Shown in pieces: positions 1 to 64,000 of a stretch of 64,000 bases of DNA; position 1 is the first letter of the stretch, and each line of letters opens with the position of its first letter. The DNA comes from Planctomycetota bacterium (lineage in GTDB: Bacteria; Planctomycetota; JAJSAM01; JAJVHW01). The position numbers and the translations under genes were made by a program. The notes under the pieces are model-generated. The model ran no database searches. It saw only the letters and a program-made list of their open reading frames with translations, and was not told the origin of the DNA. The DNA is taken from NCBI GenBank assembly GCA_965248445.1, contig CBDFJG010000003.1, positions 864,001-928,000 of the forward strand, read 5' to 3'.

Positions 1-243
1 GCGCTCTCGCGCGACGTCCCGGTCATCGTCTCGCGGAACAGCGGAGTCTCCGAGGTGCTGGCGAACGTCCTGAAGGTCGACTTCTGGAACGTCGAGGAAC
101 TGGCCGGCCACATCCTCGCGGTGCTGCGCCGACCGGAACTCGCGCAGCGGCTCGCGGAGGGCGGCCGCGAGGAGGTCAGGGGCTTGACATGGGAGCGGCA
201 GGCCGCCCAGGTTCTCGACGTGTTCCGCGAGGTCACGCAGTGA
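1..243 (+). CDS. GT4 glycosyltransferase, C-terminal part (5' end outside window)
   Basis: Frame open from base 1: ALSRDVPVIVSRNSGVSEVL...KVDFWNVEELA...LTW, a typical GT-B/GT4 C-terminus; stop overlaps the next GTG. Confidence 0.8.
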   Translation, partial: ALSRDVPVIVSRNSGVSEVLANVLKVDFWNVEELAGHILAVLRRPELAQRLAEGGREEVRGLTWERQAAQVLDVFREVTQ

Positions 244-1466
244 CGGAAGACGGGCAGGCCGGCGCCGCCCCGGCCGGCGGGCCGACGCCCGTCTGTCTGT
301 ACTTCCACGTCCATCAGCCGTACCGCCTGCGCCGCTACTCGTTCTTCGACATCGCGCGCGAGTCGCGCTACTTCGATGACGGCGGCAACTCCATGATCGT
401 GAAGCGCGTCGCCGAGCGCTGTTACCTGCCCATGAACGCGCTGCTGATGCGACTGGTCGAGCGTCACGGCGACCGATTCCGCTGGGCGATGTCGATCACC
501 GGGACCGCTCTGACCCAGATGGCGGAGTGGGCGCCGAAGGCGCTCAACAGCTTCCGCGAACTCGCGGAGACCGGGTGTCTGGATCTCGTGTCCGAGACCT
601 CGCACCACTCGCTCGCCTTCCTGACGAACCAGGACGAATTCAGGGCGCAGGTCGAGGCGCACACGGACAGTCTGGAACGCACGTTCGGCGTCCGGCCGCA
701 CACGTTTCGCAACACCGAGCTCGTGATCGACGACCGCATCATGCGCGCAGCCGACGCGATGGGATTCAAGGCCGTGCTGGGCGAGGGCGCCGACCACCTG
801 GTCGGCTGGCGCAGCCCGATGTCCGTCTACGAAGCCGCGGGGACGCGTGGCCTGAAGGTGCTGCTGCGCAGCTACGAATTCAGCGACGACATCGCGTTCC
901 GCTTCTCGAATCGCGGCTGGAGCGAGTGGCCGCTGTCGGCGCAGAAGTTCACGCGCTGGCTGGATGACGTGCCCGCGGACGCGCAGCACATCGGCCTGTT
1001 CATGGACTACGAGACCGTCGGCGAGCACCAGTGGGAGGAGACGGGCATCTTCCACTTCATGGAGGAGATGCCGACCGAGGTGCTGGCGGGCGCGCGCTTC
1101 GCGTTCCGCACACCGTCCGAGGTGGCCGACGAGCAGCCGGCGACGGAGGTCCTCGAGATCCCCCACCCGGTGTCGTGGGCGGACGCCGAGCGCGATCTGT
1201 CCGCCTGGCTCGGCAATCCCATGCAGCGCGCCGCGCACGAAGCGCTCTACGAGCTGTACGCACCCGTCGTCGCGACCGGGTCGCCGGATCTGCTCGAACG
1301 GTGGCGCCGGCTGTCGACGTCGGACCACGTCTATTACATGTGCACGAAGGGCTGGTCGGACGGCGACGTGCACGCGTACTTCAGCCCTTACGAATCACCC
1401 CACGAAGCGCACGTCACGTTCATGAACGTGCTGGACGACCTGGCCCGCCGGGCCGGGGCTGCCTGA
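240..1466 (+). CDS. Glycoside hydrolase family 57 (alpha-amylase-like)
   Basis: GH57 motifs YFHVHQP, ETSHHSL, FRNTEL, FMDYET, SWAD, TSDH; GTG at 240 overlaps the upstream TGA. Confidence 0.9.
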   Translation: MTEDGQAGAAPAGGPTPVCLYFHVHQPYRLRRYSFFDIARESRYFDDGGNSMIVKRVAERCYLPMNALLMRLVERHGDRFRWAMSITGTALTQMAEWAPKALNSFRELAETGCLDLVSETSHHSLAFLTNQDEFRAQVEAHTDSLERTFGVRPHTFRNTELVIDDRIMRAADAMGFKAVLGEGADHLVGWRSPMSVYEAAGTRGLKVLLRSYEFSDDIAFRFSNRGWSEWPLSAQKFTRWLDDVPADAQHIGLFMDYETVGEHQWEETGIFHFMEEMPTEVLAGARFAFRTPSEVADEQPATEVLEIPHPVSWADAERDLSAWLGNPMQRAAHEALYELYAPVVATGSPDLLERWRRLSTSDHVYYMCTKGWSDGDVHAYFSPYESPHEAHVTFMNVLDDLARRAGAA

Positions 1467-1473
1467 GGACTGC

Positions 1474-4400
1474 ATGCCGGACTCGATCATCCCCGGACCC
1501 ACCCTTTTCGAGATCAGCTGGGAGGTCGCCCACCGCGTCGGCGGCATCCACACGGTCGTCTCCACCAAGGCGCGGACGCTCGCCGCGCGCTATCAGGGGG
1601 AACACCGCGACGACTACGTCGTGATCGGCCCCTGGCTGCTCGAACAGCACGATCCCGACGCGGTCCTCGACCCCGAACCTGCGTACGCGGACTTCGAGGA
1701 GTCCTGCCGCAAGCTGGGACTGCCGGTGCGCGTGGGCCGGTGGCGCGTACCGGGGCGGCCGCTCACGATCCTCGTGGAGTTCTCGTCCCTCTACGATCGC
1801 AAGGACGAGATCCTCGCCGATCTGTGGACGGAGCATCAGGTCGACTCCCTGTTCGGCGGCTGGTCGTACGTGGAGCCGGTGCTGTTCGGGCACGCCGCCG
1901 GCATGGTGATCGAGCACTGGTGGCGCGAGGTCGTGAACGGGCGCCGGCGCATCGCCGTCGTGCAGGCGCACGAGTGGATGACCGGCGCGGCGCTGATGTA
2001 CCTGTCGCGGCGGGTCCCCGAGATCGGAACCGTCTTCACGACCCACGCGACGGTCATCGGGCGCGCCGCCGCCGAGCGCGGTCTGCTCGGTGAGAACGCG
2101 CTCGGCGGCAAGACCCCGGCGGAGGCCGCCGCCGACCTCGGCGTGCGCGCCCGGCACTCCATCGAGGCGGCGTCCGCGCGACTGGCCGACGTCTTCACGA
2201 CGGTGAGCCGGATCGCAGCAGCGGAAGCCGCTGTCTTCCACGAACGCATCCCCGATCCGGTCCTGCCCAACGGCCTCGATCCCGACGTCCTCGCCGCGCG
2301 CATCGAGGGCGCCTCGCAGGAGACGGCGGCGGGCCGGCTGCGCGACGTCGCGTCACGCTTCCTCGGCGAGGACATGAGCGATGCAGCCGTCGTCTGCATG
2401 AGCGGACGCTACGAGTTCCGCAACAAGGGCATCGACGTCACGCTCGAGGCAGCCGCGGCTCTCAACCGGGAGCCGGGCCGCACGATCGTGCTGTTCCTGC
2501 TCGTGCCCGCCGGCAACTCGGGGTTGCGCCGGCGGGTGTCGGAGCGTCTCGCGGCCGCGGAGCCGGAGGGCGGCGGTCCAATCGGCATCTCGCTGCACCA
2601 CCTGCACGACTCCGACGGCGACCCGATCCTCGGGCGCTGCACCGAACTGGGCCTCGACAACGCACCCGGCTCGCGTGTGCGCATCGTGTTCTGGTCCGAC
2701 TATCTGCAGCCGGGGGACGGCATTCTCGGGCTGCGCTACGAGGCTGTGCTGCAGGGCGCCGACGCCACGTGCTTCCCGTCCTACTACGAGGCGTGGGGGT
2801 ACACGCCGCAGGAGAGCCTGGCCCTGGGCGTGCCGACCATCACCACCGACCTTGCAGGCTTCGGCCGCTGGGCGCAGGAGGAGGGTCTGGCCGGAGGCGA
2901 CTGCACGGTCGTGCTGGCACGACGGGATCGGGACGACGCCGACGTCGCCTTGGAGCTTGCCGCGACGCTCGAACGGCTGACGGACGCCGGCGTCGACCGC
3001 AAGACGCTGAACGACTGCTGTCGCACGGTCACGGCCGCCACGAACTGGTCCAAGCTGATCTCGGCGTACGACGACGCGCACGCCCGCGCCGCCGCCGCGG
3101 CGCAGGCGCGTGCGAGATCGCTGCCGGGCCCCCCGCCCAGTCATCGAGTGCCCGTGCGCTCGGCCGGTCAGAACGGTCGGCCACACGTGTTCGCACTGGA
3201 CGTCGAGACGCGCATCCCTCCGGCCATCGCGGGACTCGAGGAAATCGCGTCGAACTGGTGGTGGACGTCGGATGCGGCCGCGACGGCACTGTTCGAGGAG
3301 GTCTGCCCGGCGACCTGGGAGCGCGTCCGGCGCGCACCGATCCGGCTGCTGCGCGAGACGCAGCCCGCACGTCTCGAGGAACTGGCCTCGGACACCGAGT
3401 TCGTGGCGCGCGTCGACGAGACGGTCTCGCGTCTGCGGGCGTACCGCTCGCAAGCGCTGGACGAGCGCAACGTGTCGGCGCACCGGCCGGTCGCGTACGT
3501 CTGCGCCGAGTTCGGGCTCCACGAGTCGTTCCCGATCTACAGCGGCGGCCTCGGCGTGCTGGCCGGCGACCACCTCCGCGCGGCGAGCGACCTGGGCGTG
3601 CCGCTCGTCGCAGTCGGCCTGCTCTACAGGGCCGGCTACATGCGTCAGCGCCTGCGCGGGGGCATTCAGCAGGAGACCGAACCCGAGCGCGTGGATCCCG
3701 CCGACCTCCCTCTCACTGCCGCCGTAGACGCCGATGGCCGACCCGTCGAGGTCACGCTGCAACTGCCCGGCAGCGAGGTCGTCCTGCGCGCGTGGCGCAC
3801 GGACGTCGGCCGCGTACCGCTCTACCTGCTGGACGCCGACGTGCCGTCGAACCGGCAGGATGATCGGACCCTCACGCGGTCGTTGTACGACGGCGACCAG
3901 AGCATGCGTATTCGCCAGGAGATCGTGCTCGGTCTTGGCAGCGTACGGCTGCTGCGTGCCCTCGGCATCGAGCCGAGCGTTTACCACGTCAACGAGGGCC
4001 ACGGCGCGTTCACGGCGCTCGAGCGCGTGCACTGGCTCTTGCGGAACACGGGACTCAGCTTCGAGACCGCGCACGAGACCGTCCGCGCCACGACCGTCTT
4101 CACGACGCACACGCCCGTGCCCGCCGGACACGATGAATTCCCCGAAGACCTCGTGCGACGGTACTTCGGACACGCCGACCGCTGGTCCGGCGTGCCCTGG
4201 GAGCGCTTCATGGCTCTCGGAGAGGCAGTCGACAAGCCGGGCCAGTTCAACATGACCGGCCTGGCAGTGCGCTTCGCCGCGCGCGTCAACGGCGTGAGCG
4301 AGAGGCACGCCGAGGTGTCGCGGCCGCTGCTGCAGCGGTTTGCGCCGCAACTCATGGCAAGCGAGGTGCCGGTCCACTCCGTCACCAACGGCGTGCACCT

Positions 4401-5706
4401 CGGGCTGTGGACGCGGCCCGCGACGCGCGACGCCCTCGGCGCGTCGCGGTTCGATACGCTTGCCGATGCGTTCCGCGGCGCGACCGATTCGAGTGACGCT
4501 GCGCTCTGGCAGATGCGTGAGACGCTACGCAGCGACCTCCGCACGCACCTGATCGCGCACCTGCACAAGTCGTTCGCAGAACAGGGCGATTCGCCGGCGC
4601 TGCTCGGGCGCATCGAGGAGCAGCTGAAGCCGGACGCGCTCTACATCGGGTTCGCGCGGCGCTTCGCGACGTACAAGCGCGCAGGCCTCGTGTTCAGCGA
4701 GCCGGACCGCCTGCTCGACCTCCTCGACGATCCGGACCGGCCGGTGCGGCTTGTCATCGCGGGCAAGGCGCACCCGCGCGACACGGAGGCGCAGGAACTG
4801 CTCGCGCGCATCGGCACTCTCGCGCGTGACCCGCGATTCGTGGGACGCGTGATCGTGCTCGAGAACTACGACATGGGGGTCGCCCGCTGGCTCGTCGCGG
4901 GCGTGGACCTCTGGCTGAACACACCGAGGCGCCCCCTCGAGGCGAGTGGCACATCCGGGATGAAGGCGGCGGCCAACGGGGTCCTGAACCTGTCCGTCGG
5001 CGACGGCTGGTGGCTCGAGGGCGCCGACGGCGCCAACGGCTGGACCATCGGAGGCGATCACGGGCGGGACGCGACACCGGCGAACGATGCGCTGCACGAC
5101 GCGCACGACGCGACCAGCCTTCTCGGCCTCCTGCGGCACGAGGTGATCCCCGCGTTCTTCGAGCGCGACCAGCACGGACGGCCACCCGCGTGGCTGGCGC
5201 TCGTGCGCCGGTGCCTCGTCTCGCTGCCGCCGGCATTCGACGCCGCCCGGATGGTTGCGGAGTACCGCGAGTGGGCGTACGAACCGCTCGCGTCGGCCCA
5301 CGCGGACCTGGCACGCGACCGTTACAACGGCGCACGCGACGCTTTCCACGACCTGGAACGCGTCCGCCGCACGCTTCCGGCTGCGCGGATCACGTCGGCG
5401 TCCATCGGCGATGCGCACAGCGTCACCGTCGGCGACCGCCTGGAGGTCGAAGTCGAGATCGAACTCGGAGAACTCACCGACGGCGACGTCGTCGTCGAGG
5501 CGCTCGTCGGCCGCCGCGCGGACGACGGCGGCTTGGCCGAGGTCGAAGCCGTCCGCCTGACTCCGGACGGCGTGTCCGCCGCCGGCCACGCCCGCTACGT
5601 GGGAGCGTTGACCCCCCGCGAAGCGGGAGCCCTCGGGTATGCCGTGCGCATCCGACCCGACCGCGCCGGCGGCCCCGCGTTCGACGACCCCGTCGTCTGG
5701 GCCTGA
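1474..5706 (+). CDS. glgP: Fused GT3-type glycogen synthase-like domain and GT35 alpha-glucan phosphorylase
   Basis: N-half: FEISWEVAHRVGGIHTV, HEWMTG, GRYEFRNKG, SYYEAWGYTP. C-half: YSGGLGVLAGDH, NEGH, FARRFATYKR, EASGTSGMK (PLP lysine). Confidence 0.9.
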   Translation: MPDSIIPGPTLFEISWEVAHRVGGIHTVVSTKARTLAARYQGEHRDDYVVIGPWLLEQHDPDAVLDPEPAYADFEESCRKLGLPVRVGRWRVPGRPLTILVEFSSLYDRKDEILADLWTEHQVDSLFGGWSYVEPVLFGHAAGMVIEHWWREVVNGRRRIAVVQAHEWMTGAALMYLSRRVPEIGTVFTTHATVIGRAAAERGLLGENALGGKTPAEAAADLGVRARHSIEAASARLADVFTTVSRIAAAEAAVFHERIPDPVLPNGLDPDVLAARIEGASQETAAGRLRDVASRFLGEDMSDAAVVCMSGRYEFRNKGIDVTLEAAAALNREPGRTIVLFLLVPAGNSGLRRRVSERLAAAEPEGGGPIGISLHHLHDSDGDPILGRCTELGLDNAPGSRVRIVFWSDYLQPGDGILGLRYEAVLQGADATCFPSYYEAWGYTPQESLALGVPTITTDLAGFGRWAQEEGLAGGDCTVVLARRDRDDADVALELAATLERLTDAGVDRKTLNDCCRTVTAATNWSKLISAYDDAHARAAAAAQARARSLPGPPPSHRVPVRSAGQNGRPHVFALDVETRIPPAIAGLEEIASNWWWTSDAAATALFEEVCPATWERVRRAPIRLLRETQPARLEELASDTEFVARVDETVSRLRAYRSQALDERNVSAHRPVAYVCAEFGLHESFPIYSGGLGVLAGDHLRAASDLGVPLVAVGLLYRAGYMRQRLRGGIQQETEPERVDPADLPLTAAVDADGRPVEVTLQLPGSEVVLRAWRTDVGRVPLYLLDADVPSNRQDDRTLTRSLYDGDQSMRIRQEIVLGLGSVRLLRALGIEPSVYHVNEGHGAFTALERVHWLLRNTGLSFETAHETVRATTVFTTHTPVPAGHDEFPEDLVRRYFGHADRWSGVPWERFMALGEAVDKPGQFNMTGLAVRFAARVNGVSERHAEVSRPLLQRFAPQLMASEVPVHSVTNGVHLGLWTRPATRDALGASRFDTLADAFRGATDSSDAALWQMRETLRSDLRTHLIAHLHKSFAEQGDSPALLGRIEEQLKPDALYIGFARRFATYKRAGLVFSEPDRLLDLLDDPDRPVRLVIAGKAHPRDTEAQELLARIGTLARDPRFVGRVIVLENYDMGVARWLVAGVDLWLNTPRRPLEASGTSGMKAAANGVLNLSVGDGWWLEGADGANGWTIGGDHGRDATPANDALHDAHDATSLLGLLRHEVIPAFFERDQHGRPPAWLALVRRCLVSLPPAFDAARMVAEYREWAYEPLASAHADLARDRYNGARDAFHDLERVRRTLPAARITSASIGDAHSVTVGDRLEVEVEIELGELTDGDVVVEALVGRRADDGGLAEVEAVRLTPDGVSAAGHARYVGALTPREAGALGYAVRIRPDRAGGPAFDDPVVWA

Positions 5707-5736
5707 CCCCGCCATACCGAGACCGGTGACATGCGG

Positions 5737-6981
5737 CTACTCGTAGCGCAGCAGCCGGTGCGCAAGCTCTGCGTCGCGATCGACCTGCGCCAGGCTCTCG
5801 TGGACCAGGTAGAGCTCCCACGCCGCCGAGTCGAGGTCGCGGGTCAGTGGCGCCCGCGTCCCGGTCGGACGCAGCTTCCCGAAATCGTCGAAGGACGGGA
5901 GCGCGCGCACGTCGTCGGCGCCGAGCACGCGCCGGATGCGCGGCAGCTCGCGGGGTTGGATGCCGTGCACGACACGCGCTTCGAGCCGGTCATACCGCTC
6001 GAGATTGACGTCGCTCGACCTGAGCGGCATGTCGGCGAGGTAGTGGCACGCGGCCAATTCGAGCAGGTTGCGGCCGTGCAACTTCGATGCGAGGATCGCC
6101 AGGTTCCCGCCCGAGAAGCGTGCTCCGACCTCGATGAGACAAGGGCCGCGGTCGTCGACCTTGACCTCCATGTGAATCGGGCAGCGCCGCAGGCCGAGCG
6201 TCTCGACGACCTGCGCCGCGTAGGCACTCACGCGGCCGAACGCCGGCGCGGCCGTCCCGATCTTGAACGTCTGATAGAAGAGATTTGGGATGCCGTGGCT
6301 CGCACGGCGGTCGTAGACCCAGACGTCCGTCACGAGCACGTTGCTCGCCGCGTCCACCAGGCCGTTGATCACGAACTCCTCCCCACCGACGAACTCCTCC
6401 AGCAGCACCTCGCCGCTGCCGCTCTCGAGCACGCGCTGGCAGTCTCGGAGCAGTGCCTGGTCGGTCGCCGGGAAATAGACGTCCTCCGAACCCGAGCCGG
6501 CCGTGGGTTTGACGACGATGGGCCAACGCCCCAGCCGCCGCTGGAACGCGAGGGCGTCCTCGCCGCCGGTGGCGACGGCAGATGCATTCACACGGGCGCT
6601 CCCGTGCTCGCGCAGCCACGCCTTCATCACCGCCTTGTCCCGGCATCGCTCCATCACGCGCACTGAGTTCCAGTCGAGACCGAGGAGATCGCTCAGTCGG
6701 GCACCGTGCAGCACGGTCTCCTCGTCCCACGGGATGACGCCCTCGAGCACGGGGAAGTGCGCGTGGATCTCGGCGGCCAGCGCGCGCGTGCTCGGGAACT
6801 GCGCGGCCCGGTAAGTGGCGACGACGTACTCGCCCAGCTCCCGCGACCACTTGTCGCGCCAGAGGACGTACCGCATCTCGTCGGTGAACACGGCGACCGC
6901 GGCCTTGCCCACGCTGCCGCCCAGGAACTGCAGCAGTTCCCGCGGGTACTGGCCGACGGGGTCGAGGATCAGGTACGGCAT
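5737..6981 (-). CDS. ATP-grasp domain protein (L-amino-acid ligase-like)
   Basis: RDKAVMK, PIVVKPTAGSGS, LLEEFVGGEEF, HMEVK...LIEVGARFSGG. Confidence 0.85.
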   Translation of the reverse strand: MPYLILDPVGQYPRELLQFLGGSVGKAAVAVFTDEMRYVLWRDKWSRELGEYVVATYRAAQFPSTRALAAEIHAHFPVLEGVIPWDEETVLHGARLSDLLGLDWNSVRVMERCRDKAVMKAWLREHGSARVNASAVATGGEDALAFQRRLGRWPIVVKPTAGSGSEDVYFPATDQALLRDCQRVLESGSGEVLLEEFVGGEEFVINGLVDAASNVLVTDVWVYDRRASHGIPNLFYQTFKIGTAAPAFGRVSAYAAQVVETLGLRRCPIHMEVKVDDRGPCLIEVGARFSGGNLAILASKLHGRNLLELAACHYLADMPLRSSDVNLERYDRLEARVVHGIQPRELPRIRRVLGADDVRALPSFDDFGKLRPTGTRAPLTRDLDSAAWELYLVHESLAQVDRDAELAHRLLRYE

Positions 6982-6989
6982 AGTTCCGT

Positions 6990-8231
6990 TCAGACGTACC
7001 GAAGGAGATCACGGGCGGCAACAGCATCTGCCGCCACCTGCTCGGCGTCGGGATGCAGCAGGTAGATCTCCCACGCCTTCGTGTTCACATCGCGGCTGAC
7101 GGGCACGCACATGCCCGGCCGGCGCAACATCCCGACTCCGGCGAACGACGGAAGGGCCTCAACCTCGTCCAGCCCCACAACGTCGGCGACCCGCGGCACC
7201 TCCTCCTCCTGGATGCCGCTCAGGATGCGTGCGGACATGGCGTCGTAGTGCTCGTAGTCCACGTCGTGCGGTGAGATGCGGATGTCGTCGAGGTAGTGGC
7301 ACGTCGCGAGTTCGAACAGGCTGTGCCGGTGCAGCTTCGACGCAAGCATCGCCTGGTTGCCCCCGGCGAAGCGGGCCCCGACCTCGATCAGGCACGGGCC
7401 GTCGGCGTCGACCTTCGCTTCCATGTGGAACGGCGAGCGCCGCAGGCCGAGCGCCTGCACGACTTCGGTGGCGTAGTCGGCGAGCGAGTCGAACACCTCC
7501 GCGTCGCTGCCGACCTTGATCGACTCGAAGTAGAGGTTCTTCTCACCGTGGCTGTCGCGCTTGTCGTACCACCAGACGTCGGTGATCAACACCTCGCCCG
7601 CGTGATCGACGAGGCCGTTGATCGCGTACTCCTGACCGCCGACGTACTCCTCGAGGAGCACTTCGCCGAGGCCGCGCTCCCTCACGCTCGCGCAGCCGTC
7701 GATCAGTTCGGCCTCGCTGTTCGCGAAGAAGACGCTCATGGAGCCGGCACCCCCGCTCGGCTTCACCACGATCGGCCAGGCGCCAACTGCCTCCTGGAAC
7801 TGGAGCGCTTCCTCGTCCTCGGCCACGACACGCGAGCGGTTGACGCGCACGTTCCCGTGGTCACGCAGGTACGCCTTCATGAGCGATTTGTCGCGGAAGC
7901 GCTCGATGACCTCGCGCGTGTTCCAGTCGAGTTGCAGCCGTTCGTTGATGTCGGCTGCCAGGAGGATGTGTGTCTCGTCCCACGCGACGATCCCGAAGAA
8001 ACCGCCGGGGAACTCGGCCTTCAAGGCGTCGGTCAGTTCACCCAGCCGTTCGCGGTCCACGGCATGCTCGGCGACCACGTTCTCGCTCAGCAGGCGGCGC
8101 CACTTGTACTCCCACATCGCCTGTCGCTTCGGCGACGACAGCAGCACCACCGCCTCGAGTCCCATCCTGTCCAAGAACTGCTTCTGGTTCGCAGCGTACG
8201 TGTCGGTCGGGTCGAGGATGAGGTACGGCAT
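6990..8231 (-). CDS. ATP-grasp domain protein (paralog of 5737-6981)
   Basis: Same MPYLILDP start; RDKSLMK, VVKPSGGAGS, EEYVGG, LIEVGARFAGG. Confidence 0.85.
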   Translation of the reverse strand: MPYLILDPTDTYAANQKQFLDRMGLEAVVLLSSPKRQAMWEYKWRRLLSENVVAEHAVDRERLGELTDALKAEFPGGFFGIVAWDETHILLAADINERLQLDWNTREVIERFRDKSLMKAYLRDHGNVRVNRSRVVAEDEEALQFQEAVGAWPIVVKPSGGAGSMSVFFANSEAELIDGCASVRERGLGEVLLEEYVGGQEYAINGLVDHAGEVLITDVWWYDKRDSHGEKNLYFESIKVGSDAEVFDSLADYATEVVQALGLRRSPFHMEAKVDADGPCLIEVGARFAGGNQAMLASKLHRHSLFELATCHYLDDIRISPHDVDYEHYDAMSARILSGIQEEEVPRVADVVGLDEVEALPSFAGVGMLRRPGMCVPVSRDVNTKAWEIYLLHPDAEQVAADAVAARDLLRYV

Positions 8232-8238
8232 CTCAGGA

Positions 8239-9465
8239 TCAGCCCACGTGGATCTCCAGCCGCTCCCCGGCGTACGTCAGCAACTCCCGCAGCGTGTCGT
8301 AGTCGGGGTGGCGCAGGCGGAACCAGACGTTGTTGAGATAGCCCTTGTGGATCGGGTCGGTGGGCGTGCCGCGGCCCGGCAGGCGCCGATCCCAGACCCA
8401 CGGGCCGATCTTTGCGGCCACCTCGCGCAGTCCTCCGTACCCGAGGATCCGGCCGTCCTTCTGAGGGCGCACCTGCACCGATCCGGTGGCGAACCGCCGA
8501 CTGGGCTTCTTGGCCCGCCGTCCGTGCAGCGTGACCGCCGCCCACTCGAACCAGGTGTCGATGTCGTTTCCCGCGGAGTAGAGGTCCCAGATCCGTTCGC
8601 CGGGGGGCCGGGCACCGATCTCGGAGAACTTCAGCCCCTTGGGGCCGAAGAACCACTCCATGTGCGTCGCAGCGGTGCCGATGCCGAGCGCCTGGATCAC
8701 CTTGCGTCCCATCACGCGCAGTTCGTCGTAACTGTCCAGTTCGACGCGGTTCGTCGACATGATCAGCGGCGAGAGCCGCCGGTCGCTCAGCGCCTCGAGC
8801 ACGCTCGGGTAGTAGTGCGAGATGAACTCGTGCTCCGGCACGCCGTCCACCGAGATCGTGTCGTAGAAGCCTTCGTGGCCCTCGACGAACTCCTCGATCG
8901 CGACGGATTCGCCACGGTGCACGTTCAGGCTGACCGCGGCCTGCTCGAGTTCGACCACGTTGTCGACGCGGTGAGTGCCGAGTCCGCCGAGCGCGGACCG
9001 CGGCTTCAGGATCAGCGGGAACCCCTCACGCTCCGCGAACGCGTGCAGTTCGCGCTTCGACGACACGGCCGCCGAGGCGGCACACGGCACGCCGGCTGCG
9101 CGCAGCGCCGCCTTCATCGCCGGCTTGTCGCGGCAGAGCGTCGCCGAACGGACGGAGAGACCCGGCAGTTCCAGCGCCTCGCGCACCTTCGCGACGTGGG
9201 TGACGATCGCCTCGTCCCCCGTCTCCACGAGATCAACTGAGCGGACGCGATCGACTCCGCGCACCGCATCGAACACCGCTCCCGCGTCGAGCAGACTCGG
9301 CACGTGGACGTAGTGATCGAGACACGGCTTGAGCTCCGGGTCGAGCCGGGACTGCGGCGTGTGGCCGATTCCGGTCACCAGCGCACCGGCCTGTTTCAGG
9401 CCGCGCACCATGTCCGCATAGGCGGAGTAGAGGTCCGGTCCGACGAACGCAACGTGCTTTGTCAT
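8239..9465 (-). CDS. ATP-grasp domain protein (more divergent)
   Basis: RDKPAMK, LILKPRSALG, EEFVEGHEGFYD, HMEWF, EIGARPPG; ATG at 9465 (MTKHVAF). Confidence 0.85.
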   Translation of the reverse strand: MTKHVAFVGPDLYSAYADMVRGLKQAGALVTGIGHTPQSRLDPELKPCLDHYVHVPSLLDAGAVFDAVRGVDRVRSVDLVETGDEAIVTHVAKVREALELPGLSVRSATLCRDKPAMKAALRAAGVPCAASAAVSSKRELHAFAEREGFPLILKPRSALGGLGTHRVDNVVELEQAAVSLNVHRGESVAIEEFVEGHEGFYDTISVDGVPEHEFISHYYPSVLEALSDRRLSPLIMSTNRVELDSYDELRVMGRKVIQALGIGTAATHMEWFFGPKGLKFSEIGARPPGERIWDLYSAGNDIDTWFEWAAVTLHGRRAKKPSRRFATGSVQVRPQKDGRILGYGGLREVAAKIGPWVWDRRLPGRGTPTDPIHKGYLNNVWFRLRHPDYDTLRELLTYAGERLEIHVG

Positions 9466-9549
9466 GGGCAACCGCGCAGTCGAACCGAACGCTCTGAGCG
9501 GCAGCAACTTCTTCGCCGCGCGAGCCCGGACACCGCCCAGCCGGCGGCG

Positions 9550-9879
9550 CTAGAGGTGCAGGATGCGCTCGGACTTGGTGACGCTGATCCGCTTGATCCG
9601 GTCAAACGGGATGTACTGCTTCACGGGCTCGGCGGCGACCTTGCGGCCGGCCGCCGTGAACTCTGTGACGACCACGATGTGATCCGAGCCCATCGCCGTG
9701 GCTTTCGCCTTGTAGAAGCCCGTGCGCAGGGAGTAGCCCACCGGCGCTCCCTCGTACGACTCCGGGTTCACGACCGTGACCGGGCCGCCGACCAGCGAAT
9801 TCAGGATGTCGCGGTAGCTCCGTGTGTCGGTCGCCGACTTGGTGGCGCTGATGCCCGTGCGTGCTGTGTCCTCACTCAT
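9550..9879 (-). CDS. Small hypothetical protein
   Basis: AAGGAGGA RBS upstream of ATG 9879; GC3-rich codons. Confidence 0.6.
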   Translation of the reverse strand: MSEDTARTGISATKSATDTRSYRDILNSLVGGPVTVVNPESYEGAPVGYSLRTGFYKAKATAMGSDHIVVVTEFTAAGRKVAAEPVKQYIPFDRIKRISVTKSERILHL

Positions 9880-10059
9880 CGTCTTTCCTCCTTGGGCGGG
9901 CGATCCTACGGTCCTCGGCGCCCGCGCGCGACTTCGAGGTCTCATCCGCTGCACTCTCCGCCCCGAGGCGTGAGATGGCCAAGCGGAAGGCCGACGACGA
10001 GGCTCTGGGGTCGCTGTTCCGCGGATCAGGCAAGGGAGCCCGCTGCAGGTGAGGCAGGG

Positions 10060-11223
10060 CTACGCAGGCGCGTCGATCGTGAGCACCAACAACGTCGTGA
10101 TGTGGCCCTCCAGCAGGAGCTTGATGTGCTGGCCGCCGGCGGTCGTGAAGAACGGCTCGACGTCGTACCGCCGGTCGAACTCGTGATCGCCAATGTCGAA
10201 CTCGATTGGGCGGAGCCGGTAGCCCGCCGCGCGCAGGCGCTCGGCCAGATCCCCGATGTCGCTCTCGCGGTACAGCACGTTGCCACCGGTCTCGACCGTG
10301 TCGAGCGTCGATGACACGTTGAACTCGGTGGTGTGCACGGCGAGTCCGCCGGGCCGTAGCAGCTTCGCTGACTCGAGCACGAACTCGATACCCGCGCCGA
10401 GGCTGCCCAGGTGCTCGAGCGCGCACGAACTCCAGATGAAGTCGACGGGGCCCTCGCCCGCGAGCGTCGACAGATCGCGCATGTCCGCGTGGGCGAAACG
10501 CACCCTCTCCGTGAAGAGATCGCGATCGACGATCTTGGAGTGCCAGAGAGCGTCTACCCCGGCCGCGTGCTGATCCGTCATCGCCCAGCGCTGCGATCCG
10601 CTGTCGCTCGCCGCCAGATCCGTAGCGAGGACCTGAGCACCGGCGCGCGCGAACACGGACGCAAGCGGCTCCTTGCCGACCGCGAAGCCAATCCCCGTGC
10701 GACCGTCCGAGAGCACTCCGTGCCGGTCCAGGAGTTCAGCGATCACGCACCACTCCCACGACTTGCGCGTGTACTGGTAGTCGTGCAGCGACTCCGGACG
10801 CCACGGTCCGGACATCGCCTCGTGCCGGCGGCGATACCAGTCGGTCAGGAAGTCGGCATGCTTGCAGACTCCAGCGCTGGGGCCGCTCGACACCGCGTTC
10901 GCGCCGTCGCCCGTGAGTCGTTGCTCGAGCCGCCGCACGTCCATACTGAGCTGAAGAACGTCGTGCTCCAGCTTGCCGACGCGCGCACCCTTCGGCATGG
11001 CACGGAGCCGTCTGCGGACGCTCCTCGGAGTGACCTTCACGAGGCAGCGCACTGCGAAATCGCGAAGGCCCACGCTCGCTCTCCATCGCCCGAGTTCCTG
11101 GCCGCGATTCTGGTTCGCGGCCCGCGAGTATACGTAGGCACGGAGACCGCCGTCACCGGCCGAGTGGGCAGGCGCTTTGACCGCCCCAAACGCACGTGTA
11201 AGCTCCGATCCAGGTCGGTCCAT
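10060..11223 (-). CDS. Class I SAM-dependent methyltransferase (true start probably downstream of 11223)
   Basis: RKSWEW, GIGFAVGKEPL, VLATDL, DFIWSSCALEHLG, LRPGGLAVHTTEFN. Confidence 0.8.
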   Translation of the reverse strand: MDRPGSELTRAFGAVKAPAHSAGDGGLRAYVYSRAANQNRGQELGRWRASVGLRDFAVRCLVKVTPRSVRRRLRAMPKGARVGKLEHDVLQLSMDVRRLEQRLTGDGANAVSSGPSAGVCKHADFLTDWYRRRHEAMSGPWRPESLHDYQYTRKSWEWCVIAELLDRHGVLSDGRTGIGFAVGKEPLASVFARAGAQVLATDLAASDSGSQRWAMTDQHAAGVDALWHSKIVDRDLFTERVRFAHADMRDLSTLAGEGPVDFIWSSCALEHLGSLGAGIEFVLESAKLLRPGGLAVHTTEFNVSSTLDTVETGGNVLYRESDIGDLAERLRAAGYRLRPIEFDIGDHEFDRRYDVEPFFTTAGGQHIKLLLEGHITTLLVLTIDAPA

Positions 11224-11258
11224 CGACGGCCTCGCCGCGGAGGATCGGACCGGACAGC

Positions 11259-13502
11259 ATGTCGCTCAAGACGCTCGCGCTGATCGGCTGCGGCTGCCTC
11301 GCCGCCTGCGCCACTTGGTTCTTCTTCATTCGTCCGGCGCCGGACGCGGTCGCGGAGGGCGAACTGCCGGAACAGCTCGCGAGCGGCCGCTTCGGGCTCT
11401 CGGAAGAGAAGCAGCGCTACATCTGGGACATCGAGCACCTCTCGTTCGTCCTCAGTCAGGACGTCGCGCCGATCTTCAAGGACGCGAGCCGCGGTGGCGA
11501 TCCGGCGCCGCTGGTCGCGCTGCTCGATCCCGCGTTCGCGGGTACCGTCCTGACAGGCGGCGGATCCACGCTGACGCACGGCCCGGTGACCGTTAAGACC
11601 TGGCGCGCCGGACGCGCCCCCGCTGGAACGGTCGACCGCGCCGCGCTGGTCGACGAGATGGCGGGCTGGGGACGGACGTTCGAGACGATCGACTCGGTCG
11701 GCATCCACTTCACCGGGCTCTCCCCTGTCACTCTGGGGGCGCTCGACGGGCCCTGGACGTCGCGCTGGGAGATACGCATCGCGGGCAGCCGCCCGGGCGG
11801 CACGCGCGCCGAGATGCTGGTGGACTGCTCGTTCGACTTCTCCCGCCTGACCGAGACGCCGGCGAAGGAGGAGGGCTGGATCACCGCGGCGGCGGTGGAG
11901 CGCTCCTGGCTCAACACGAGCACCTCCCGGCTCATGGAGGAGATCACGGACACGACAGGAATTCGCGTCGCCCTGTTTCGCGACAACTGGAAGCGCTTCG
12001 CGCCGCCCTACGAGCCAGTCACCGGCGGCGCCCACCTGCTGGACTTCGACCGCGACGGGCACACCGATCTGCTCATCACCGGTGAGCCGCGGCACTACCT
12101 GTACCGCGGTCGCGGCGACGGGAAGTTCGACCAGGTCACCGAGGAAGCGGGCTTGCCGGTCGGCAGCCGGATCGTGGGAGCGTTCGTGGCCGACCTCGAC
12201 GGAGACGGGTTCGAGGACTTGGTAATGAGCGCGGTGATCGCGGGCCGCGAGGTGGAGACGCACATCTTCCGCAACAGCGGGACGGGAACGTTCGAAGCTG
12301 TCTGGCCGGACCAGCACGACCTGGCCCGCTTCGTCATCTCGGATCACATGGGCGTCGCCGACTACGACGGCGACGGGCTGGTCGACCTGTACGTGCCCAA
12401 GGGAGGACTCCCGCCCCCCGGCGACGTCGGCGGGCCCCGTTGGCTCGGCGACCGCACGAGTCCCGAGGGACTGCTTCTGCGAAACCTCGGCAACTGGCGT
12501 TTCGAAGACGTGACAGAGGCTGCCGGGCTGGCGGGCGAGTCCGTCGACACGTTCGCGATCGTCTGGCTCGATCTTGAGCCTGACGGCGACGCCGATCTGT
12601 TCCTCGCGAACCACATGGGAGCGAACGTCTTGTGGAAGAACCAGGGCGACGGCACGTTCGAGAAGGTCGCGCTGCCCCGCCAGGGTTTCGGCGGGTTCAG
12701 CATGGGCGCGACGGCCGGCGACCTCGACGGCGACGGCGACCCGGACCTCTACGTCGCCAACATGTACTCGTCGGCGGGCACCCGCGTCATCGCGAACCTG
12801 CGCCCCGAGGACTATCCCGAGAATGCGCTCGACTTCATCCAGGGCTTCGTCACCGGGAACGAGCTCTACGTGAACGACGGAAGCGGGGATCTCACGCCGA
12901 GCGGCGTCGGCGCCGGGGTTGCCAACAGCGGCTGGTCCTACGGACCCGCAGTCGTCGACCTCGACGGCGACGGCGCGCTGGATCTCTACGCGCCCGCCGG
13001 TTTCCAGAGCGTGCAGCGCGGCGACCCGGACGGATGAAGCTGCGTCTGGCGGGCTGCCGTGTCGCAGCCCACGCAGCGCATGCTCGAACTCGAGCCGGTC
13101 GGCGAGGTCGACACGGAGCGCGGCGAGTTCTGGCTGGGAAACCCGTGGCGCGTCGGAGAGACCACGCGCAACCTGAGCTCGTTCGAACCGAACCAGGTGT
13201 TCCTGAACATCGGCAGCGGGAAGTTCGCAGACGTCGGACACCTCAGCGGGGCGAACTCCGACGGCGACGGCCGCGGTGTCCTGGTGGCCGACGTGACCGG
13301 CGATCTGCAGCCCGACCTGCTCGTCCGGCAGAGCGGCGGAGGCGCGCTGCGCGTGTACGCGAACCGCTTCCCTGCCGCGAGCCGCCTCGAGGTCTCGCTC
13401 GAGGGCACGAAGAGCAACCGCCTCGGCATCGGCGCCACCGTCGTCGCCGAGGCCGGCGGACTCCGCGTCAGCCGGCAGTTGTTCCCGACGGGCAACTTCA
13501 GC
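11259..13502 (+). CDS. FG-GAP/VCBS-repeat, CRTAC1/ASPIC-UnbV family protein with in-frame UGA at 13035 (candidate Sec); 3' end cut by IS66
   Basis: N-terminal hydrophobic segment; many DxDGDGxxDL repeats; frame continues after UGA (SCVWRAAVSQ...LEGTKSNRLGIGATV, UnbV-type) up to the IS66 end at 13503. Confidence 0.75.
13039..13077 (+). promoter_or_regulatory. Putative bacterial SECIS-like hairpin
   Basis: GCTGCGT(13039-45)/ACGCAGC(13071-77) and GGGCTGC(13051-57)/GCAGCCC(13064-70) are exact reverse complements; loop CGTGTC; starts 1 nt after the UGA. Confidence 0.6.
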
Positions 13503-15002
13503 GTAACCGTTCACCCCTTCGTCGCGAGCCAGTATCCAGATCGTTCGGCCATCGGTCGATCAAGATGTTGTGGGCGAGCGGCAGGACGAGGATCTGCGGG
13601 CGATGGTCGAGGGCCTTCTGGCCTGGATCGAGGAGCTGGAGCGTCGCGAAGCGAAGCATCTGCGCCGCATCGACGAGCTCGAGTCGCGTCTGAAGCGTGA
13701 CTCCCGCAACAGCTCGAGGCCTCCGTCGTCGGACCCGGCGTGGTCCAAGCGCCGTCGCGGCCGAAGGCCGCGTAGCGGTCGCCAGCAGGGCGGACAGCCG
13801 GGCCATGAGGGCACGGCGCGCGAGCTGGTGGATCCGTCCAACGTCGATGAGACCAAGGAGCACCGTCCCGACCTCTGCGACGCGTGCGGACACGACGATC
13901 TCGAGCAGGGCATCGGCGATCCGTACCGGCACCAGGTGACGGTGCTCCCGCGCGTGCTCGTCACGGTGCGGGAGCACCGGCTGCACAAGGCGCGGTGCCG
14001 GCGCTGTCGTGCGGTCACGACGGCGGTCCTGCCCGATGGCGTGCCGACCGGGGCCTTCGGTCCGCGGCTGACCACACTTGCCGGCGCGCTGCGCGGCGTG
14101 TACCGCGTGAGCGTGCGGGAGACGCAGCGGCTGCTCGGTGAGATCTTCGGTGTGAAGATGTCGCTGGGCAAGATCAGCGACTGTGAGCGTCGGCTCAGTG
14201 ACGCTCTGCACTCGTCGTACCTCGAAGCCCTCGGGGCAGTCCGCACGTCGCTGCGAGCCAACGTGGACGAGACGTCGTGGAAGGAACGGGGCCGGGTGTG
14301 CTGGCTGTGGGCGGCGGAGAGCGAGCACGCCACAGCCTTCGGGATCGATCGCCGCCGCAGTGCCAAGGCGAAAGGGCGGCTGATCGGGCGGCGCTTCGGT
14401 GGCACGGTGATCAGCGACCGGATGGGTGCCTACGAGTCACACCCACTTGCCCGCCGCCAGCTCTGCTGGGCGCACATCGAGCGCGCCTTCCGTGCGCTGG
14501 CCGAAGGCCCGTGAGGACATCGCCGCTTCGGCAACAAGGGCGTCATGATCGCGCAGTCGGTCATGCGCAGCTACCGGCTCTTCGGTGAGCACGGCGACCG
14601 TGACCGGCTGCAAGGCGAAGCCGCTGTGCTGCGCGGACGGCTCGAGCGACTGATCGCGAACGACGACTCGGCTCTGGCCAACCATCTGCGCCCCCGCGTG
14701 GTCGCCCTCTTCACCTATGCGCGGACCCAGGACGTGAGTCCGACGAACAACGCCGCCGAGCGCGCGGTCCGCAAAGCGGTGCTCTGGCGCAAGGGCTCCT
14801 TCGGAAGCCAGTCCGCTCGCGGACTCCGCTTCGCCGAGCGCGTGTTGACCGCCGCGGCCACGCTGCGACGCCGTGGCGACCAAGTCTTCGACTTCCTCGC
14901 CGACTCGGTCGCCGCGCACCTCACCGGCGCCGACCCGCCCGTCATGGTCCCGATGCCCGTCGCACGCTGAGGCTCACACGCTGTCAAGGGGTGAACGGTT
15001 AC
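13503..15002 (+). mobile_element. IS66-family element (single-ORF, ISBst12-like), copy 1, 1500 bp
   Basis: Terminal IRs GTAACCGTTCACCCCTT...AAGGGGTGAACGGTTAC; flanks do not match (no TSD). Confidence 0.92.
13570..14970 (+). pseudogene. IS66 transposase with nonsense mutation
   Basis: TGA at 14512-14514 where the other copies have CGA (EGPRGH); motifs NSSRPPSSD, DET, QLCWAH, TNNAAER. Confidence 0.85.
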
Positions 15003-15007
15003 GGCTG

Positions 15008-17173
15008 CTACTCCGCCTCTTCGAGTCGAACTCGCAGGTCGTGCGTCCCGGCCGCGACGTCCTCGACGTCGATCCATGCCTTGCCCTTGGCAGCCACGCG
15101 CACGGTGTAACGGCCCAGCGGGTGGAGGCCGTGGACGGCGAAGCGACCTTGTGCGTCCGCGCGTGCGCGGCCGTCCCACTGGCGCTCGTCCGTCATGCGA
15201 AGCACATCGATGCCCGCACCGGGAAGAGGACTGCCGCCGGCGTCGACGACGGTCCCCGAGATGCGCGGACCGCGTGAGAGCACGAGTCGCAGTCCCTCGG
15301 CGGGCGCGCTCAGCTGCTCCCCTCCGTCGAGATAGCACCGAGACCAATCCGGCGCCCGTGACTTGAGGACGACGCGACACGCTCCTGGCTCCAACCCCTC
15401 GATCACGAACGCGCCGCTCGCATCCGTCTTTGCCCCGGGACCGGACTGGTGGCCGTGCCTTGGCGCGTCTCCCGTGAGCACGAGCACCTCGCGTCCTGCG
15501 ACGGGCTTGCCGTCGCCGTCCACGACGGTCCCGGTCATCTTGGCGCCGGACTCGACCGTGATCGTGAGACCCGTCGTGCCGGGCGCGACGGACGCCACCG
15601 TCTGCTTGCGATACCGCCGCTTGACGTGGCCGGAGGGGAAGCTGACATCCACCGCGTAGACGATGTTCACGAGACCCTCGATCGAGAACCTGCCGTCGGC
15701 GGCACTCGTCGCATGCATGACTCTCCCGATCGTCCGCGAGTGCGGGGATGCCGTCAGGTGGGCGCCCGCGACGTGATTCCCGTCGCCGTCGACCACGGTG
15801 CCGGAGATCCCGAAGCCTCGCTCGACGAGGATCTCTATGTTCCTGTCGCGTGGGATGGAGACGGCGCGCTGGAGCGGAACGAAACGAACTGAACTGTCGA
15901 CCCGCGGCCCGACCGCGAGCCGCACGTCGCCCACCCCGAGATGCAGCGTGAAGCGGCCCTCCGCATCGGTGGCCGTCCGTCCGGCGCCGTACGTGAAGGG
16001 GCGGCCGTTCGCAGGCGCAAACGGGTTGGGCTCGAGCCGGACCGATGCGTTCTCGATCGGCGTTCCGTCACGAAGGGCAACGCGTCCCTGGAGTTCATGG
16101 GAGCGTGGCAGCTTCAAAGTCCCGAGTTCACGGGCCAGCTCGAGGCGCCAAGCCAGGCGCAGATACCCCGCGGCGCGCACGTACACCGCGTTCTGGAGGA
16201 CGGTCGTCTGCTCGACCTCGAAGCGTCCGGCCGCGTCGGTCTCGACGTGCGGTGGCGCCCGATCGGTGATGTCGGGATCGCGCGGGTACAGACGTGCACC
16301 GGCTATCGGGAGACCGGTCTCACGGTCCACGACGCGTCCAGCGAAGCGCTCGATCGGTCGCAGCGTGATGTCCTGCTCCGTCTCGTCCCAGTCGTCGATC
16401 GTGACCCGCCTGCGGAGCGGTGTCATGTAGCCCTTGGCGCGCGCTTCGAGCGACAAGCCGCGTGCGGTCGCGTCGACCTCGAAACTGAATGAGCCGTCGG
16501 TGCAGTCTTGCCAAGACGTCACGGGTCGGATCTCGTCTCGCACCCTCGCCGGCAAGGGGCCGCCTCCCGCCACGGCGGAGACGACGGTCCCGAGGGTCGG
16601 CTGGTTCGACGGCCGACGATCGAGAGCGAGGTGGACATGGACCTGCGCTCCGGGAATCGGCGACCCCCTCGGGTCGAGGACGCGGACGTTGACGACGACC
16701 TTGCGCGCGGCGGGCAAGCGGACGACGACGTCGGTGGTCTCGCCCGCCACGACCTCCTCCACGACGGAGCCGCCGGCACCGTGATCCGGGTGCAGAACCC
16801 AGATGGGACGGCTCTTCCCGGGCGGGAAGTTGCGCAGTTCGAACGACCCGTCCGCGTCGCTCTCGGTGCGCCGGCCCATGATCGCGACCGCCGAGTCCGC
16901 CACGGCGACACCATCCGCGTCCTCCACTCGGCCGCGGACGACACCGAACCGCGCTTCCGTGTCCTCGTCGACGGTCGCCCCTGCCCGCCCGGGGGTGGTT
17001 CGCGGAACACGCGGACGCACGGTGTCGGGGGTGCTCTCAGGCCCTGCGGTCTCCGGCGCCGAGGCTGGTGTCCGAGGTGCGGGAGTGGGCCTGGAGTCGC
17101 GGACGGCCAGGACCACCGCCGCGATCAGGACCGCGACGACGCCGATCACCACAACGAGCCATCTGCGTCGCAT
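15008..17173 (-). CDS. Membrane-anchored carboxypeptidase-regulatory-like repeat protein
   Basis: N-terminal TM; repeated ISGTVVD.DG.P.AGA...TDA.GRF beta-sandwich units. Confidence 0.8.
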   Translation of the reverse strand: MRRRWLVVVIGVVAVLIAAVVLAVRDSRPTPAPRTPASAPETAGPESTPDTVRPRVPRTTPGRAGATVDEDTEARFGVVRGRVEDADGVAVADSAVAIMGRRTESDADGSFELRNFPPGKSRPIWVLHPDHGAGGSVVEEVVAGETTDVVVRLPAARKVVVNVRVLDPRGSPIPGAQVHVHLALDRRPSNQPTLGTVVSAVAGGGPLPARVRDEIRPVTSWQDCTDGSFSFEVDATARGLSLEARAKGYMTPLRRRVTIDDWDETEQDITLRPIERFAGRVVDRETGLPIAGARLYPRDPDITDRAPPHVETDAAGRFEVEQTTVLQNAVYVRAAGYLRLAWRLELARELGTLKLPRSHELQGRVALRDGTPIENASVRLEPNPFAPANGRPFTYGAGRTATDAEGRFTLHLGVGDVRLAVGPRVDSSVRFVPLQRAVSIPRDRNIEILVERGFGISGTVVDGDGNHVAGAHLTASPHSRTIGRVMHATSAADGRFSIEGLVNIVYAVDVSFPSGHVKRRYRKQTVASVAPGTTGLTITVESGAKMTGTVVDGDGKPVAGREVLVLTGDAPRHGHQSGPGAKTDASGAFVIEGLEPGACRVVLKSRAPDWSRCYLDGGEQLSAPAEGLRLVLSRGPRISGTVVDAGGSPLPGAGIDVLRMTDERQWDGRARADAQGRFAVHGLHPLGRYTVRVAAKGKAWIDVEDVAAGTHDLRVRLEEAE

Positions 17174-17435
17174 CCCAGAAGATAGACGACCGAACCCGGG
17201 TCCGTCGTCCGGCGTACGCGAACCCGTCTTGATACTGAGACGTTCGAGTCGCTCGCGGATTGGGCTTCGCCACAGTTCGACTCACCCGGATACGCTGACT
17301 TCGCTCAGAAGTACAGCGCGCGCGTTGCCGGGACGGCATCTGGCTGGATTCACCCTCCACCATCCCCACCATCAGAGCAAGCGCGGCACGCGCTGGAGAC
17401 AACGACGATCTGTCCCACTGAAGGCGGGCAGCTAG

Positions 17436-19104
17436 CCCGAATCGTTCACCAGCCGGGAATCTGAGCGGGCCGTCGTCTGTCTAAGTGCTCGTACTCGCTA
17501 GTACTTGCACCGACAGGAGCGCCGGCCCGATGACGACAGACTGTAGCCCGCAGGGGACCCTCTTCGCGGGCATCTGTGGACGCACCGCGGTGACGCGCTT
17601 CGACGCCGGTACCGTGACGAGCGACGGGGGCGTGCTGCTGCTCGAGCGGACCGATCGTCGCATCGATCTGCTCTCGCGGTTTGCGCGCTGCTTCGGGGAC
17701 CACCGGGACCCGCGTCGGGTCGAGCACACGGTCGGCCAGATGCTGCGTCAGCGGGTCTTCGGGCTGTGCGCGGGCTACGAGGATCTGGTGGACCACGACC
17801 ATGTCGGCAAGGACCCGCTGTTTGCCGCGGCGTGCGGCAAGCGCGAGGGTGCTCTGGCCACGCACCCGACGCTCTCGCGGCTCGAGACCACGCAGCTCGG
17901 CGCCACGGCACAGACGCGCTACGCCAAGATCGAGATGGACCAGGAGCGCGTGGACAGCGTGCTCAGCGACGTCTTCTGCGAGGCCATGGGGCCGGAGGAT
18001 CCGGGCCTGCTCGTGCTGGACCTGGACCACTCCGACGTGCGGCTGCACGGCCGGCAGGAGGGCCGCTTCTTCCACGGCTACTACGGGCACTACTGCTACC
18101 TGCCGCTGTACGTCTTCTGCGGCGAGCACCTCTTGCTCGCTCGGCTCCAGACCGCTGACAGAGATCCCGCGCGCGGAGTCGTGGACGAGCTCCGTGCGCT
18201 GGTCTTACGTCTGCGGCGCCGCTGGCCCCGGGCCAAGGTGCTCGTGCGCGCAGACTCGGGCTTTTGCCGCGAGGAGCTGATGGCCTGGTGCGAGGCCGCC
18301 GGCCACTTCTACCTGCTGGGCATGGCGCGCAATGAGCGCCTTGAGCGACACGTCGAAGACGCGCTCGATGAGGCCGCAGCCCGTGCCGTGCAGACCGGCC
18401 GAGCAGCCCGGGTCTTTCGCGACTTTGCCTGGACCACGCTGGGGAGCTGGAGCCAGAGGCGTCGCGTGGTCGCCAAGGCCGAGCACCTGCCGGGCGGCAA
18501 GCGCAATCCCCGCTTCGTGGTGACCAATCTGCCGCCTCGTAGCTGGAGCAGCAAGCGTCTCTACGAGCAGCTCTACTGCGCCCGGGGCGAGGCGGAGAAT
18601 CGCATCAAGGAGCAGCAGCTCGAGCTCTTCGGCACCCGTCTGTCGGTGCACACGATGCAGGGCAACGCCGTGCGGATGGCCATGTCGGCCATGGCCTACG
18701 TCCTGACCTGTGCGCTGCGACGCATCGGTCTCGCCGGCACCGAGATGGCGCGTGCGCAAGCCGGCACGATCCGCCTGCGGCTGCTCAAGATCGGCGCGCT
18801 CGTGCGGATCACGACGCGCCGGATCTGGGTCTCGATGTCCTCGTCGTGGCCCTGGCAGCACGTCTTCGAGCGCTGCGCGCAACGACTGCTGGCATCCCCG
18901 AAGCCGACCTGACGTCCCGCCGCGCCGTCCGCCACACCACCGCCCGGCCTACGGTCTGCCCACACCGCAGAATCCGCGCCGTTTCGGCCGCTCACTCGCG
19001 TTGCCCTTGTGGCAACGACGACAGCATCCGCCCTCGCCTGGCCAAGATCTGACCCTGTGGACTCCGAAAGCACCGTCATCGCGACGTCTCGTGAACAGAT
19101 GCGG
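17436..19104 (+). mobile_element. IS1380-family element, copy 1, 1669 bp
   Basis: Ends CCCGAATCGTTCAC...GTGAACAGATGCGG; 4-bp TSD CTAG on both sides. Confidence 0.92.
17530..18912 (+). CDS. IS1380 transposase
   Basis: TSDGG, HGRQEGRFFHGYY, VRADSGF, YCARGEAENRIKE motifs. Confidence 0.92.
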   Translation: MTTDCSPQGTLFAGICGRTAVTRFDAGTVTSDGGVLLLERTDRRIDLLSRFARCFGDHRDPRRVEHTVGQMLRQRVFGLCAGYEDLVDHDHVGKDPLFAAACGKREGALATHPTLSRLETTQLGATAQTRYAKIEMDQERVDSVLSDVFCEAMGPEDPGLLVLDLDHSDVRLHGRQEGRFFHGYYGHYCYLPLYVFCGEHLLLARLQTADRDPARGVVDELRALVLRLRRRWPRAKVLVRADSGFCREELMAWCEAAGHFYLLGMARNERLERHVEDALDEAAARAVQTGRAARVFRDFAWTTLGSWSQRRRVVAKAEHLPGGKRNPRFVVTNLPPRSWSSKRLYEQLYCARGEAENRIKEQQLELFGTRLSVHTMQGNAVRMAMSAMAYVLTCALRRIGLAGTEMARAQAGTIRLRLLKIGALVRITTRRIWVSMSSSWPWQHVFERCAQRLLASPKPT

Positions 19105-19258
19105 CTAGCGAGTGAGTGTGACTTGGACGTGCTTGACTGCCGTGTGGGTCCGTTGAGCCCGACAGACGGCAACCCCTTGCAGGGAGTCGACGGCACCGAC
19201 CGCGCCTTCGTGTCGATCCCCAGCAAGGAGACTCTTGGGCGGCCCTGGGGCAGAAGGT

Positions 19259-20611
19259 CTACTCGCGTTCTGTCTCCCGGGTCCACACGCGGACTCGCGC
19301 TTCGAAGTCGCCGGAGGCACCAACCGGCCGGACCGCTGTCCAAACGACGAGGCCGTTCGTGGATGCCTCGCCCCCGTCGACGGAGATCCGGGAGACTCGA
19401 GTGATTGATCCGAACGCCGGCCGCGCCTCCAGTCGCGTTTCTTCACTCTCGCCAGATCCAACCGTCACCTTCAAGGACCATGTCGAGAGGCTGCGCCCGT
19501 CCTCGACGATGACGTCGAAGTCTCGGATCACAATCGCTACGCGATCGTCGCCACTTCCAAACTCCAATGTGATGTCCGGGGTGCCCGACGACCTGACCAC
19601 GCGTGACGCACCGCCGGCCCAACCCTCGGGTGGGATCGAAAGTGCTAGCGCACCGGACTGCATTACCCGGTCGATGGCCCCGCTCGCCCCGTCCTTCGCA
19701 AGGTCACTCAGCGACATTCCGAAGTGTCCGAGCAGCTGATCTGCCTTGCCCCGCGTCGCCTGAGCAATGGCTTCACCGAGGCGACTCGCGCGGCCACGTA
19801 GAACGCCCGAAGCGGTACGCGGAACAGGTCGGCTGTTACCGGTTCGCTTGATCGCGTACTTCACGAGGTCGGTGCTCTCAAAGTCGTACAGATCCCGCTC
19901 GACCAGCCGAGCAGTCACTCGTGCATCGCGGTCCTTGAGGGCCTCGCGGGCAATACCAACTGCTGGCGCCTTGTCTGCACCGAACAACCACGCGACCTTT
20001 CCAAGTGTAGCTGCCACATATCGAACTTCCGCACGACGATCCCGGGAGAGTACGCGCGCGACCGACAGAACATCGGGCGCTTCGTGCAGCCCAAGCGCGG
20101 GAGCCGTAGCTGCTTCCCAGTCGAAGCGAACTGATGACGAGAGCGCGTACGGCACGAGATCCGGAACCCCGTCGATATGAGAGAACCTGCGACGCTCGAT
20201 GATGTACCGAAGTCCGCGTTGTTGTCGCTCCGTCAACCGATAGCGCGGGGCCTCGCTTGACCGAGCCTTCTCGTGACGAAGAAGGTAGTCGATCTCTGGC
20301 GTGGGCGTATCGGCCGCTCGGTCCGCGAGGCCCGACATCGCTGCGATCTCCAAAGCAACATCCCCGCTCGGCGCGCCGCTGAGTGTGACGGCAACGAGCT
20401 TGTGTAGCGCCTCGATCTCGGCATGTGAGCCGCCACCCTTCGGTTCGTGGCCGCTCGCTGTAGTCGCGGAAGCCACCGCGAGGAGGAGCCCAAGACTCCA
20501 TGGCCCGAATTTTGTCCGCTTCCGCTTCCACAACGCCCGCGGACCCCGCCCCTGTGTGACTACGCGGCGCCTAGTTGTTCTCAATCGTAATCTCATTTGA
20601 AGCTCGGCCAT
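19259..20611 (-). CDS. Hypothetical exported protein (start uncertain)
   Basis: 450-aa ORF with a signal-like segment (WSLGLLLAVASATTASG); visibly lower GC than flanks. Confidence 0.5.
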   Translation of the reverse strand: MAELQMRLRLRTTRRRVVTQGRGPRALWKRKRTKFGPWSLGLLLAVASATTASGHEPKGGGSHAEIEALHKLVAVTLSGAPSGDVALEIAAMSGLADRAADTPTPEIDYLLRHEKARSSEAPRYRLTERQQRGLRYIIERRRFSHIDGVPDLVPYALSSSVRFDWEAATAPALGLHEAPDVLSVARVLSRDRRAEVRYVAATLGKVAWLFGADKAPAVGIAREALKDRDARVTARLVERDLYDFESTDLVKYAIKRTGNSRPVPRTASGVLRGRASRLGEAIAQATRGKADQLLGHFGMSLSDLAKDGASGAIDRVMQSGALALSIPPEGWAGGASRVVRSSGTPDITLEFGSGDDRVAIVIRDFDVIVEDGRSLSTWSLKVTVGSGESEETRLEARPAFGSITRVSRISVDGGEASTNGLVVWTAVRPVGASGDFEARVRVWTRETERE

Positions 20612-21310
20612 TCACTCTCTTGCCCGCATGGACTCGATATGTGTTGTCACCAACGAGATAGTCGGCGTCCGTCACCGTCTGCGGAACTCCGACCGGTACA
20701 CCGGTCACTATCTGGTCAACGAGCGCCAGGCCAGTCGAGGACTCACGATAGATGTAAGCTTCGTCCGCATCCTCACCGCTGAGCTGAAATGTGATCGTGT
20801 TTGTTGAAGCGATCGGGTCATTGGTAACCGAGTTGATGACAACGTTGCCGTTGAACTCGAGCTCACTCTCAGGCACATAGGCAGCAACGGGACGCCAAGT
20901 GAGCACATCGGTGCCTTCCACCTCGCCTTGGGACCGTTGCCGCCACACATTCTCGTCTGTTGTCGTGTAGGACACCGTCGCCGTCGATTGAGAGGCTACG
21001 TTTCCAGACCAGCCGGTGGGCTGAGACGGCGTCGGGATCGATGGGAACGCATAGTCCAGAGACTCATCGCCCAAGTTCTCAAGAGAGTACGTGAACGTGA
21101 TGTCTGTCCCACTTGTGTATGAGACCTCGGAAGAGAACCGTGCCACCGCCTCAGGCACTTCCCACCACACAATATCGCCGTTTGCGTCCAAAACGGGGAC
21201 CAGGTTGCCTTGGCCGTCAAGGTCCATGTCGGGTCGCCCACGCCAATAGAAGTCCATTTCAAGGTCAAGTGCATTGTTCAGGATCTGTGTCGGTATGTCT
21301 CCGAGACTAA

Positions 21311-22979
21311 CCGCATCTGTTCACGAGACGTCGCGATGACGGTGCTTTCGGAGTCCACAGGGTCAGATCTTGGCCAGGCGAGGGCGGATGCTGTCGTCGT
21401 TGCCACAAGGGCAACGCGAGTGAGCGGCCGAAACGGCGCGGATTCTGCGGTGTGGGCAGACCGTAGGCCGGGCGGTGGTGTGGCGGACGGCGCGGCGGGA
21501 CGTCAGGTCGGCTTCGGGGATGCCAGCAGTCGTTGCGCGCAGCGCTCGAAGACGTGCTGCCAGGGCCACGACGAGGACATCGAGACCCAGATCCGGCGCG
21601 TCGTGATCCGCACGAGCGCGCCGATCTTGAGCAGCCGCAGGCGGATCGTGCCGGCTTGCGCACGCGCCATCTCGGTGCCGGCGAGACCGATGCGTCGCAG
21701 CGCACAGGTCAGGACGTAGGCCATGGCCGACATGGCCATCCGCACGGCGTTGCCCTGCATCGTGTGCACCGACAGACGGGTGCCGAAGAGCTCGAGCTGC
21801 TGCTCCTTGATGCGATTCTCCGCCTCGCCCCGGGCGCAGTAGAGCTGCTCGTAGAGACGCTTGCTGCTCCAGCTACGAGGCGGCAGATTGGTCACCACGA
21901 AGCGGGGATTGCGCTTGCCGCCCGGCAGGTGCTCGGCCTTGGCGACCACGCGACGCCTCTGGCTCCAGCTCCCCAGCGTGGTCCAGGCAAAGTCGCGAAA
22001 GACCCGGGCTGCTCGGCCGGTCTGCACGGCACGGGCTGCGGCCTCATCGAGCGCGTCTTCGACGTGTCGCTCAAGGCGCTCATTGCGCGCCATGCCCAGC
22101 AGGTAGAAGTGGCCGGCGGCCTCGCACCAGGCCATCAGCTCCTCGCGGCAAAAGCCCGAGTCTGCGCGCACGAGCACCTTGGCCCGGGGCCAGCGGCGCC
22201 GCAGACGTAAGACCAGCGCACGGAGCTCGTCCACGACTCCGCGCGCGGGATCTCTGTCAGCGGTCTGGAGCCGAGCGAGCAAGAGGTGCTCGCCGCAGAA
22301 GACGTACAGCGGCAGGTAGCAGTAGTGCCCGTAGTAGCCGTGGAAGAAGCGGCCCTCCTGCCGGCCGTGCAGCCGCACGTCGGAGTGGTCCAGGTCCAGC
22401 ACGAGCAGGCCCGGATCCTCCGGCCCCATGGCCTCGCAGAAGACGTCGCTGAGCACGCTGTCCACGCGCTCCTGGTCCATCTCGATCTTGGCGTAGCGCG
22501 TCTGTGCCGTGGCGCCGAGCTGCGTGGTCTCGAGCCGCGAGAGCGTCGGGTGCGTGGCCAGAGCACCCTCGCGCTTGCCGCACGCCGCGGCAAACAGCGG
22601 GTCCTTGCCGACATGGTCGTGGTCCACCAGATCCTCGTAGCCCGCGCACAGCCCGAAGACCCGCTGACGCAGCATCTGGCCGACCGTGTGCTCGACCCGA
22701 CGCGGGTCCCGGTGGTCCCCGAAGCAGCGCGCAAACCGCGAGAGCAGATCGATGCGACGATCGGTCCGCTCGAGCAGCAGCACGCCCCCGTCGCTCGTCA
22801 CGGTACCGGCGTCGAAGCGCGTCACCGCGGTGCGTCCACAGATGCCCGCGAAGAGGGTCCCCTGCGGGCTACAGTCTGTCGTCATCGGGCCGGCGCTCCT
22901 GTCGGTGCAAGTACTAGCGAGTACGAGCACTTAGACAGACGACGGCCCGCTCAGATTCCCGGCTGGTGAACGATTCGGG
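21311..22979 (-). mobile_element. IS1380-family element, copy 2, 1669 bp
   Basis: Same ends as copy 1; TSD CTAA at 21307-10 and 22980-83. Confidence 0.92.
21503..22885 (-). CDS. IS1380 transposase
   Basis: Protein identical to copy 1 in the ORF track. Confidence 0.92.
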   Translation of the reverse strand: MTTDCSPQGTLFAGICGRTAVTRFDAGTVTSDGGVLLLERTDRRIDLLSRFARCFGDHRDPRRVEHTVGQMLRQRVFGLCAGYEDLVDHDHVGKDPLFAAACGKREGALATHPTLSRLETTQLGATAQTRYAKIEMDQERVDSVLSDVFCEAMGPEDPGLLVLDLDHSDVRLHGRQEGRFFHGYYGHYCYLPLYVFCGEHLLLARLQTADRDPARGVVDELRALVLRLRRRWPRAKVLVRADSGFCREELMAWCEAAGHFYLLGMARNERLERHVEDALDEAAARAVQTGRAARVFRDFAWTTLGSWSQRRRVVAKAEHLPGGKRNPRFVVTNLPPRSWSSKRLYEQLYCARGEAENRIKEQQLELFGTRLSVHTMQGNAVRMAMSAMAYVLTCALRRIGLAGTEMARAQAGTIRLRLLKIGALVRITTRRIWVSMSSSWPWQHVFERCAQRLLASPKPT

Positions 22980-23569
22980 CTAACTGTCACGGCTGGCATC
23001 GGCGGCACGAACTCGATGTGCGCGGCTTCGTGCATGACCTCGGTAATCTGCGCCGTGTGGCACTGGGCGGAGAGGATCAGACCGATCGAGTCCTTGAGCT
23101 TAGGTGGGTCATCTTCCCAGTCTTGCACTACGGAAGCGAAGCGATCGAAGTGACCCTCTCCGGCGGCGGCTCCGGCGGCAGGGGCAGTTCGTGTCTTGAA
23201 CTCGCCTGATAGCGGGTTCAAGACGTGGACCGTCGTGACTTTTGAAATCGCGATGGGGAGCGTTCGACCAGACGGGGCGAGTCTTGGGTCACTCATGGCG
23301 CTCGCAGGCCCCGTGCCCATCACGGCGGCCCTGTCCGAGCAGGGTGCCGCTGGCTTCTCAGCTTCTCATGGGTACCCTCGTGACGGGAGTAGAGATCAAC
23401 AAGGACCTCCCACTCTCCAGACGTCTTCGTCTCGCGATCAGTGTTCTCTTCCGCAAGTCCGTAGACAGTTGGCGCGAGCACGCCGAGGACCACCAATAGA
23501 CTCCGTGGATTGCACAGCTTCATCGTTACCTCCCGTGTAACACCGAGTGTATGGGACCCTTACTGAGCG

Positions 23570-24110
23570 TCAAGGCCGGCGTCCGGCAAGCGAGGGCGGC
23601 TCGACGGAGAGCGTATACGTGAGTCCGGAGAGCATGAGAACCGTGATCGTCCCGTCTGACACGCGCACGCTATCGATTGCAGAGTCCGCGACCGGATCGC
23701 GCCGAACCCGAGCGAACAGGGCAACCAGGCTGTTCGGGACGAAGCCATCGACTGGGTCAGCAGGCAACACGACCCTGAGATCAGAGACACCATTCAGCTT
23801 CGTGAGGTCGATGGCGATGAGCGCCATATCCAGTCCACCCGCGGTCGGCTCGCCGATGTGAGCGTTCGCGCCGGCGACGAGATAGTCACCATCGACCGCG
23901 ATCTGGTCGATCCAGCCGTTGTGCCAGATGGTCGCTACGCTTCGAAGCTCGTCACGGCGCTCGGCGCTGACGATCACGAGAGCGGACGGCGAGAACAGCG
24001 CCCGGACGGCGAACGCCAAGTAACGCTTGTCGTCTCGCACGAACGAGACGATCGATCCGGTGACAACCTCCTGAGCGGAGACCCGCGTCTTCCCGGTTCG
24101 ACTGTCGAGG
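23570..24110 (-). pseudogene. C-terminal fragment of a hypothetical protein
   Basis: Protein-like segment (ATIWHNGWIDQIAVDGD...); the 5' extension is antisense to the recombinase fragment, so no credible start. Confidence 0.4.
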
Positions 24111-24116
24111 TACGGC

Positions 24117-24380
24117 GTGTCGCTGCCCACTTCCACTGGGCGCCTCCTTGCCGGGATCTTGGCCAGTGTCGCTGTCTGGGAGTGCGACATCCTCCGCGAA
24201 CGCACTCGCGCCGGCCTCGCTGCCGCCAAGAAGCGTGGTTCGCGCGTCGGCACCGCTCCCTACGGCGCGCGCTGGACTGACCGCGGCCTGGCGCCCGTGT
24301 ACCCGAAGTCGCCGCTCTCCGCCGCGCGCGGGCGCTCCACGGGTTGCTTGGTCGATGGGTCGACGTTGCCGATCGCATGA
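24117..24380 (+). pseudogene. Serine recombinase fragment
   Basis: TSTGRLLAGILASVAVWECDILRERTRAGLAAAKKRG...GTAPYG matches the resolvase helix-E consensus; the catalytic YxRxS N-terminus is absent. Confidence 0.7.
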
Positions 24381-24508
24381 CCGCCGACGGATACCGAACT
24401 CGGTCCGGTACGCCTTGGCTGCGCAACGCGCTCGCCAGGTGCACCAAGAACCTGCGCGTGCAGCCGTTCCTTGCAGAGGCTGTTTCCGCATGAGCACCAG
24501 CGAGGCGC

Positions 24509-24773
24509 GTCCGACGAACAACGCCGCCGAGCGCGCGGTCCGCAAAGCGGTGCTCTGGCGCAAGGGCTCCTTCGGAAGCCAGTCCGCTCGCGGACTCCGC
24601 TTCGCCGAGCGCGTGTTGACCGCCGCGGCCACGCTGCGACGCCGTGGCGACCAAGTCTTCGACTTCCTCGCCGACTCGGTCGCCGCGCACCTCACCGGCG
24701 CCGACCCGCCCGTCATGGTCCCGCTGCCCCTCGCACGCTGAGGCTCACACGCTGTCAAGGGGTGAACGGTTAC
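24509..24773 (+). mobile_element. 265-bp IS66 derivative (right end only) flanked by an 8-bp direct repeat
   Basis: Matches the IS66 3' end from GTCCGACGAACAAC to ...GGTTAC; CGAGGCGC at 24501-08 and 24774-81. Confidence 0.85.
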
Positions 24774-25159
24774 CGAGGCGCTGTCGGTCGCCGGTGCCGG
24801 CACGCCTCATCTCACCCGTTCTGCCGGCGAGAGGGAGGATGAGATGACAACAACGATGGAGACTCCGCGTGCGGCGCGACCAGAGTGGAATCCGCGATGG
24901 CTCACCTGGGCGCGCGTCCATGAGGGGCTGACAGTCCCGCAGGTCGCCGAGCGTGCGAGTGTCGATGTAGCGGCCGTCAACGCGGCCGAGCGCACCGGAG
25001 ACGGCACGAGCGACGAGGAGACCGCGATCCGGCTCGCACTGGATCCAGAGAGCATCATCGAGACATTCCGAGACGAGTGGGGCAAACCGGCGAGCGAGGC
25101 CGCCCGTGCCCGACTCCGGGCGATCCTCTGTGTGAAGGGAATTGACCTGGCGGAACTAG

Positions 25160-26828
25160 CCGCATCTGTTCACGAGACGTCGCGATGACGGTGCTTTCGG
25201 AGTCCACAGGGTCAGATCTTGGCCAGGCGAGGGCGGATGCTGTCGTCGTTGCCACAAGGGCAACGCGAGTGAGCGGCCGAAACGGCGCGGATTCTGCGGT
25301 GTGGGCAGACCGTAGGCCGGGCGGTGGTGTGGCGGACGGCGCGGCGGGACGTCAGGTCGGCTTCGGGGATGCCAGCAGTCGTTGCGCGCAGCGCTCGAAG
25401 ACGTGCTGCCAGGGCCACGACGAGGACATCGAGACCCAGATCCGGCGCGTCGTGATCCGCACGAGCGCGCCGATCTTGAGCAGCCGCAGGCGGATCGTGC
25501 CGGCTTGCGCACGCGCCATCTCGGTGCCGGCGAGACCGATGCGTCGCAGCGCACAGGTCAGGACGTAGGCCATGGCCGACATGGCCATCCGCACGGCGTT
25601 GCCCTGCATCGTGTGCACCGACAGACGGGTGCCGAAGAGCTCGAGCTGCTGCTCCTTGATGCGATTCTCCGCCTCGCCCCGGGCGCAGTAGAGCTGCTCG
25701 TAGAGACGCTTGCTGCTCCAGCTACGAGGCGGCAGATTGGTCACCACGAAGCGGGGATTGCGCTTGCCGCCCGGCAGGTGCTCGGCCTTGGCGACCACGC
25801 GACGCCTCTGGCTCCAGCTCCCCAGCGTGGTCCAGGCAAAGTCGCGAAAGACCCGGGCTGCTCGGCCGGTCTGCACGGCACGGGCTGCGGCCTCATCGAG
25901 CGCGTCTTCGACGTGTCGCTCAAGGCGCTCATTGCGCGCCATGCCCAGCAGGTAGAAGTGGCCGGCGGCCTCGCACCAGGCCATCAGCTCCTCGCGGCAA
26001 AAGCCCGAGTCTGCGCGCACGAGCACCTTGGCCCGGGGCCAGCGGCGCCGCAGACGTAAGACCAGCGCACGGAGCTCGTCCACGACTCCGCGCGCGGGAT
26101 CTCTGTCAGCGGTCTGGAGCCGAGCGAGCAAGAGGTGCTCGCCGCAGAAGACGTACAGCGGCAGGTAGCAGTAGTGCCCGTAGTAGCCGTGGAAGAAGCG
26201 GCCCTCCTGCCGGCCGTGCAGCCGCACGTCGGAGTGGTCCAGGTCCAGCACGAGCAGGCCCGGATCCTCCGGCCCCATGGCCTCGCAGAAGACGTCGCTG
26301 AGCACGCTGTCCACGCGCTCCTGGTCCATCTCGATCTTGGCGTAGCGCGTCTGTGCCGTGGCGCCGAGCTGCGTGGTCTCGAGCCGCGAGAGCGTCGGGT
26401 GCGTGGCCAGAGCACCCTCGCGCTTGCCGCACGCCGCGGCAAACAGCGGGTCCTTGCCGACATGGTCGTGGTCCACCAGATCCTCGTAGCCCGCGCACAG
26501 CCCGAAGACCCGCTGACGCAGCATCTGGCCGACCGTGTGCTCGACCCGACGCGGGTCCCGGTGGTCCCCGAAGCAGCGCGCAAACCGCGAGAGCAGATCG
26601 ATGCGACGATCGACCCGCTCGAGCAGCAGCACGCCCCCGTCGCTCGTCACGGTACCGGCGTCGAAGCGCGTCACCGCGGTGCGTCCACAGATGCCCGCGA
26701 AGAGGGTCCCCTGCGGGCTACAGTCTGTCGTCATCGGGCCGGCGCTCCTGTCGGTGCAAGTACTAGCGAGTACGAGCACTTAGACAGACGACGGCCCGCT
26801 CAGATTCCCGGCTGGTGAACGATTCGGG
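25160..26828 (-). mobile_element. IS1380-family element, copy 3, 1669 bp
   Basis: Same ends; TSD CTAG at 25156-59 and 26829-32. Confidence 0.92.
25352..26734 (-). CDS. IS1380 transposase
   Basis: Differs from copies 1 and 2 by ERVDRR versus ERTDRR. Confidence 0.92.
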   Translation of the reverse strand: MTTDCSPQGTLFAGICGRTAVTRFDAGTVTSDGGVLLLERVDRRIDLLSRFARCFGDHRDPRRVEHTVGQMLRQRVFGLCAGYEDLVDHDHVGKDPLFAAACGKREGALATHPTLSRLETTQLGATAQTRYAKIEMDQERVDSVLSDVFCEAMGPEDPGLLVLDLDHSDVRLHGRQEGRFFHGYYGHYCYLPLYVFCGEHLLLARLQTADRDPARGVVDELRALVLRLRRRWPRAKVLVRADSGFCREELMAWCEAAGHFYLLGMARNERLERHVEDALDEAAARAVQTGRAARVFRDFAWTTLGSWSQRRRVVAKAEHLPGGKRNPRFVVTNLPPRSWSSKRLYEQLYCARGEAENRIKEQQLELFGTRLSVHTMQGNAVRMAMSAMAYVLTCALRRIGLAGTEMARAQAGTIRLRLLKIGALVRITTRRIWVSMSSSWPWQHVFERCAQRLLASPKPT

Positions 26829-27935
26829 CTAGCTCGGCGCACCGAGATCCCCGCGGACTTCCTCGCTTTCCACGTCGAGGAGGGTGCGCGCCTCAGCGTT
26901 GACGAGTCATCGTGCATCATCGAGCAACTGGGCTTCGGCGACGAGCTCTGGCGCGACGTGATGTACTACCTGGCGGGGCGTGACCACACGCTCCCACCCG
27001 AGCGTCGGCCAGTCCGGGTGGGGGAGATCCTCGGACTTGAACCGGCCACACCAGCGCGGGCGCGGGGACGTGCTCTGGTGCGCGACAAGGGAGCGTTCCG
27101 CCGCTTCCTGCGCGACGCCGGATGGACGCGCATGAGGTTCTTCTACGACCCGGTGTTCACGAACGCGCACGAGGCATACGACGGGTGCGTCAAGTTCAAG
27201 CACCTCTCGTCGATGCTCGAGGGTGGCGAGATCAGCACACGGGCCGCGTCGGCGATGTGCAGGACATTCGAACGCCCGTGGGGCGATCAGTTCCGCGACG
27301 TTGGCGTGTGGTCTTTCGACGGGACATCGCTCGGACTCCAACGCGCCGCGTACTTCATCTCAGACGACGAGTTCGTCGCTGCGTGTGGCCTGGATCGCGC
27401 CACACTCGCGAGGATCGAGGGTCCCGAACTCGGCGACGTGCCCCTGCGCGACTTGACGACGTATGCAGCAGCGATGCATCCGGAATCGAGCGGCTACCGC
27501 GCGCTCCAGGCGTTCGTCGGAGACATGTACTCGGTAGTTCGGTCGGGGGTGCCGGACGACGCGGGCACCGCGGCGGTCGATGACCTCCGCGAGCTGAGCC
27601 GAAGAGTGGCGCACGCCATCTCGGAGGACATCCATCCGAACGACGCAGAGGTGTGGTGGCGGGCTGTCACTGGAGCGATCAACGGTCTCGCGGTCTCGAC
27701 AAGACCCTGCCCGCACCGACGCTCACCGCGGTCCTTGCGCCCATCGGTGGCGTGTCCTGACAGCCGCTAATCGCATCCGGCGCACATGTGACTGACGCCC
27801 GCGCAGGGAAGGTCTCTGCCGGGTTCTCTCTCTCTCGCGGCGTCGGCGCCCCCACGCGCCGGCGTCGCAACTAGGAGCCTTGATCAATGACAGCAGAACC
27901 GACACCTGACCCCGCGCCGATCGCCGATCTACGAG

Positions 27936-28331
27936 ATGGCGCGCTACCGCGAACGACGCCAGTTCGCTCCCCGCAAGTTGAGCGAGCATCGCAAGGCGCG
28001 ACGCCTCAGCCAGTACGACCTCGGCAAGCTCGTCCGCGAGCAGCGCCCCGACTGTCATGCGGCGCGCTTCGTCAGCCAAGCGATCGTCGCGGCGTGCGAA
28101 CAGGGCGCGATCGTGCCCGACGCGAACTTGCTGCTGACGTTCGCCGCCGTGCTCGAGGTCCCGCTGGATGACCTGACGATGCGGCTGCCGCCGATCGCGC
28201 CGCCAGCCGACCTGCGTGACGACACCGAGGAGATGCAGCTCTGGAAGGCGGCTGGCGTCCAGGTGCGCGCTTCGGTCGAGGCGACGCTGGTGCGGGCGGA
28301 GAGCGAGGACGAGCCGAAGCGGGCGGCGTGA
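27936..28331 (+). CDS. XRE-family HTH regulator
   Basis: LSEHRKARRLSQYDLGKLV...EQGAIVPDANLLLTFAAVLEVPLDDL. Confidence 0.75.
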   Translation: MARYRERRQFAPRKLSEHRKARRLSQYDLGKLVREQRPDCHAARFVSQAIVAACEQGAIVPDANLLLTFAAVLEVPLDDLTMRLPPIAPPADLRDDTEEMQLWKAAGVQVRASVEATLVRAESEDEPKRAA

Positions 28332-28890
28332 TCGTCGGCGGCTTCGGGCGTCGCCGCCCGCACACACGTCGGGGATACGCGATAGCTTCTCGGTGCGTGC
28401 GTGGCGCGCGACAGCAGCGCGACCAGCCGGAAAGCTACTTCGGAGCACTCCTCTTAAGCAGCGCCAGCACATCGGACTCCAACTGCGCGATGTCGTGGGA
28501 GTCAGGGCTCGGCTCGGACTCGAGGTCCACGACCCGAAGACAGATCCCGAACGTCGCCCGCTGCTCGAGCCGCTCCAGGACCTTCGCAGTCGGCTCCTCG
28601 CCGTGGACCGCAGCCCAGTGCTCGCACCACCGGACACGGGCGGCCTCTCGTCGAGCTCCAGCTCCTTGGCGCTCATCCAGGCGAGGGTAGCCGAAACCAA
28701 GAAACACAACGGCTCAACTCGTTTGATACTCCGACCGACCTACGGGTCCTGCGTTTGCGTTCCCGTGAGTGCTCAGCCCCGCACGACGGCTCCGTGCTTC
28801 GCCATCGGCTCAATCCAGCGACTCAGCCGCGCGTCCAGCGCGATGCCGCCGGCCGTGATGGGACGCTCTCGTGGCGCCGCTCCTCGGTCG

Positions 28891-30146
28891 GTAACCGTTC
28901 ACCCCTTCGTCGCGAGCCAGGATCCAGATCGTTCGGCCATCGGTCGATCAAGATGTTGTGGGCGAGCGGCAGGACGAGGATCTGCGGGCGATGGTCGAGG
29001 GCCTTCTGGCCTGGATCGAGGAGCTGGAGCGTCGCGAAGCGAAGCATCTGCGCCGCATCGACGAGCTCGAGTCGCGTCTGAAGCGTGACTCCCGCAACAG
29101 CTCGAGGCCTCCGTCGTCGGACCCGGCGTGGTCCAAGCGCCGTCGCGGCCGAAGGCCGCGTAGCGGTCGCAAGCAGGGCGGACAGCCGGGCCATGAGGGC
29201 ACGGCGCGCGAGCTGGTGGATCCGTCCAACGTCGATGAGACCAAGGAGCACCGTCCCGACCTCTGCGACGCGTGCGGACACGACGATCTCGAGCAGGGCA
29301 TCGGCGATCCGTACCGGCACCAGGTGACGGTGCTCCCGCGCGTGCTCGTCACGGTGCGGGAGCACCGGCTGCACAAGGCGCGGTGCCGGCGCTGTCGTGC
29401 GGTCACGACGGCGGTCCTGCCCGATGGCGTGCCGACCGGGGCCTTCGGTCCGCGGCTGACCACACTTGCCGGCGCGCTGCGCGGCGTGTACCGCGTGAGC
29501 GTGCGGGAGACGCAGCGGCTGCTCGGTGAGATCTTCGGTGTGAAGATGTCGCTGGGCAAGATCAGCGACTGTGAGCGTCGGCTCAGTGACGCTCTGCACT
29601 CGTCGTACCTCGAAGCCCTCGGGGCAGTCCGCACGTCGCTGCGAGCCAACGTGGACGAGACGTCGTGGAAGGAACGGGGCCGGGTGTGCTGGCTGTGGGC
29701 GGCGGAGAGCGAGCACGCCACAGCCTTCGGGATCGATCGCCGCCGCAGTGCCAAGGCGAAAGGGCGGCTGATCGGGCGGCGCTTCGGTGGCACGGTGATC
29801 AGCGACCGGATGGGTGCCTACGAGTCACACCCACTTGCCCGCCGCCAGCTCTGCTGGGCGCACATCGAGCGCGCCTTCCGTGCGCTGGCCGAAGGCCCGC
29901 GAGGACATCGCCGCTTCGGCAACAAGGGCGTCATGATCGCGCAGTCGGTCATGCGCAGCTACCGGCTCTTCGGTGAGCACGGCGACCGTGACCGGCTGCA
30001 AGGCGAAGCCGCTGTGCTGCGCGGACGGCTCGAGCGACTGATCGCGAACGACGACTCGGCTCTGGCCAACCATCTGCGCCCCCGCGTGGTCGCCCTCTTC
30101 ACCTATGCGCGGACCCAGGACGTGAGTCCGACGAACAACGCCGCCG
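28891..30146 (+). mobile_element. IS66 copy 2, 3'-truncated (transposase from 28958)
   Basis: Left IR at 28891; sequence breaks at the TNNAA codons where copy 3 begins. Confidence 0.9.
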
Positions 30147-31646
30147 GTAACCGTTCACCCCTTGACAGCGTGTGAGCCTCAGCGTGCGACGGGCAGCGGG
30201 ACCATGACGGGCGGGTCGGCGCCGGTGAGGTGCGCGGCGACCGAGTCGGCGAGGAAGTCGAAGACTTGGTCGCCACGGCGTCGCAGCGTGGCCGCGGCGG
30301 TCAACACGCGCTCGGCGAAGCGGAGTCCGCGAGCGGACTGGCTTCCGAAGGAGCCCTTGCGCCAGAGCACCGCTTTGCGGACCGCGCGCTCGGCGGCGTT
30401 GTTCGTCGGACTCACGTCCTGGGTCCGCGCATAGGTGAAGAGGGCGACTACGCGGGGGCGCAGATGGTTGGCCAGAGCCGAGTCGTCGTTCGCGATCAGT
30501 CGCTCGAGCCGTCCGCGCAGCACAGCGGCTTCGCCTTGCAGCCGGTCACGGTCGCCGTGCTCACCGAAGAGCCGGTAGCTGCGCATGACCGACTGCGCGA
30601 TCATGACGCCCTTGTTGCCGAAGCGGCGATGTCCTCGCGGGCCTTCGGCCAGCGCACGGAAGGCGCGCTCGATGTGCGCCCAGCAGAGCTGGCGGCGGGC
30701 AAGTGGGTGTGACTCGTAGGCACCCATCCGGTCGCTGATCACCGTGCCACCGAAGCGCCGCCCGATCAGCCGCCCTTTCGCCTTGGCACTGCGGCGGCGA
30801 TCGATCCCGAAGGCTGTGGCGTGCTCGCTCTCCGCCGCCCACAGCCAGCACACCCGGCCCCGTTCCTTCCACGACGTCTCGTCCACGTTGGCTCGCAGCG
30901 ACGTGCGGACTGCCCCGAGGGCTTCGAGGTACGACGAGTGCAGAGCGTCACTGAGCCGACGCTCACAGTCGCTGATCTTGCCCAGCGACATCTTCACACC
31001 GAAGATCTCACCGAGCAGCCGCTGCGTCTCCCGCACGCTCACGCGGTACACGCCGCGCAGCGCGCCGGCAAGTGTGGTCAGCCGCGGACCGAAGGCCCCG
31101 GTCGGCACGCCATCGGGCAGGACCGCCGTCGTGACCGCACGACAGCGCCGGCACCGCGCCTTGTGCAGCCGGTGCTCCCGCACCGTGACGAGCACGCGCG
31201 GGAGCACCGTCACCTGGTGCCGGTACGGATCGCCGATGCCCTGCTCGAGATCGTCGTGTCCGCACGCGTCGCAGAGGTCGGGACGGTGCTCCTTGGTCTC
31301 ATCGACGTTGGACGGATCCACCAGCTCGCGCGCCGTGCCCTCATGGCCCGGCTGTCCGCCCTGCTTGCGACCGCTACGCGGCCTTCGGCCGCGACGGCGC
31401 TTGGACCACGCCGGGTCCGACGACGGAGGCCTCGAGCTGTTGCGGGAGTCACGCTTCAGACGCGACTCGAGCTCGTCGATGCGGCGCAGATGCTTCGCTT
31501 CGCGACGCTCCAGCTCCTCGATCCAGGCCAGAAGGTCCTCGACCATCGCCCGCAGATCCTCGTCCTGCCGCTCGCCCACAACATCTTGATCGACCGATGG
31601 CCGAACGATCTGGATCCTGGCTCGCGACGAAGGGGTGAACGGTTAC
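30147..31646 (-). mobile_element. IS66 copy 3, complete, 1500 bp
   Basis: Both IRs present; flanks CGCCGCCG and GCGGCTGC do not match. Confidence 0.92.
30179..31579 (-). CDS. IS66 transposase (intact, 466 aa)
   Basis: Uninterrupted ORF with zinc-finger Cys residues and DET, QLCWAH and TNNAAER motifs. Confidence 0.92.
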   Translation of the reverse strand: MGERQDEDLRAMVEDLLAWIEELERREAKHLRRIDELESRLKRDSRNSSRPPSSDPAWSKRRRGRRPRSGRKQGGQPGHEGTARELVDPSNVDETKEHRPDLCDACGHDDLEQGIGDPYRHQVTVLPRVLVTVREHRLHKARCRRCRAVTTAVLPDGVPTGAFGPRLTTLAGALRGVYRVSVRETQRLLGEIFGVKMSLGKISDCERRLSDALHSSYLEALGAVRTSLRANVDETSWKERGRVCWLWAAESEHATAFGIDRRRSAKAKGRLIGRRFGGTVISDRMGAYESHPLARRQLCWAHIERAFRALAEGPRGHRRFGNKGVMIAQSVMRSYRLFGEHGDRDRLQGEAAVLRGRLERLIANDDSALANHLRPRVVALFTYARTQDVSPTNNAAERAVRKAVLWRKGSFGSQSARGLRFAERVLTAAATLRRRGDQVFDFLADSVAAHLTGADPPVMVPLPVAR

Positions 31647-34600
31647 GCGGCTGCGCCCGTGGCATTCGCGCAGGACTACACAGTCACGCGGCGCGACTCG
31701 ACGTACCAGGCGTCGCCGGCGGGAGCGGATCAGCCGCTCGCGCTGCCGGGCGGCATGCACTACGCAGGGAACACGGTCGAGCTACCGTTCACGTTCCCGT
31801 ACTACGGGTTCGCCTACGACAAGATCTGGATCACCACTAAAGGGATGGTGCAGCTCGGCGTCGTCGCACTGGGGTTGTCGACCGGCACGAACGCGACCTT
31901 CCCTCCGAACGGCACTGGAGACGGCATGCTCGCGGTCGCGTGGGACCGGCTGGGCAACAGCGGCACAGTGTACTCGTGGACCGAGGGCACCACACTGGAG
32001 CGCGTTCACCACATATCGTGGGAAGGCTACGATGTAGGGTCGTTCCAGATTCAACTGCACGAGTCTTCGGGTCGCATCGTGTTCGCGTACGCCACGGGCG
32101 GCGACGGCTGGGAGCGCGCCAGCTTCTCGCACGGCATCGATGCGCCGGGGAGTGGCGACTCACGCTTCGTCGCTCCGATTTCGACCTTCTACCACCTCGA
32201 CGGACACCCGGGTCAGGACTTCGTGTTCGATCCGGACGTCGTGGAGGTGACGGGCATCGCCGCCTATGACCGCATTCAAGCCGACGCCAACGGTGTGGGG
32301 AACGGCTTCGACGCAGACATCCGTGTGGCCGGTGCCCGCATCGAACTCATGCGTGGAACGGCGCTGAGTGCCGTCACCCTCACCGATGAGCAGGGTGAGT
32401 ACCTCTTGCAGGTGGCGGCGCCGCCAGCCGGCGCCACGGGTTCGGTGAGGATGCTCACGCAGACGAGCACGAGCTGCGTTCGCGCCAGCGCGGGCGTCGC
32501 GCCGCACACGCTCACCCTCGACGGGGACGTCTCGTTGACCTCCGACATCGATCTGGGGACCGTCTCCGTGGGAGCGACCGAGGACCCGGTTGGGACCGTC
32601 CGCGCCGCACTCCACGTCTCGCAGGCGATCCGGTCACTGCACGGGATCGTCGCTGCAGGAGTCGAGGCGCTCCCGCATCTCGAGGTGCTCTACGATCCGG
32701 CATCGACGGCGGTCTCGAGGTACACGCCGGAAGCGGGGCAGACGGCGCCGGTGCTGCGCATCGGCAGCCCGCAGTCCGGCAACGAGGACGGCTGGGACCC
32801 GGATGTGATCGCACGCACGTACGCACGCCACGTTCTGGCCAACATCGCGGGGGCGGCGGCAACGCCGGAGGACTACGGTTACGACCAGGTCACCGATCCC
32901 CAGAACGCGTTCGCGGAGGCATTCGGCGCGTACTTCGCGTCGCTGGCGGATTCCGACGACATGTTCGTCGATGCCATCTCCGCAAACACGGGATCCGAGT
33001 GGTCCCTCGAGACGCCGGATCTGAACAGCGCACGGGCGCCGGACGTCGCGGGGTGGGTGGCGGGAATGCTGTTCGACCTCGCCGACCCGGACAACGAGCT
33101 CCATGATCGGGTGGACAGCACCGCCCCGGGTGCGGTCTACCTCCTGGAGTTCGTGGGTGGTCTGTCCGAAGCGCCAGACTTCGAGACTTTCTTGGATGCG
33201 TGGATCTCGGACGGACACGACCCCGTACCGCTGGTCCGCAGCTACATCCATCACGGTCTGATCGCCGACGACGACGCCGAGCCGAACGACGGTGCGGACG
33301 AGCCCACCGATCTCGGCGTGGCGGGCGCGCTGGTCATCGGTCGCGTGCTCAACCGGCACAACGAAGATTGGTACGAGGTGTCCACGGACGGCACCGCGAC
33401 GTCGCTGCAGGCCGACGTGACGTACGACCGGGCCACCGTTCTCAGCGACGTGACGGTCGAGATTCGGAGCCGAGCCGATGCCGTTCTGGCGTCCAAGACC
33501 ACTGTCGGGGGAACCGGTCCTGTGAGCGTGACGACGGCGTTCCCTTCCGCCGGCGACTACCGCGTGCGCGTCGCCCTCGCCAGCGGGGAGCCGATCCCCG
33601 AGTACACGGTTCAGGCGTTCTCGCCACTCGTTCTCTCCGCGAACCCGCTGCCGGACTGGACGGTGGGCCGCGACTACGACCAGCAGTTCGGCGTGGCGAA
33701 CGGCATTCCCCCCTTGCAGCTGGGGCTGAACACCGGACACCGGGTACCGCCCGGTATGGGACTCGTCGGCACGTCGCTGCGCGGCGCGCCGTCAGCGGCA
33801 GGGGACTACGCGTTCACGATCCGGGTAGTGGACTCCGGCAACCCACAGAACTCGGTGAGCAGGGCGTTCTCCGTTCGCATGAACGAGGCGCTCTCACTCG
33901 GCGACGAGCAGTTCCTCGCCCTACCGCTCGGCCGCTCGGCGCGTGCGTTCGACCGCGCGACCGGTGGCACGGCGCCGATCGCGTACACCGTGCTGGGCGG
34001 CGCGGTGCCGGACGGCATGACCCTCACCCCGGGTGGGTTCGTGCTCGACGGTGTCGCAACGGTTGCCGGCAGCGGAGTGCTCCACGTGCGCGGAACCGAC
34101 ATCGCGGGATCCAGCGACGAGCGCGAGTTCACCACCGTGGTCTGTGCCCCGGCCGAGGAGGCAAAGGCCGAGGTGGCGCTGGCCGCCGGTCAGCCCGCCT
34201 GCGGCTACTTCTTCGACGCGGCGGCGGGCAGTTCTCTCAAGTTCAAGGTGCGCACCGCGAAGAAACAGCCGAAGCGGGCGCTGCACGCCGTGCTGCTCGG
34301 ACCGGCCGGCGTCTCCGTCGCGGGGGGGAAGTTCAAGGACGGAACGGGCAAGGCGTCGTTCAGCAAGGTGATCGCGCCCTCGTCGGGGAGGTACTTCGTC
34401 GTCCTCGTGTCCGGAGACGGCCTCGACACCACGCTCGTCGCGACCGCGAGGGTCAAACCGCAGAAGAAGGCAAAGGGCGAGTTCACGGACATCACGGAGG
34501 ACTCGACCGAGGACATCCTCGTCGGCGCGCTCGCCGGTGCGCGGGCGACTCTCAAGCTGAAGGGCGACAGGAAGCGGAGTCTCGTTCCGAAGGTCGTCGC

Positions 34601-34799
34601 GCTGTTCGATCCTGACGGCGGAGTTGTCTCGCTGGCGGGCCTCGTAAGCACGCAGGGAAACAAGGCGACGCTCGTCGTCGACCTGCCACGCGACGGCACC
34701 TGGACGATACGCGTTGGCGCCGAACCCGGTGCGAGTGGCGCGGTGAAGTGGTCACTGAAGGTCAAGCAGCCCAAGGGCGCCGTCTTCAACGCCGACTGA
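31647..34799 (+). CDS. Large secreted/surface protein with putative Ig and PPC-like domains; 5' end removed by IS66
   Basis: Remnant signal peptide AAAPVAFA/QDY abuts the IS end; DDAEPND motif; putative-Ig repeats; Lys-rich C-terminal beta domain. Confidence 0.75.
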   Translation, partial: AAAPVAFAQDYTVTRRDSTYQASPAGADQPLALPGGMHYAGNTVELPFTFPYYGFAYDKIWITTKGMVQLGVVALGLSTGTNATFPPNGTGDGMLAVAWDRLGNSGTVYSWTEGTTLERVHHISWEGYDVGSFQIQLHESSGRIVFAYATGGDGWERASFSHGIDAPGSGDSRFVAPISTFYHLDGHPGQDFVFDPDVVEVTGIAAYDRIQADANGVGNGFDADIRVAGARIELMRGTALSAVTLTDEQGEYLLQVAAPPAGATGSVRMLTQTSTSCVRASAGVAPHTLTLDGDVSLTSDIDLGTVSVGATEDPVGTVRAALHVSQAIRSLHGIVAAGVEALPHLEVLYDPASTAVSRYTPEAGQTAPVLRIGSPQSGNEDGWDPDVIARTYARHVLANIAGAAATPEDYGYDQVTDPQNAFAEAFGAYFASLADSDDMFVDAISANTGSEWSLETPDLNSARAPDVAGWVAGMLFDLADPDNELHDRVDSTAPGAVYLLEFVGGLSEAPDFETFLDAWISDGHDPVPLVRSYIHHGLIADDDAEPNDGADEPTDLGVAGALVIGRVLNRHNEDWYEVSTDGTATSLQADVTYDRATVLSDVTVEIRSRADAVLASKTTVGGTGPVSVTTAFPSAGDYRVRVALASGEPIPEYTVQAFSPLVLSANPLPDWTVGRDYDQQFGVANGIPPLQLGLNTGHRVPPGMGLVGTSLRGAPSAAGDYAFTIRVVDSGNPQNSVSRAFSVRMNEALSLGDEQFLALPLGRSARAFDRATGGTAPIAYTVLGGAVPDGMTLTPGGFVLDGVATVAGSGVLHVRGTDIAGSSDEREFTTVVCAPAEEAKAEVALAAGQPACGYFFDAAAGSSLKFKVRTAKKQPKRALHAVLLGPAGVSVAGGKFKDGTGKASFSKVIAPSSGRYFVVLVSGDGLDTTLVATARVKPQKKAKGEFTDITEDSTEDILVGALAGARATLKLKGDRKRSLVPKVVALFDPDGGVVSLAGLVSTQGNKATLVVDLPRDGTWTIRVGAEPGASGAVKWSLKVKQPKGAVFNAD

Positions 34800-34890
34800 C
34801 TGCCGTGCCTGGCCGATTTGCGTTGGTCGCTGCGCGGACCGTATCGCCGGGCGGCGAGCCCGCTCCCTCTCGGCGGGGGAGAGACCTGGC

Positions 34891-35973
34891 ATGCGCATCT
34901 TGCTGACCGGAGCGTCGGGCTACCTCGGCATGCATCTCTCGAGCACTCTGGTCCGGGCCGGACACGAGGTCACGGCGCTCGTTCGCTCACCGGACCGACT
35001 GGGGCGACTCGCGGAGCACCGTGCGGTGACGGTCCGCCATGCGGATCTCCTGGAGGAGTCGCGTGTCGCGGCCGCGGTGGAAGGGCATGAGGTGTGCGTC
35101 CACGCCGGCTTTGTCTGGGGTCCACCGAGAAGCGAGCTCGAGCTCTTGGACACCGTTGCGGCGGCGAAGCTGTTCGACGCTGCGGGCAGGACGGGCGTAG
35201 GCCGAACCGTGCTGGTGTCGTCGACGGCCGTGCACCGTCCGTTCACGACGGAGATGCAGGAGGACGATGCGCTCACGACCGCTGACGTCTACGGGGCCAC
35301 CAAAGCGGCAGCGGAGTTGTTCCTGTGGGCAGCATGCGGGACCCACGCGATGCAAGGAGTCGTGCTACGACCGGGCCCGATTGTCGGATCGCCGGCACTG
35401 CCGGACGGTGCGTTTCGGAGCGACCGTCGCATCGTGGCGTTGGTTGACGCAGCCCGTCGCGGGGAACCTCTGCGGATGGTGCGAGGTGAGGGGCGTCAGT
35501 TCGTCGCCGCCGAGGACGTGGCCCGCACCGTAGCGGTCGCGATCGAGGCGCCAGAGGCTTCTGGGACCTACCTGTGCGTCGACCGGGAGTTCACCAGCTG
35601 GGAGTCGATCGCGCGCCGGGCGGTCGAGCTGACGCAGTCGACGAGCAGCGTCGTGACGGAGGACGATCCAGAGGGCCGTTCGAATCCGCGTTTCAACGAC
35701 AGCCGCCTCGCCACGCTGCTCGGTGGCCCGTTAGACAGTCGAGCAGCCATGGAGCAGCGCCTCGCTCACTTCAAGACCGCTGTCCACGAGTTCGTCGTGA
35801 CCGCACGTGCGGCACTCGCTCGGCTCGTGGTCGATCACCTCATCGACGAGCTTGCGAGACGTGCCCGGATGGCCGGGCTGAGCGCCCTGCTTCTTGTCAG
35901 ACGGCGGACGGCGACGGCGGCGGCGCTTGGACCACGGGGCGTCCGAGGACGGTGGCTTCGACGAGGTGCGTGA
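34891..35973 (+). CDS. NAD-dependent epimerase/dehydratase (extended SDR); C-terminus runs into an IS remnant after about 35760
   Basis: ILLTGASGYLG, SST and YGATK motifs. Confidence 0.85.
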   Translation: MRILLTGASGYLGMHLSSTLVRAGHEVTALVRSPDRLGRLAEHRAVTVRHADLLEESRVAAAVEGHEVCVHAGFVWGPPRSELELLDTVAAAKLFDAAGRTGVGRTVLVSSTAVHRPFTTEMQEDDALTTADVYGATKAAAELFLWAACGTHAMQGVVLRPGPIVGSPALPDGAFRSDRRIVALVDAARRGEPLRMVRGEGRQFVAAEDVARTVAVAIEAPEASGTYLCVDREFTSWESIARRAVELTQSTSSVVTEDDPEGRSNPRFNDSRLATLLGGPLDSRAAMEQRLAHFKTAVHEFVVTARAALARLVVDHLIDELARRARMAGLSALLLVRRRTATAAALGPRGVRGRWLRRGA

Positions 35974-36065
35974 GTCCTTGCGCAGCCGGGACTCGAGATC
36001 GTCGATGCGCGCGGCCTGCTTCTTGATGAGCGCGGCCTGCCTCGTGATGAGCTCGCTCTGGTCAA
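35760..36065 (-). mobile_element. Divergent IS66 transposase N-terminal remnant
   Basis: Minus frame reads RIDDLESRLRKDSRTSSKPPSSDAPWSKRRR...QGAQPGHPG...CRTCGHD. Confidence 0.75.
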
Positions 36066-36111
36066 GGCGCCCAAGTAGCTCGAGAGTGCCGGTCGCGTCC
36101 GGCGGACAGTG

Positions 36112-36555
36112 TCACACCGGATGCAGGGCGCGCGTGCTTTGAGTCCGCGGCTTGCCCAACGGCTGGGTGGCGACCGAGTACGCGAGCCATGCGACGGCTG
36201 CGACGAAGGCGAAGTGTGCGGAGGCCGGTGCGTCGAGTCCGCCGAAGCAGCCGCACGTCGACACGTCGTGGCCATGGGCGACCAGCCAGCACAGCATGCC
36301 CGCGAAGCTGACGAACATCGCAAGCGTCGTGCGCGCGGCGATAGCTCGCCAGCGGGTCGCCAAGCCGGCGGCGAGCACCAGCTCAGCCGACGCGACGGTC
36401 GCCAGCAGGGGGATCGTGGGAATGCCCTCGACGATCCACCTGTCCGGAATCGTATCCGGGCGGAACAGGATGGCGAACAGCTTCGCCAACGCCGTCCCGA
36501 CCAAGGTGACGAACAGGACGCCGTTCGCCACGCGTGAGATCGTCTGGTCCTTCAC
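36112..36555 (-). CDS. MauE/DoxX-family redox-associated membrane protein
   Basis: About 4 TM segments; ELVLAAGL and CGCFG motifs; GTG overlaps the upstream stop. Confidence 0.75.
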   Translation of the reverse strand: MKDQTISRVANGVLFVTLVGTALAKLFAILFRPDTIPDRWIVEGIPTIPLLATVASAELVLAAGLATRWRAIAARTTLAMFVSFAGMLCWLVAHGHDVSTCGCFGGLDAPASAHFAFVAAVAWLAYSVATQPLGKPRTQSTRALHPV

Positions 36556-38354
36556 CGTGTGTTCACCTCGGCAGTGGCCACCTTGCCGGCCTGCACGTTG
36601 ATGGGTCCGAGGTCCGAGCTTCGGCCGTCCGGGGTTCGGACCCGGACGCTGTAGGTCGCCTGGGGCAAGAGCGGTACCACGGGTCGGGCCCCGTAGACGG
36701 ACACGGAGACCGACACCACCCGGCCAGAGGGCGTCTCCCACTCGAAGTCGAGGGCGACCGCAGGGTAGTCGAATACCGTTCCGCCACCGGGCTGGACCAA
36801 CTGGAGGGAACCCGTGCGCGAAGGTTGCAGCTCGACCGGGCTCGTTTCATCCGGCAGCACGTCGACGGTCTCCGAGACCGCCCAGTCCACGGTGGTGGGA
36901 CTGATGGTCGGCGCAACATGGACCCTATAACGCCCTGCCGGCAGGTCGCGCAGCGTCGCGACGACGCCCGGCGCCACGCGATTCACGCGGCACGTGTAGG
37001 AGCTGACGCCGTCGCCGGGATCCCGTTCCGGGAGCAGCACGACGCGAACCCAAGGCGAGAGGGACGGGGCGCTCTCGACCAGTACGGACCGCAAGCTCGC
37101 GGGTACATCGTCGAGCACCCAGCTGATCGTGACCGCGCCGCGTCCACGTACGTCGGTGGGAACGAGCGAGATCTCGGTCACCTGGTCCCCGGCGTCGAGA
37201 CGATGCGCCCAGACGTCCGCACGTGCGGGTTGCCAGCCCGGCGCGCGAATCGTGTACGGGAACGGTCCGACCCACTCGTCTTCGGTGCCCATCGAGAACG
37301 CCCAGTCGATCTCGGCCTCGTTGCGGTCGTCGCCGCGCCGCCGCGGTGCGACTCGGCCATCGGACAGCACGCTCAGGAGGTCCTGTTCGGCGAAGGACTG
37401 TGGAAAGCCCGGCAGGTTCGACGGGAACCCGAAGGACGTCGCCGGGAGGTACGTACCACCCCGGAGCAACCGGGCCGGCAGACCCTCGCCGTCGACGAAC
37501 CGTATGGCGATCCGGTAGAGCGTCTCCGTCGCCACAGAGGCACGCGCAACGCCCTCCGCCGGCGTCGTCATCACGGTCTCGCCGGCCCAGGAAGCCCCGG
37601 CTGCCAGCACCGTGTACCCAGTGGACGGGCGGGCGGACCGAATCTCGAAGTTCCCTTCCTCGTCGGTCTCCGTCACGAGTCGGCGTGGATCGGCGAGCAG
37701 GCGTTCGAATCGGGACGCGGTGGCGAGTGCCGGAGGCGCCGTCCGTGTTCGGAGAGCCACCCGGGACACACCCGTGCGTGGACGGCCTTGGGAGTCGAAC
37801 ACCCGCCCCTGCACGACGACGGCCGGTCTCAGCATGATCTCGATCACGTTCGAGTCGTCGCCCGCGAAGAGGTGGCGAGCACGATCGAGCGGGATCCAGG
37901 CGACGCGATGGTCGGCATGAGCGACGACCAGGTCCGCTGCGCCCCACCGCGGCTCCGGTACCGAGAACGAGTGCATGCCGTGGCGATCCGTGACGCCCAC
38001 CGGCGCCAGCTCATCCGTGTCATGCCCGGCGAGGTGAAGACGTGCCCCGACGACCGGATCACCACTGAGCGCGTCGATCACGCGCACGCGTGCGTTCGTC
38101 GTCTCGGGAGCGGTCGGGGGCTGTACCGGGTCCGTCGCCGCCTCCGGTGTCGACGGAGGGCGTACGCGAGCGGCATCCTTGGTCGAACCGGCGCGCTCAC
38201 GCGCGTCTGCTTGATGCAACTGCTGCTCGTGATCATGACGGTGTTCGCGTTTCACGAACAACACCAGGCCCAGCGCACAGAGCACGAGAGTGACGAGCAG
38301 CAGAACCAACTCGATACGGATGCGGCCGCGATTCGTCCGTCTCGATGTCGGCAT
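36552..38354 (-). CDS. Membrane-anchored carboxypeptidase-regulatory-like domain protein
   Basis: N-terminal TM; VRVIDALSGDPVVGA, GRVFDSQGRP, TDEEGNFEI, LPAGRYRV. Confidence 0.7.
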   Translation of the reverse strand: MPTSRRTNRGRIRIELVLLLVTLVLCALGLVLFVKREHRHDHEQQLHQADARERAGSTKDAARVRPPSTPEAATDPVQPPTAPETTNARVRVIDALSGDPVVGARLHLAGHDTDELAPVGVTDRHGMHSFSVPEPRWGAADLVVAHADHRVAWIPLDRARHLFAGDDSNVIEIMLRPAVVVQGRVFDSQGRPRTGVSRVALRTRTAPPALATASRFERLLADPRRLVTETDEEGNFEIRSARPSTGYTVLAAGASWAGETVMTTPAEGVARASVATETLYRIAIRFVDGEGLPARLLRGGTYLPATSFGFPSNLPGFPQSFAEQDLLSVLSDGRVAPRRRGDDRNEAEIDWAFSMGTEDEWVGPFPYTIRAPGWQPARADVWAHRLDAGDQVTEISLVPTDVRGRGAVTISWVLDDVPASLRSVLVESAPSLSPWVRVVLLPERDPGDGVSSYTCRVNRVAPGVVATLRDLPAGRYRVHVAPTISPTTVDWAVSETVDVLPDETSPVELQPSRTGSLQLVQPGGGTVFDYPAVALDFEWETPSGRVVSVSVSVYGARPVVPLLPQATYSVRVRTPDGRSSDLGPINVQAGKVATAEVNTR

Positions 38355-38447
38355 GAGCGCGCTCCCTCTTCGATCGTACCGCCGTCGATCCGCCGGTGCG
38401 GCACGACTGTGCGCACCGGCACCATGAGCAGCCCGGTCAACGTTGGT

Positions 38448-38849
38448 TCAGTCGCAGTGCGCCTGGTACTTGCTACCCGTCTTCGAGCCCCGGCACACGC
38501 CGGGCAGTGGGCACGTGGGGCAATCGCCGTTCACGTCGAACGGATAAGGCCTGCCCGGAGGTGTCACGAAGTACTTGATGACGTGGCAGCACGAAGCCTC
38601 CGGGATACCGGGGCACCCGCAATAGAAGTAGCCGCCGTTCGGCCCGGACGGATTGCCCTGCAGTGTGCACGCGGTCATGTCCGGGCACGACCCGGCGCAG
38701 CTCACAGTGTACGTCGGGCCGGTACCGCTGTGTCCGAAGTGTCCGGTTCCCGAACAGCTCGCACCGGACGCAAGCACGATCTCCGACGACGACCAGGCGA
38801 GGGCGACGATCGCCACAAGCGTCACCAGCGATGTCCATCGCAATCTCAT
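38448..38849 (-). CDS. Small secreted cysteine-rich protein (12 Cys)
   Basis: GAGGTG RBS, signal peptide MRLRWTSLVTLVAIVALA, 12 Cys in the mature region. Confidence 0.7.
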   Translation of the reverse strand: MRLRWTSLVTLVAIVALAWSSSEIVLASGASCSGTGHFGHSGTGPTYTVSCAGSCPDMTACTLQGNPSGPNGGYFYCGCPGIPEASCCHVIKYFVTPPGRPYPFDVNGDCPTCPLPGVCRGSKTGSKYQAHCD

Positions 38850-38864
38850 TGCATCACCTCTCTT

Positions 38865-39165
38865 GTAATTGTTCACGTACGTGGGAGTTGATCGAGTTCA
38901 GCGGGCGGCGGGCAGGCTGACGAGGTCGGGGGGCGGCTGGCCGCGGGCGGCGGCGGCCGCGGGCGGCGGCCTGGGTGAGGTAGTCGAAGACGTTCTCGCC
39001 GCGGAGGCGCAGGGTTGGCGGTGACGGTGAGGATGCGTTCAGCAAAGCGCAGGCCGCGCTTGCTCTGGCTGCCGAAGCATCCCTTCCTCCAGAGCACCGG
39101 CTTGCGCACGGCCGCGTTGTTGGTGGGCTCGACGCCCGGGACGCGGGCGAATGTCCAGAGGGCGT
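38865..39165 (-). mobile_element. Divergent IS66 3' remnant with terminal IR
   Basis: PTNNAA-VRKPVLWRKGCFGSQSKRGLRFAERIL, frameshifted; end GTAATTGTTCAC at 38865. Confidence 0.75.
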
Positions 39166-39707
39166 CGATACCCCCCGTCAGGGGGACCTCCCAGAAATGA
39201 AGTGCGCGGCCGCACGGGCTCGGACCGCCGGGAACCCCCCGACGCTCCGAGTGTTCTGCGTTCTTGCATGGGGCCCCGCCCGCGCGCGGCGGGCCGGCTG
39301 CCGGGTGACGTTGGCGGGCGGGGTTGGCCCGCTCTCGCTGGCGCCTCCGCGGCGAGGTGGCGCCGCTCGGCGTCTACACGGAGAGACAGCGGTGCCGAGA
39401 CCGGAGCGGGAGATCCCGGGGACCCGGATCGGCCAGCTAGATAGCTCCCGAAATTTTCGGGGGGGGGGGGGAAGTCCTTGCCATACGCCGTCTTTCCCCA
39501 TCGCGCTGGCGTCTGCGCCAGGCTCGGGTGCGAGAGGCGTTCGGCTTGGCCATCGCGGGAGTAGAGCACGCTCCCCCCGCCAGCGCAAACGAACCCCTGA
39601 GGGACTTCGGCCGAGGGGTAGCGTCCCACGAAGGTGTGTACATTTGTCTGACGACAGATTCTAAGGAAGCAACCTGGATGGGCCAGCCACGGATAGGAGG
39701 TGCGACC

Positions 39708-39944
39708 TCACGCCGGCCGGAGGCTGTTGGGCGGGTTCGGATGCTCCCGGACGCACCACTCCCACAGCTCGACGTGGTGCTGGCGCTCCCGCAGGAGGTC
39801 GGGGTAGAGGCCGACGACGGCGTCCGACAGAGCCTGGATGGGAAGATCCACGATCTCCCCCGCGACGGCGAAGCGGCGCTTGCCGGTCGGGCTGAGGCCG
39901 AGATCCTGAGCGAGCAGGAGTGTCCCGGGGAAGCGAGCGGCCAT
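39708..39944 (-). CDS. Small hypothetical phage protein
   Basis: Starts 3 nt after the upstream stop, same strand. Confidence 0.5.
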   Translation of the reverse strand: MAARFPGTLLLAQDLGLSPTGKRRFAVAGEIVDLPIQALSDAVVGLYPDLLRERQHHVELWEWCVREHPNPPNSLRPA

Positions 39945-39947
39945 CGG

Positions 39948-40451
39948 CTACTCGGCGGGCTCCGGTTCCTTCTCCGGATCGGCGGTCGGCGCCTCGGTGG
40001 GCTTCTCGGCCGCCACGTCGTTCGAGCCGCCCGCCAGACCAAGGGCCTCCGCGACCGACTCGGCGGCTCCCTTCGCCGGGCCGTCCAGGTTGGCGTCCAC
40101 GCGGATCGGGGTCTCGTTCGTAGGAGACGCCGTGCCTCCGCGCTGATCGGTGCCGACCTTCACGTCCTGGCGCGAGTAGAACAGATCGCCGACGCTGCCG
40201 GGGTTGCCCGCGGCCGCGCGTGCCTGGACAAACGCGGCGAGCTGCTCGGGCGTCCAGCGGTCCATGCCGAGCGGCCAGTCGGAGACGGTGACCTGGGTAC
40301 GCACGACATCGGCTTCCTCGACGGCGAGGACACCGGCCGACCAACTGAGCGTCGGGTTGGCGGCGCCGGCGTCGGCGCGCCCGGTGGCGCAGCCGGGAAG
40401 CAGGAGAGCGGCCGGCAGGATGGCGAGAGCGGCGAGCAGGGGGAACTTCAT
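39948..40451 (-). CDS. Lipoprotein
   Basis: MKFPLLAALAILPAALLLPGC lipobox; GGAG RBS; ATGA overlap. Confidence 0.7.
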   Translation of the reverse strand: MKFPLLAALAILPAALLLPGCATGRADAGAANPTLSWSAGVLAVEEADVVRTQVTVSDWPLGMDRWTPEQLAAFVQARAAAGNPGSVGDLFYSRQDVKVGTDQRGGTASPTNETPIRVDANLDGPAKGAAESVAEALGLAGGSNDVAAEKPTEAPTADPEKEPEPAE

Positions 40452-40729
40452 CGGTGTGACTCCTCTCGGTCGAGATGGTGCTCGACCCGTTCGATGGAGG
40501 CCTTCGCGGCCCCCAGGATCTCGGTGCACGTGGTGATGAGCGCCGCGGACCTCTCTTCGAGGACCTCCACGGCGCGCACGGACTGACGCTGCGCCTCGTG
40601 GCACGCGTCGGCGATCACCTTCTGCGTCGCGTCGCTCTCGCGCATGCGGCGCAGGAAGAGCACCACCAGGACGACGAGCACCACGAGGGAGGGCACCTGA
40701 CGGGCGGCTTCGGTGAGCACGGCTTCCAT
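40448..40729 (-). CDS. Single-TM coiled-coil protein, holin-like
   Basis: N-terminal TM followed by an amphipathic helix; lies after tail genes. Confidence 0.5.
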   Translation of the reverse strand: MEAVLTEAARQVPSLVVLVVLVVLFLRRMRESDATQKVIADACHEAQRQSVRAVEVLEERSAALITTCTEILGAAKASIERVEHHLDREESHR

Positions 40730-40732
40730 GGA

Positions 40733-41305
40733 TCAGGCCCTCCTCTTCGCGAGCGCACGGGTCGCGGTCGTAGGACCGAGCACCGGCGCGGCGGTCTTGC
40801 GCGGGCGGCGGAACCTCCGGACGATCCGGCTGACGTGGGACGGGCAGACGCCGAAGCGATCGGCGATGGCCGCCTGCGTGACGCCGCCTGCGGCGTAGAG
40901 ACGCCGAATCTCGGCGCGATCGGCGTTCGAGAGACGCGCTTGGTGGTGGTCCTCGCCGCGCGGGTACGGGTGCCGCCCCTTCGCGGCCATGTCGCACATG
41001 TTGTCCGACTGCGTGCCGAGGAAGAGGTGGTCGGGTCGAACGCAGGGCGGGTTGTCGCAGGCGTGGCAGACCAGCATCCCCGCCGGGATCAGGCCGCGCG
41101 CGAGCTCCCACGCCACGCGGTGCGCCTGAACGCCGCGCCCTCCGATCGTGAAGGCGCCGTAGCCGCGCGGGTAGCGCCGGCCGGTCCACTCCCAGCAGCC
41201 CGCTGTCTTCCGGACACGCGGCCAGAAGCGGTCGGCGACCGGAACCGTGCGACGCATCAGGCGGCGCGCGTCGAACCCCGGACGGAAGGAGCCTGCCGTC
41301 TTCAC
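40733..41305 (-). CDS. Phage HNH endonuclease with C-terminal HTH
   Basis: CWEWTG, GYG, AHRVAW, VCHACDNPPCVRPDHL...DN. Confidence 0.9.
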   Translation of the reverse strand: MKTAGSFRPGFDARRLMRRTVPVADRFWPRVRKTAGCWEWTGRRYPRGYGAFTIGGRGVQAHRVAWELARGLIPAGMLVCHACDNPPCVRPDHLFLGTQSDNMCDMAAKGRHPYPRGEDHHQARLSNADRAEIRRLYAAGGVTQAAIADRFGVCPSHVSRIVRRFRRPRKTAAPVLGPTTATRALAKRRA

Positions 41306-41476
41306 GTCACGCTCTCGTGTGGCGCGCGGTCTGCGCGTAGGCGAGGTCGGCGCGGAAGACGACCGTCCCGCCGGCCTTCCCGGCGCCGCCCACGGTCTTG
41401 CGCCAGAGCGTGGCGAGGACGAGGCAGCCCGAGGAGACGGGGTTCGCCGGGTCGGCGTGGTCGATCAGGAGTTCGC

Positions 41477-41773
41477 TCAGGTGGGGTCCGGGACCGGGGT
41501 CTGCTGCGATCCGACCACCTGAACACCGCTGACCACGACCCCATCTGCCTCGACGCGGGACGCGCCGTCCAGACTCGCGACGCCGTTTGGGTCGCCGGTC
41601 GGCAGCCAGCCTACCGAGAGCTTCCCGGTCGGCTCCGCCCTGACGATCAACGACCCACCGGGCGCGTCACTCGCACTCGCGGGGTCCTGGATCACCAGGG
41701 CGCTGCCATCGAGTGTGGCCAGCCCATCGGGCACGCCCGCATCGTCCTCCGTCCAGACGAGCTTCCAGGCCAT
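41477..41773 (-). CDS. Tail-fibre-like protein, possibly truncated
   Basis: Two GxA(T/S)LDG repeats; N-terminus MAWK...TEDD shared with 42064-43032. Confidence 0.55.
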   Translation of the reverse strand: MAWKLVWTEDDAGVPDGLATLDGSALVIQDPASASDAPGGSLIVRAEPTGKLSVGWLPTGDPNGVASLDGASRVEADGVVVSGVQVVGSQQTPVPDPT

Positions 41774-41776
41774 CGG

Positions 41777-42061
41777 CTACTCCAGCGCCATCTGGCGCAG
41801 GCGCGGAGCGAGCGCCTGGTGCCGGAGGAGCTCCAGGGCCATGAGCACCGTCTCGGGACTCGCGGCGTGGGTGTTGATGACCTCGGCGAGGTCGTCGTGG
41901 AGTCGCTGCGTCTTGGCCTTCTGCGGGAGCTGCGGGCGCGCCGCGTTCGCTTCGGGGACGGGCGACCCGGGGGGCTCGAAGACGGCTGGCTGCCGCGTAC
42001 GTGCTGCCGTCTCGCGAGCGGCTCGTGCTTGTGCTCGCGCCAGGAACTCCGCGTCCGCCAC
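41777..42061 (-). CDS. Small hypothetical phage protein
   Basis: GTG at 42061, 2 nt after the upstream stop; fills the gap between neighbours. Confidence 0.5.
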   Translation of the reverse strand: MADAEFLARAQARAARETAARTRQPAVFEPPGSPVPEANAARPQLPQKAKTQRLHDDLAEVINTHAASPETVLMALELLRHQALAPRLRQMALE

Positions 42062-42063
42062 GA

Positions 42064-43032
42064 TCAGTACCAGACCATGGGCCGCGAGAGAGTCGTGTCG
42101 AAGATGATGCGACCCACTGCGGCAGAGCCCGGGTGACCGCCGGTCGTGTAGCCCTTCGGGCGGAGCGCGACGATCTCGTTGTCGTTGAAGTCCCACGCGG
42201 TGCCACCCGCAGCCGCGGCCGGGATGCGCGTGTCGGACAGCCGCCCGTCGTTGCCCGCGCAGGCCTGCTGCGAGCCGGTGCCGAGTGTCCGCATGGACGG
42301 GGTGCCGACGGCACCGTCCTTGTTTGCAGCCGCCACGAGGGCGTCCGTGATCCCGAGGGCCTTCACGCGCAGCGTGTCGGCGTTGATCTCCAGCGTCGAG
42401 CCATCCACGTTGACGTCGAGCGTGTTGCCGGCCTTCGTGAGTCCGGCGCCCGCCTCGATGTCCCCGGCGCTCGCGAACTGCGCCCACGTGAGCGCCGTCG
42501 TGCCGACGACGATGGGTGCGTCCGTCGTCAGTACCCAGAGCGTGTCGGCGTTGGCAGTGCCCTCCTGCACGAACACCGACGCACCGAGCAGGTCGGCCTC
42601 GCTGTTCGCGTCGTCCGCGCGGCTCCATGCCCCGGCCGCGGCGACGTAGATGCCGTTCTCCGCGGGCGCTGTCTGGTCCTTCACGACGACGCGGTCGCCG
42701 GCGACGACAGCCACGCCGTCGATGGACTGCGCGCCCGAGAGCGTGATGTCGCCGGTGGTGGTGGCGCGGGCGGAGTCCTTCGGCGCGAGGCCCTGGGCCA
42801 CAGAGTCCACGTACGCCTTCGTGGCCGCGTGCTGCGCTGCGGACGGGTCGGAGAGGCTCGTCGCCTTGAACCCGCCGAAGTCGAGGTCGCGGGTGAGGGG
42901 ACCGAGTTCGGGAGCGGCGTCGCTCCGCATCGCGGTGGTTGCCGCGCCTGAGACCGCGGTGCCGCCGATGACGGCGGACGGTGCCGCGAACCCAGCGAAA
43001 TCGTCCTCAGTGATCAGCTTCTTCCAGGCCAT
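42064..43032 (-). CDS. Phage virion fibre/decoration protein
   Basis: AATKAYVD, LSGAQSIDGV...GDRVVVKDQT...NGIY, WSRADDA, AGAGLTKAGNTL. Confidence 0.75.
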   Translation of the reverse strand: MAWKKLITEDDFAGFAAPSAVIGGTAVSGAATTAMRSDAAPELGPLTRDLDFGGFKATSLSDPSAAQHAATKAYVDSVAQGLAPKDSARATTTGDITLSGAQSIDGVAVVAGDRVVVKDQTAPAENGIYVAAAGAWSRADDANSEADLLGASVFVQEGTANADTLWVLTTDAPIVVGTTALTWAQFASAGDIEAGAGLTKAGNTLDVNVDGSTLEINADTLRVKALGITDALVAAANKDGAVGTPSMRTLGTGSQQACAGNDGRLSDTRIPAAAAGGTAWDFNDNEIVALRPKGYTTGGHPGSAAVGRIIFDTTLSRPMVWY

Positions 43033-43152
43033 GCGGCGCCTCCGGGTTCAGTCACCGAAACTCGTCGGCTGCGGAGGCTCGGGCAAGGGCTTCGCCGTTC
43101 CGGTCCAGCCAAGCCCGGCGTACGATCGGCTGCAAGCGAGGAGGGCGGGTCA

Positions 43153-43626
43153 ATGACGCACTGGCGAATGCAACTCCATCCTGGGCGGTCGAAGCTCTCG
43201 GCCACGCACGCCCACGAGAGCCTGGCAGCCGGGTTCATCGGGCTGGACTTCCGTGGTAACCCAGGCGACCTCATGCGGGTGAAGAAGGCCAAACTCCCAG
43301 AGCGGCAACGGCACTACTGGGCGTTCGCTCGCGCGATGGAGGTCGGCGATCGCGTCTTGGTGATGGCGCACCACTTCCCGCTCGCGCTTGCCACGGTCGA
43401 TGGCGACTACAATTACATCCGCCGACCGGAGCCTGAAATCGGAGTCTGGTTCCGTCACTTCCGGCGCGTTGCCGACGTCCGGTACTACGCCGACTGGGTG
43501 ACGAACGCGGCGCAGTGGGAGCGGATCACGATGACTGAGACCATCTCGCCGCTTCGAGACGAGACTACGGCCTCGTATCAACTGATCGAGGCCTGGTCGA
43601 CCGCGACGGACGAGGCCGAGGACTGA
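43153..43626 (+). CDS. Hypothetical protein, moron-like (opposite strand within the tail module)
   Basis: GGAGG RBS; GFIGLDF...WAFARAMEVGDRVLV...ATVDGDYNY...HFRRV resembles N-terminal domains of Mrr/McrB-like proteins. Confidence 0.6.
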   Translation: MTHWRMQLHPGRSKLSATHAHESLAAGFIGLDFRGNPGDLMRVKKAKLPERQRHYWAFARAMEVGDRVLVMAHHFPLALATVDGDYNYIRRPEPEIGVWFRHFRRVADVRYYADWVTNAAQWERITMTETISPLRDETTASYQLIEAWSTATDEAED

Positions 43627-43635
43627 GCGTCGACC

Positions 43636-45054
43636 TCACGTCCCCATCGCCTGCCAGTGGATCGTCGGTGCGAAGGTCGCCGGATCCTCCGCGAAGACTG
43701 CCGCGCCGGGCTGCAGCGTCACCTGCGTGCGCGTGACGGCCACGATCTCGACGCTCCCCGGGTAGCCGAGCAGGTGGGCCGTGACCTTCGGGGCGTTCTG
43801 GAAGGGCTCCGGGAACACCACCACGATCGGATCGTCGGGGCCGACCACCACGTCGCCCTCGAGCTTGCGGTTGAACTTGCGTCGGATGATCACGAGCCGT
43901 GGGATGCGCACGTACCGCAGGCCGTCGCCTCGAACGGTGACCCGCAGCCGACAACGCCAGTACGTGTAGGTCCCGGCGACATGCGGACGGTAACCGTCCC
44001 AGGGCCCCGCGGGCGTCGGGCTCGTGTCGATCTCAACCTCAACGTCCGGCGGGACCAGCGGCGTGAGTCGCCACGAGTTCTTGGACGCGAAACCCGGTGT
44101 GCCGAGCGGGAGGAGAGTGCCGTCCCTCTTCCTACTCGCGCCGAGTGCCGGACGGCGCACGGCGCCGAACGGGAGTGCGCCGTCCACCGGTTGCTCGACG
44201 CCAAGGTCCACCTCGACCCGCTGGTGCTCGACCTGACCCGCGTCGAAGGGCAGCGTCTCGTAGGAGCCCCCGGGCCAGTACGTCGCGAAGCAGGGCACGC
44301 TCTTGAACCAACCGAAGGGTGACGCCGCCGCCCCAAAGTGCTCCGGCAAGCGTTCGAGCCGCAGTGCGCCTGCGTCCACTTCGACGTGGGTCTTGGGACC
44401 CGTCCAGCCCTGGGCCGCCTCATCGGACGTGTCCTCGGTGACGTGGTCATCGAGAGGCTCGATCGTGATGCTAACCGACGCGGCTGTGCGCGAGGTGCGT
44501 CCGTTCCGGTCCACGGCCTTCAGGTGGAGCGTCTGCGAGCCGGAGGAGGACCAGGCCCACGAGTACGGCGAGCCGCTCAGATCCGCGGCGACGCGCGTCC
44601 CGTCCTCCCACGTGGCCCCGACGCGGATCTCATGGGTCGCCGCCACGCCATCTGCAGGCGCGGACCAACGGAAGTTGAGGTTCGCCCCGTCCTGTGAGAC
44701 GGCGAAGCCAGAGGGGGTCCCTGGGAGTTCCGGTGTGCCCTCGTCCGCCATCGGCGCGACCCGAACGGTCTCCCACTCGTCCTCTTCGACGAGGCCGCCG
44801 TCGTCGAGGACCGCTGCGGCGGCGAAGGAGTAGGCACGCTCCGGGTGCAGTCCCTCGGCTGTGAACTCCGTTCCCTGCGTGCGACCAACCTCCGTCCAAC
44901 CCGTGCTCCCCTGCTCGCGCTTGAGCAACGCGGTGGTGCCCGACTCTGCGCGAGACCACGAGAGAACGACGTCGACGTACCGGAGGGTGTCAGCGGCCAC
45001 GTGACCGAGGATCCCCCCGCGCGGAGCCTCCCTCCACGCACGCTCACCTGACAC
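43636..45054 (-). CDS. Phage tail protein with FN3-like domains
   Basis: LSWS...GLHPERAYSF; PGTPSGFAV...FRWS; C-terminal VVFPEPFQNAPKV...WQAMG. Confidence 0.7.
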   Translation of the reverse strand: MSGERAWREAPRGGILGHVAADTLRYVDVVLSWSRAESGTTALLKREQGSTGWTEVGRTQGTEFTAEGLHPERAYSFAAAAVLDDGGLVEEDEWETVRVAPMADEGTPELPGTPSGFAVSQDGANLNFRWSAPADGVAATHEIRVGATWEDGTRVAADLSGSPYSWAWSSSGSQTLHLKAVDRNGRTSRTAASVSITIEPLDDHVTEDTSDEAAQGWTGPKTHVEVDAGALRLERLPEHFGAAASPFGWFKSVPCFATYWPGGSYETLPFDAGQVEHQRVEVDLGVEQPVDGALPFGAVRRPALGASRKRDGTLLPLGTPGFASKNSWRLTPLVPPDVEVEIDTSPTPAGPWDGYRPHVAGTYTYWRCRLRVTVRGDGLRYVRIPRLVIIRRKFNRKLEGDVVVGPDDPIVVVFPEPFQNAPKVTAHLLGYPGSVEIVAVTRTQVTLQPGAAVFAEDPATFAPTIHWQAMGT

Positions 45055-47291
45055 GCGCGCGCAGGTTCGTCACGCGGCGTGGCCGACGTCCTCGACGTCT
45101 CATCCTGCGTCCCCGCGCCGGCGCCGCGGTGGCCTGCGCGCTCACCGGCACGGTCACCGCCTGGAGCGTGTACGCCGTGGACTTCATCACGCGCCCGGCG
45201 TAGCGGACGACGATCTTGCCGTCCTCGTCGCGGCTGACGATCCCGGCCAGGACGCGAACCTTCAGTTCCATCGCATTGGAGCCTGTCGAGTAGGGCACGC
45301 GCGTCTTCACAGTGACGATGTCAGCGGCCTCGATGTGCTGCACGCCGGGGTGCGCTTCCCACGAGCACGGGAACGGGAGCTCGCGCGCCTGCACGGCCAG
45401 ATGACGCAGCATCCGCGCGGCCTCGGTCTCGCGCGTGGCGCCGCGCAGGTTCACCTCGCGGATGTTCGTGGGCGTTCCCTCGGGGAGCCCGTCCACCGGG
45501 TAGAGCAGCTCGTCGCACTCGTGCCGGATCGTCTCGTTCCAGAAGGAGCCCTGGATGCCCGACGGCGACTTGCCCCACTCGTCGAGCTTCAGCACGAACT
45601 TCGACATGTTCTGGCCCTGCGGGTCCACGTCGTCCACGAACGTGAAGACCGCCTCGCCGTCCTGGTCGAGCGGGAAGCGCCAGCGCGCGCCCTGGAGCGT
45701 GGCGAAGCAGTAGCCGAGGAAGGCGATGTCGCCGACCGTCTCCATGAGGCTCTGCGGGGTGTCGAAGACGACGTTCAGGCGGCAGCGGCGCTCGCCGTTG
45801 GTGGCGCTCGCGGGCCGCGTTGCGTCATCGCCGGGTCGGTGAACCCAAGCGTCGCAGAAGTCCGCGAAGGCGATCAGGCCGTTGCGCTCCGCGGGCGAGC
45901 CGTTGGCACCAAGGAAGAGGTCCTGGCCGGTGAAGAAGAAGCCCGCCCCGTAGCGTTCGGTCGCCGCTCCTTCGGCTGACGTCACCAGATCGCGGATCGC
46001 CAGCGCGGCGTTCTGGCTGGAGCCGAGGTCCCGCGCCCCGCCCTGAGCATCCGTGCGCGGGTCGTAGAGCTTCGCCCGCCGCGCGATGCAGGTGACGCGC
46101 AGGCTGCCACCCGAGAGGAACGCGCCCGGGCTTCCGCGCAGGCCGAGGAGCGCCGTCCCCGGGTAGCAGAAACCCTCGTGGAGGACTTCGGTCACGTAGC
46201 TGAAGTTGAGCTCGTCCACGACGAGCGGGTCCGTCGGGTGCGCCGTGAGCCGCGTGACGCGGACCTCGTAGGCGTCGCGGTCGAACTCCTCCAGCGCCGT
46301 CGTCGCTCCGCTCTCGCCCTCGATCGCGCGCTGGGTCAGCTCGTCCTTGACGTCGATCTCCCAGCGCATCGTGCCGGGTCGCTCGCCGAGCAGCAGGAAG
46401 CTGTTCCCGCCGGCGGACCGCAGCCGGTTCCAGGAGGAGGCGCCGAGCGTGCGGTACTCGACGCGCAGCTGCACCTGGACGGCGCGGGTGCCGCCATCCT
46501 CCTTGTAGTGGATCATCCCCTGCGGCGCGGTGATGCCGATCCGCAGGTTGTCCGCCTCGCGGCCCACGGTCGAGTAGCTGATCGGGTTGGAGCGCTTCAG
46601 CAGACTGTCGTTCGGGTTGCGCGACTGCTCGATGTCCGTGAAGCCGTCGATCGGCTGCTGGTCGAGCGTTCCCGGGCGCCACACGATCCGAAGACGCCGG
46701 AAGGCCGCCGTCCAGTAGGTCGCGGTGACCCTCTTCCCGCTCGCGGGCGCCCGGCCGAAGATCACCTTGGTGACGCCCTTGACGTTCTGCGTGAACGCAA
46801 CGCCCTCGGCGCCCAGGTACTCGTAGGCGACGCGTACCGTGAACCCCCGCGGCGGCCGGCGCTTGAAGCGGATCTTCATCCGGTGCCGCGCGAGCTTCTG
46901 CGCGCTCCACCGGTAGACGCCCACGCCGCGGAGCTGCTCGAACTCGGGCACGCCCGGCCCCCGGATGAACACGCGCAGGGACCGTCCGAGCACGCGATCG
47001 GTCCGGTCATCGCGACGCAGGTTGAAGGTGAGCTTGGGGCGCGGAAGCGGTTTGAGCGTGATCGGGTCGTACGTGACGCGCGGCGGCGCCGGGACCGTGA
47101 ACTCCGCGCTCGCCGTCTGCGTCATCCACGCCTTCTTGACCCCGTCCACGAAGAGCTCGACGCCGGGCATCTCGTCGTCGCCGAGCACCACCTTGCGGTG
47201 TGGGAAGGTGAACGTGCGCCTCTTGTTGTTACCCCGCCCGAGTTCCTCCTCGTAGAGCTTGGACAGGATCTCACGGTCGTTGATGCGGATC
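45044..47291 (-). pseudogene. TipJ-like tail tip protein, body lacking its 5' end
   Basis: APQGMIHY, YEVRVTRLT, YPGTALLG, SQNAALAIRDL, RYGAG, FADFCD. Confidence 0.75.
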
Positions 47292-47342
47292 GGGGGGTTC
47301 CCGACCTCCGCCGACGCGCGCGCGCTCCGAGTGGAGTGACCG

Positions 47343-47729
47343 ATGGCGAGCAAGACACTCGGCTACGTCCTCGGCGCGGTGCAGGTCATCGCCGGCATCC
47401 TGCTGATCGCCACGCCCTTCGGCGTGCCGCTCATCGTCTCGGGCGCAGCGACGATCGCCGGCACCGCGCTGACTCCCACGCCGCCGCGGCAGAAGCAGCT
47501 CCGGGACTCGCCCACCTACGGGATCGACCGCTTCGACAACCCGCGCGGCCCCGAGGCGCACGTCCCGATCCTCTACGGCGCGCACACGGTCAAGCCCGTC
47601 GTCATCGCCGAGTCGGTCACCGAGGCGATCCAGGGGGTCTCACCCGGTGACATCCGCAACACCCGCCGCCAGGAGTTCCGCTGGCTCGGCATCGTCGCCG
47701 AGGGCGAGATCGCGGACATCACCAAGATC
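47343..47729 (+). pseudogene. Inverted 5' segment of the TipJ-like gene
   Basis: GGAG RBS; hydrophobic N-terminus, VPILYG, VAEGEIADITKI; joins RINDREIL in frame if 47288-47729 is flipped. Confidence 0.75.
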
Positions 47730-47884
47730 TGCACGACCAGGTCGGTCTTCGCGGCACCCTGCGGCAGCGCCCCGGCCGGGAGCTGCGAGACAATCGTCAC
47801 AGTCCGGGACGTCAAGAGGTTGGCGTTCACGACGCGCAGAAAGACCCGGCCCGTGTTCGGGAACGCGTCGCCCCCCGCCGCCCC
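47726..47884 (-). pseudogene. Fragment of a small phage structural protein
   Basis: GGDAFPNTGRVFLRVVN...RTVTIVS...DLVVQI; no start codon, cut at the GATC junction. Confidence 0.45.
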
Positions 47885-48130
47885 TCACGCCGCGTCACAG
47901 GCCGAGGGAGACCTCGCGCGGCCGAGCCGTGACAGCGCACCGCAGGTGACCGTCGAGTCCGCTCCGTCGCTCCGCCCCGCGCGGACCGCGAGTCCCACGA
48001 CTTCCGTGACGCATGAGCAGCGCGAGAGCGAAGCCCGCCGTCGCGGTCAAGGCCTTCGCGAGGTCCTGGACAACATCCAGGGCGAACCCGTCTACGTCGA
48101 AGGCGTGGACGGCCCGCGCCGCAAGTAGTG

Positions 48131-48172
48131 GCGCGCGGCTAGCCGCGCGCGGCTATCAGAGCGCGGCTAGCC
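48131..48172. repeat. 3 x 14-bp tandem repeat containing a 20-bp palindrome
   Basis: GCGCGCGGCTAGCC / GCGCGCGGCTATCA / GAGCGCGGCTAGCC; 48131-48150 is a perfect palindrome. Confidence 0.75.
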
Positions 48173-48430
48173 AGGGAGAGTTTGCACTCGTTGCGTGGAC
48201 GCGCAGGGCGCGGCGGTTGCGCAGCAAGCGGCGTGACCGAAGTCCTCAGTAGCGGTCGGAGACCGCGCTCCTGCTGCTGGAGCAATTGTTCATTTCTCCA
48301 CCCCGCTCGTCCGCTGACACGCGGACTTGCGTCGCAGGCGTTCGTCCGCGTCCCTCGGCGGGACGCCTCCTCACAGAGGGAGACACGCTGTCGGAGTTGG
48401 GCGCGAGGATCGCTCAGCGATCCTCGTGAC

Positions 48431-49162
48431 CTACTCCGACAGCTCGCCGCGGAGGTAGCGAAGGTCCCGAACGAACTGCTGGATCGCGCGCCGCTCGACA
48501 TCGGAGAGGCCGGTGAAGCGACTCTGCACCGTGACGCGATTGCCGGCCGTCACGGCGGTGCTCACGACCTGCGCATCCGCGTGGAACGTGTGCGACTCGT
48601 GATAGAGAGGCAGCCGGAACTCCACGCGCAGCATGGCGCCCTCGCAGAACATCGTCTCCACGTCGAGAGCGTCGAGGTTCTCCCAGACGAACTGCACGCC
48701 GTGTTCGCCGATCGACTTCATCAGGCCGACGCGCGGGTCGGTGCCGGCCGCTTCGATCTGATCCTGCCCCGCGAACACGAACGCAACCTGCTGGTCACCC
48801 TCGACACCGACGCCCTCGGCGCCCACCGAGTGCAGGTACGACTTCGCCTCTTCCTGTTCCTTGAAGCAGCGGATCTTGCGGTCGAGACCCAGCGTCTTGA
48901 AGACGCCCGACGCGAACGTCGGAAGCTCGGCCACGGCGAGGTCTCCGCCGTACTGCTGCAACCGCTTCTGTGCACGGATCAGGGACCCGAGCGCGGTCGA
49001 GTTGATGAACTTCATCTGCGACGTGTCCACCAGCACTTTGAACTGCTGGTTGTCCACCGCACCCTCGATGTGGGCGTGAAACGTGTCGACATCCGTCGTG
49101 TCGAAATTGCCCACCAGGTGGAGCACGTGGATGCCGTCGTCGGTTGCACTGAGGATTTCCAT
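48431..49162 (-). CDS. STAS anti-sigma-factor antagonist with C-terminal PilZ-like domain
   Basis: LVGNFD...FINSTALGSL...VFKTLGLD; C-terminal VEFRLP...AQVV...FTGLSDVERRAIQQFV. Confidence 0.8.
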   Translation of the reverse strand: MEILSATDDGIHVLHLVGNFDTTDVDTFHAHIEGAVDNQQFKVLVDTSQMKFINSTALGSLIRAQKRLQQYGGDLAVAELPTFASGVFKTLGLDRKIRCFKEQEEAKSYLHSVGAEGVGVEGDQQVAFVFAGQDQIEAAGTDPRVGLMKSIGEHGVQFVWENLDALDVETMFCEGAMLRVEFRLPLYHESHTFHADAQVVSTAVTAGNRVTVQSRFTGLSDVERRAIQQFVRDLRYLRGELSE

Positions 49163-49174
49163 CTCGTCTTCCCG

Positions 49175-50509
49175 TCAGGTCGCCTTGGCGAGCACCAGGG
49201 TCAGATCGTCCTGCCGCTCGTCCGTGCCGATGTGATCCTGCGCCGCGCGGTGCAGGAGGTCCACGATCTCGCGCGCCGGTGCGTCGCGATGCTCGCGGAT
49301 CATGTCTTTCGCCCGGTCCATGCCGAACTGCTCGCCGTCAGCGTTCGTCGCTTCGACGATGCCGTCTGTGTAGAGGAACAGGATGTCGCCCGCAGGCAAG
49401 GGAATCGGACCGGTCGCCTCGAACTCGGCGTCGTCGATGACGGCGAGAGCGATTCCGCCCTCCGCGAGCTCCTCGAATCGATCCTCCGCACGCCTGTAGA
49501 TCAGCGGCTCGTTGTGTCCGGCGCGCACGTACATGATCGTGCGCTCGGCAAGGTCGATCTCGCCGTAGAACAGCGTCATGAAGCGTCCCGTCTCGACGTC
49601 GTTCGACAGGAACTTGTTGAGGCGGGTGACAATCTCGGCCGGACTCACGTCCCCCGACGCGAACGCGCGCAGGAGCGCGCGAGCCGTCGACATGAGGAGC
49701 GCGGCGCCGATACCGTGGCCGGACACGTCGCCCACGACGAGCGCCAGACTCCCCGGACCACGGCGCACGTAGTCGAAGTAGTCTCCGCTTGTCTCCTCGC
49801 ACGCGATCGAGAGCCCGTAGATGTCGAACTCCGGGAGGCGCACGCCGCCGCGCGGCAGGAGGCTCTGCTGGATCTCCCGCGCGACGTCGAGGCCTTCCTG
49901 GATCCGCTGCTTCTCGACGTAGTGCTCGAGCAGACGGCTGTTGTCGACCGCCACGGCTACCTGGCTGGCGAGAGCCTTGAAGAGCGTGAGGTCGCGGTCG
50001 GTGAACTCTCGCGACGACGCCTTGCTGTCCACGTAGAGCAGACCGGTCATCTTGTCCTTCACGAGCAGCGGCACGCACATGACCGTCAACAGCTTGAGAT
50101 CGAGGATCGACTGTCCGAGCGAGATCTCCTCCTGATTGGCCGTGTCGATCAGGCAGATGCCGCGCCCCTCGCGCGCAACCCGCATCGCGACCGAGTGGCT
50201 GTACTGAACGTCCTGCCCGAGGTCGATGCCGCGCTCGTCCACCGCCAACTCGATGCGAAGCACGTTCTGCTCGTCGTAGAGCATGATGATCGCGCGCTCG
50301 GCGCCGGTCACCTTGATGCTCTTGGTCACGACGTTCTGCATGACCTCCCGCAGATCGACACTGGAGTTCACCTCGGCGAGGGTCTCCAGGAGCATCGACA
50401 CGCGGCGGCGGTCCACGTCGAGCTCGCCCGTGAGGAAGTCGGAGTAGTCCTCCGTTTCGCGACGCACCTCCTCGGGCAGAAAGACTCCGGTGTCCCGCTC
50501 GGCCTTCAC
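49175..50509 (-). CDS. GAF plus PP2C (SpoIIE/RsbU-like) phosphatase
   Basis: MCVPL...GLLYVDS; AREIQQSLLP, SGDYFD, GDVSGHG, YTDGIVE, DDLT. Confidence 0.9.
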   Translation of the reverse strand: MKAERDTGVFLPEEVRRETEDYSDFLTGELDVDRRRVSMLLETLAEVNSSVDLREVMQNVVTKSIKVTGAERAIIMLYDEQNVLRIELAVDERGIDLGQDVQYSHSVAMRVAREGRGICLIDTANQEEISLGQSILDLKLLTVMCVPLLVKDKMTGLLYVDSKASSREFTDRDLTLFKALASQVAVAVDNSRLLEHYVEKQRIQEGLDVAREIQQSLLPRGGVRLPEFDIYGLSIACEETSGDYFDYVRRGPGSLALVVGDVSGHGIGAALLMSTARALLRAFASGDVSPAEIVTRLNKFLSNDVETGRFMTLFYGEIDLAERTIMYVRAGHNEPLIYRRAEDRFEELAEGGIALAVIDDAEFEATGPIPLPAGDILFLYTDGIVEATNADGEQFGMDRAKDMIREHRDAPAREIVDLLHRAAQDHIGTDERQDDLTLVLAKAT

Positions 50510-50510
50510 G

Positions 50511-50945
50511 TCACGCTCCCTCACCACTGCGGAAACTGCGTCGCGCCCGCCGCACGCGGATCTCCGTACCACCCTCGATCGGTTGCACGTCGATCTCGTC
50601 CATGAACTCGCGCACGAGCAAAAGCCCCACGCCCCGCCCCGTCTCGGCGAAGTTGGTCTCCTTCTTGTCGAACAGGAGGCGCAACGCCGGGTCGTAGCTG
50701 CCCGGGTCCTGAACGCGCAGTTCGACCGCGCGGTCCGAGATCGAGTACTGCAGCACGATCTGGTCGGCGTGCTCGTCGCAGCCGTGCTCGATCGCGTTGT
50801 TGAGGAGCTCCGTGAACACGAGCTTCCAGAGGTCGAGTTCCTCGCCGTCCACGCCTTCGGCCAGGCACGCCGACTCAAAGCCCTCGCGCACCACGGGCAC
50901 GCCGCTCAGATCACTCGGCAGTTGGATGGTGTGACTCTGCTCCAT
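50511..50945 (-). CDS. RsbW-like HATPase anti-sigma/Ser kinase domain (in frame with the upstream ORF)
   Basis: ELLNNAIEHG, VQDPG, GRGVGLLLVREFMD; own ATG at 50945. Confidence 0.8.
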   Translation of the reverse strand: MEQSHTIQLPSDLSGVPVVREGFESACLAEGVDGEELDLWKLVFTELLNNAIEHGCDEHADQIVLQYSISDRAVELRVQDPGSYDPALRLLFDKKETNFAETGRGVGLLLVREFMDEIDVQPIEGGTEIRVRRARRSFRSGEGA

Positions 50946-53900
50946 ACCGGTGGAAGCACCCTCGTCCGCGAGGGCGGGCATGCTACCCGAGGGCGCTTTG
51001 GCGGCGCTCGGGCCATCTGGTCCTCGCCGCAGGCTGGGCGGAGCGTAGCCGCGCCGGATGAGCTCGGCCTCCAGATCGTCGGCCAGGCGTCGGGCCGCCG
51101 TCGCCGAGACGTGGTCCCCGCCCTCCTCCACGGCCGCCAAATCTCGCAGCAGGCGCAGGAACAGGGGGTCCCGCGCCCCGGACGCCCGTAGGAGCCCCAC
51201 GGCGCGGCGCAGGAGCGGGCGTGCGTCCTCCCGTCGGCCTTGGTCGAGGGCGACACGCGCGCAAGCGGAGAGAGCCCGTGAGAGCGAACGAGGGCGGCCG
51301 CCCCGGGTCGCCAGGGCGAGCGCAGCGTCCGCCCGGTCGCGGTCTCCGGAGAGTTCTGCGGTGGTGGACAGCAACTCGACGCGTGCGCGCGGATTCACAC
51401 GCGGGTCCGTGAGTCCGTCGTGCGCGGCCGCAAGCACCGCAGCGGGTGGTCCGGCGGCGCGTGTGATCTCGAGCCGGGCGAGCACGATCGCCGTCGCGCT
51501 CTCGCCGTCTTCGACTCCCTCGGCGGCAGCCTCCGCTCGGGCCAGCAGAGTCCCGGGATCGCTCCCCTCTTCCCGCGCCCCGCGGAGCACGGCGGCGCGC
51601 GCACCGTGGGCGAGCGCGGACGCCGCACCTGCCGGATCGCCCTCCTCGTCCAGCGACTGCGCGGCGCGAGCCAGCGTCTCGGTCGCGCGCGCCGGCATGC
51701 CGGCGTCGAGTTCGAGCCGCCCTCGACTTGCCAGTGCACGCGCCACGCCACGGCGATCGCCGATGCGGCGGTGGATGATGCCGGCTCGCTCGTACGCGCT
51801 CAGCGCGTCAGCGCGGTGGTCCAGCGCCTCGTGGGCCTTCCCGACCTCGCGCCACGCCGTCCCAACCGCCGCCAGGTCTCCGATCTCCTGGCGACGGGCG
51901 AGAGCCCGCAGCCCCCAGCGCAGCGCGCGCGTCGTGCGACCGTCACGCAGGTTGGCCGCCGAGAGCACGGCGTAGGCATCCGCTCCCGCGATACGGTCGT
52001 TGGCATCTCGCGCGATGCGCAACGCTTCACGCGAGTGAGCGCGTGCCTCGGCCGTGCGTCCGGCCGCGGCGGCGAGCCGGCCCCGGAGAGCGTACGCGCG
52101 CCCGAGCGCGCGCCGATTCTCGCTGCTGCGCGAGGCCTCCTCGGCGCGCTCGAGATACGAGGCGGCAAGGACTACTTCGCCGCGGCGCTGGTGCAGCCCC
52201 GCGAGGTGCACGAGCGACAGAGCCACCTCGTCCCGCAGGCCGCGCTGCTCCCGCAGCGTGAGGCCGACGGCGTAGGCGTAGAGCGCATCCTCGTCGCGTC
52301 CGAGTGACGCGAGGACGCGTCCTAGCTTCGTGTGCGCGGTCGCGAGCACTCCCCTCTCCGGCCGGTGCGCGGGAGACTCGTCGATGACCTGCGTGTACGC
52401 GCGTTTGGCGCCCTGGAGGTCGCCTGCGAAGCGGAGCGACTCGCCGCGCTGCATCAACAACCGCGTCCGCTGCCGCCGCGTGGGCCGAACGTGGCGATCC
52501 TCGACCAAGGCGTCGGCGGCGCTCACCGCGCGGTGCGCTCGGCCGAACGCTTGCCGCCGTCCGAGACGCTGCGCGGCGCGCAGATACGCCTCGAACGCGT
52601 CATCGTGGCGGCCCGCACCCTCGAGGTGACGCGCGAGTCGGAGTGCGTCTCGACCTGCTGCGCTGGGCTTCGCCTCGAACGCCCTCGCGGCGTGCGCGTG
52701 GACATCCCGATACAGGTCCGCCTCGTCGACGCGCGTCATGCGCGCCAGCATCTCGGGCAGCATGGGCTCGCGGAACCGGATGCGCAGTCGTGCGCCTCCC
52801 GTCTCGCGCAGCACGCCCTCCCGTTCGAGGACGGAGAGCGCCTCATCAACGGTCGCGTCGTCCCCGTATGCGCCGCGCACGATCTCGGCATCGGTCGCGT
52901 CGCCGAGCGTCGCCGCGACCCGGGCCAGTCGCTGCGCGGGCGCCGAGAGGTGATCGAGACGGCGCACGATCAGCGCCTCGGCACCTGGTGGGACGATCTC
53001 CCGCAGGACTTCCGGCCGGAAGTACGTCGCCGCCGTCCACCGCCCGGCTCGGGTGGCGAGCAGCGGCTCGCCCGCCCGCCGCGCGGTGCGCAACCCGCGG
53101 ACGAGCTCGCCCACGAACAGCGGATTGCCGCCGGAGATCCGGTCGATCTCGTCGTACAGCCAGGGCGCCGACGTCGGGAAGTCGTTCGGCGACAGAGCCG
53201 CGTCGACGAGCTCGCGCACGGCCTCCCCGCCCAGCGGTCCGAGGCGGACGACACGCACGGGCGTGCCGCGCGCCGCCTCCTGCTCGACCAGTCCCCGGAT
53301 CTCGGCGGCCGCCGTGTCGTGTTCCACGGTCTCTCGCGCGGTCATCACAAGGAAGAGCGGGACGCCTTCGGCCGCGGCTGCCCGCAGCATCGCCAGCGCG
53401 ATCCGCGCGACCTCCATGTCGCGCTCCACGTCCTCGAGAACAAGCAGGAAAGGGCGCTGACGCGCGAGTCGAACCGCCAGACGCGCCCACATCTGGGCCG
53501 GACTCTCGCCGCGTGGAAGTTCGCGCCCGCGCAGTTCGGCCGTCAGGAAGTCGAGGAGTTCGGACTCTCCTCGAACTGCGCCGCCGAGCACAGATACGAG
53601 CTCCGCCGTGACTCCCGCTTCGTTTCGCGGCGCTGTTTCCGGTCGCAGCAGTCGGCGCAGTCCCTCGCGAAGCGCGCCGCGGACGTCTGCCCCTCGCGCC
53701 AGCGACCGCCCGCGCACGGCGCGAAAACCGGAGCCCTCGGCCGTGCGCCGCAACTCGCGGCCCATCCGTGTCTTGCCGGATCCGAGCGGACCCAGCACGA
53801 ACGCCGCGGCGGGACCGCTCCGCGCCTGCTCGAGCAGTTCGAGGAGCGTGGCGCGCTCGCCGGCCCGCCCGATGAGCGGCAGGCGGTTCTCCCCCGCCAC

Positions 53901-55299
53901 CGTGACCCTGAGTGGCTCTCCGCGCACGATGACCCGCGCACCGGACTCGTCGCGATACCAAGCCCGCGGTGCCGGCATCTTGAACGTGCCCTCACGAAGC
54001 GCTCGAACGTTCCACGAGACTCGGAGTGGCGCGCCCTGGGCCGTTGGCGAGACGCTACCGCGGAATCCGGAGCGGAATCCGGGTGGCCGCTCGAACGCAT
54101 TCGGATCCGGCGCTCGGTAAGGGACGACCACCTGCTCCACGGCATCCCTGCCGCTGTTGCCGAGGAGCAGAGTCAGGAGGATGCGGTCTCCGGGCGCCGG
54201 CGTTCGCGGGCGGATCTCGAGACCCTCGATGTGGATCTCGCCTGACCCGGTGCGGCCGAGGGTCGGCGTGGCTGCCGGGCTTCGCCGCGACGTCGGCGCG
54301 TAGCGAATGGCGTCTTCCGTCGCGTGCCCGCAGATCGAGCACTGCTCCCGAGGCGTCACCGTCTGCCATCCGCAGGACGGACAACTGAGCGCTCCCTCGG
54401 CCGCGACCCACAGCGCCGCGTCCTCACGTAGTTCGCTGAGTTCGCGCAGCACGACCCCGAAGTCGGACGGCCGATCGGCCGGGTCGCGCTCGAGACACGC
54501 TGCCACGAGCGACTCGAGCCCGGCGGGCGCGTCCTCACGCAGCGTGGAGACCAGCGGCGGTCGCTCACGGAGCACCCGCCAGACCAGTTGCGAGAGTGTC
54601 GTCGCGGGGAACGGAAGCTGACCGGTCAGCGCGTGGTGCACCAGGGCGCCGAATGCGTACACGTCGCTACGAACGTCGGCGCGCTGCGCGTCGCGCAACT
54701 GCTCAGGTGCGGCGTAGAACGGAGTCCCCGCGCCCAGCCCCTCACCGACGACTCCGTCTGGTCGATCGAGAGCGCGCGCGATTCCGAAGTCGCTCACCTT
54801 CGTCACACGGTGGCGAGTCAGAAACACGTTTTCCGGCTTCAGGTCGCGGTGAACGATGCGCGGACCGGTTCGTGTGACGCCATGCGCGTGTGCCATGCCC
54901 CACGCGATGCCGGTGGCGACGTCGACCGCGACCGGGATCGCCAGCCGGCCTTCGTCAACGATCGCATCTCCGAGCGTGGGTCCGTCGACGTACTCGAGGA
55001 ACAGGTAGGGGCGCTCCGTTCCGCCGGTCGCTATCTGCTCGAGGAACAACGCCTCCACCACGTTCTCGTGCTGACCACAGGGACAGCCACGTGCTGACCT
55101 CTGCGGCGAAGCGCGCGAGCGTCCCGCTGTCGAGATCGCGATCCAGCCGCGGAGTCTTCGCAGCCATGCGGCCGCCGGTCGCCGGGTCCGAGACGATCAG
55201 AACGTGCGCCATGGCGCCGTTCAAGACAGCGTCAATGCGCCAGCGGCCACCGAGAAGGTCGCCGGTTCGGAACGGTAGGACGAACGATGTCTCGGTCAT
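50511..55299 (-). CDS. Ser/Thr kinase - Zn ribbon - Ig-like - AAA ATPase - TPR protein, one-base frameshift near 55077
   Basis: AAK, HRDLKPEN, DFG, GTPFYAAPE; CPSC/CSIC; GPLGSGKT, LVLED, GGNPLF; TPRs; ATG 55299 overlaps the upstream stop. Confidence 0.8.
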
Positions 55300-56387
55300 G
55301 CACTCGCGGGACGACGCCGCGGCTCTCCGGCCGGTTGACGCGGGGCCGGCCGGAGCAGATTCCCGAGGATGGTCTGATAGGCCTCGCACGGCGTCCAGCA
55401 GTTCGGGCAGTCGCCGCGCGCGATCTCCCTCTGCAGCGCCTCCGTGCGCTCATCGCGCCACATCCCCAGGAGGTCGAAGTCCCGCTCGCGGAGACTACCG
55501 AGCGGCCGGTCGTACATGGAGCACGGATAGACGTTCCAGCGCGGATCTATGAAGACGGACGCCGACAGCGCCTTGCAGGGCAGCGGGTTCTGACCCGAGC
55601 GGATGAAGTCCTCGGAGAGGCTCTGGTAGCGACGCTCCAGCCACCCAACGGGATGGAAGCGGTGCCCCTTCTGCCGGAGGAACTCAGCGACGTCGCCCAG
55701 GGCGGCGGACTCCGTCCGCTCCATCTCTTCATTCGCGTAGTAGTGCGAAGACACCTGCGCCACGTTGACGTGGAATTCATCGAGCCGGATGTCGGGGATC
55801 TCGGCGCGCACGGCGTCGATCGTGGCGAACAGCGCGCCCTTGTTGAAGTTCGAGAGCGTCATGCCGAGGAACGCGCCAAAGCGGCCGGATCGCCGGCGGC
55901 GCAGGCGCGCGAACGTGTCGACGGCGCGGTCGAACGCGCCGTCGCGCCCCCGGATCTCGTCGTGCACGTCGCGCGGTCCGTCGAGCGAGACGGTGACCAG
56001 CAGCTTGGGGACACCCTGTTCCAGAATCGCGGCCACGCCGTGGTCGATGCGCTCCGGCTGCTGGCCAGTCGTGGGGAAGTCGAGCAGATAGAGATCCGGA
56101 CTGCCGTCGACAACCGCCGCGATGAGCTCCTCGGCGTCCGGACGCGTCCAGATCTCGCCACCAGAGAGGTTGATCCACGAGAAGTACGGGTTCTGTTCGA
56201 AGAACCGGCTGACCTCCGGCACCGTCATCGTCCCGGCTTTCGGGCGCTGCCAGATATTGCACATCTTGCAGCGCGTGTCGCAGCCGAACGTGACGATCAG
56301 CGTGAGCTTGTAGGGACGCGATCCGCGCGCGACGTTCGAGCGCAGCGCGCGCACACCCAGTTTGGCCATTCGTCCGATGCCGCTCAT
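55296..56387 (-). CDS. Radical SAM/SPASM protein
   Basis: CDTRCKMC, SGGE, VYPC, CPNCWTPC. Confidence 0.88.
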   Translation of the reverse strand: MSGIGRMAKLGVRALRSNVARGSRPYKLTLIVTFGCDTRCKMCNIWQRPKAGTMTVPEVSRFFEQNPYFSWINLSGGEIWTRPDAEELIAAVVDGSPDLYLLDFPTTGQQPERIDHGVAAILEQGVPKLLVTVSLDGPRDVHDEIRGRDGAFDRAVDTFARLRRRRSGRFGAFLGMTLSNFNKGALFATIDAVRAEIPDIRLDEFHVNVAQVSSHYYANEEMERTESAALGDVAEFLRQKGHRFHPVGWLERRYQSLSEDFIRSGQNPLPCKALSASVFIDPRWNVYPCSMYDRPLGSLRERDFDLLGMWRDERTEALQREIARGDCPNCWTPCEAYQTILGNLLRPAPRQPAGEPRRRPASA

Positions 56388-58036
56388 CTGTCCGCCCATT
56401 CTCGCAGGCGCGCGGCGAGATCGGGGTCCAGATGCGCGCGTACCAGCTTGATGAGGGTGTCGAGTCGAGCGTCCCAGAGGGGACGCTCGTTCACCGGAAG
56501 CTGCGGCGTGGGCTGCCTCAGCCAGCTCTCGAGAGTGTCTCGGGCTCGCGGGCGATCCTCCATGATGAGCGTCAGATACGCGGCGAGGAGCTGCGCGAGC
56601 GGCTGTAGTCCGGCGCGGTTCTCCTGGCGGTCGCCCGCGGCGTACAACGTGGCGGACGCGAGGTACTCGTCTCGCGCGCGCCGAAACAACAGGCCGCTAC
56701 CAGCGGGTTCTGCATCAACCGCTGCGGCCTCGAGCGCCTGCGCGTGGTGGAAGCGTGTCTTCGCGTCTTGCGGCGACGCTTTCACAGCCAACTCGAGGTG
56801 CGGCAACGCCTCCGCGGTGCGCCCGTCGCGCAGAGCGGTGAGCCCGAGCCAGTGAGCGGCTCGCCAATGCCCCGGGGCGGCCGCCGCCGTGCGCGTCCAC
56901 AGCGACGTGTCCGACCGGAACGCGGCACCCGCCGAGACGGCGAGGACGAGAAGCATGCCGGCCGCCAGCGCGACCGGCGCCAGCAGCGACGGACGGCGGT
57001 CGAGCGCACGCGCCACCACCCAACCAAGAGCGGGCAGGGCGAACAGAATGAAACGGTCCGCAACGCGGATGTTCAGCGGCACGACGAGTTGCACGAACAG
57101 TGTCGGAACGAGGGCGACCAGGAACCAGAGCGCAGGTCCCCGTGTCTCCTTGCGGAACAGCGCGATCACCGGGAGCAGCGCCGCGGCAGCGACCAGCAGT
57201 CGCGTGGCGCCGCGCGGCGGCCAAGGCATCTGCCAATCGAACACCGGACGCACCGGTAGCCAGGTGACCGCGAACTGGTGGCCGAGCATCCCGAACAGCT
57301 CTCCCGATTCGGGTGTTCCGGTCGGCAGACCGCCCTCCTGGAACGGCTCATCGAGCATGAGGTGCCGCACGACCACGAACGCGGCCGTGACGATGGCTGC
57401 GGCGACCGCGCGACGGCGCACGCTCGGCCACTCCCGCCCAGAGGCAAGGAGTGTGATCAAGACGAGAGCCGGCCACACCACGGCCTGCTCTTTCGAGAGG
57501 AGCGCGGCGGCGCCCAGCACGAGTGCCAGCGTTCCGCGCCCTCGCAGGTCGGCGAGCAGAGCGCCGAGAACGAGGGCGTACGCCATCAGATCTCCACGTG
57601 ACGACAGCCACGCGACGCACTCGGCCTGCACGGGATGCACCGACACGACCAGCGCGCCGACTGCCGCCGCACGGGCGTTCGCACTGAAGCTGCCGAACAG
57701 CATCGTCAGCAGGAACGCGCCCCACCCATGGATGAGAAGCGACACCGCGCGGGCGGCCCACGTCGCATCGCCGAACGCGGCGCGGTCCAGCGCGAACGAC
57801 AGCGTCCGCAACGGCCGCCACAGACCGGCGTGTGTGCCGTCCCCCGTCTGCACGCTGGGATCGGAGAACGCGCGCCAGAGGATCTCGGGAAAGCCGAGAC
57901 TCCCGTTCGACTCGATGAACCGGTGGTCGTCATAGACGTACCCGCCCGTCACGGTCGGCAGGAACGCGACGACGGCGATCACGCCCACCATGCAGGCCAG
58001 GCGGCCGAGCCGGCGGTTGCTGTCCTGGTCGATCAC
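56384..58036 (-). CDS. GT-C (TMTC-like) membrane glycosyltransferase with TPRs
   Basis: YVYDD, WRPL, HPVQAECVAWLSSR, LLSKE, ADRF; C-terminal TPRs. Confidence 0.8.
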   Translation of the reverse strand: MIDQDSNRRLGRLACMVGVIAVVAFLPTVTGGYVYDDHRFIESNGSLGFPEILWRAFSDPSVQTGDGTHAGLWRPLRTLSFALDRAAFGDATWAARAVSLLIHGWGAFLLTMLFGSFSANARAAAVGALVVSVHPVQAECVAWLSSRGDLMAYALVLGALLADLRGRGTLALVLGAAALLSKEQAVVWPALVLITLLASGREWPSVRRRAVAAAIVTAAFVVVRHLMLDEPFQEGGLPTGTPESGELFGMLGHQFAVTWLPVRPVFDWQMPWPPRGATRLLVAAAALLPVIALFRKETRGPALWFLVALVPTLFVQLVVPLNIRVADRFILFALPALGWVVARALDRRPSLLAPVALAAGMLLVLAVSAGAAFRSDTSLWTRTAAAAPGHWRAAHWLGLTALRDGRTAEALPHLELAVKASPQDAKTRFHHAQALEAAAVDAEPAGSGLLFRRARDEYLASATLYAAGDRQENRAGLQPLAQLLAAYLTLIMEDRPRARDTLESWLRQPTPQLPVNERPLWDARLDTLIKLVRAHLDPDLAARLREWADR

Positions 58037-58042
58037 GAGTGA

Positions 58043-59236
58043 CTACCCGGCGCCGGCTGCCGCGTGCTCTGTGTCGTGAGTCGTCGCGAGAATCTGCCGC
58101 GCGCGATCCTCGACCTCACCGACCGTGATGCCCAGGACGCACACCGGCATCCGACAGAGCGACGTCCGGTAGTTGAGAGTCGTCAGACAGGGGCTGCACG
58201 GCAGAGCACGGTAGAACGCGTGGCTGCCCGCGGAGAGCGGTCCATAGAGGCGGGGAGTGTTCGGACCGAAGATCCCCAGCACCGGCGTCCCGACCGCGGA
58301 CGCGATGTGCACGGGCGCCGTGTCGTTGGCGACCACGAGCGTCGCGCCGTCGATCAGCGCGGCCAACTCAAGGACGCCGAATCTGCCCGCGGCATCGAGC
58401 GCGCGATCTGGCCGCGTCATTCCGGCAACGACGCGGGCGGTGAGTGGCCGCTCCCCCGCGGTCCCCGTGACCACGACGAACGCGCCCTCCCGCGCCACCA
58501 GGCGGTCCGCCAGGGCGGCGAACGACGCGGATGGCCAGCGGCGTCCCTGGAAGTTGTCGCCGCTCCCGGGGTGGAGAACCACGACGGGACCCGTGCCATC
58601 CGACTCTTCCAGGACGCGGTCCACAAGCGCGCGTGCCGCGGTCGGAATCGGTGGTGCCATGACGCGGTAGGTCTCGTCCCGGACTCCCGCGGACCGAGCC
58701 AGGTCCATGTACGTCTGCGACATGTGCTGCATGTCGTCGAACCGAACCTGCTTGTGATACAGGCGCGTCCGGACGGAGTCCGGCGTGGCCAGGCCGATCA
58801 CCTGATCACTCCCGGCAAGCGCGGCCAGCACCACCGACGCGCGTGCAAACTGCTCGAAGTCCACCGCGACGTCCGGGCGCGCCCGCCGGGCACGCCACAC
58901 GGCCACGCAGAGCGACCAGACGAGCGACAGGGCGCCGCCGTCCCGGATGTAGATGCGCTCGTCGAGGTCGGCGCAGGCATCCAGCAACTCGCGGTTCCTC
59001 GCGAGCGAGACGAACACGATCTTGGCGTCGGGGCTGCGCTCGCGAATCAGTCTCACGATCGGCAGCAACAGCACGATGTTGCCCAGACCCCAGAACTTCA
59101 CCAACAGGATGGTGCGGGCGCGCACCGGCCGCTCGTCGCGGCTCACAAATCCGCGTAGCGTTCGCACGACCGCGATCGCGCGACAGAACACGGCACCGAG
59201 CCACCGATCGGCGGCTTTGGCGGCCGTGAGGTTCAC
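58043..59236 (-). CDS. GT9 glycosyltransferase (heptosyltransferase-like)
   Basis: KFWGLGN, LHPGSG...RRWP, NDTAPVHIA...IFGP. Confidence 0.88.
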   Translation of the reverse strand: MNLTAAKAADRWLGAVFCRAIAVVRTLRGFVSRDERPVRARTILLVKFWGLGNIVLLLPIVRLIRERSPDAKIVFVSLARNRELLDACADLDERIYIRDGGALSLVWSLCVAVWRARRARPDVAVDFEQFARASVVLAALAGSDQVIGLATPDSVRTRLYHKQVRFDDMQHMSQTYMDLARSAGVRDETYRVMAPPIPTAARALVDRVLEESDGTGPVVVLHPGSGDNFQGRRWPSASFAALADRLVAREGAFVVVTGTAGERPLTARVVAGMTRPDRALDAAGRFGVLELAALIDGATLVVANDTAPVHIASAVGTPVLGIFGPNTPRLYGPLSAGSHAFYRALPCSPCLTTLNYRTSLCRMPVCVLGITVGEVEDRARQILATTHDTEHAAAGAG

Positions 59237-60375
59237 AGCGCCGCCCGCCCGTTGCCGCGCTTCCGACGGCCCCGCTGCCACAAGAGGTTCAGCTCGGTGT
59301 GGCAGTTCCAGTAACACGCCCGGCAGTGCGACAGCGAGCGGCGGGCCGCGGCATACTCGTCCGACTTCCAGAGGGCGACGAGGTCCCGGCCACTCACCTG
59401 CCCGATCGGACGATCCACCTCCGAGAGCGGGACGCACGGGAACACGCGGCCGTACGAGTCCACAACCAGGGAGGTGTCCGGGGCGTGGCAGCGCAGAGGC
59501 GAAGGGCGGCCAGCGAAACAACGCGAGAACAGTCCGATGTACTCCGCGCTGTTCTCGATGATCGCGCGTTCTCGCTTGAGGCGCTTCAGTGTGGCGACTG
59601 CGGCCTCCATGTCCGCGGCCCACGGGCGCTCCGGGGCAACGGCGTCCAGTGCGTCGCCATCGCGGTACTCGTGCATGGGGATGAACCCGAGCGAGTCTGC
59701 GCCGAGTGACTCGACCAGATCGGCCACCGCCTCGACCTGCGACGCATTGTCGGGCGTCAGAACCGTCGTGACGCCAATGCGGGTACGACGCTGCCCGCCG
59801 CGGGCATTTCGATCGCGGGCGGCGGCCAGCGCCGCGACGCGGTTGGTGACGCGCTCGAACGACCCGCGGTGCGCCCGCAGCCGGTCATGGACTTCCGCCG
59901 TCGCGCCGTCCAGTGACACGTTCACCGAGTCGAGCCCCATGGCGGCGAGTTGGTCGATCAGCGCGTCATCGAGCAGGTGCGCGTTCGTGTTCACGTGCGT
60001 GACCATGCCCAGTGAGAGTGAGTACTCGAGCAACTCCGCGCAGTCCGGGCGCAGAAACGGCTCTCCACCGGTGAAACCGATCCCGGCGGTGCGCAGGTCG
60101 CGGAACGCGCGCAAGATGCCCTTCCACTGAGCCGTGTCGAATTCGCGGAAGCCCTCCTTGCGCCGCCGCACGAAGCGGTCGGGCAGTTCGCAGAACGTGC
60201 ATCGGTAGTTGCACGAGTACGAGAGGATCACCGTGCCGAGCAGCGGCCCGGCCGGTGCGTGACCCTTCCGGAACGGGACGAACGGACCGAGAGTCTTCAG
60301 ACCCGCGTCGAGTACCGCCGCCCAGCCGCCGCTCGCGAGGCGGGACCGCACGACATCCAGGTACTGCTTCCTCAC
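59233..60375 (-). CDS. Radical SAM/SPASM protein
   Basis: CNYRCTFC, TGGEPF, VFPC, CRACYWNC. Confidence 0.88.
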   Translation of the reverse strand: MRKQYLDVVRSRLASGGWAAVLDAGLKTLGPFVPFRKGHAPAGPLLGTVILSYSCNYRCTFCELPDRFVRRRKEGFREFDTAQWKGILRAFRDLRTAGIGFTGGEPFLRPDCAELLEYSLSLGMVTHVNTNAHLLDDALIDQLAAMGLDSVNVSLDGATAEVHDRLRAHRGSFERVTNRVAALAAARDRNARGGQRRTRIGVTTVLTPDNASQVEAVADLVESLGADSLGFIPMHEYRDGDALDAVAPERPWAADMEAAVATLKRLKRERAIIENSAEYIGLFSRCFAGRPSPLRCHAPDTSLVVDSYGRVFPCVPLSEVDRPIGQVSGRDLVALWKSDEYAAARRSLSHCRACYWNCHTELNLLWQRGRRKRGNGRAAL

Positions 60376-61361
60376 CGGAACCTCTTGGAGACCGACGGGT
60401 GCTCATACTCGCCGCAGCGTGCGCAGAGATCCGGGAACGCGCGCGCAGCGTGCGCCGCGCGGATCTCCCGCATGCGCTCCCCGTTCCAGATCTCGGTGAG
60501 ACTCTCCTCGCGTGCATCCCCGACCGCGAGCGTGCCCTCGCTGTCGACGCAACACACGGTTGCGCGCCCGTCCCAGAGCACCACGAGCGTGCCGCGCCAC
60601 AGCTCGCGGCATGGCGTCGTGCGTCGTTCCGCGACGATGCGCGGGATCGCCTGGACGCGGTCGGCGATGCCTTTCCAGTCCGCGAAGTACGTGTCGAGTG
60701 CGCCCTCCGTCGCCTGATCCACGACCATCGAGATGTCGATGCGCAGGCGGGAGCCGGCTGCGTCGCGATCGTGGACCAGAGCGAGGATGTCCTCGCGCAG
60801 GACGCTCAGGTCGTAACCTCGGATCGCGTGATGCGTCGCGTGGTCTCCGTCGACGGAGAACGTGATCCGTTCGAGTCCGCACTCGAGCAGGCCGACCCTC
60901 TTCGCCGGGTCGAGATGTGTGCCGTTCGAGGTGATCATCGTCCGCACACCGCGATCCGCGGCATAACGCGTCAGCTCGAAGAACTGCGGGTGGAGAAGCG
61001 GTTCTCCCCACTGGAACGCGAGCACGAAGTCGAGTTGCGGGTTCTCATCGATCACCCGCCTGAACAGCGCCGGATCCATGTAGCCCTTGGGACGCCGCAT
61101 CGTCGTGTTGACCGGGCAGATCGTGCAACGCAGGTTGCAGTGATTGGTCAGCTCGAGGTTGACGCTGGACAGAACGTGCGAGCGCGGACTGCGCCGCCGG
61201 AACGCGATCTCGTTCCGCACGGCGTTGTGAACGGAGCCGAGGTTCGGGAACTTCACCTCGAGTAGCTCGCGCACGTCGGGCTTGCGCAGGTAGTAACGCG
61301 CGCCGACCGAGGCGATCAACCCCGCCACCGTGCGTTCGAGCCGTCCGGCCTGCCTAGGCAT
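60372..61361 (-). CDS. Radical SAM protein with SPASM/twitch domain
   Basis: CNLRCTIC, WGEPLLHP, PC...VCC...CARC. Confidence 0.88.
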   Translation of the reverse strand: MPRQAGRLERTVAGLIASVGARYYLRKPDVRELLEVKFPNLGSVHNAVRNEIAFRRRSPRSHVLSSVNLELTNHCNLRCTICPVNTTMRRPKGYMDPALFRRVIDENPQLDFVLAFQWGEPLLHPQFFELTRYAADRGVRTMITSNGTHLDPAKRVGLLECGLERITFSVDGDHATHHAIRGYDLSVLREDILALVHDRDAAGSRLRIDISMVVDQATEGALDTYFADWKGIADRVQAIPRIVAERRTTPCRELWRGTLVVLWDGRATVCCVDSEGTLAVGDAREESLTEIWNGERMREIRAAHAARAFPDLCARCGEYEHPSVSKRFR

Positions 61362-61571
61362 ACGCGCCTTCTCCGCTCATCTCCTCACCCATTCCAACAA
61401 CCCGTCCAGCACGAACAACCGGTCCAGCAAGACGGGGCGCGTGCCGTCGGCGCGCGCCCCGCGATCTCACTCCGGCGAGCAGCCCGCATGTCACGGACCG
61501 TATCGCACTGTTAGCCCCATCCGCGTCAGCGGATGGGCCAGATGATTTTGCTACTGCAACTCCACGGACCC

Positions 61572-64000
61572 CTACTGCAACTCCACCGAGATGGCGAGGC
61601 AGTCGACGAACGACCGAGGTGTGTGTTCTGTCTCGACGACGGTGAACTCGTCGGGCTGCTCGCCGGGGTTGACCACTGTCGTGCCGGTCACCGTGTAAGG
61701 CAGGTAGGAAAGCGGGATCAAGAAGTCCACGCGGAACTGCAGGAAGCGGCGATCGCTGATCGAGGTCACGTCCGCGATCGGGGTCCACGGCGTCGCGAGA
61801 AGCGACTGCGGTTTGCCCACGCGCGCCGGATCGCCCGGCGCCGTGCGCGCGAAGATGTCCACCGTCTGACCAGGCGCCGTGAAGACCGACGTGCCTTCGA
61901 TCGGCGCTGTGAGTGGATCGTCGTTGAGAAGGATGTATGTCGGCGTGTCGAGCTCGGAGTTGAACCAGCGCGAGTACGCGATCGACGCGTTCAACTCCAT
62001 CGGGAAGCCCGGGTGTGCCGGGTAGTCGCCGTCTGCCGTCGGCGCAAACACCCCCTCGCTCACGACACCGAGAACACTCGATCCGATGACGGACGCCGCG
62101 CCGTCGGAGTCCTCGAAGCGCACATATCCATCGCCACCGAGACCACCGATGCCGGTGATGACCGCGTTGTCCGCGTTGTTCGGGTGGAGGGAGCCGAGGT
62201 TGTAGATGACGCTGCCCTCGCCGCCCGCCGCCGAGACCGTCGAACCGTTGGTGACGATGATGTTGCCGAGGCACTGGAGCCAGATGGTCCCGCCAGCGCC
62301 GCAGCCGCCCGGAGCGCCCTCACCGAGCGCAACGCCGTCGAAGTTCCCACCGCCGATGCCGCCGCTGCAGTCGATCACGCTGGAGTCCAGACGGATCTCG
62401 GTGCGCGCGACCAAGTGGACGGCACCGCCGCCTCCCGCACCACCGGCACCGCCCGAGTCCTCGGGTCCGACCGTGTCCTCGACCATCGTGAAGACGTTTG
62501 CGTCGTCTTCACCACCGCCGCCACCGCCTCCGGCACCGCCGGTTCCCGGTCCGAGGAACGGTACGCCGGCCGCGTTGATGGGCTGGTCGCCCATGTCGGC
62601 CCGACCGTAGATCGGGCCGCCCTTGCCGCCCTTGATCCCGTCGCCGTCGACCTTACCGGTGTTGTTCTGTCCGCCGGCGCCGTCGCCGCCCTCGGCGGCG
62701 TGGCCGCCACCACCGCCCGCCTCACGCGTGCGGTCGGGGCTCTGATCGGGGAACGGCGTGGGGGGGGTCGTGTTGTTGTCGATGAAGGTCGTGCCCTCTT
62801 GGTCACCGGAGTAGCCGCCGCGACCTGCGCCGCCCGTCATCGGACCGGTCACCAGGTGCCCGGGGAAGCCGTCGTTGGCGTCGAACTTCCCAGGGTCCGC
62901 CTGGGCGTTGCCGAAGCCGTCCAGGATCAGGTCGCCGTTGCCGTCGGTGAGCGCAGAGAACGCTCCATCGCCACCACGGAACCCACCGGGACCCGGAGGT
63001 CCGCCGAGGCCGCCGGTCGGAGGGCCGGCGCCCGGGTCGGCGTTCGTTACGCCATCCGCACCGTCTCCGCCGTTGGCGAAGACCTGCGTGCTGAGCAGAG
63101 AGATCGCGCCGTGTGAGCGCACGACCAGTGGGAAACGCCCGATGACGACCACCGAGCCGAACGACATCTCGACGTTCTGGTACGCGTACTCGACCTGCTT
63201 GCCGAACGTCGCCGTGTCGGCCGGATCGAGGCCCTCGGTCGTGAGGTTCAGGACCTGACCCGCGGAAAGAACCAGGTGAGTGACCGGGAACGTCGCGGGG
63301 TTGTTCAGATCGAACTCGAGGGGGTCCAACGGATCCCTGTGTTCGCCGGTCCCCAGCCCGAGGAAGGGCATGAAGTTGGCGAACAGCTTTCCGGTCGCAT
63401 CCGTGTCGAAGAGCGCGGGCGCCGGCCACAACGCCGTCGTCTGCAGATCGAACGTGTCGACGTCGGTCGGAACGCCCCGGTTGCCGGGCGAGTCGAAGTT
63501 CTCCTTGATCTTGTCGAGCGGGATCGGCCCCTCGCCGACGATGAACGTCGAGCGTGCGTCCGTCTCGAGCGTCGCCTGGCTGCCGTCCGCGAGCGAACCC
63601 AGCGTGCGGACGTTGCCCTTGATGACGAGCTCGTACTCCGACTGCGGATCGAGGTTCGTGGCAGGCGTGACCTCCACTTCGACGATGCCGAGGCGGCGCT
63701 GGTTCAGGAACGTGCCGACCGCCACGGGGACGCTGACAACCGTCTCGGACGCGGTGCCCGGGTTCGTCTTCGTCTTCGTGATCGTGAACGTGGTCGGCCT
63801 GACCGTGCGCGGGTCCAGAGGCTGCGCGAAGCGGACACGGATCGAGAACGTCTTGCGTGCCGGGATCGGGACGTCGCGTGCGTCGTCCGGGTCCTCCCAG
63901 TCCGTCGTTCCGTCCACGAACGCCTCTCCGTTCGGAGGCGTCACATTGACGATCCGCGGCTTCTGCAGCGCGGCGACGCCCGTGCGCGCCTCGTTGCCGA
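61572..64000 (-). CDS. Large secreted Ig-like, glycine-rich protein (5' end outside window)
   Basis: VRFAQPLDPRTV Ig-like motif; GGGGG-rich blocks; frame open to the window edge. Confidence 0.75.
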   Translation of the reverse strand, partial: GNEARTGVAALQKPRIVNVTPPNGEAFVDGTTDWEDPDDARDVPIPARKTFSIRVRFAQPLDPRTVRPTTFTITKTKTNPGTASETVVSVPVAVGTFLNQRRLGIVEVEVTPATNLDPQSEYELVIKGNVRTLGSLADGSQATLETDARSTFIVGEGPIPLDKIKENFDSPGNRGVPTDVDTFDLQTTALWPAPALFDTDATGKLFANFMPFLGLGTGEHRDPLDPLEFDLNNPATFPVTHLVLSAGQVLNLTTEGLDPADTATFGKQVEYAYQNVEMSFGSVVVIGRFPLVVRSHGAISLLSTQVFANGGDGADGVTNADPGAGPPTGGLGGPPGPGGFRGGDGAFSALTDGNGDLILDGFGNAQADPGKFDANDGFPGHLVTGPMTGGAGRGGYSGDQEGTTFIDNNTTPPTPFPDQSPDRTREAGGGGGHAAEGGDGAGGQNNTGKVDGDGIKGGKGGPIYGRADMGDQPINAAGVPFLGPGTGGAGGGGGGGEDDANVFTMVEDTVGPEDSGGAGGAGGGGAVHLVARTEIRLDSSVIDCSGGIGGGNFDGVALGEGAPGGCGAGGTIWLQCLGNIIVTNGSTVSAAGGEGSVIYNLGSLHPNNADNAVITGIGGLGGDGYVRFEDSDGAASVIGSSVLGVVSEGVFAPTADGDYPAHPGFPMELNASIAYSRWFNSELDTPTYILLNDDPLTAPIEGTSVFTAPGQTVDIFARTAPGDPARVGKPQSLLATPWTPIADVTSISDRRFLQFRVDFLIPLSYLPYTVTGTTVVNPGEQPDEFTVVETEHTPRSFVDCLAISVELQ

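Follow-up and report, generated by a model that had tools for sequence, protein, structure and literature searches.

Putative U-x-C selenoproteins with a CRTAC1-like FG-GAP propeller, represented by an IS66-interrupted gene of a Planctomycetota bacterium

In the bSECIS model, as given in the accessible part of PMC13188914, a loop of 3-9 nt stands on an upper stem of 4-16 bp, a G lies in the first two loop positions, the spacing is 16-37 nt and the folding energy is at most -7.5 kcal/mol. The locus described here shares with the SelB/SECIS-dependent genes in that part of the source an in-frame UGA, a hairpin within the ORF, selABCD in the genome and a loop 20 nt downstream with G at its second position, followed by U, but differs from them in its beta-propeller scaffold and in the rarity of Cys homologs. 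The motif UxC is also recorded there in the thioredoxin-like Sec.2 and in the SO_0444-family Cu/Zn efflux transporter, which share it with our protein but have unrelated folds (thioredoxin and membrane transporter, respectively), and the accessible part of the family table of PMC13188914 contains no FG-GAP, ASPIC or CRTAC family. The best sequence and fold match was murine CRTAC1 (PDB 9etn), which likewise consists of an FG-GAP propeller followed by ASPIC/UnbV. However, identity to CRTAC1 is 15-22%, and the protein here has an extra N-terminal domain and a helical insertion bearing the Sec; the sequence alignment to CRTAC1 does not cover the Sec region.

Members of the wider family have been noted in print once before. 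S9 Table of Kim et al. 2016 (PMC4807772) lists four ASPIC/UnbV FG-GAP genes as selenoprotein candidates and, as at our locus, the FG-GAP plus ASPIC/UnbV gene was split in two by annotation at the UGA. A SECIS was predicted in three of the four, and the closest homolog had Gly, comparable to the Ser/Ala/Gly clade described below. In contrast to the present analysis, this is a table entry only, without family analysis, motif or function, and a term search of the main text found neither ASPIC nor FG-GAP. The rows aligned with Gly are probably of the wider type rather than members of the U-x-C clade. Term searches for FG-GAP, VCBS, CRTAC and ASPIC gave no match in the main text of the 2026 review PMC13188914, in the text and supplements of deep-Sep and BSepDB or in the main text of the Haft and Gwadz preprint, and no NCBIfam selenoprotein model scored above cut-off for six proteins. 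A literature search for selenoproteins linked with FG-GAP, ASPIC, UnbV or CRTAC1 returned nothing relevant (the family may be listed in Haft and Tolstoy 2025 or in Deng et al. 2026), and no paper pairing enediyne with UnbV was found. A first-pass annotation of this DNA had placed the protein outside the classic selenoprotein families; this agrees with the catalogues checked, but not with S9 Table as far as the wider family is concerned. New here are the thioredoxin-free U-x-C clade and a CxxC correlation in its relatives.

The features of the gene, which lies in a window of 64,000 nucleotides (the whole stretch of DNA analysed), are collected in Table 1. As the first-pass annotation had stated, a 592-aa ORF (11259-13037) terminates at the TGA at 13035-13037, and translation of this codon as U yields GDPDG-U-S-C-VWR. 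The frame had been said to continue for 155 codons. The first 155 codons do belong to the gene, but the frame remains open for 220 codons, to a TGA at 13698-13700, and everything beyond the 155th codon (from 13503) is IS66 element sequence. The UnbV-type domain reported after the TGA is present at its start but is incomplete: Pfam matched PF13517 in five stretches of the read-through and gave no UnbV_ASPIC, which was found in 16/16 post-codon halves of intact homologs. The complete C-terminal ASPIC/UnbV domain (PF07593) is absent in this copy and present in intact clade members. Contigs from three runs of one sample, perhaps the source sample, matched 12732-13529 without any difference; since these read contigs are identical over the region, the TGA is unlikely to be a consensus error, though they are not independent support.

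Table 1. Coordinates of the interrupted gene, its predicted elements and the associated insertion (window positions unless a contig is named)
Feature	Position	Strand	Basis or remark
Gene, 5' part, intact; 748 codons with TGA read through	11259..13502	+	ORF list, translation, Pfam
N-terminal hydrophobic stretch (residues 1-29), signal or membrane anchor	11259..11345	+	Sequence only
N-terminal alpha/beta domain, no named family, residues 30-224	11346..11930	+	Well predicted in model
FG-GAP beta-propeller, Dx[DN]xDG repeats, CRTAC1-like	11931..13370	+	Pfam, model, fold match
In-frame TGA, codon 593; predicted selenocysteine (Sec), first residue of predicted helix	13035..13037	+	
Cys595, +2 Cys of U-x-C motif	13041..13043	+	99/99 readable homologs with Cys at +2
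Lower 7-bp stem, found in this sequence only	13039..13077	+	Not conserved
SECIS upper stem-loop (predicted); conserved pairs +15..+20 with +27..+32; loop CGUGUC with G22, U23	13051..13070	+	
ASPIC/UnbV domain start, cut short	13371..13502	+	Remaining 56 codons elsewhere on contig
8-bp target-site copy ACTTCAGC	13495..13502	+	Partner flanks IS at G000:C3 70027-68528
IS66-family element, 1500 bp, terminal inverted repeats; interrupts gene	13503..15002	+	
mnmA-like gene, truncated	L358:12245-12937 (G000:C3 ~70240-70940)	minus	

The TGA column was conserved, as expected from the first-pass proposal of a selenoprotein. Each of the five closest homologs in related genomes contained one TGA in the same column. 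A metagenome search pattern in which the Sec codon and the +2 codon were both left free matched at least 120 stretches. Among the 120 matches listed, 108 were true homologs, all with TGA at the column (100 distinct), and +2 Cys was present in 99/99 readable distinct members. The remaining 12, non-TGA matches, were dropped as unrelated by HMM score (<7 bits vs at least 40 for true homologs), as was one match of the genome pattern. A profile search of the phylum matched the family in 116/401 genomes; among the 150 matches listed (121 others unlisted), 133 had one TGA, 16 had none and one had three. A wider-family pattern, which demanded Ser at +1 and hence excludes the Cys clade, gave 116 named loci, namely 85 with TGA, 30 with other residues and one unrelated. 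Named records with the family were from Planctomycetota, Verrucomicrobiota, Acidobacteriota, Latescibacterota and Archangium, and up to eight family copies were present per genome. A genome contig scan with a single protein as query gave no match, and a search of representatives yielded mainly generic FG-GAP repeat proteins and little else. An unrelated conserved family with the motif C-S-T-F...PDG-x-x-C/S-LW...WPR-x-SHHD was also matched by the search pattern (L269, L291, L296, L298, L309, L327, L336, L341 and L342).

Cys at the Sec column, which the first-pass annotation had regarded as supporting evidence, was found in a distant clade (seven genomes; also database proteins P0021 and P0083). 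In six of these genomes no selA or selD was found and G304 has both; the column reading for G304 does not extend to its two further paralogs, L366 and L367. Inside the U-x-C clade no Cys form was found among the database proteins and the metagenome matches listed. Neither Sec nor Cys was present in 19/24 non-TGA relatives of one set and in 30/30 of the wider-family pattern, where selA was present in 23 of 30 genomes. Non-Cys residues in homologs had been named as counter-evidence in the first-pass annotation. They do occur in distant paralogs (Ser, Ala, Gly, Glu, Asp), but there the hairpin pairing is lost and the partner CxxC mostly lost, and we take them to mean that the reactive site was lost repeatedly. 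With good support, 22 segments that have Ser, Ala or Gly at the column (L114, L120, L123-L125, L146, L147 and others) form a clade nested among TGA members, and its records are mostly named Acidobacteriaceae, Terriglobales or Bryobacterales. At L054:2462-9976 tandem paralogs have TGA and GAG at the column; the GAG copy keeps the hairpin sequence and the CxxC, which suggests a recent loss.

The hairpin downstream of the TGA, with its two 7-bp stems, 6-nt loop and G at +22 (13059), was reproduced by a minimum-energy fold (stems 13039-13045/13071-13077 and 13051-13057/13064-13070, loop CGUGUC). The full hairpin reached -25.8 kcal/mol (z -2.19) and 7/200 shuffles were equally stable. When synonymous codons were redrawn with the protein kept fixed, an upper hairpin as stable arose in 2/2000 trials. 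The loop (6 nt, G at its second position), the stem of 7 bp and the spacing of 20 nt agree with the bSECIS model as far as it is given in the accessible part of PMC13188914, and the upper hairpin alone (-13.3 kcal/mol) lies within its energy limit.

Covarying hairpin pairs had been named in the first-pass annotation as possible support. Covariation was found in the upper stem, but the lower stem paired at chance level. In 114 U-x-C-type homologs the upper six pairs were 97.8% paired, and 0/1000 column shuffles (which take no account of relatedness) were as high; slid registers of this stem gave 19-64%. The lower stem was paired at 35.5% vs a shuffle mean of 35.5% and was rejected as a conserved feature. 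Pair +20:+27 was kept in 114/114 of these homologs (U-A 97, C-G 9, U-G 8) and pair +18:+29 in 110/114 (U-A 96, C-G 14), and some stem-pair changes altered the amino acid on one side and were synonymous on the other. The loop residues G22 and U23 were present in 113/114 and 110/114 members, respectively. The codons forming the stem were near-invariant (GCT 87/99, GTC 92/95, TCA 76/79) whereas flanking codons were free to vary. Judged from these alignments, the U-x-C hairpin is evidently under selection. In the wider family the hairpin stands three bases nearer to the TGA than in the U-x-C type; its upper stem was 93.6% paired in 128 TGA members vs 50.6% in 53 non-TGA members, and pair +15:+25 was formed by five pair types in 120/128 TGA members and was paired in 22/53 non-TGA members (these counts leave out L229, which has the TGA but whose frame closes after 13 codons).

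The Sec machinery presupposed by the first-pass proposal is present in this genome: selA, selB, selD and tRNA-Sec (selC) were all found. The tRNA-Sec is the only tRNA with a UCA anticodon found here, and selD itself carries one in-frame TGA. Two FG-GAP/ASPIC paralogs whose matched part has no stop lie ~8-12 kb from the tRNA-Sec gene (L001, G000:C2 ~463000-468000). In the phylum, selA was present in 107/116 family-positive vs 188/285 family-negative genomes, kin not being independent. It was also found in 74/80 named genomes that hold a TGA member (the test covered 80 of the 85 TGA loci, the other five being further copies from genomes already included). Four selA-negative genomes contained TGA members; three of them have selB, and in the fourth, G223 (90% complete), no selA, selB, selD or tRNA-Sec was found. 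The G223 member L026 (G223:C36:100533-101078) is of the U-x-C type with TGA and hairpin. Because the TGA column is conserved, the upper stem covaries, the Sec machinery is present and a distant clade has Cys in this column, TGA 13035-13037 is very probably a Sec codon. It is very likely, and strongly supported, that SelB binds the hairpin in the ORF, with its G22-U23 loop, and inserts Sec at UGA-593.

The structure of residues 30-748 was predicted with Sec modelled as Cys (pLDDT 90, pTM 0.91). In this model an N-terminal alpha/beta domain is followed by the propeller and by the beginning of a beta domain. The propeller contains an inserted helix that starts with Sec, and its last repeat is supplied by the part downstream of the TGA. 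The match to murine CRTAC1 had a Foldseek E of 7.3e-15 and, for PDB 9etn_A, a Z of 28.0 and an rmsd of 3.0 over 410 aligned residues. Residues outside the repeats, including M, N, Y, S, R, W and E, were invariant or nearly so. The N-terminal domain gave no Pfam match and Atlas returned hypothetical clusters only, and its profile matched 9/40 upstream regions of other members (E below 1e-4). Its pattern of strands and helices is, in our view, presumably reminiscent of NTF2-like domains. Residues 1-29 contain LAAC, which we take to be a lipobox-like motif, and export of the protein is likely from its hydrophobic N-terminus. The earlier description as a secreted beta-propeller with a U-x-C motif is supported. 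Intact members would be single proteins of ~800 residues and not two genes, with a predicted layout of a membrane-anchored alpha/beta domain, the FG-GAP propeller and ASPIC/UnbV, and with Sec at the head of the propeller's inserted helix. Such a position favours an ionised nucleophile, as in thioredoxins, and by analogy the same may hold for this Sec. Selenocysteine is costly and usually kept only at catalytic sites; its conservation therefore suggests that a fold without known chemistry has an active site here.

A tree of 212 segments placed Sec on most branches, with 11 state changes, and the five Cys members formed one clade. The U-x-C type was also a single clade (34/34, support 0.998), with +2 Cys in 33/34 of its members and in 0/125 other Sec members of the tree; further Cys residues at +9 to +25 were present in 47/99 U-x-C members. 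In many other family members an AhpC-TSA or Redoxin domain follows ASPIC/UnbV (model of a thioredoxin-fused member: pLDDT 83, pTM 0.76). No AhpC-TSA match was obtained in the three U-x-C clade members checked, and the separated tail of the present copy closes after 56 codons, with no fused TlpA-like CxxC domain. Among 47 members with >300 codons downstream of the column, the CxxC of the fused thioredoxin was intact in 36/38 TGA members vs 1/9 non-TGA members, and the eight losses represent ~three independent events at most on the tree. Some Sec members have neither +2 Cys nor fused thioredoxin. No conserved neighbourhood was found among 67 neighbours at 12 loci, nor among 12 downstream ORFs, and recurrent redox or metal-resistance genes were absent from the neighbours at 11 U-x-C clade loci.

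The CxxC correlation in the sister clades points to redox chemistry. Sec is proposed, with fair confidence, to be a redox-active nucleophile that attacks an oxidised extracytoplasmic substrate, bound by the propeller, and to be resolved by the +2 Cys or by the fused thioredoxin. In the U-x-C clade the +2 Cys would form a selenylsulfide with the oxidised Sec and so resolve it, and a separate periplasmic thioredoxin would reduce this bond; in many sister clades the fused TlpA-like CxxC domain would do the reducing. Oxidised thiols of envelope proteins are our best guess for the substrate. The explanation as a whole, a U-x-C clade of exported CRTAC1-like selenoproteins with a redox role, is the probable one, if by no means secure. 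It is more tentatively suggested that CRTAC1-like propellers constitute a large class of extracytoplasmic selenoenzymes in which Sec is recycled by a +2 Cys or a fused thioredoxin. If this were true, CRTAC1/ASPIC-UnbV would in bacteria be the fold of a redox enzyme, and few of the selenoproteins so far overlooked in soil and marine bacteria might be as common as these. Since gene callers split these genes and the catalogues checked omit them, the selenoproteomes of these phyla have probably been undercounted. For tests, the U-x-C clade offers a compact protein whose resolving Cys is defined; an intact homolog is needed because the copy in this window is broken.

Insertion of Sec could also serve a different chemistry. 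Sec may act in the propeller pocket as a nucleophile without redox function (in bond cleavage, or in acyl, thioester or alkyl transfer), with Cys or thioredoxin merely repairing accidental oxidation; its place at a helix start in the model, the (near-)invariant residues outside the repeats and the Sec members without either partner would suit this, but the loss of CxxC tracks the loss of Sec, and +2 Cys in 99/99 suggests a routine part in the cycle, which makes this reading rather unlikely. A soft-metal or metalloid site (Cu, Hg, As) formed by U-x-C on an exported scaffold, without catalysis, appears quite unlikely: the further Cys at +9 to +25 and the occurrence of UxC in a Cu/Zn efflux transporter family (accessible part of PMC13188914) fit such a site, but no recurrent metal-resistance genes stand beside the 11 loci and the 125 other Sec members do without the +2 Cys.

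The two readings in which no Sec is inserted are weaker than those in which it is. UGA could be read as Ser, Ala, Gly or Trp, for which opal-suppressor tRNAs are one possible route, the hairpin then being a read-through or regulatory signal. The natural replacements at the column are mostly Ser, Ala, Gly, Glu and Asp (Gly in PMC4807772) and G223 combines the TGA with a lack of detectable Sec genes, in favour of this reading; against it, the sole UCA-anticodon tRNA found here is tRNA-Sec, the hairpin agrees with the bSECIS model in the accessible part of PMC13188914, the family is enriched in selA genomes (kin not independent) and Cys homologs exist, so that it is very unlikely. That the TGA is a true stop, in a conserved two-gene split or through a nonsense mutation, is extremely improbable, even though gene callers terminate here, ~30 database proteins terminate at the same PDG-like motif and TGA is the commonest long-ORF stop in this genome (66%). 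The column is always in frame and was TAA or TAG in none of the sequence sets examined, whereas these two codons make up 34% of the stops of long ORFs in this genome; the sequences being related, this comparison is no formal test. The codons just after the TGA align with paralogs that have no stop there, the propeller needs the downstream repeat in the model, and TGA is spread across the whole tree. In the U-x-C clade 57/59 closed downstream frames were 200-258 codons long, 258 being the maximum, and 55/100 distinct members had no in-frame ATG within 59 codons after the TGA (GTG and TTG uncounted).

While Sec insertion remains the preferred reading for the family, the copy in this window is interrupted. 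The last 56 codons of the gene (G000:C3 below 68528, minus strand) follow a second IS66 copy of this contig, at a distance of ~800 kb and in opposite orientation. The 8-base flank of the window copy recurs to the right of that second copy, and the 56 codons beyond that flank resemble the C-terminus of homologs. With 748 codons here and a 56-codon tail behind the matching flank, the ancestral gene had ~804 codons. The element has 40 full-length copies, only 2 of which have matching target-site flanks, and 15/46 left IS flanks pair with the right flank of another copy; this suggests that the genome was scrambled by IS recombination or was mis-joined at IS copies in the assembly. The read contigs extend only ~27 bases into the IS, compatible with recombination or mis-joining, and under either reading the end of the ASPIC/UnbV domain is missing from the assembled gene. 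As the assembly shows, IS66 inserted into the gene, and recombination between IS copies would then have separated it from its last 56 codons. This copy is likely a recent pseudogene. A mnmA-like tRNA 2-thiouridylase gene (PF03054) is truncated just before the IS copy that bears the tail. The transposase of the window IS has a premature TGA at 14512-14514, where pooled IS contigs read C at 14512; it was rejected as a Sec codon, the nonsense change being limited to this IS copy.

Other features of the window were also noted. A methyltransferase-like gene and three ATP-grasp genes in tandem lie on the minus strand (5737-11223), are transcribed divergently from the Sec gene and possibly form a small biosynthetic cluster. 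Two DDE_Tnp_1_4 transposase genes of equal length and opposite orientation flank ORFs of 450 and 228 aa, neither with a Pfam match, and this region (17485-22930) has the appearance of a composite transposon. At 1474-5706 a protein of 1410 aa is encoded in which glycogen synthase and carbohydrate phosphorylase domains are fused.
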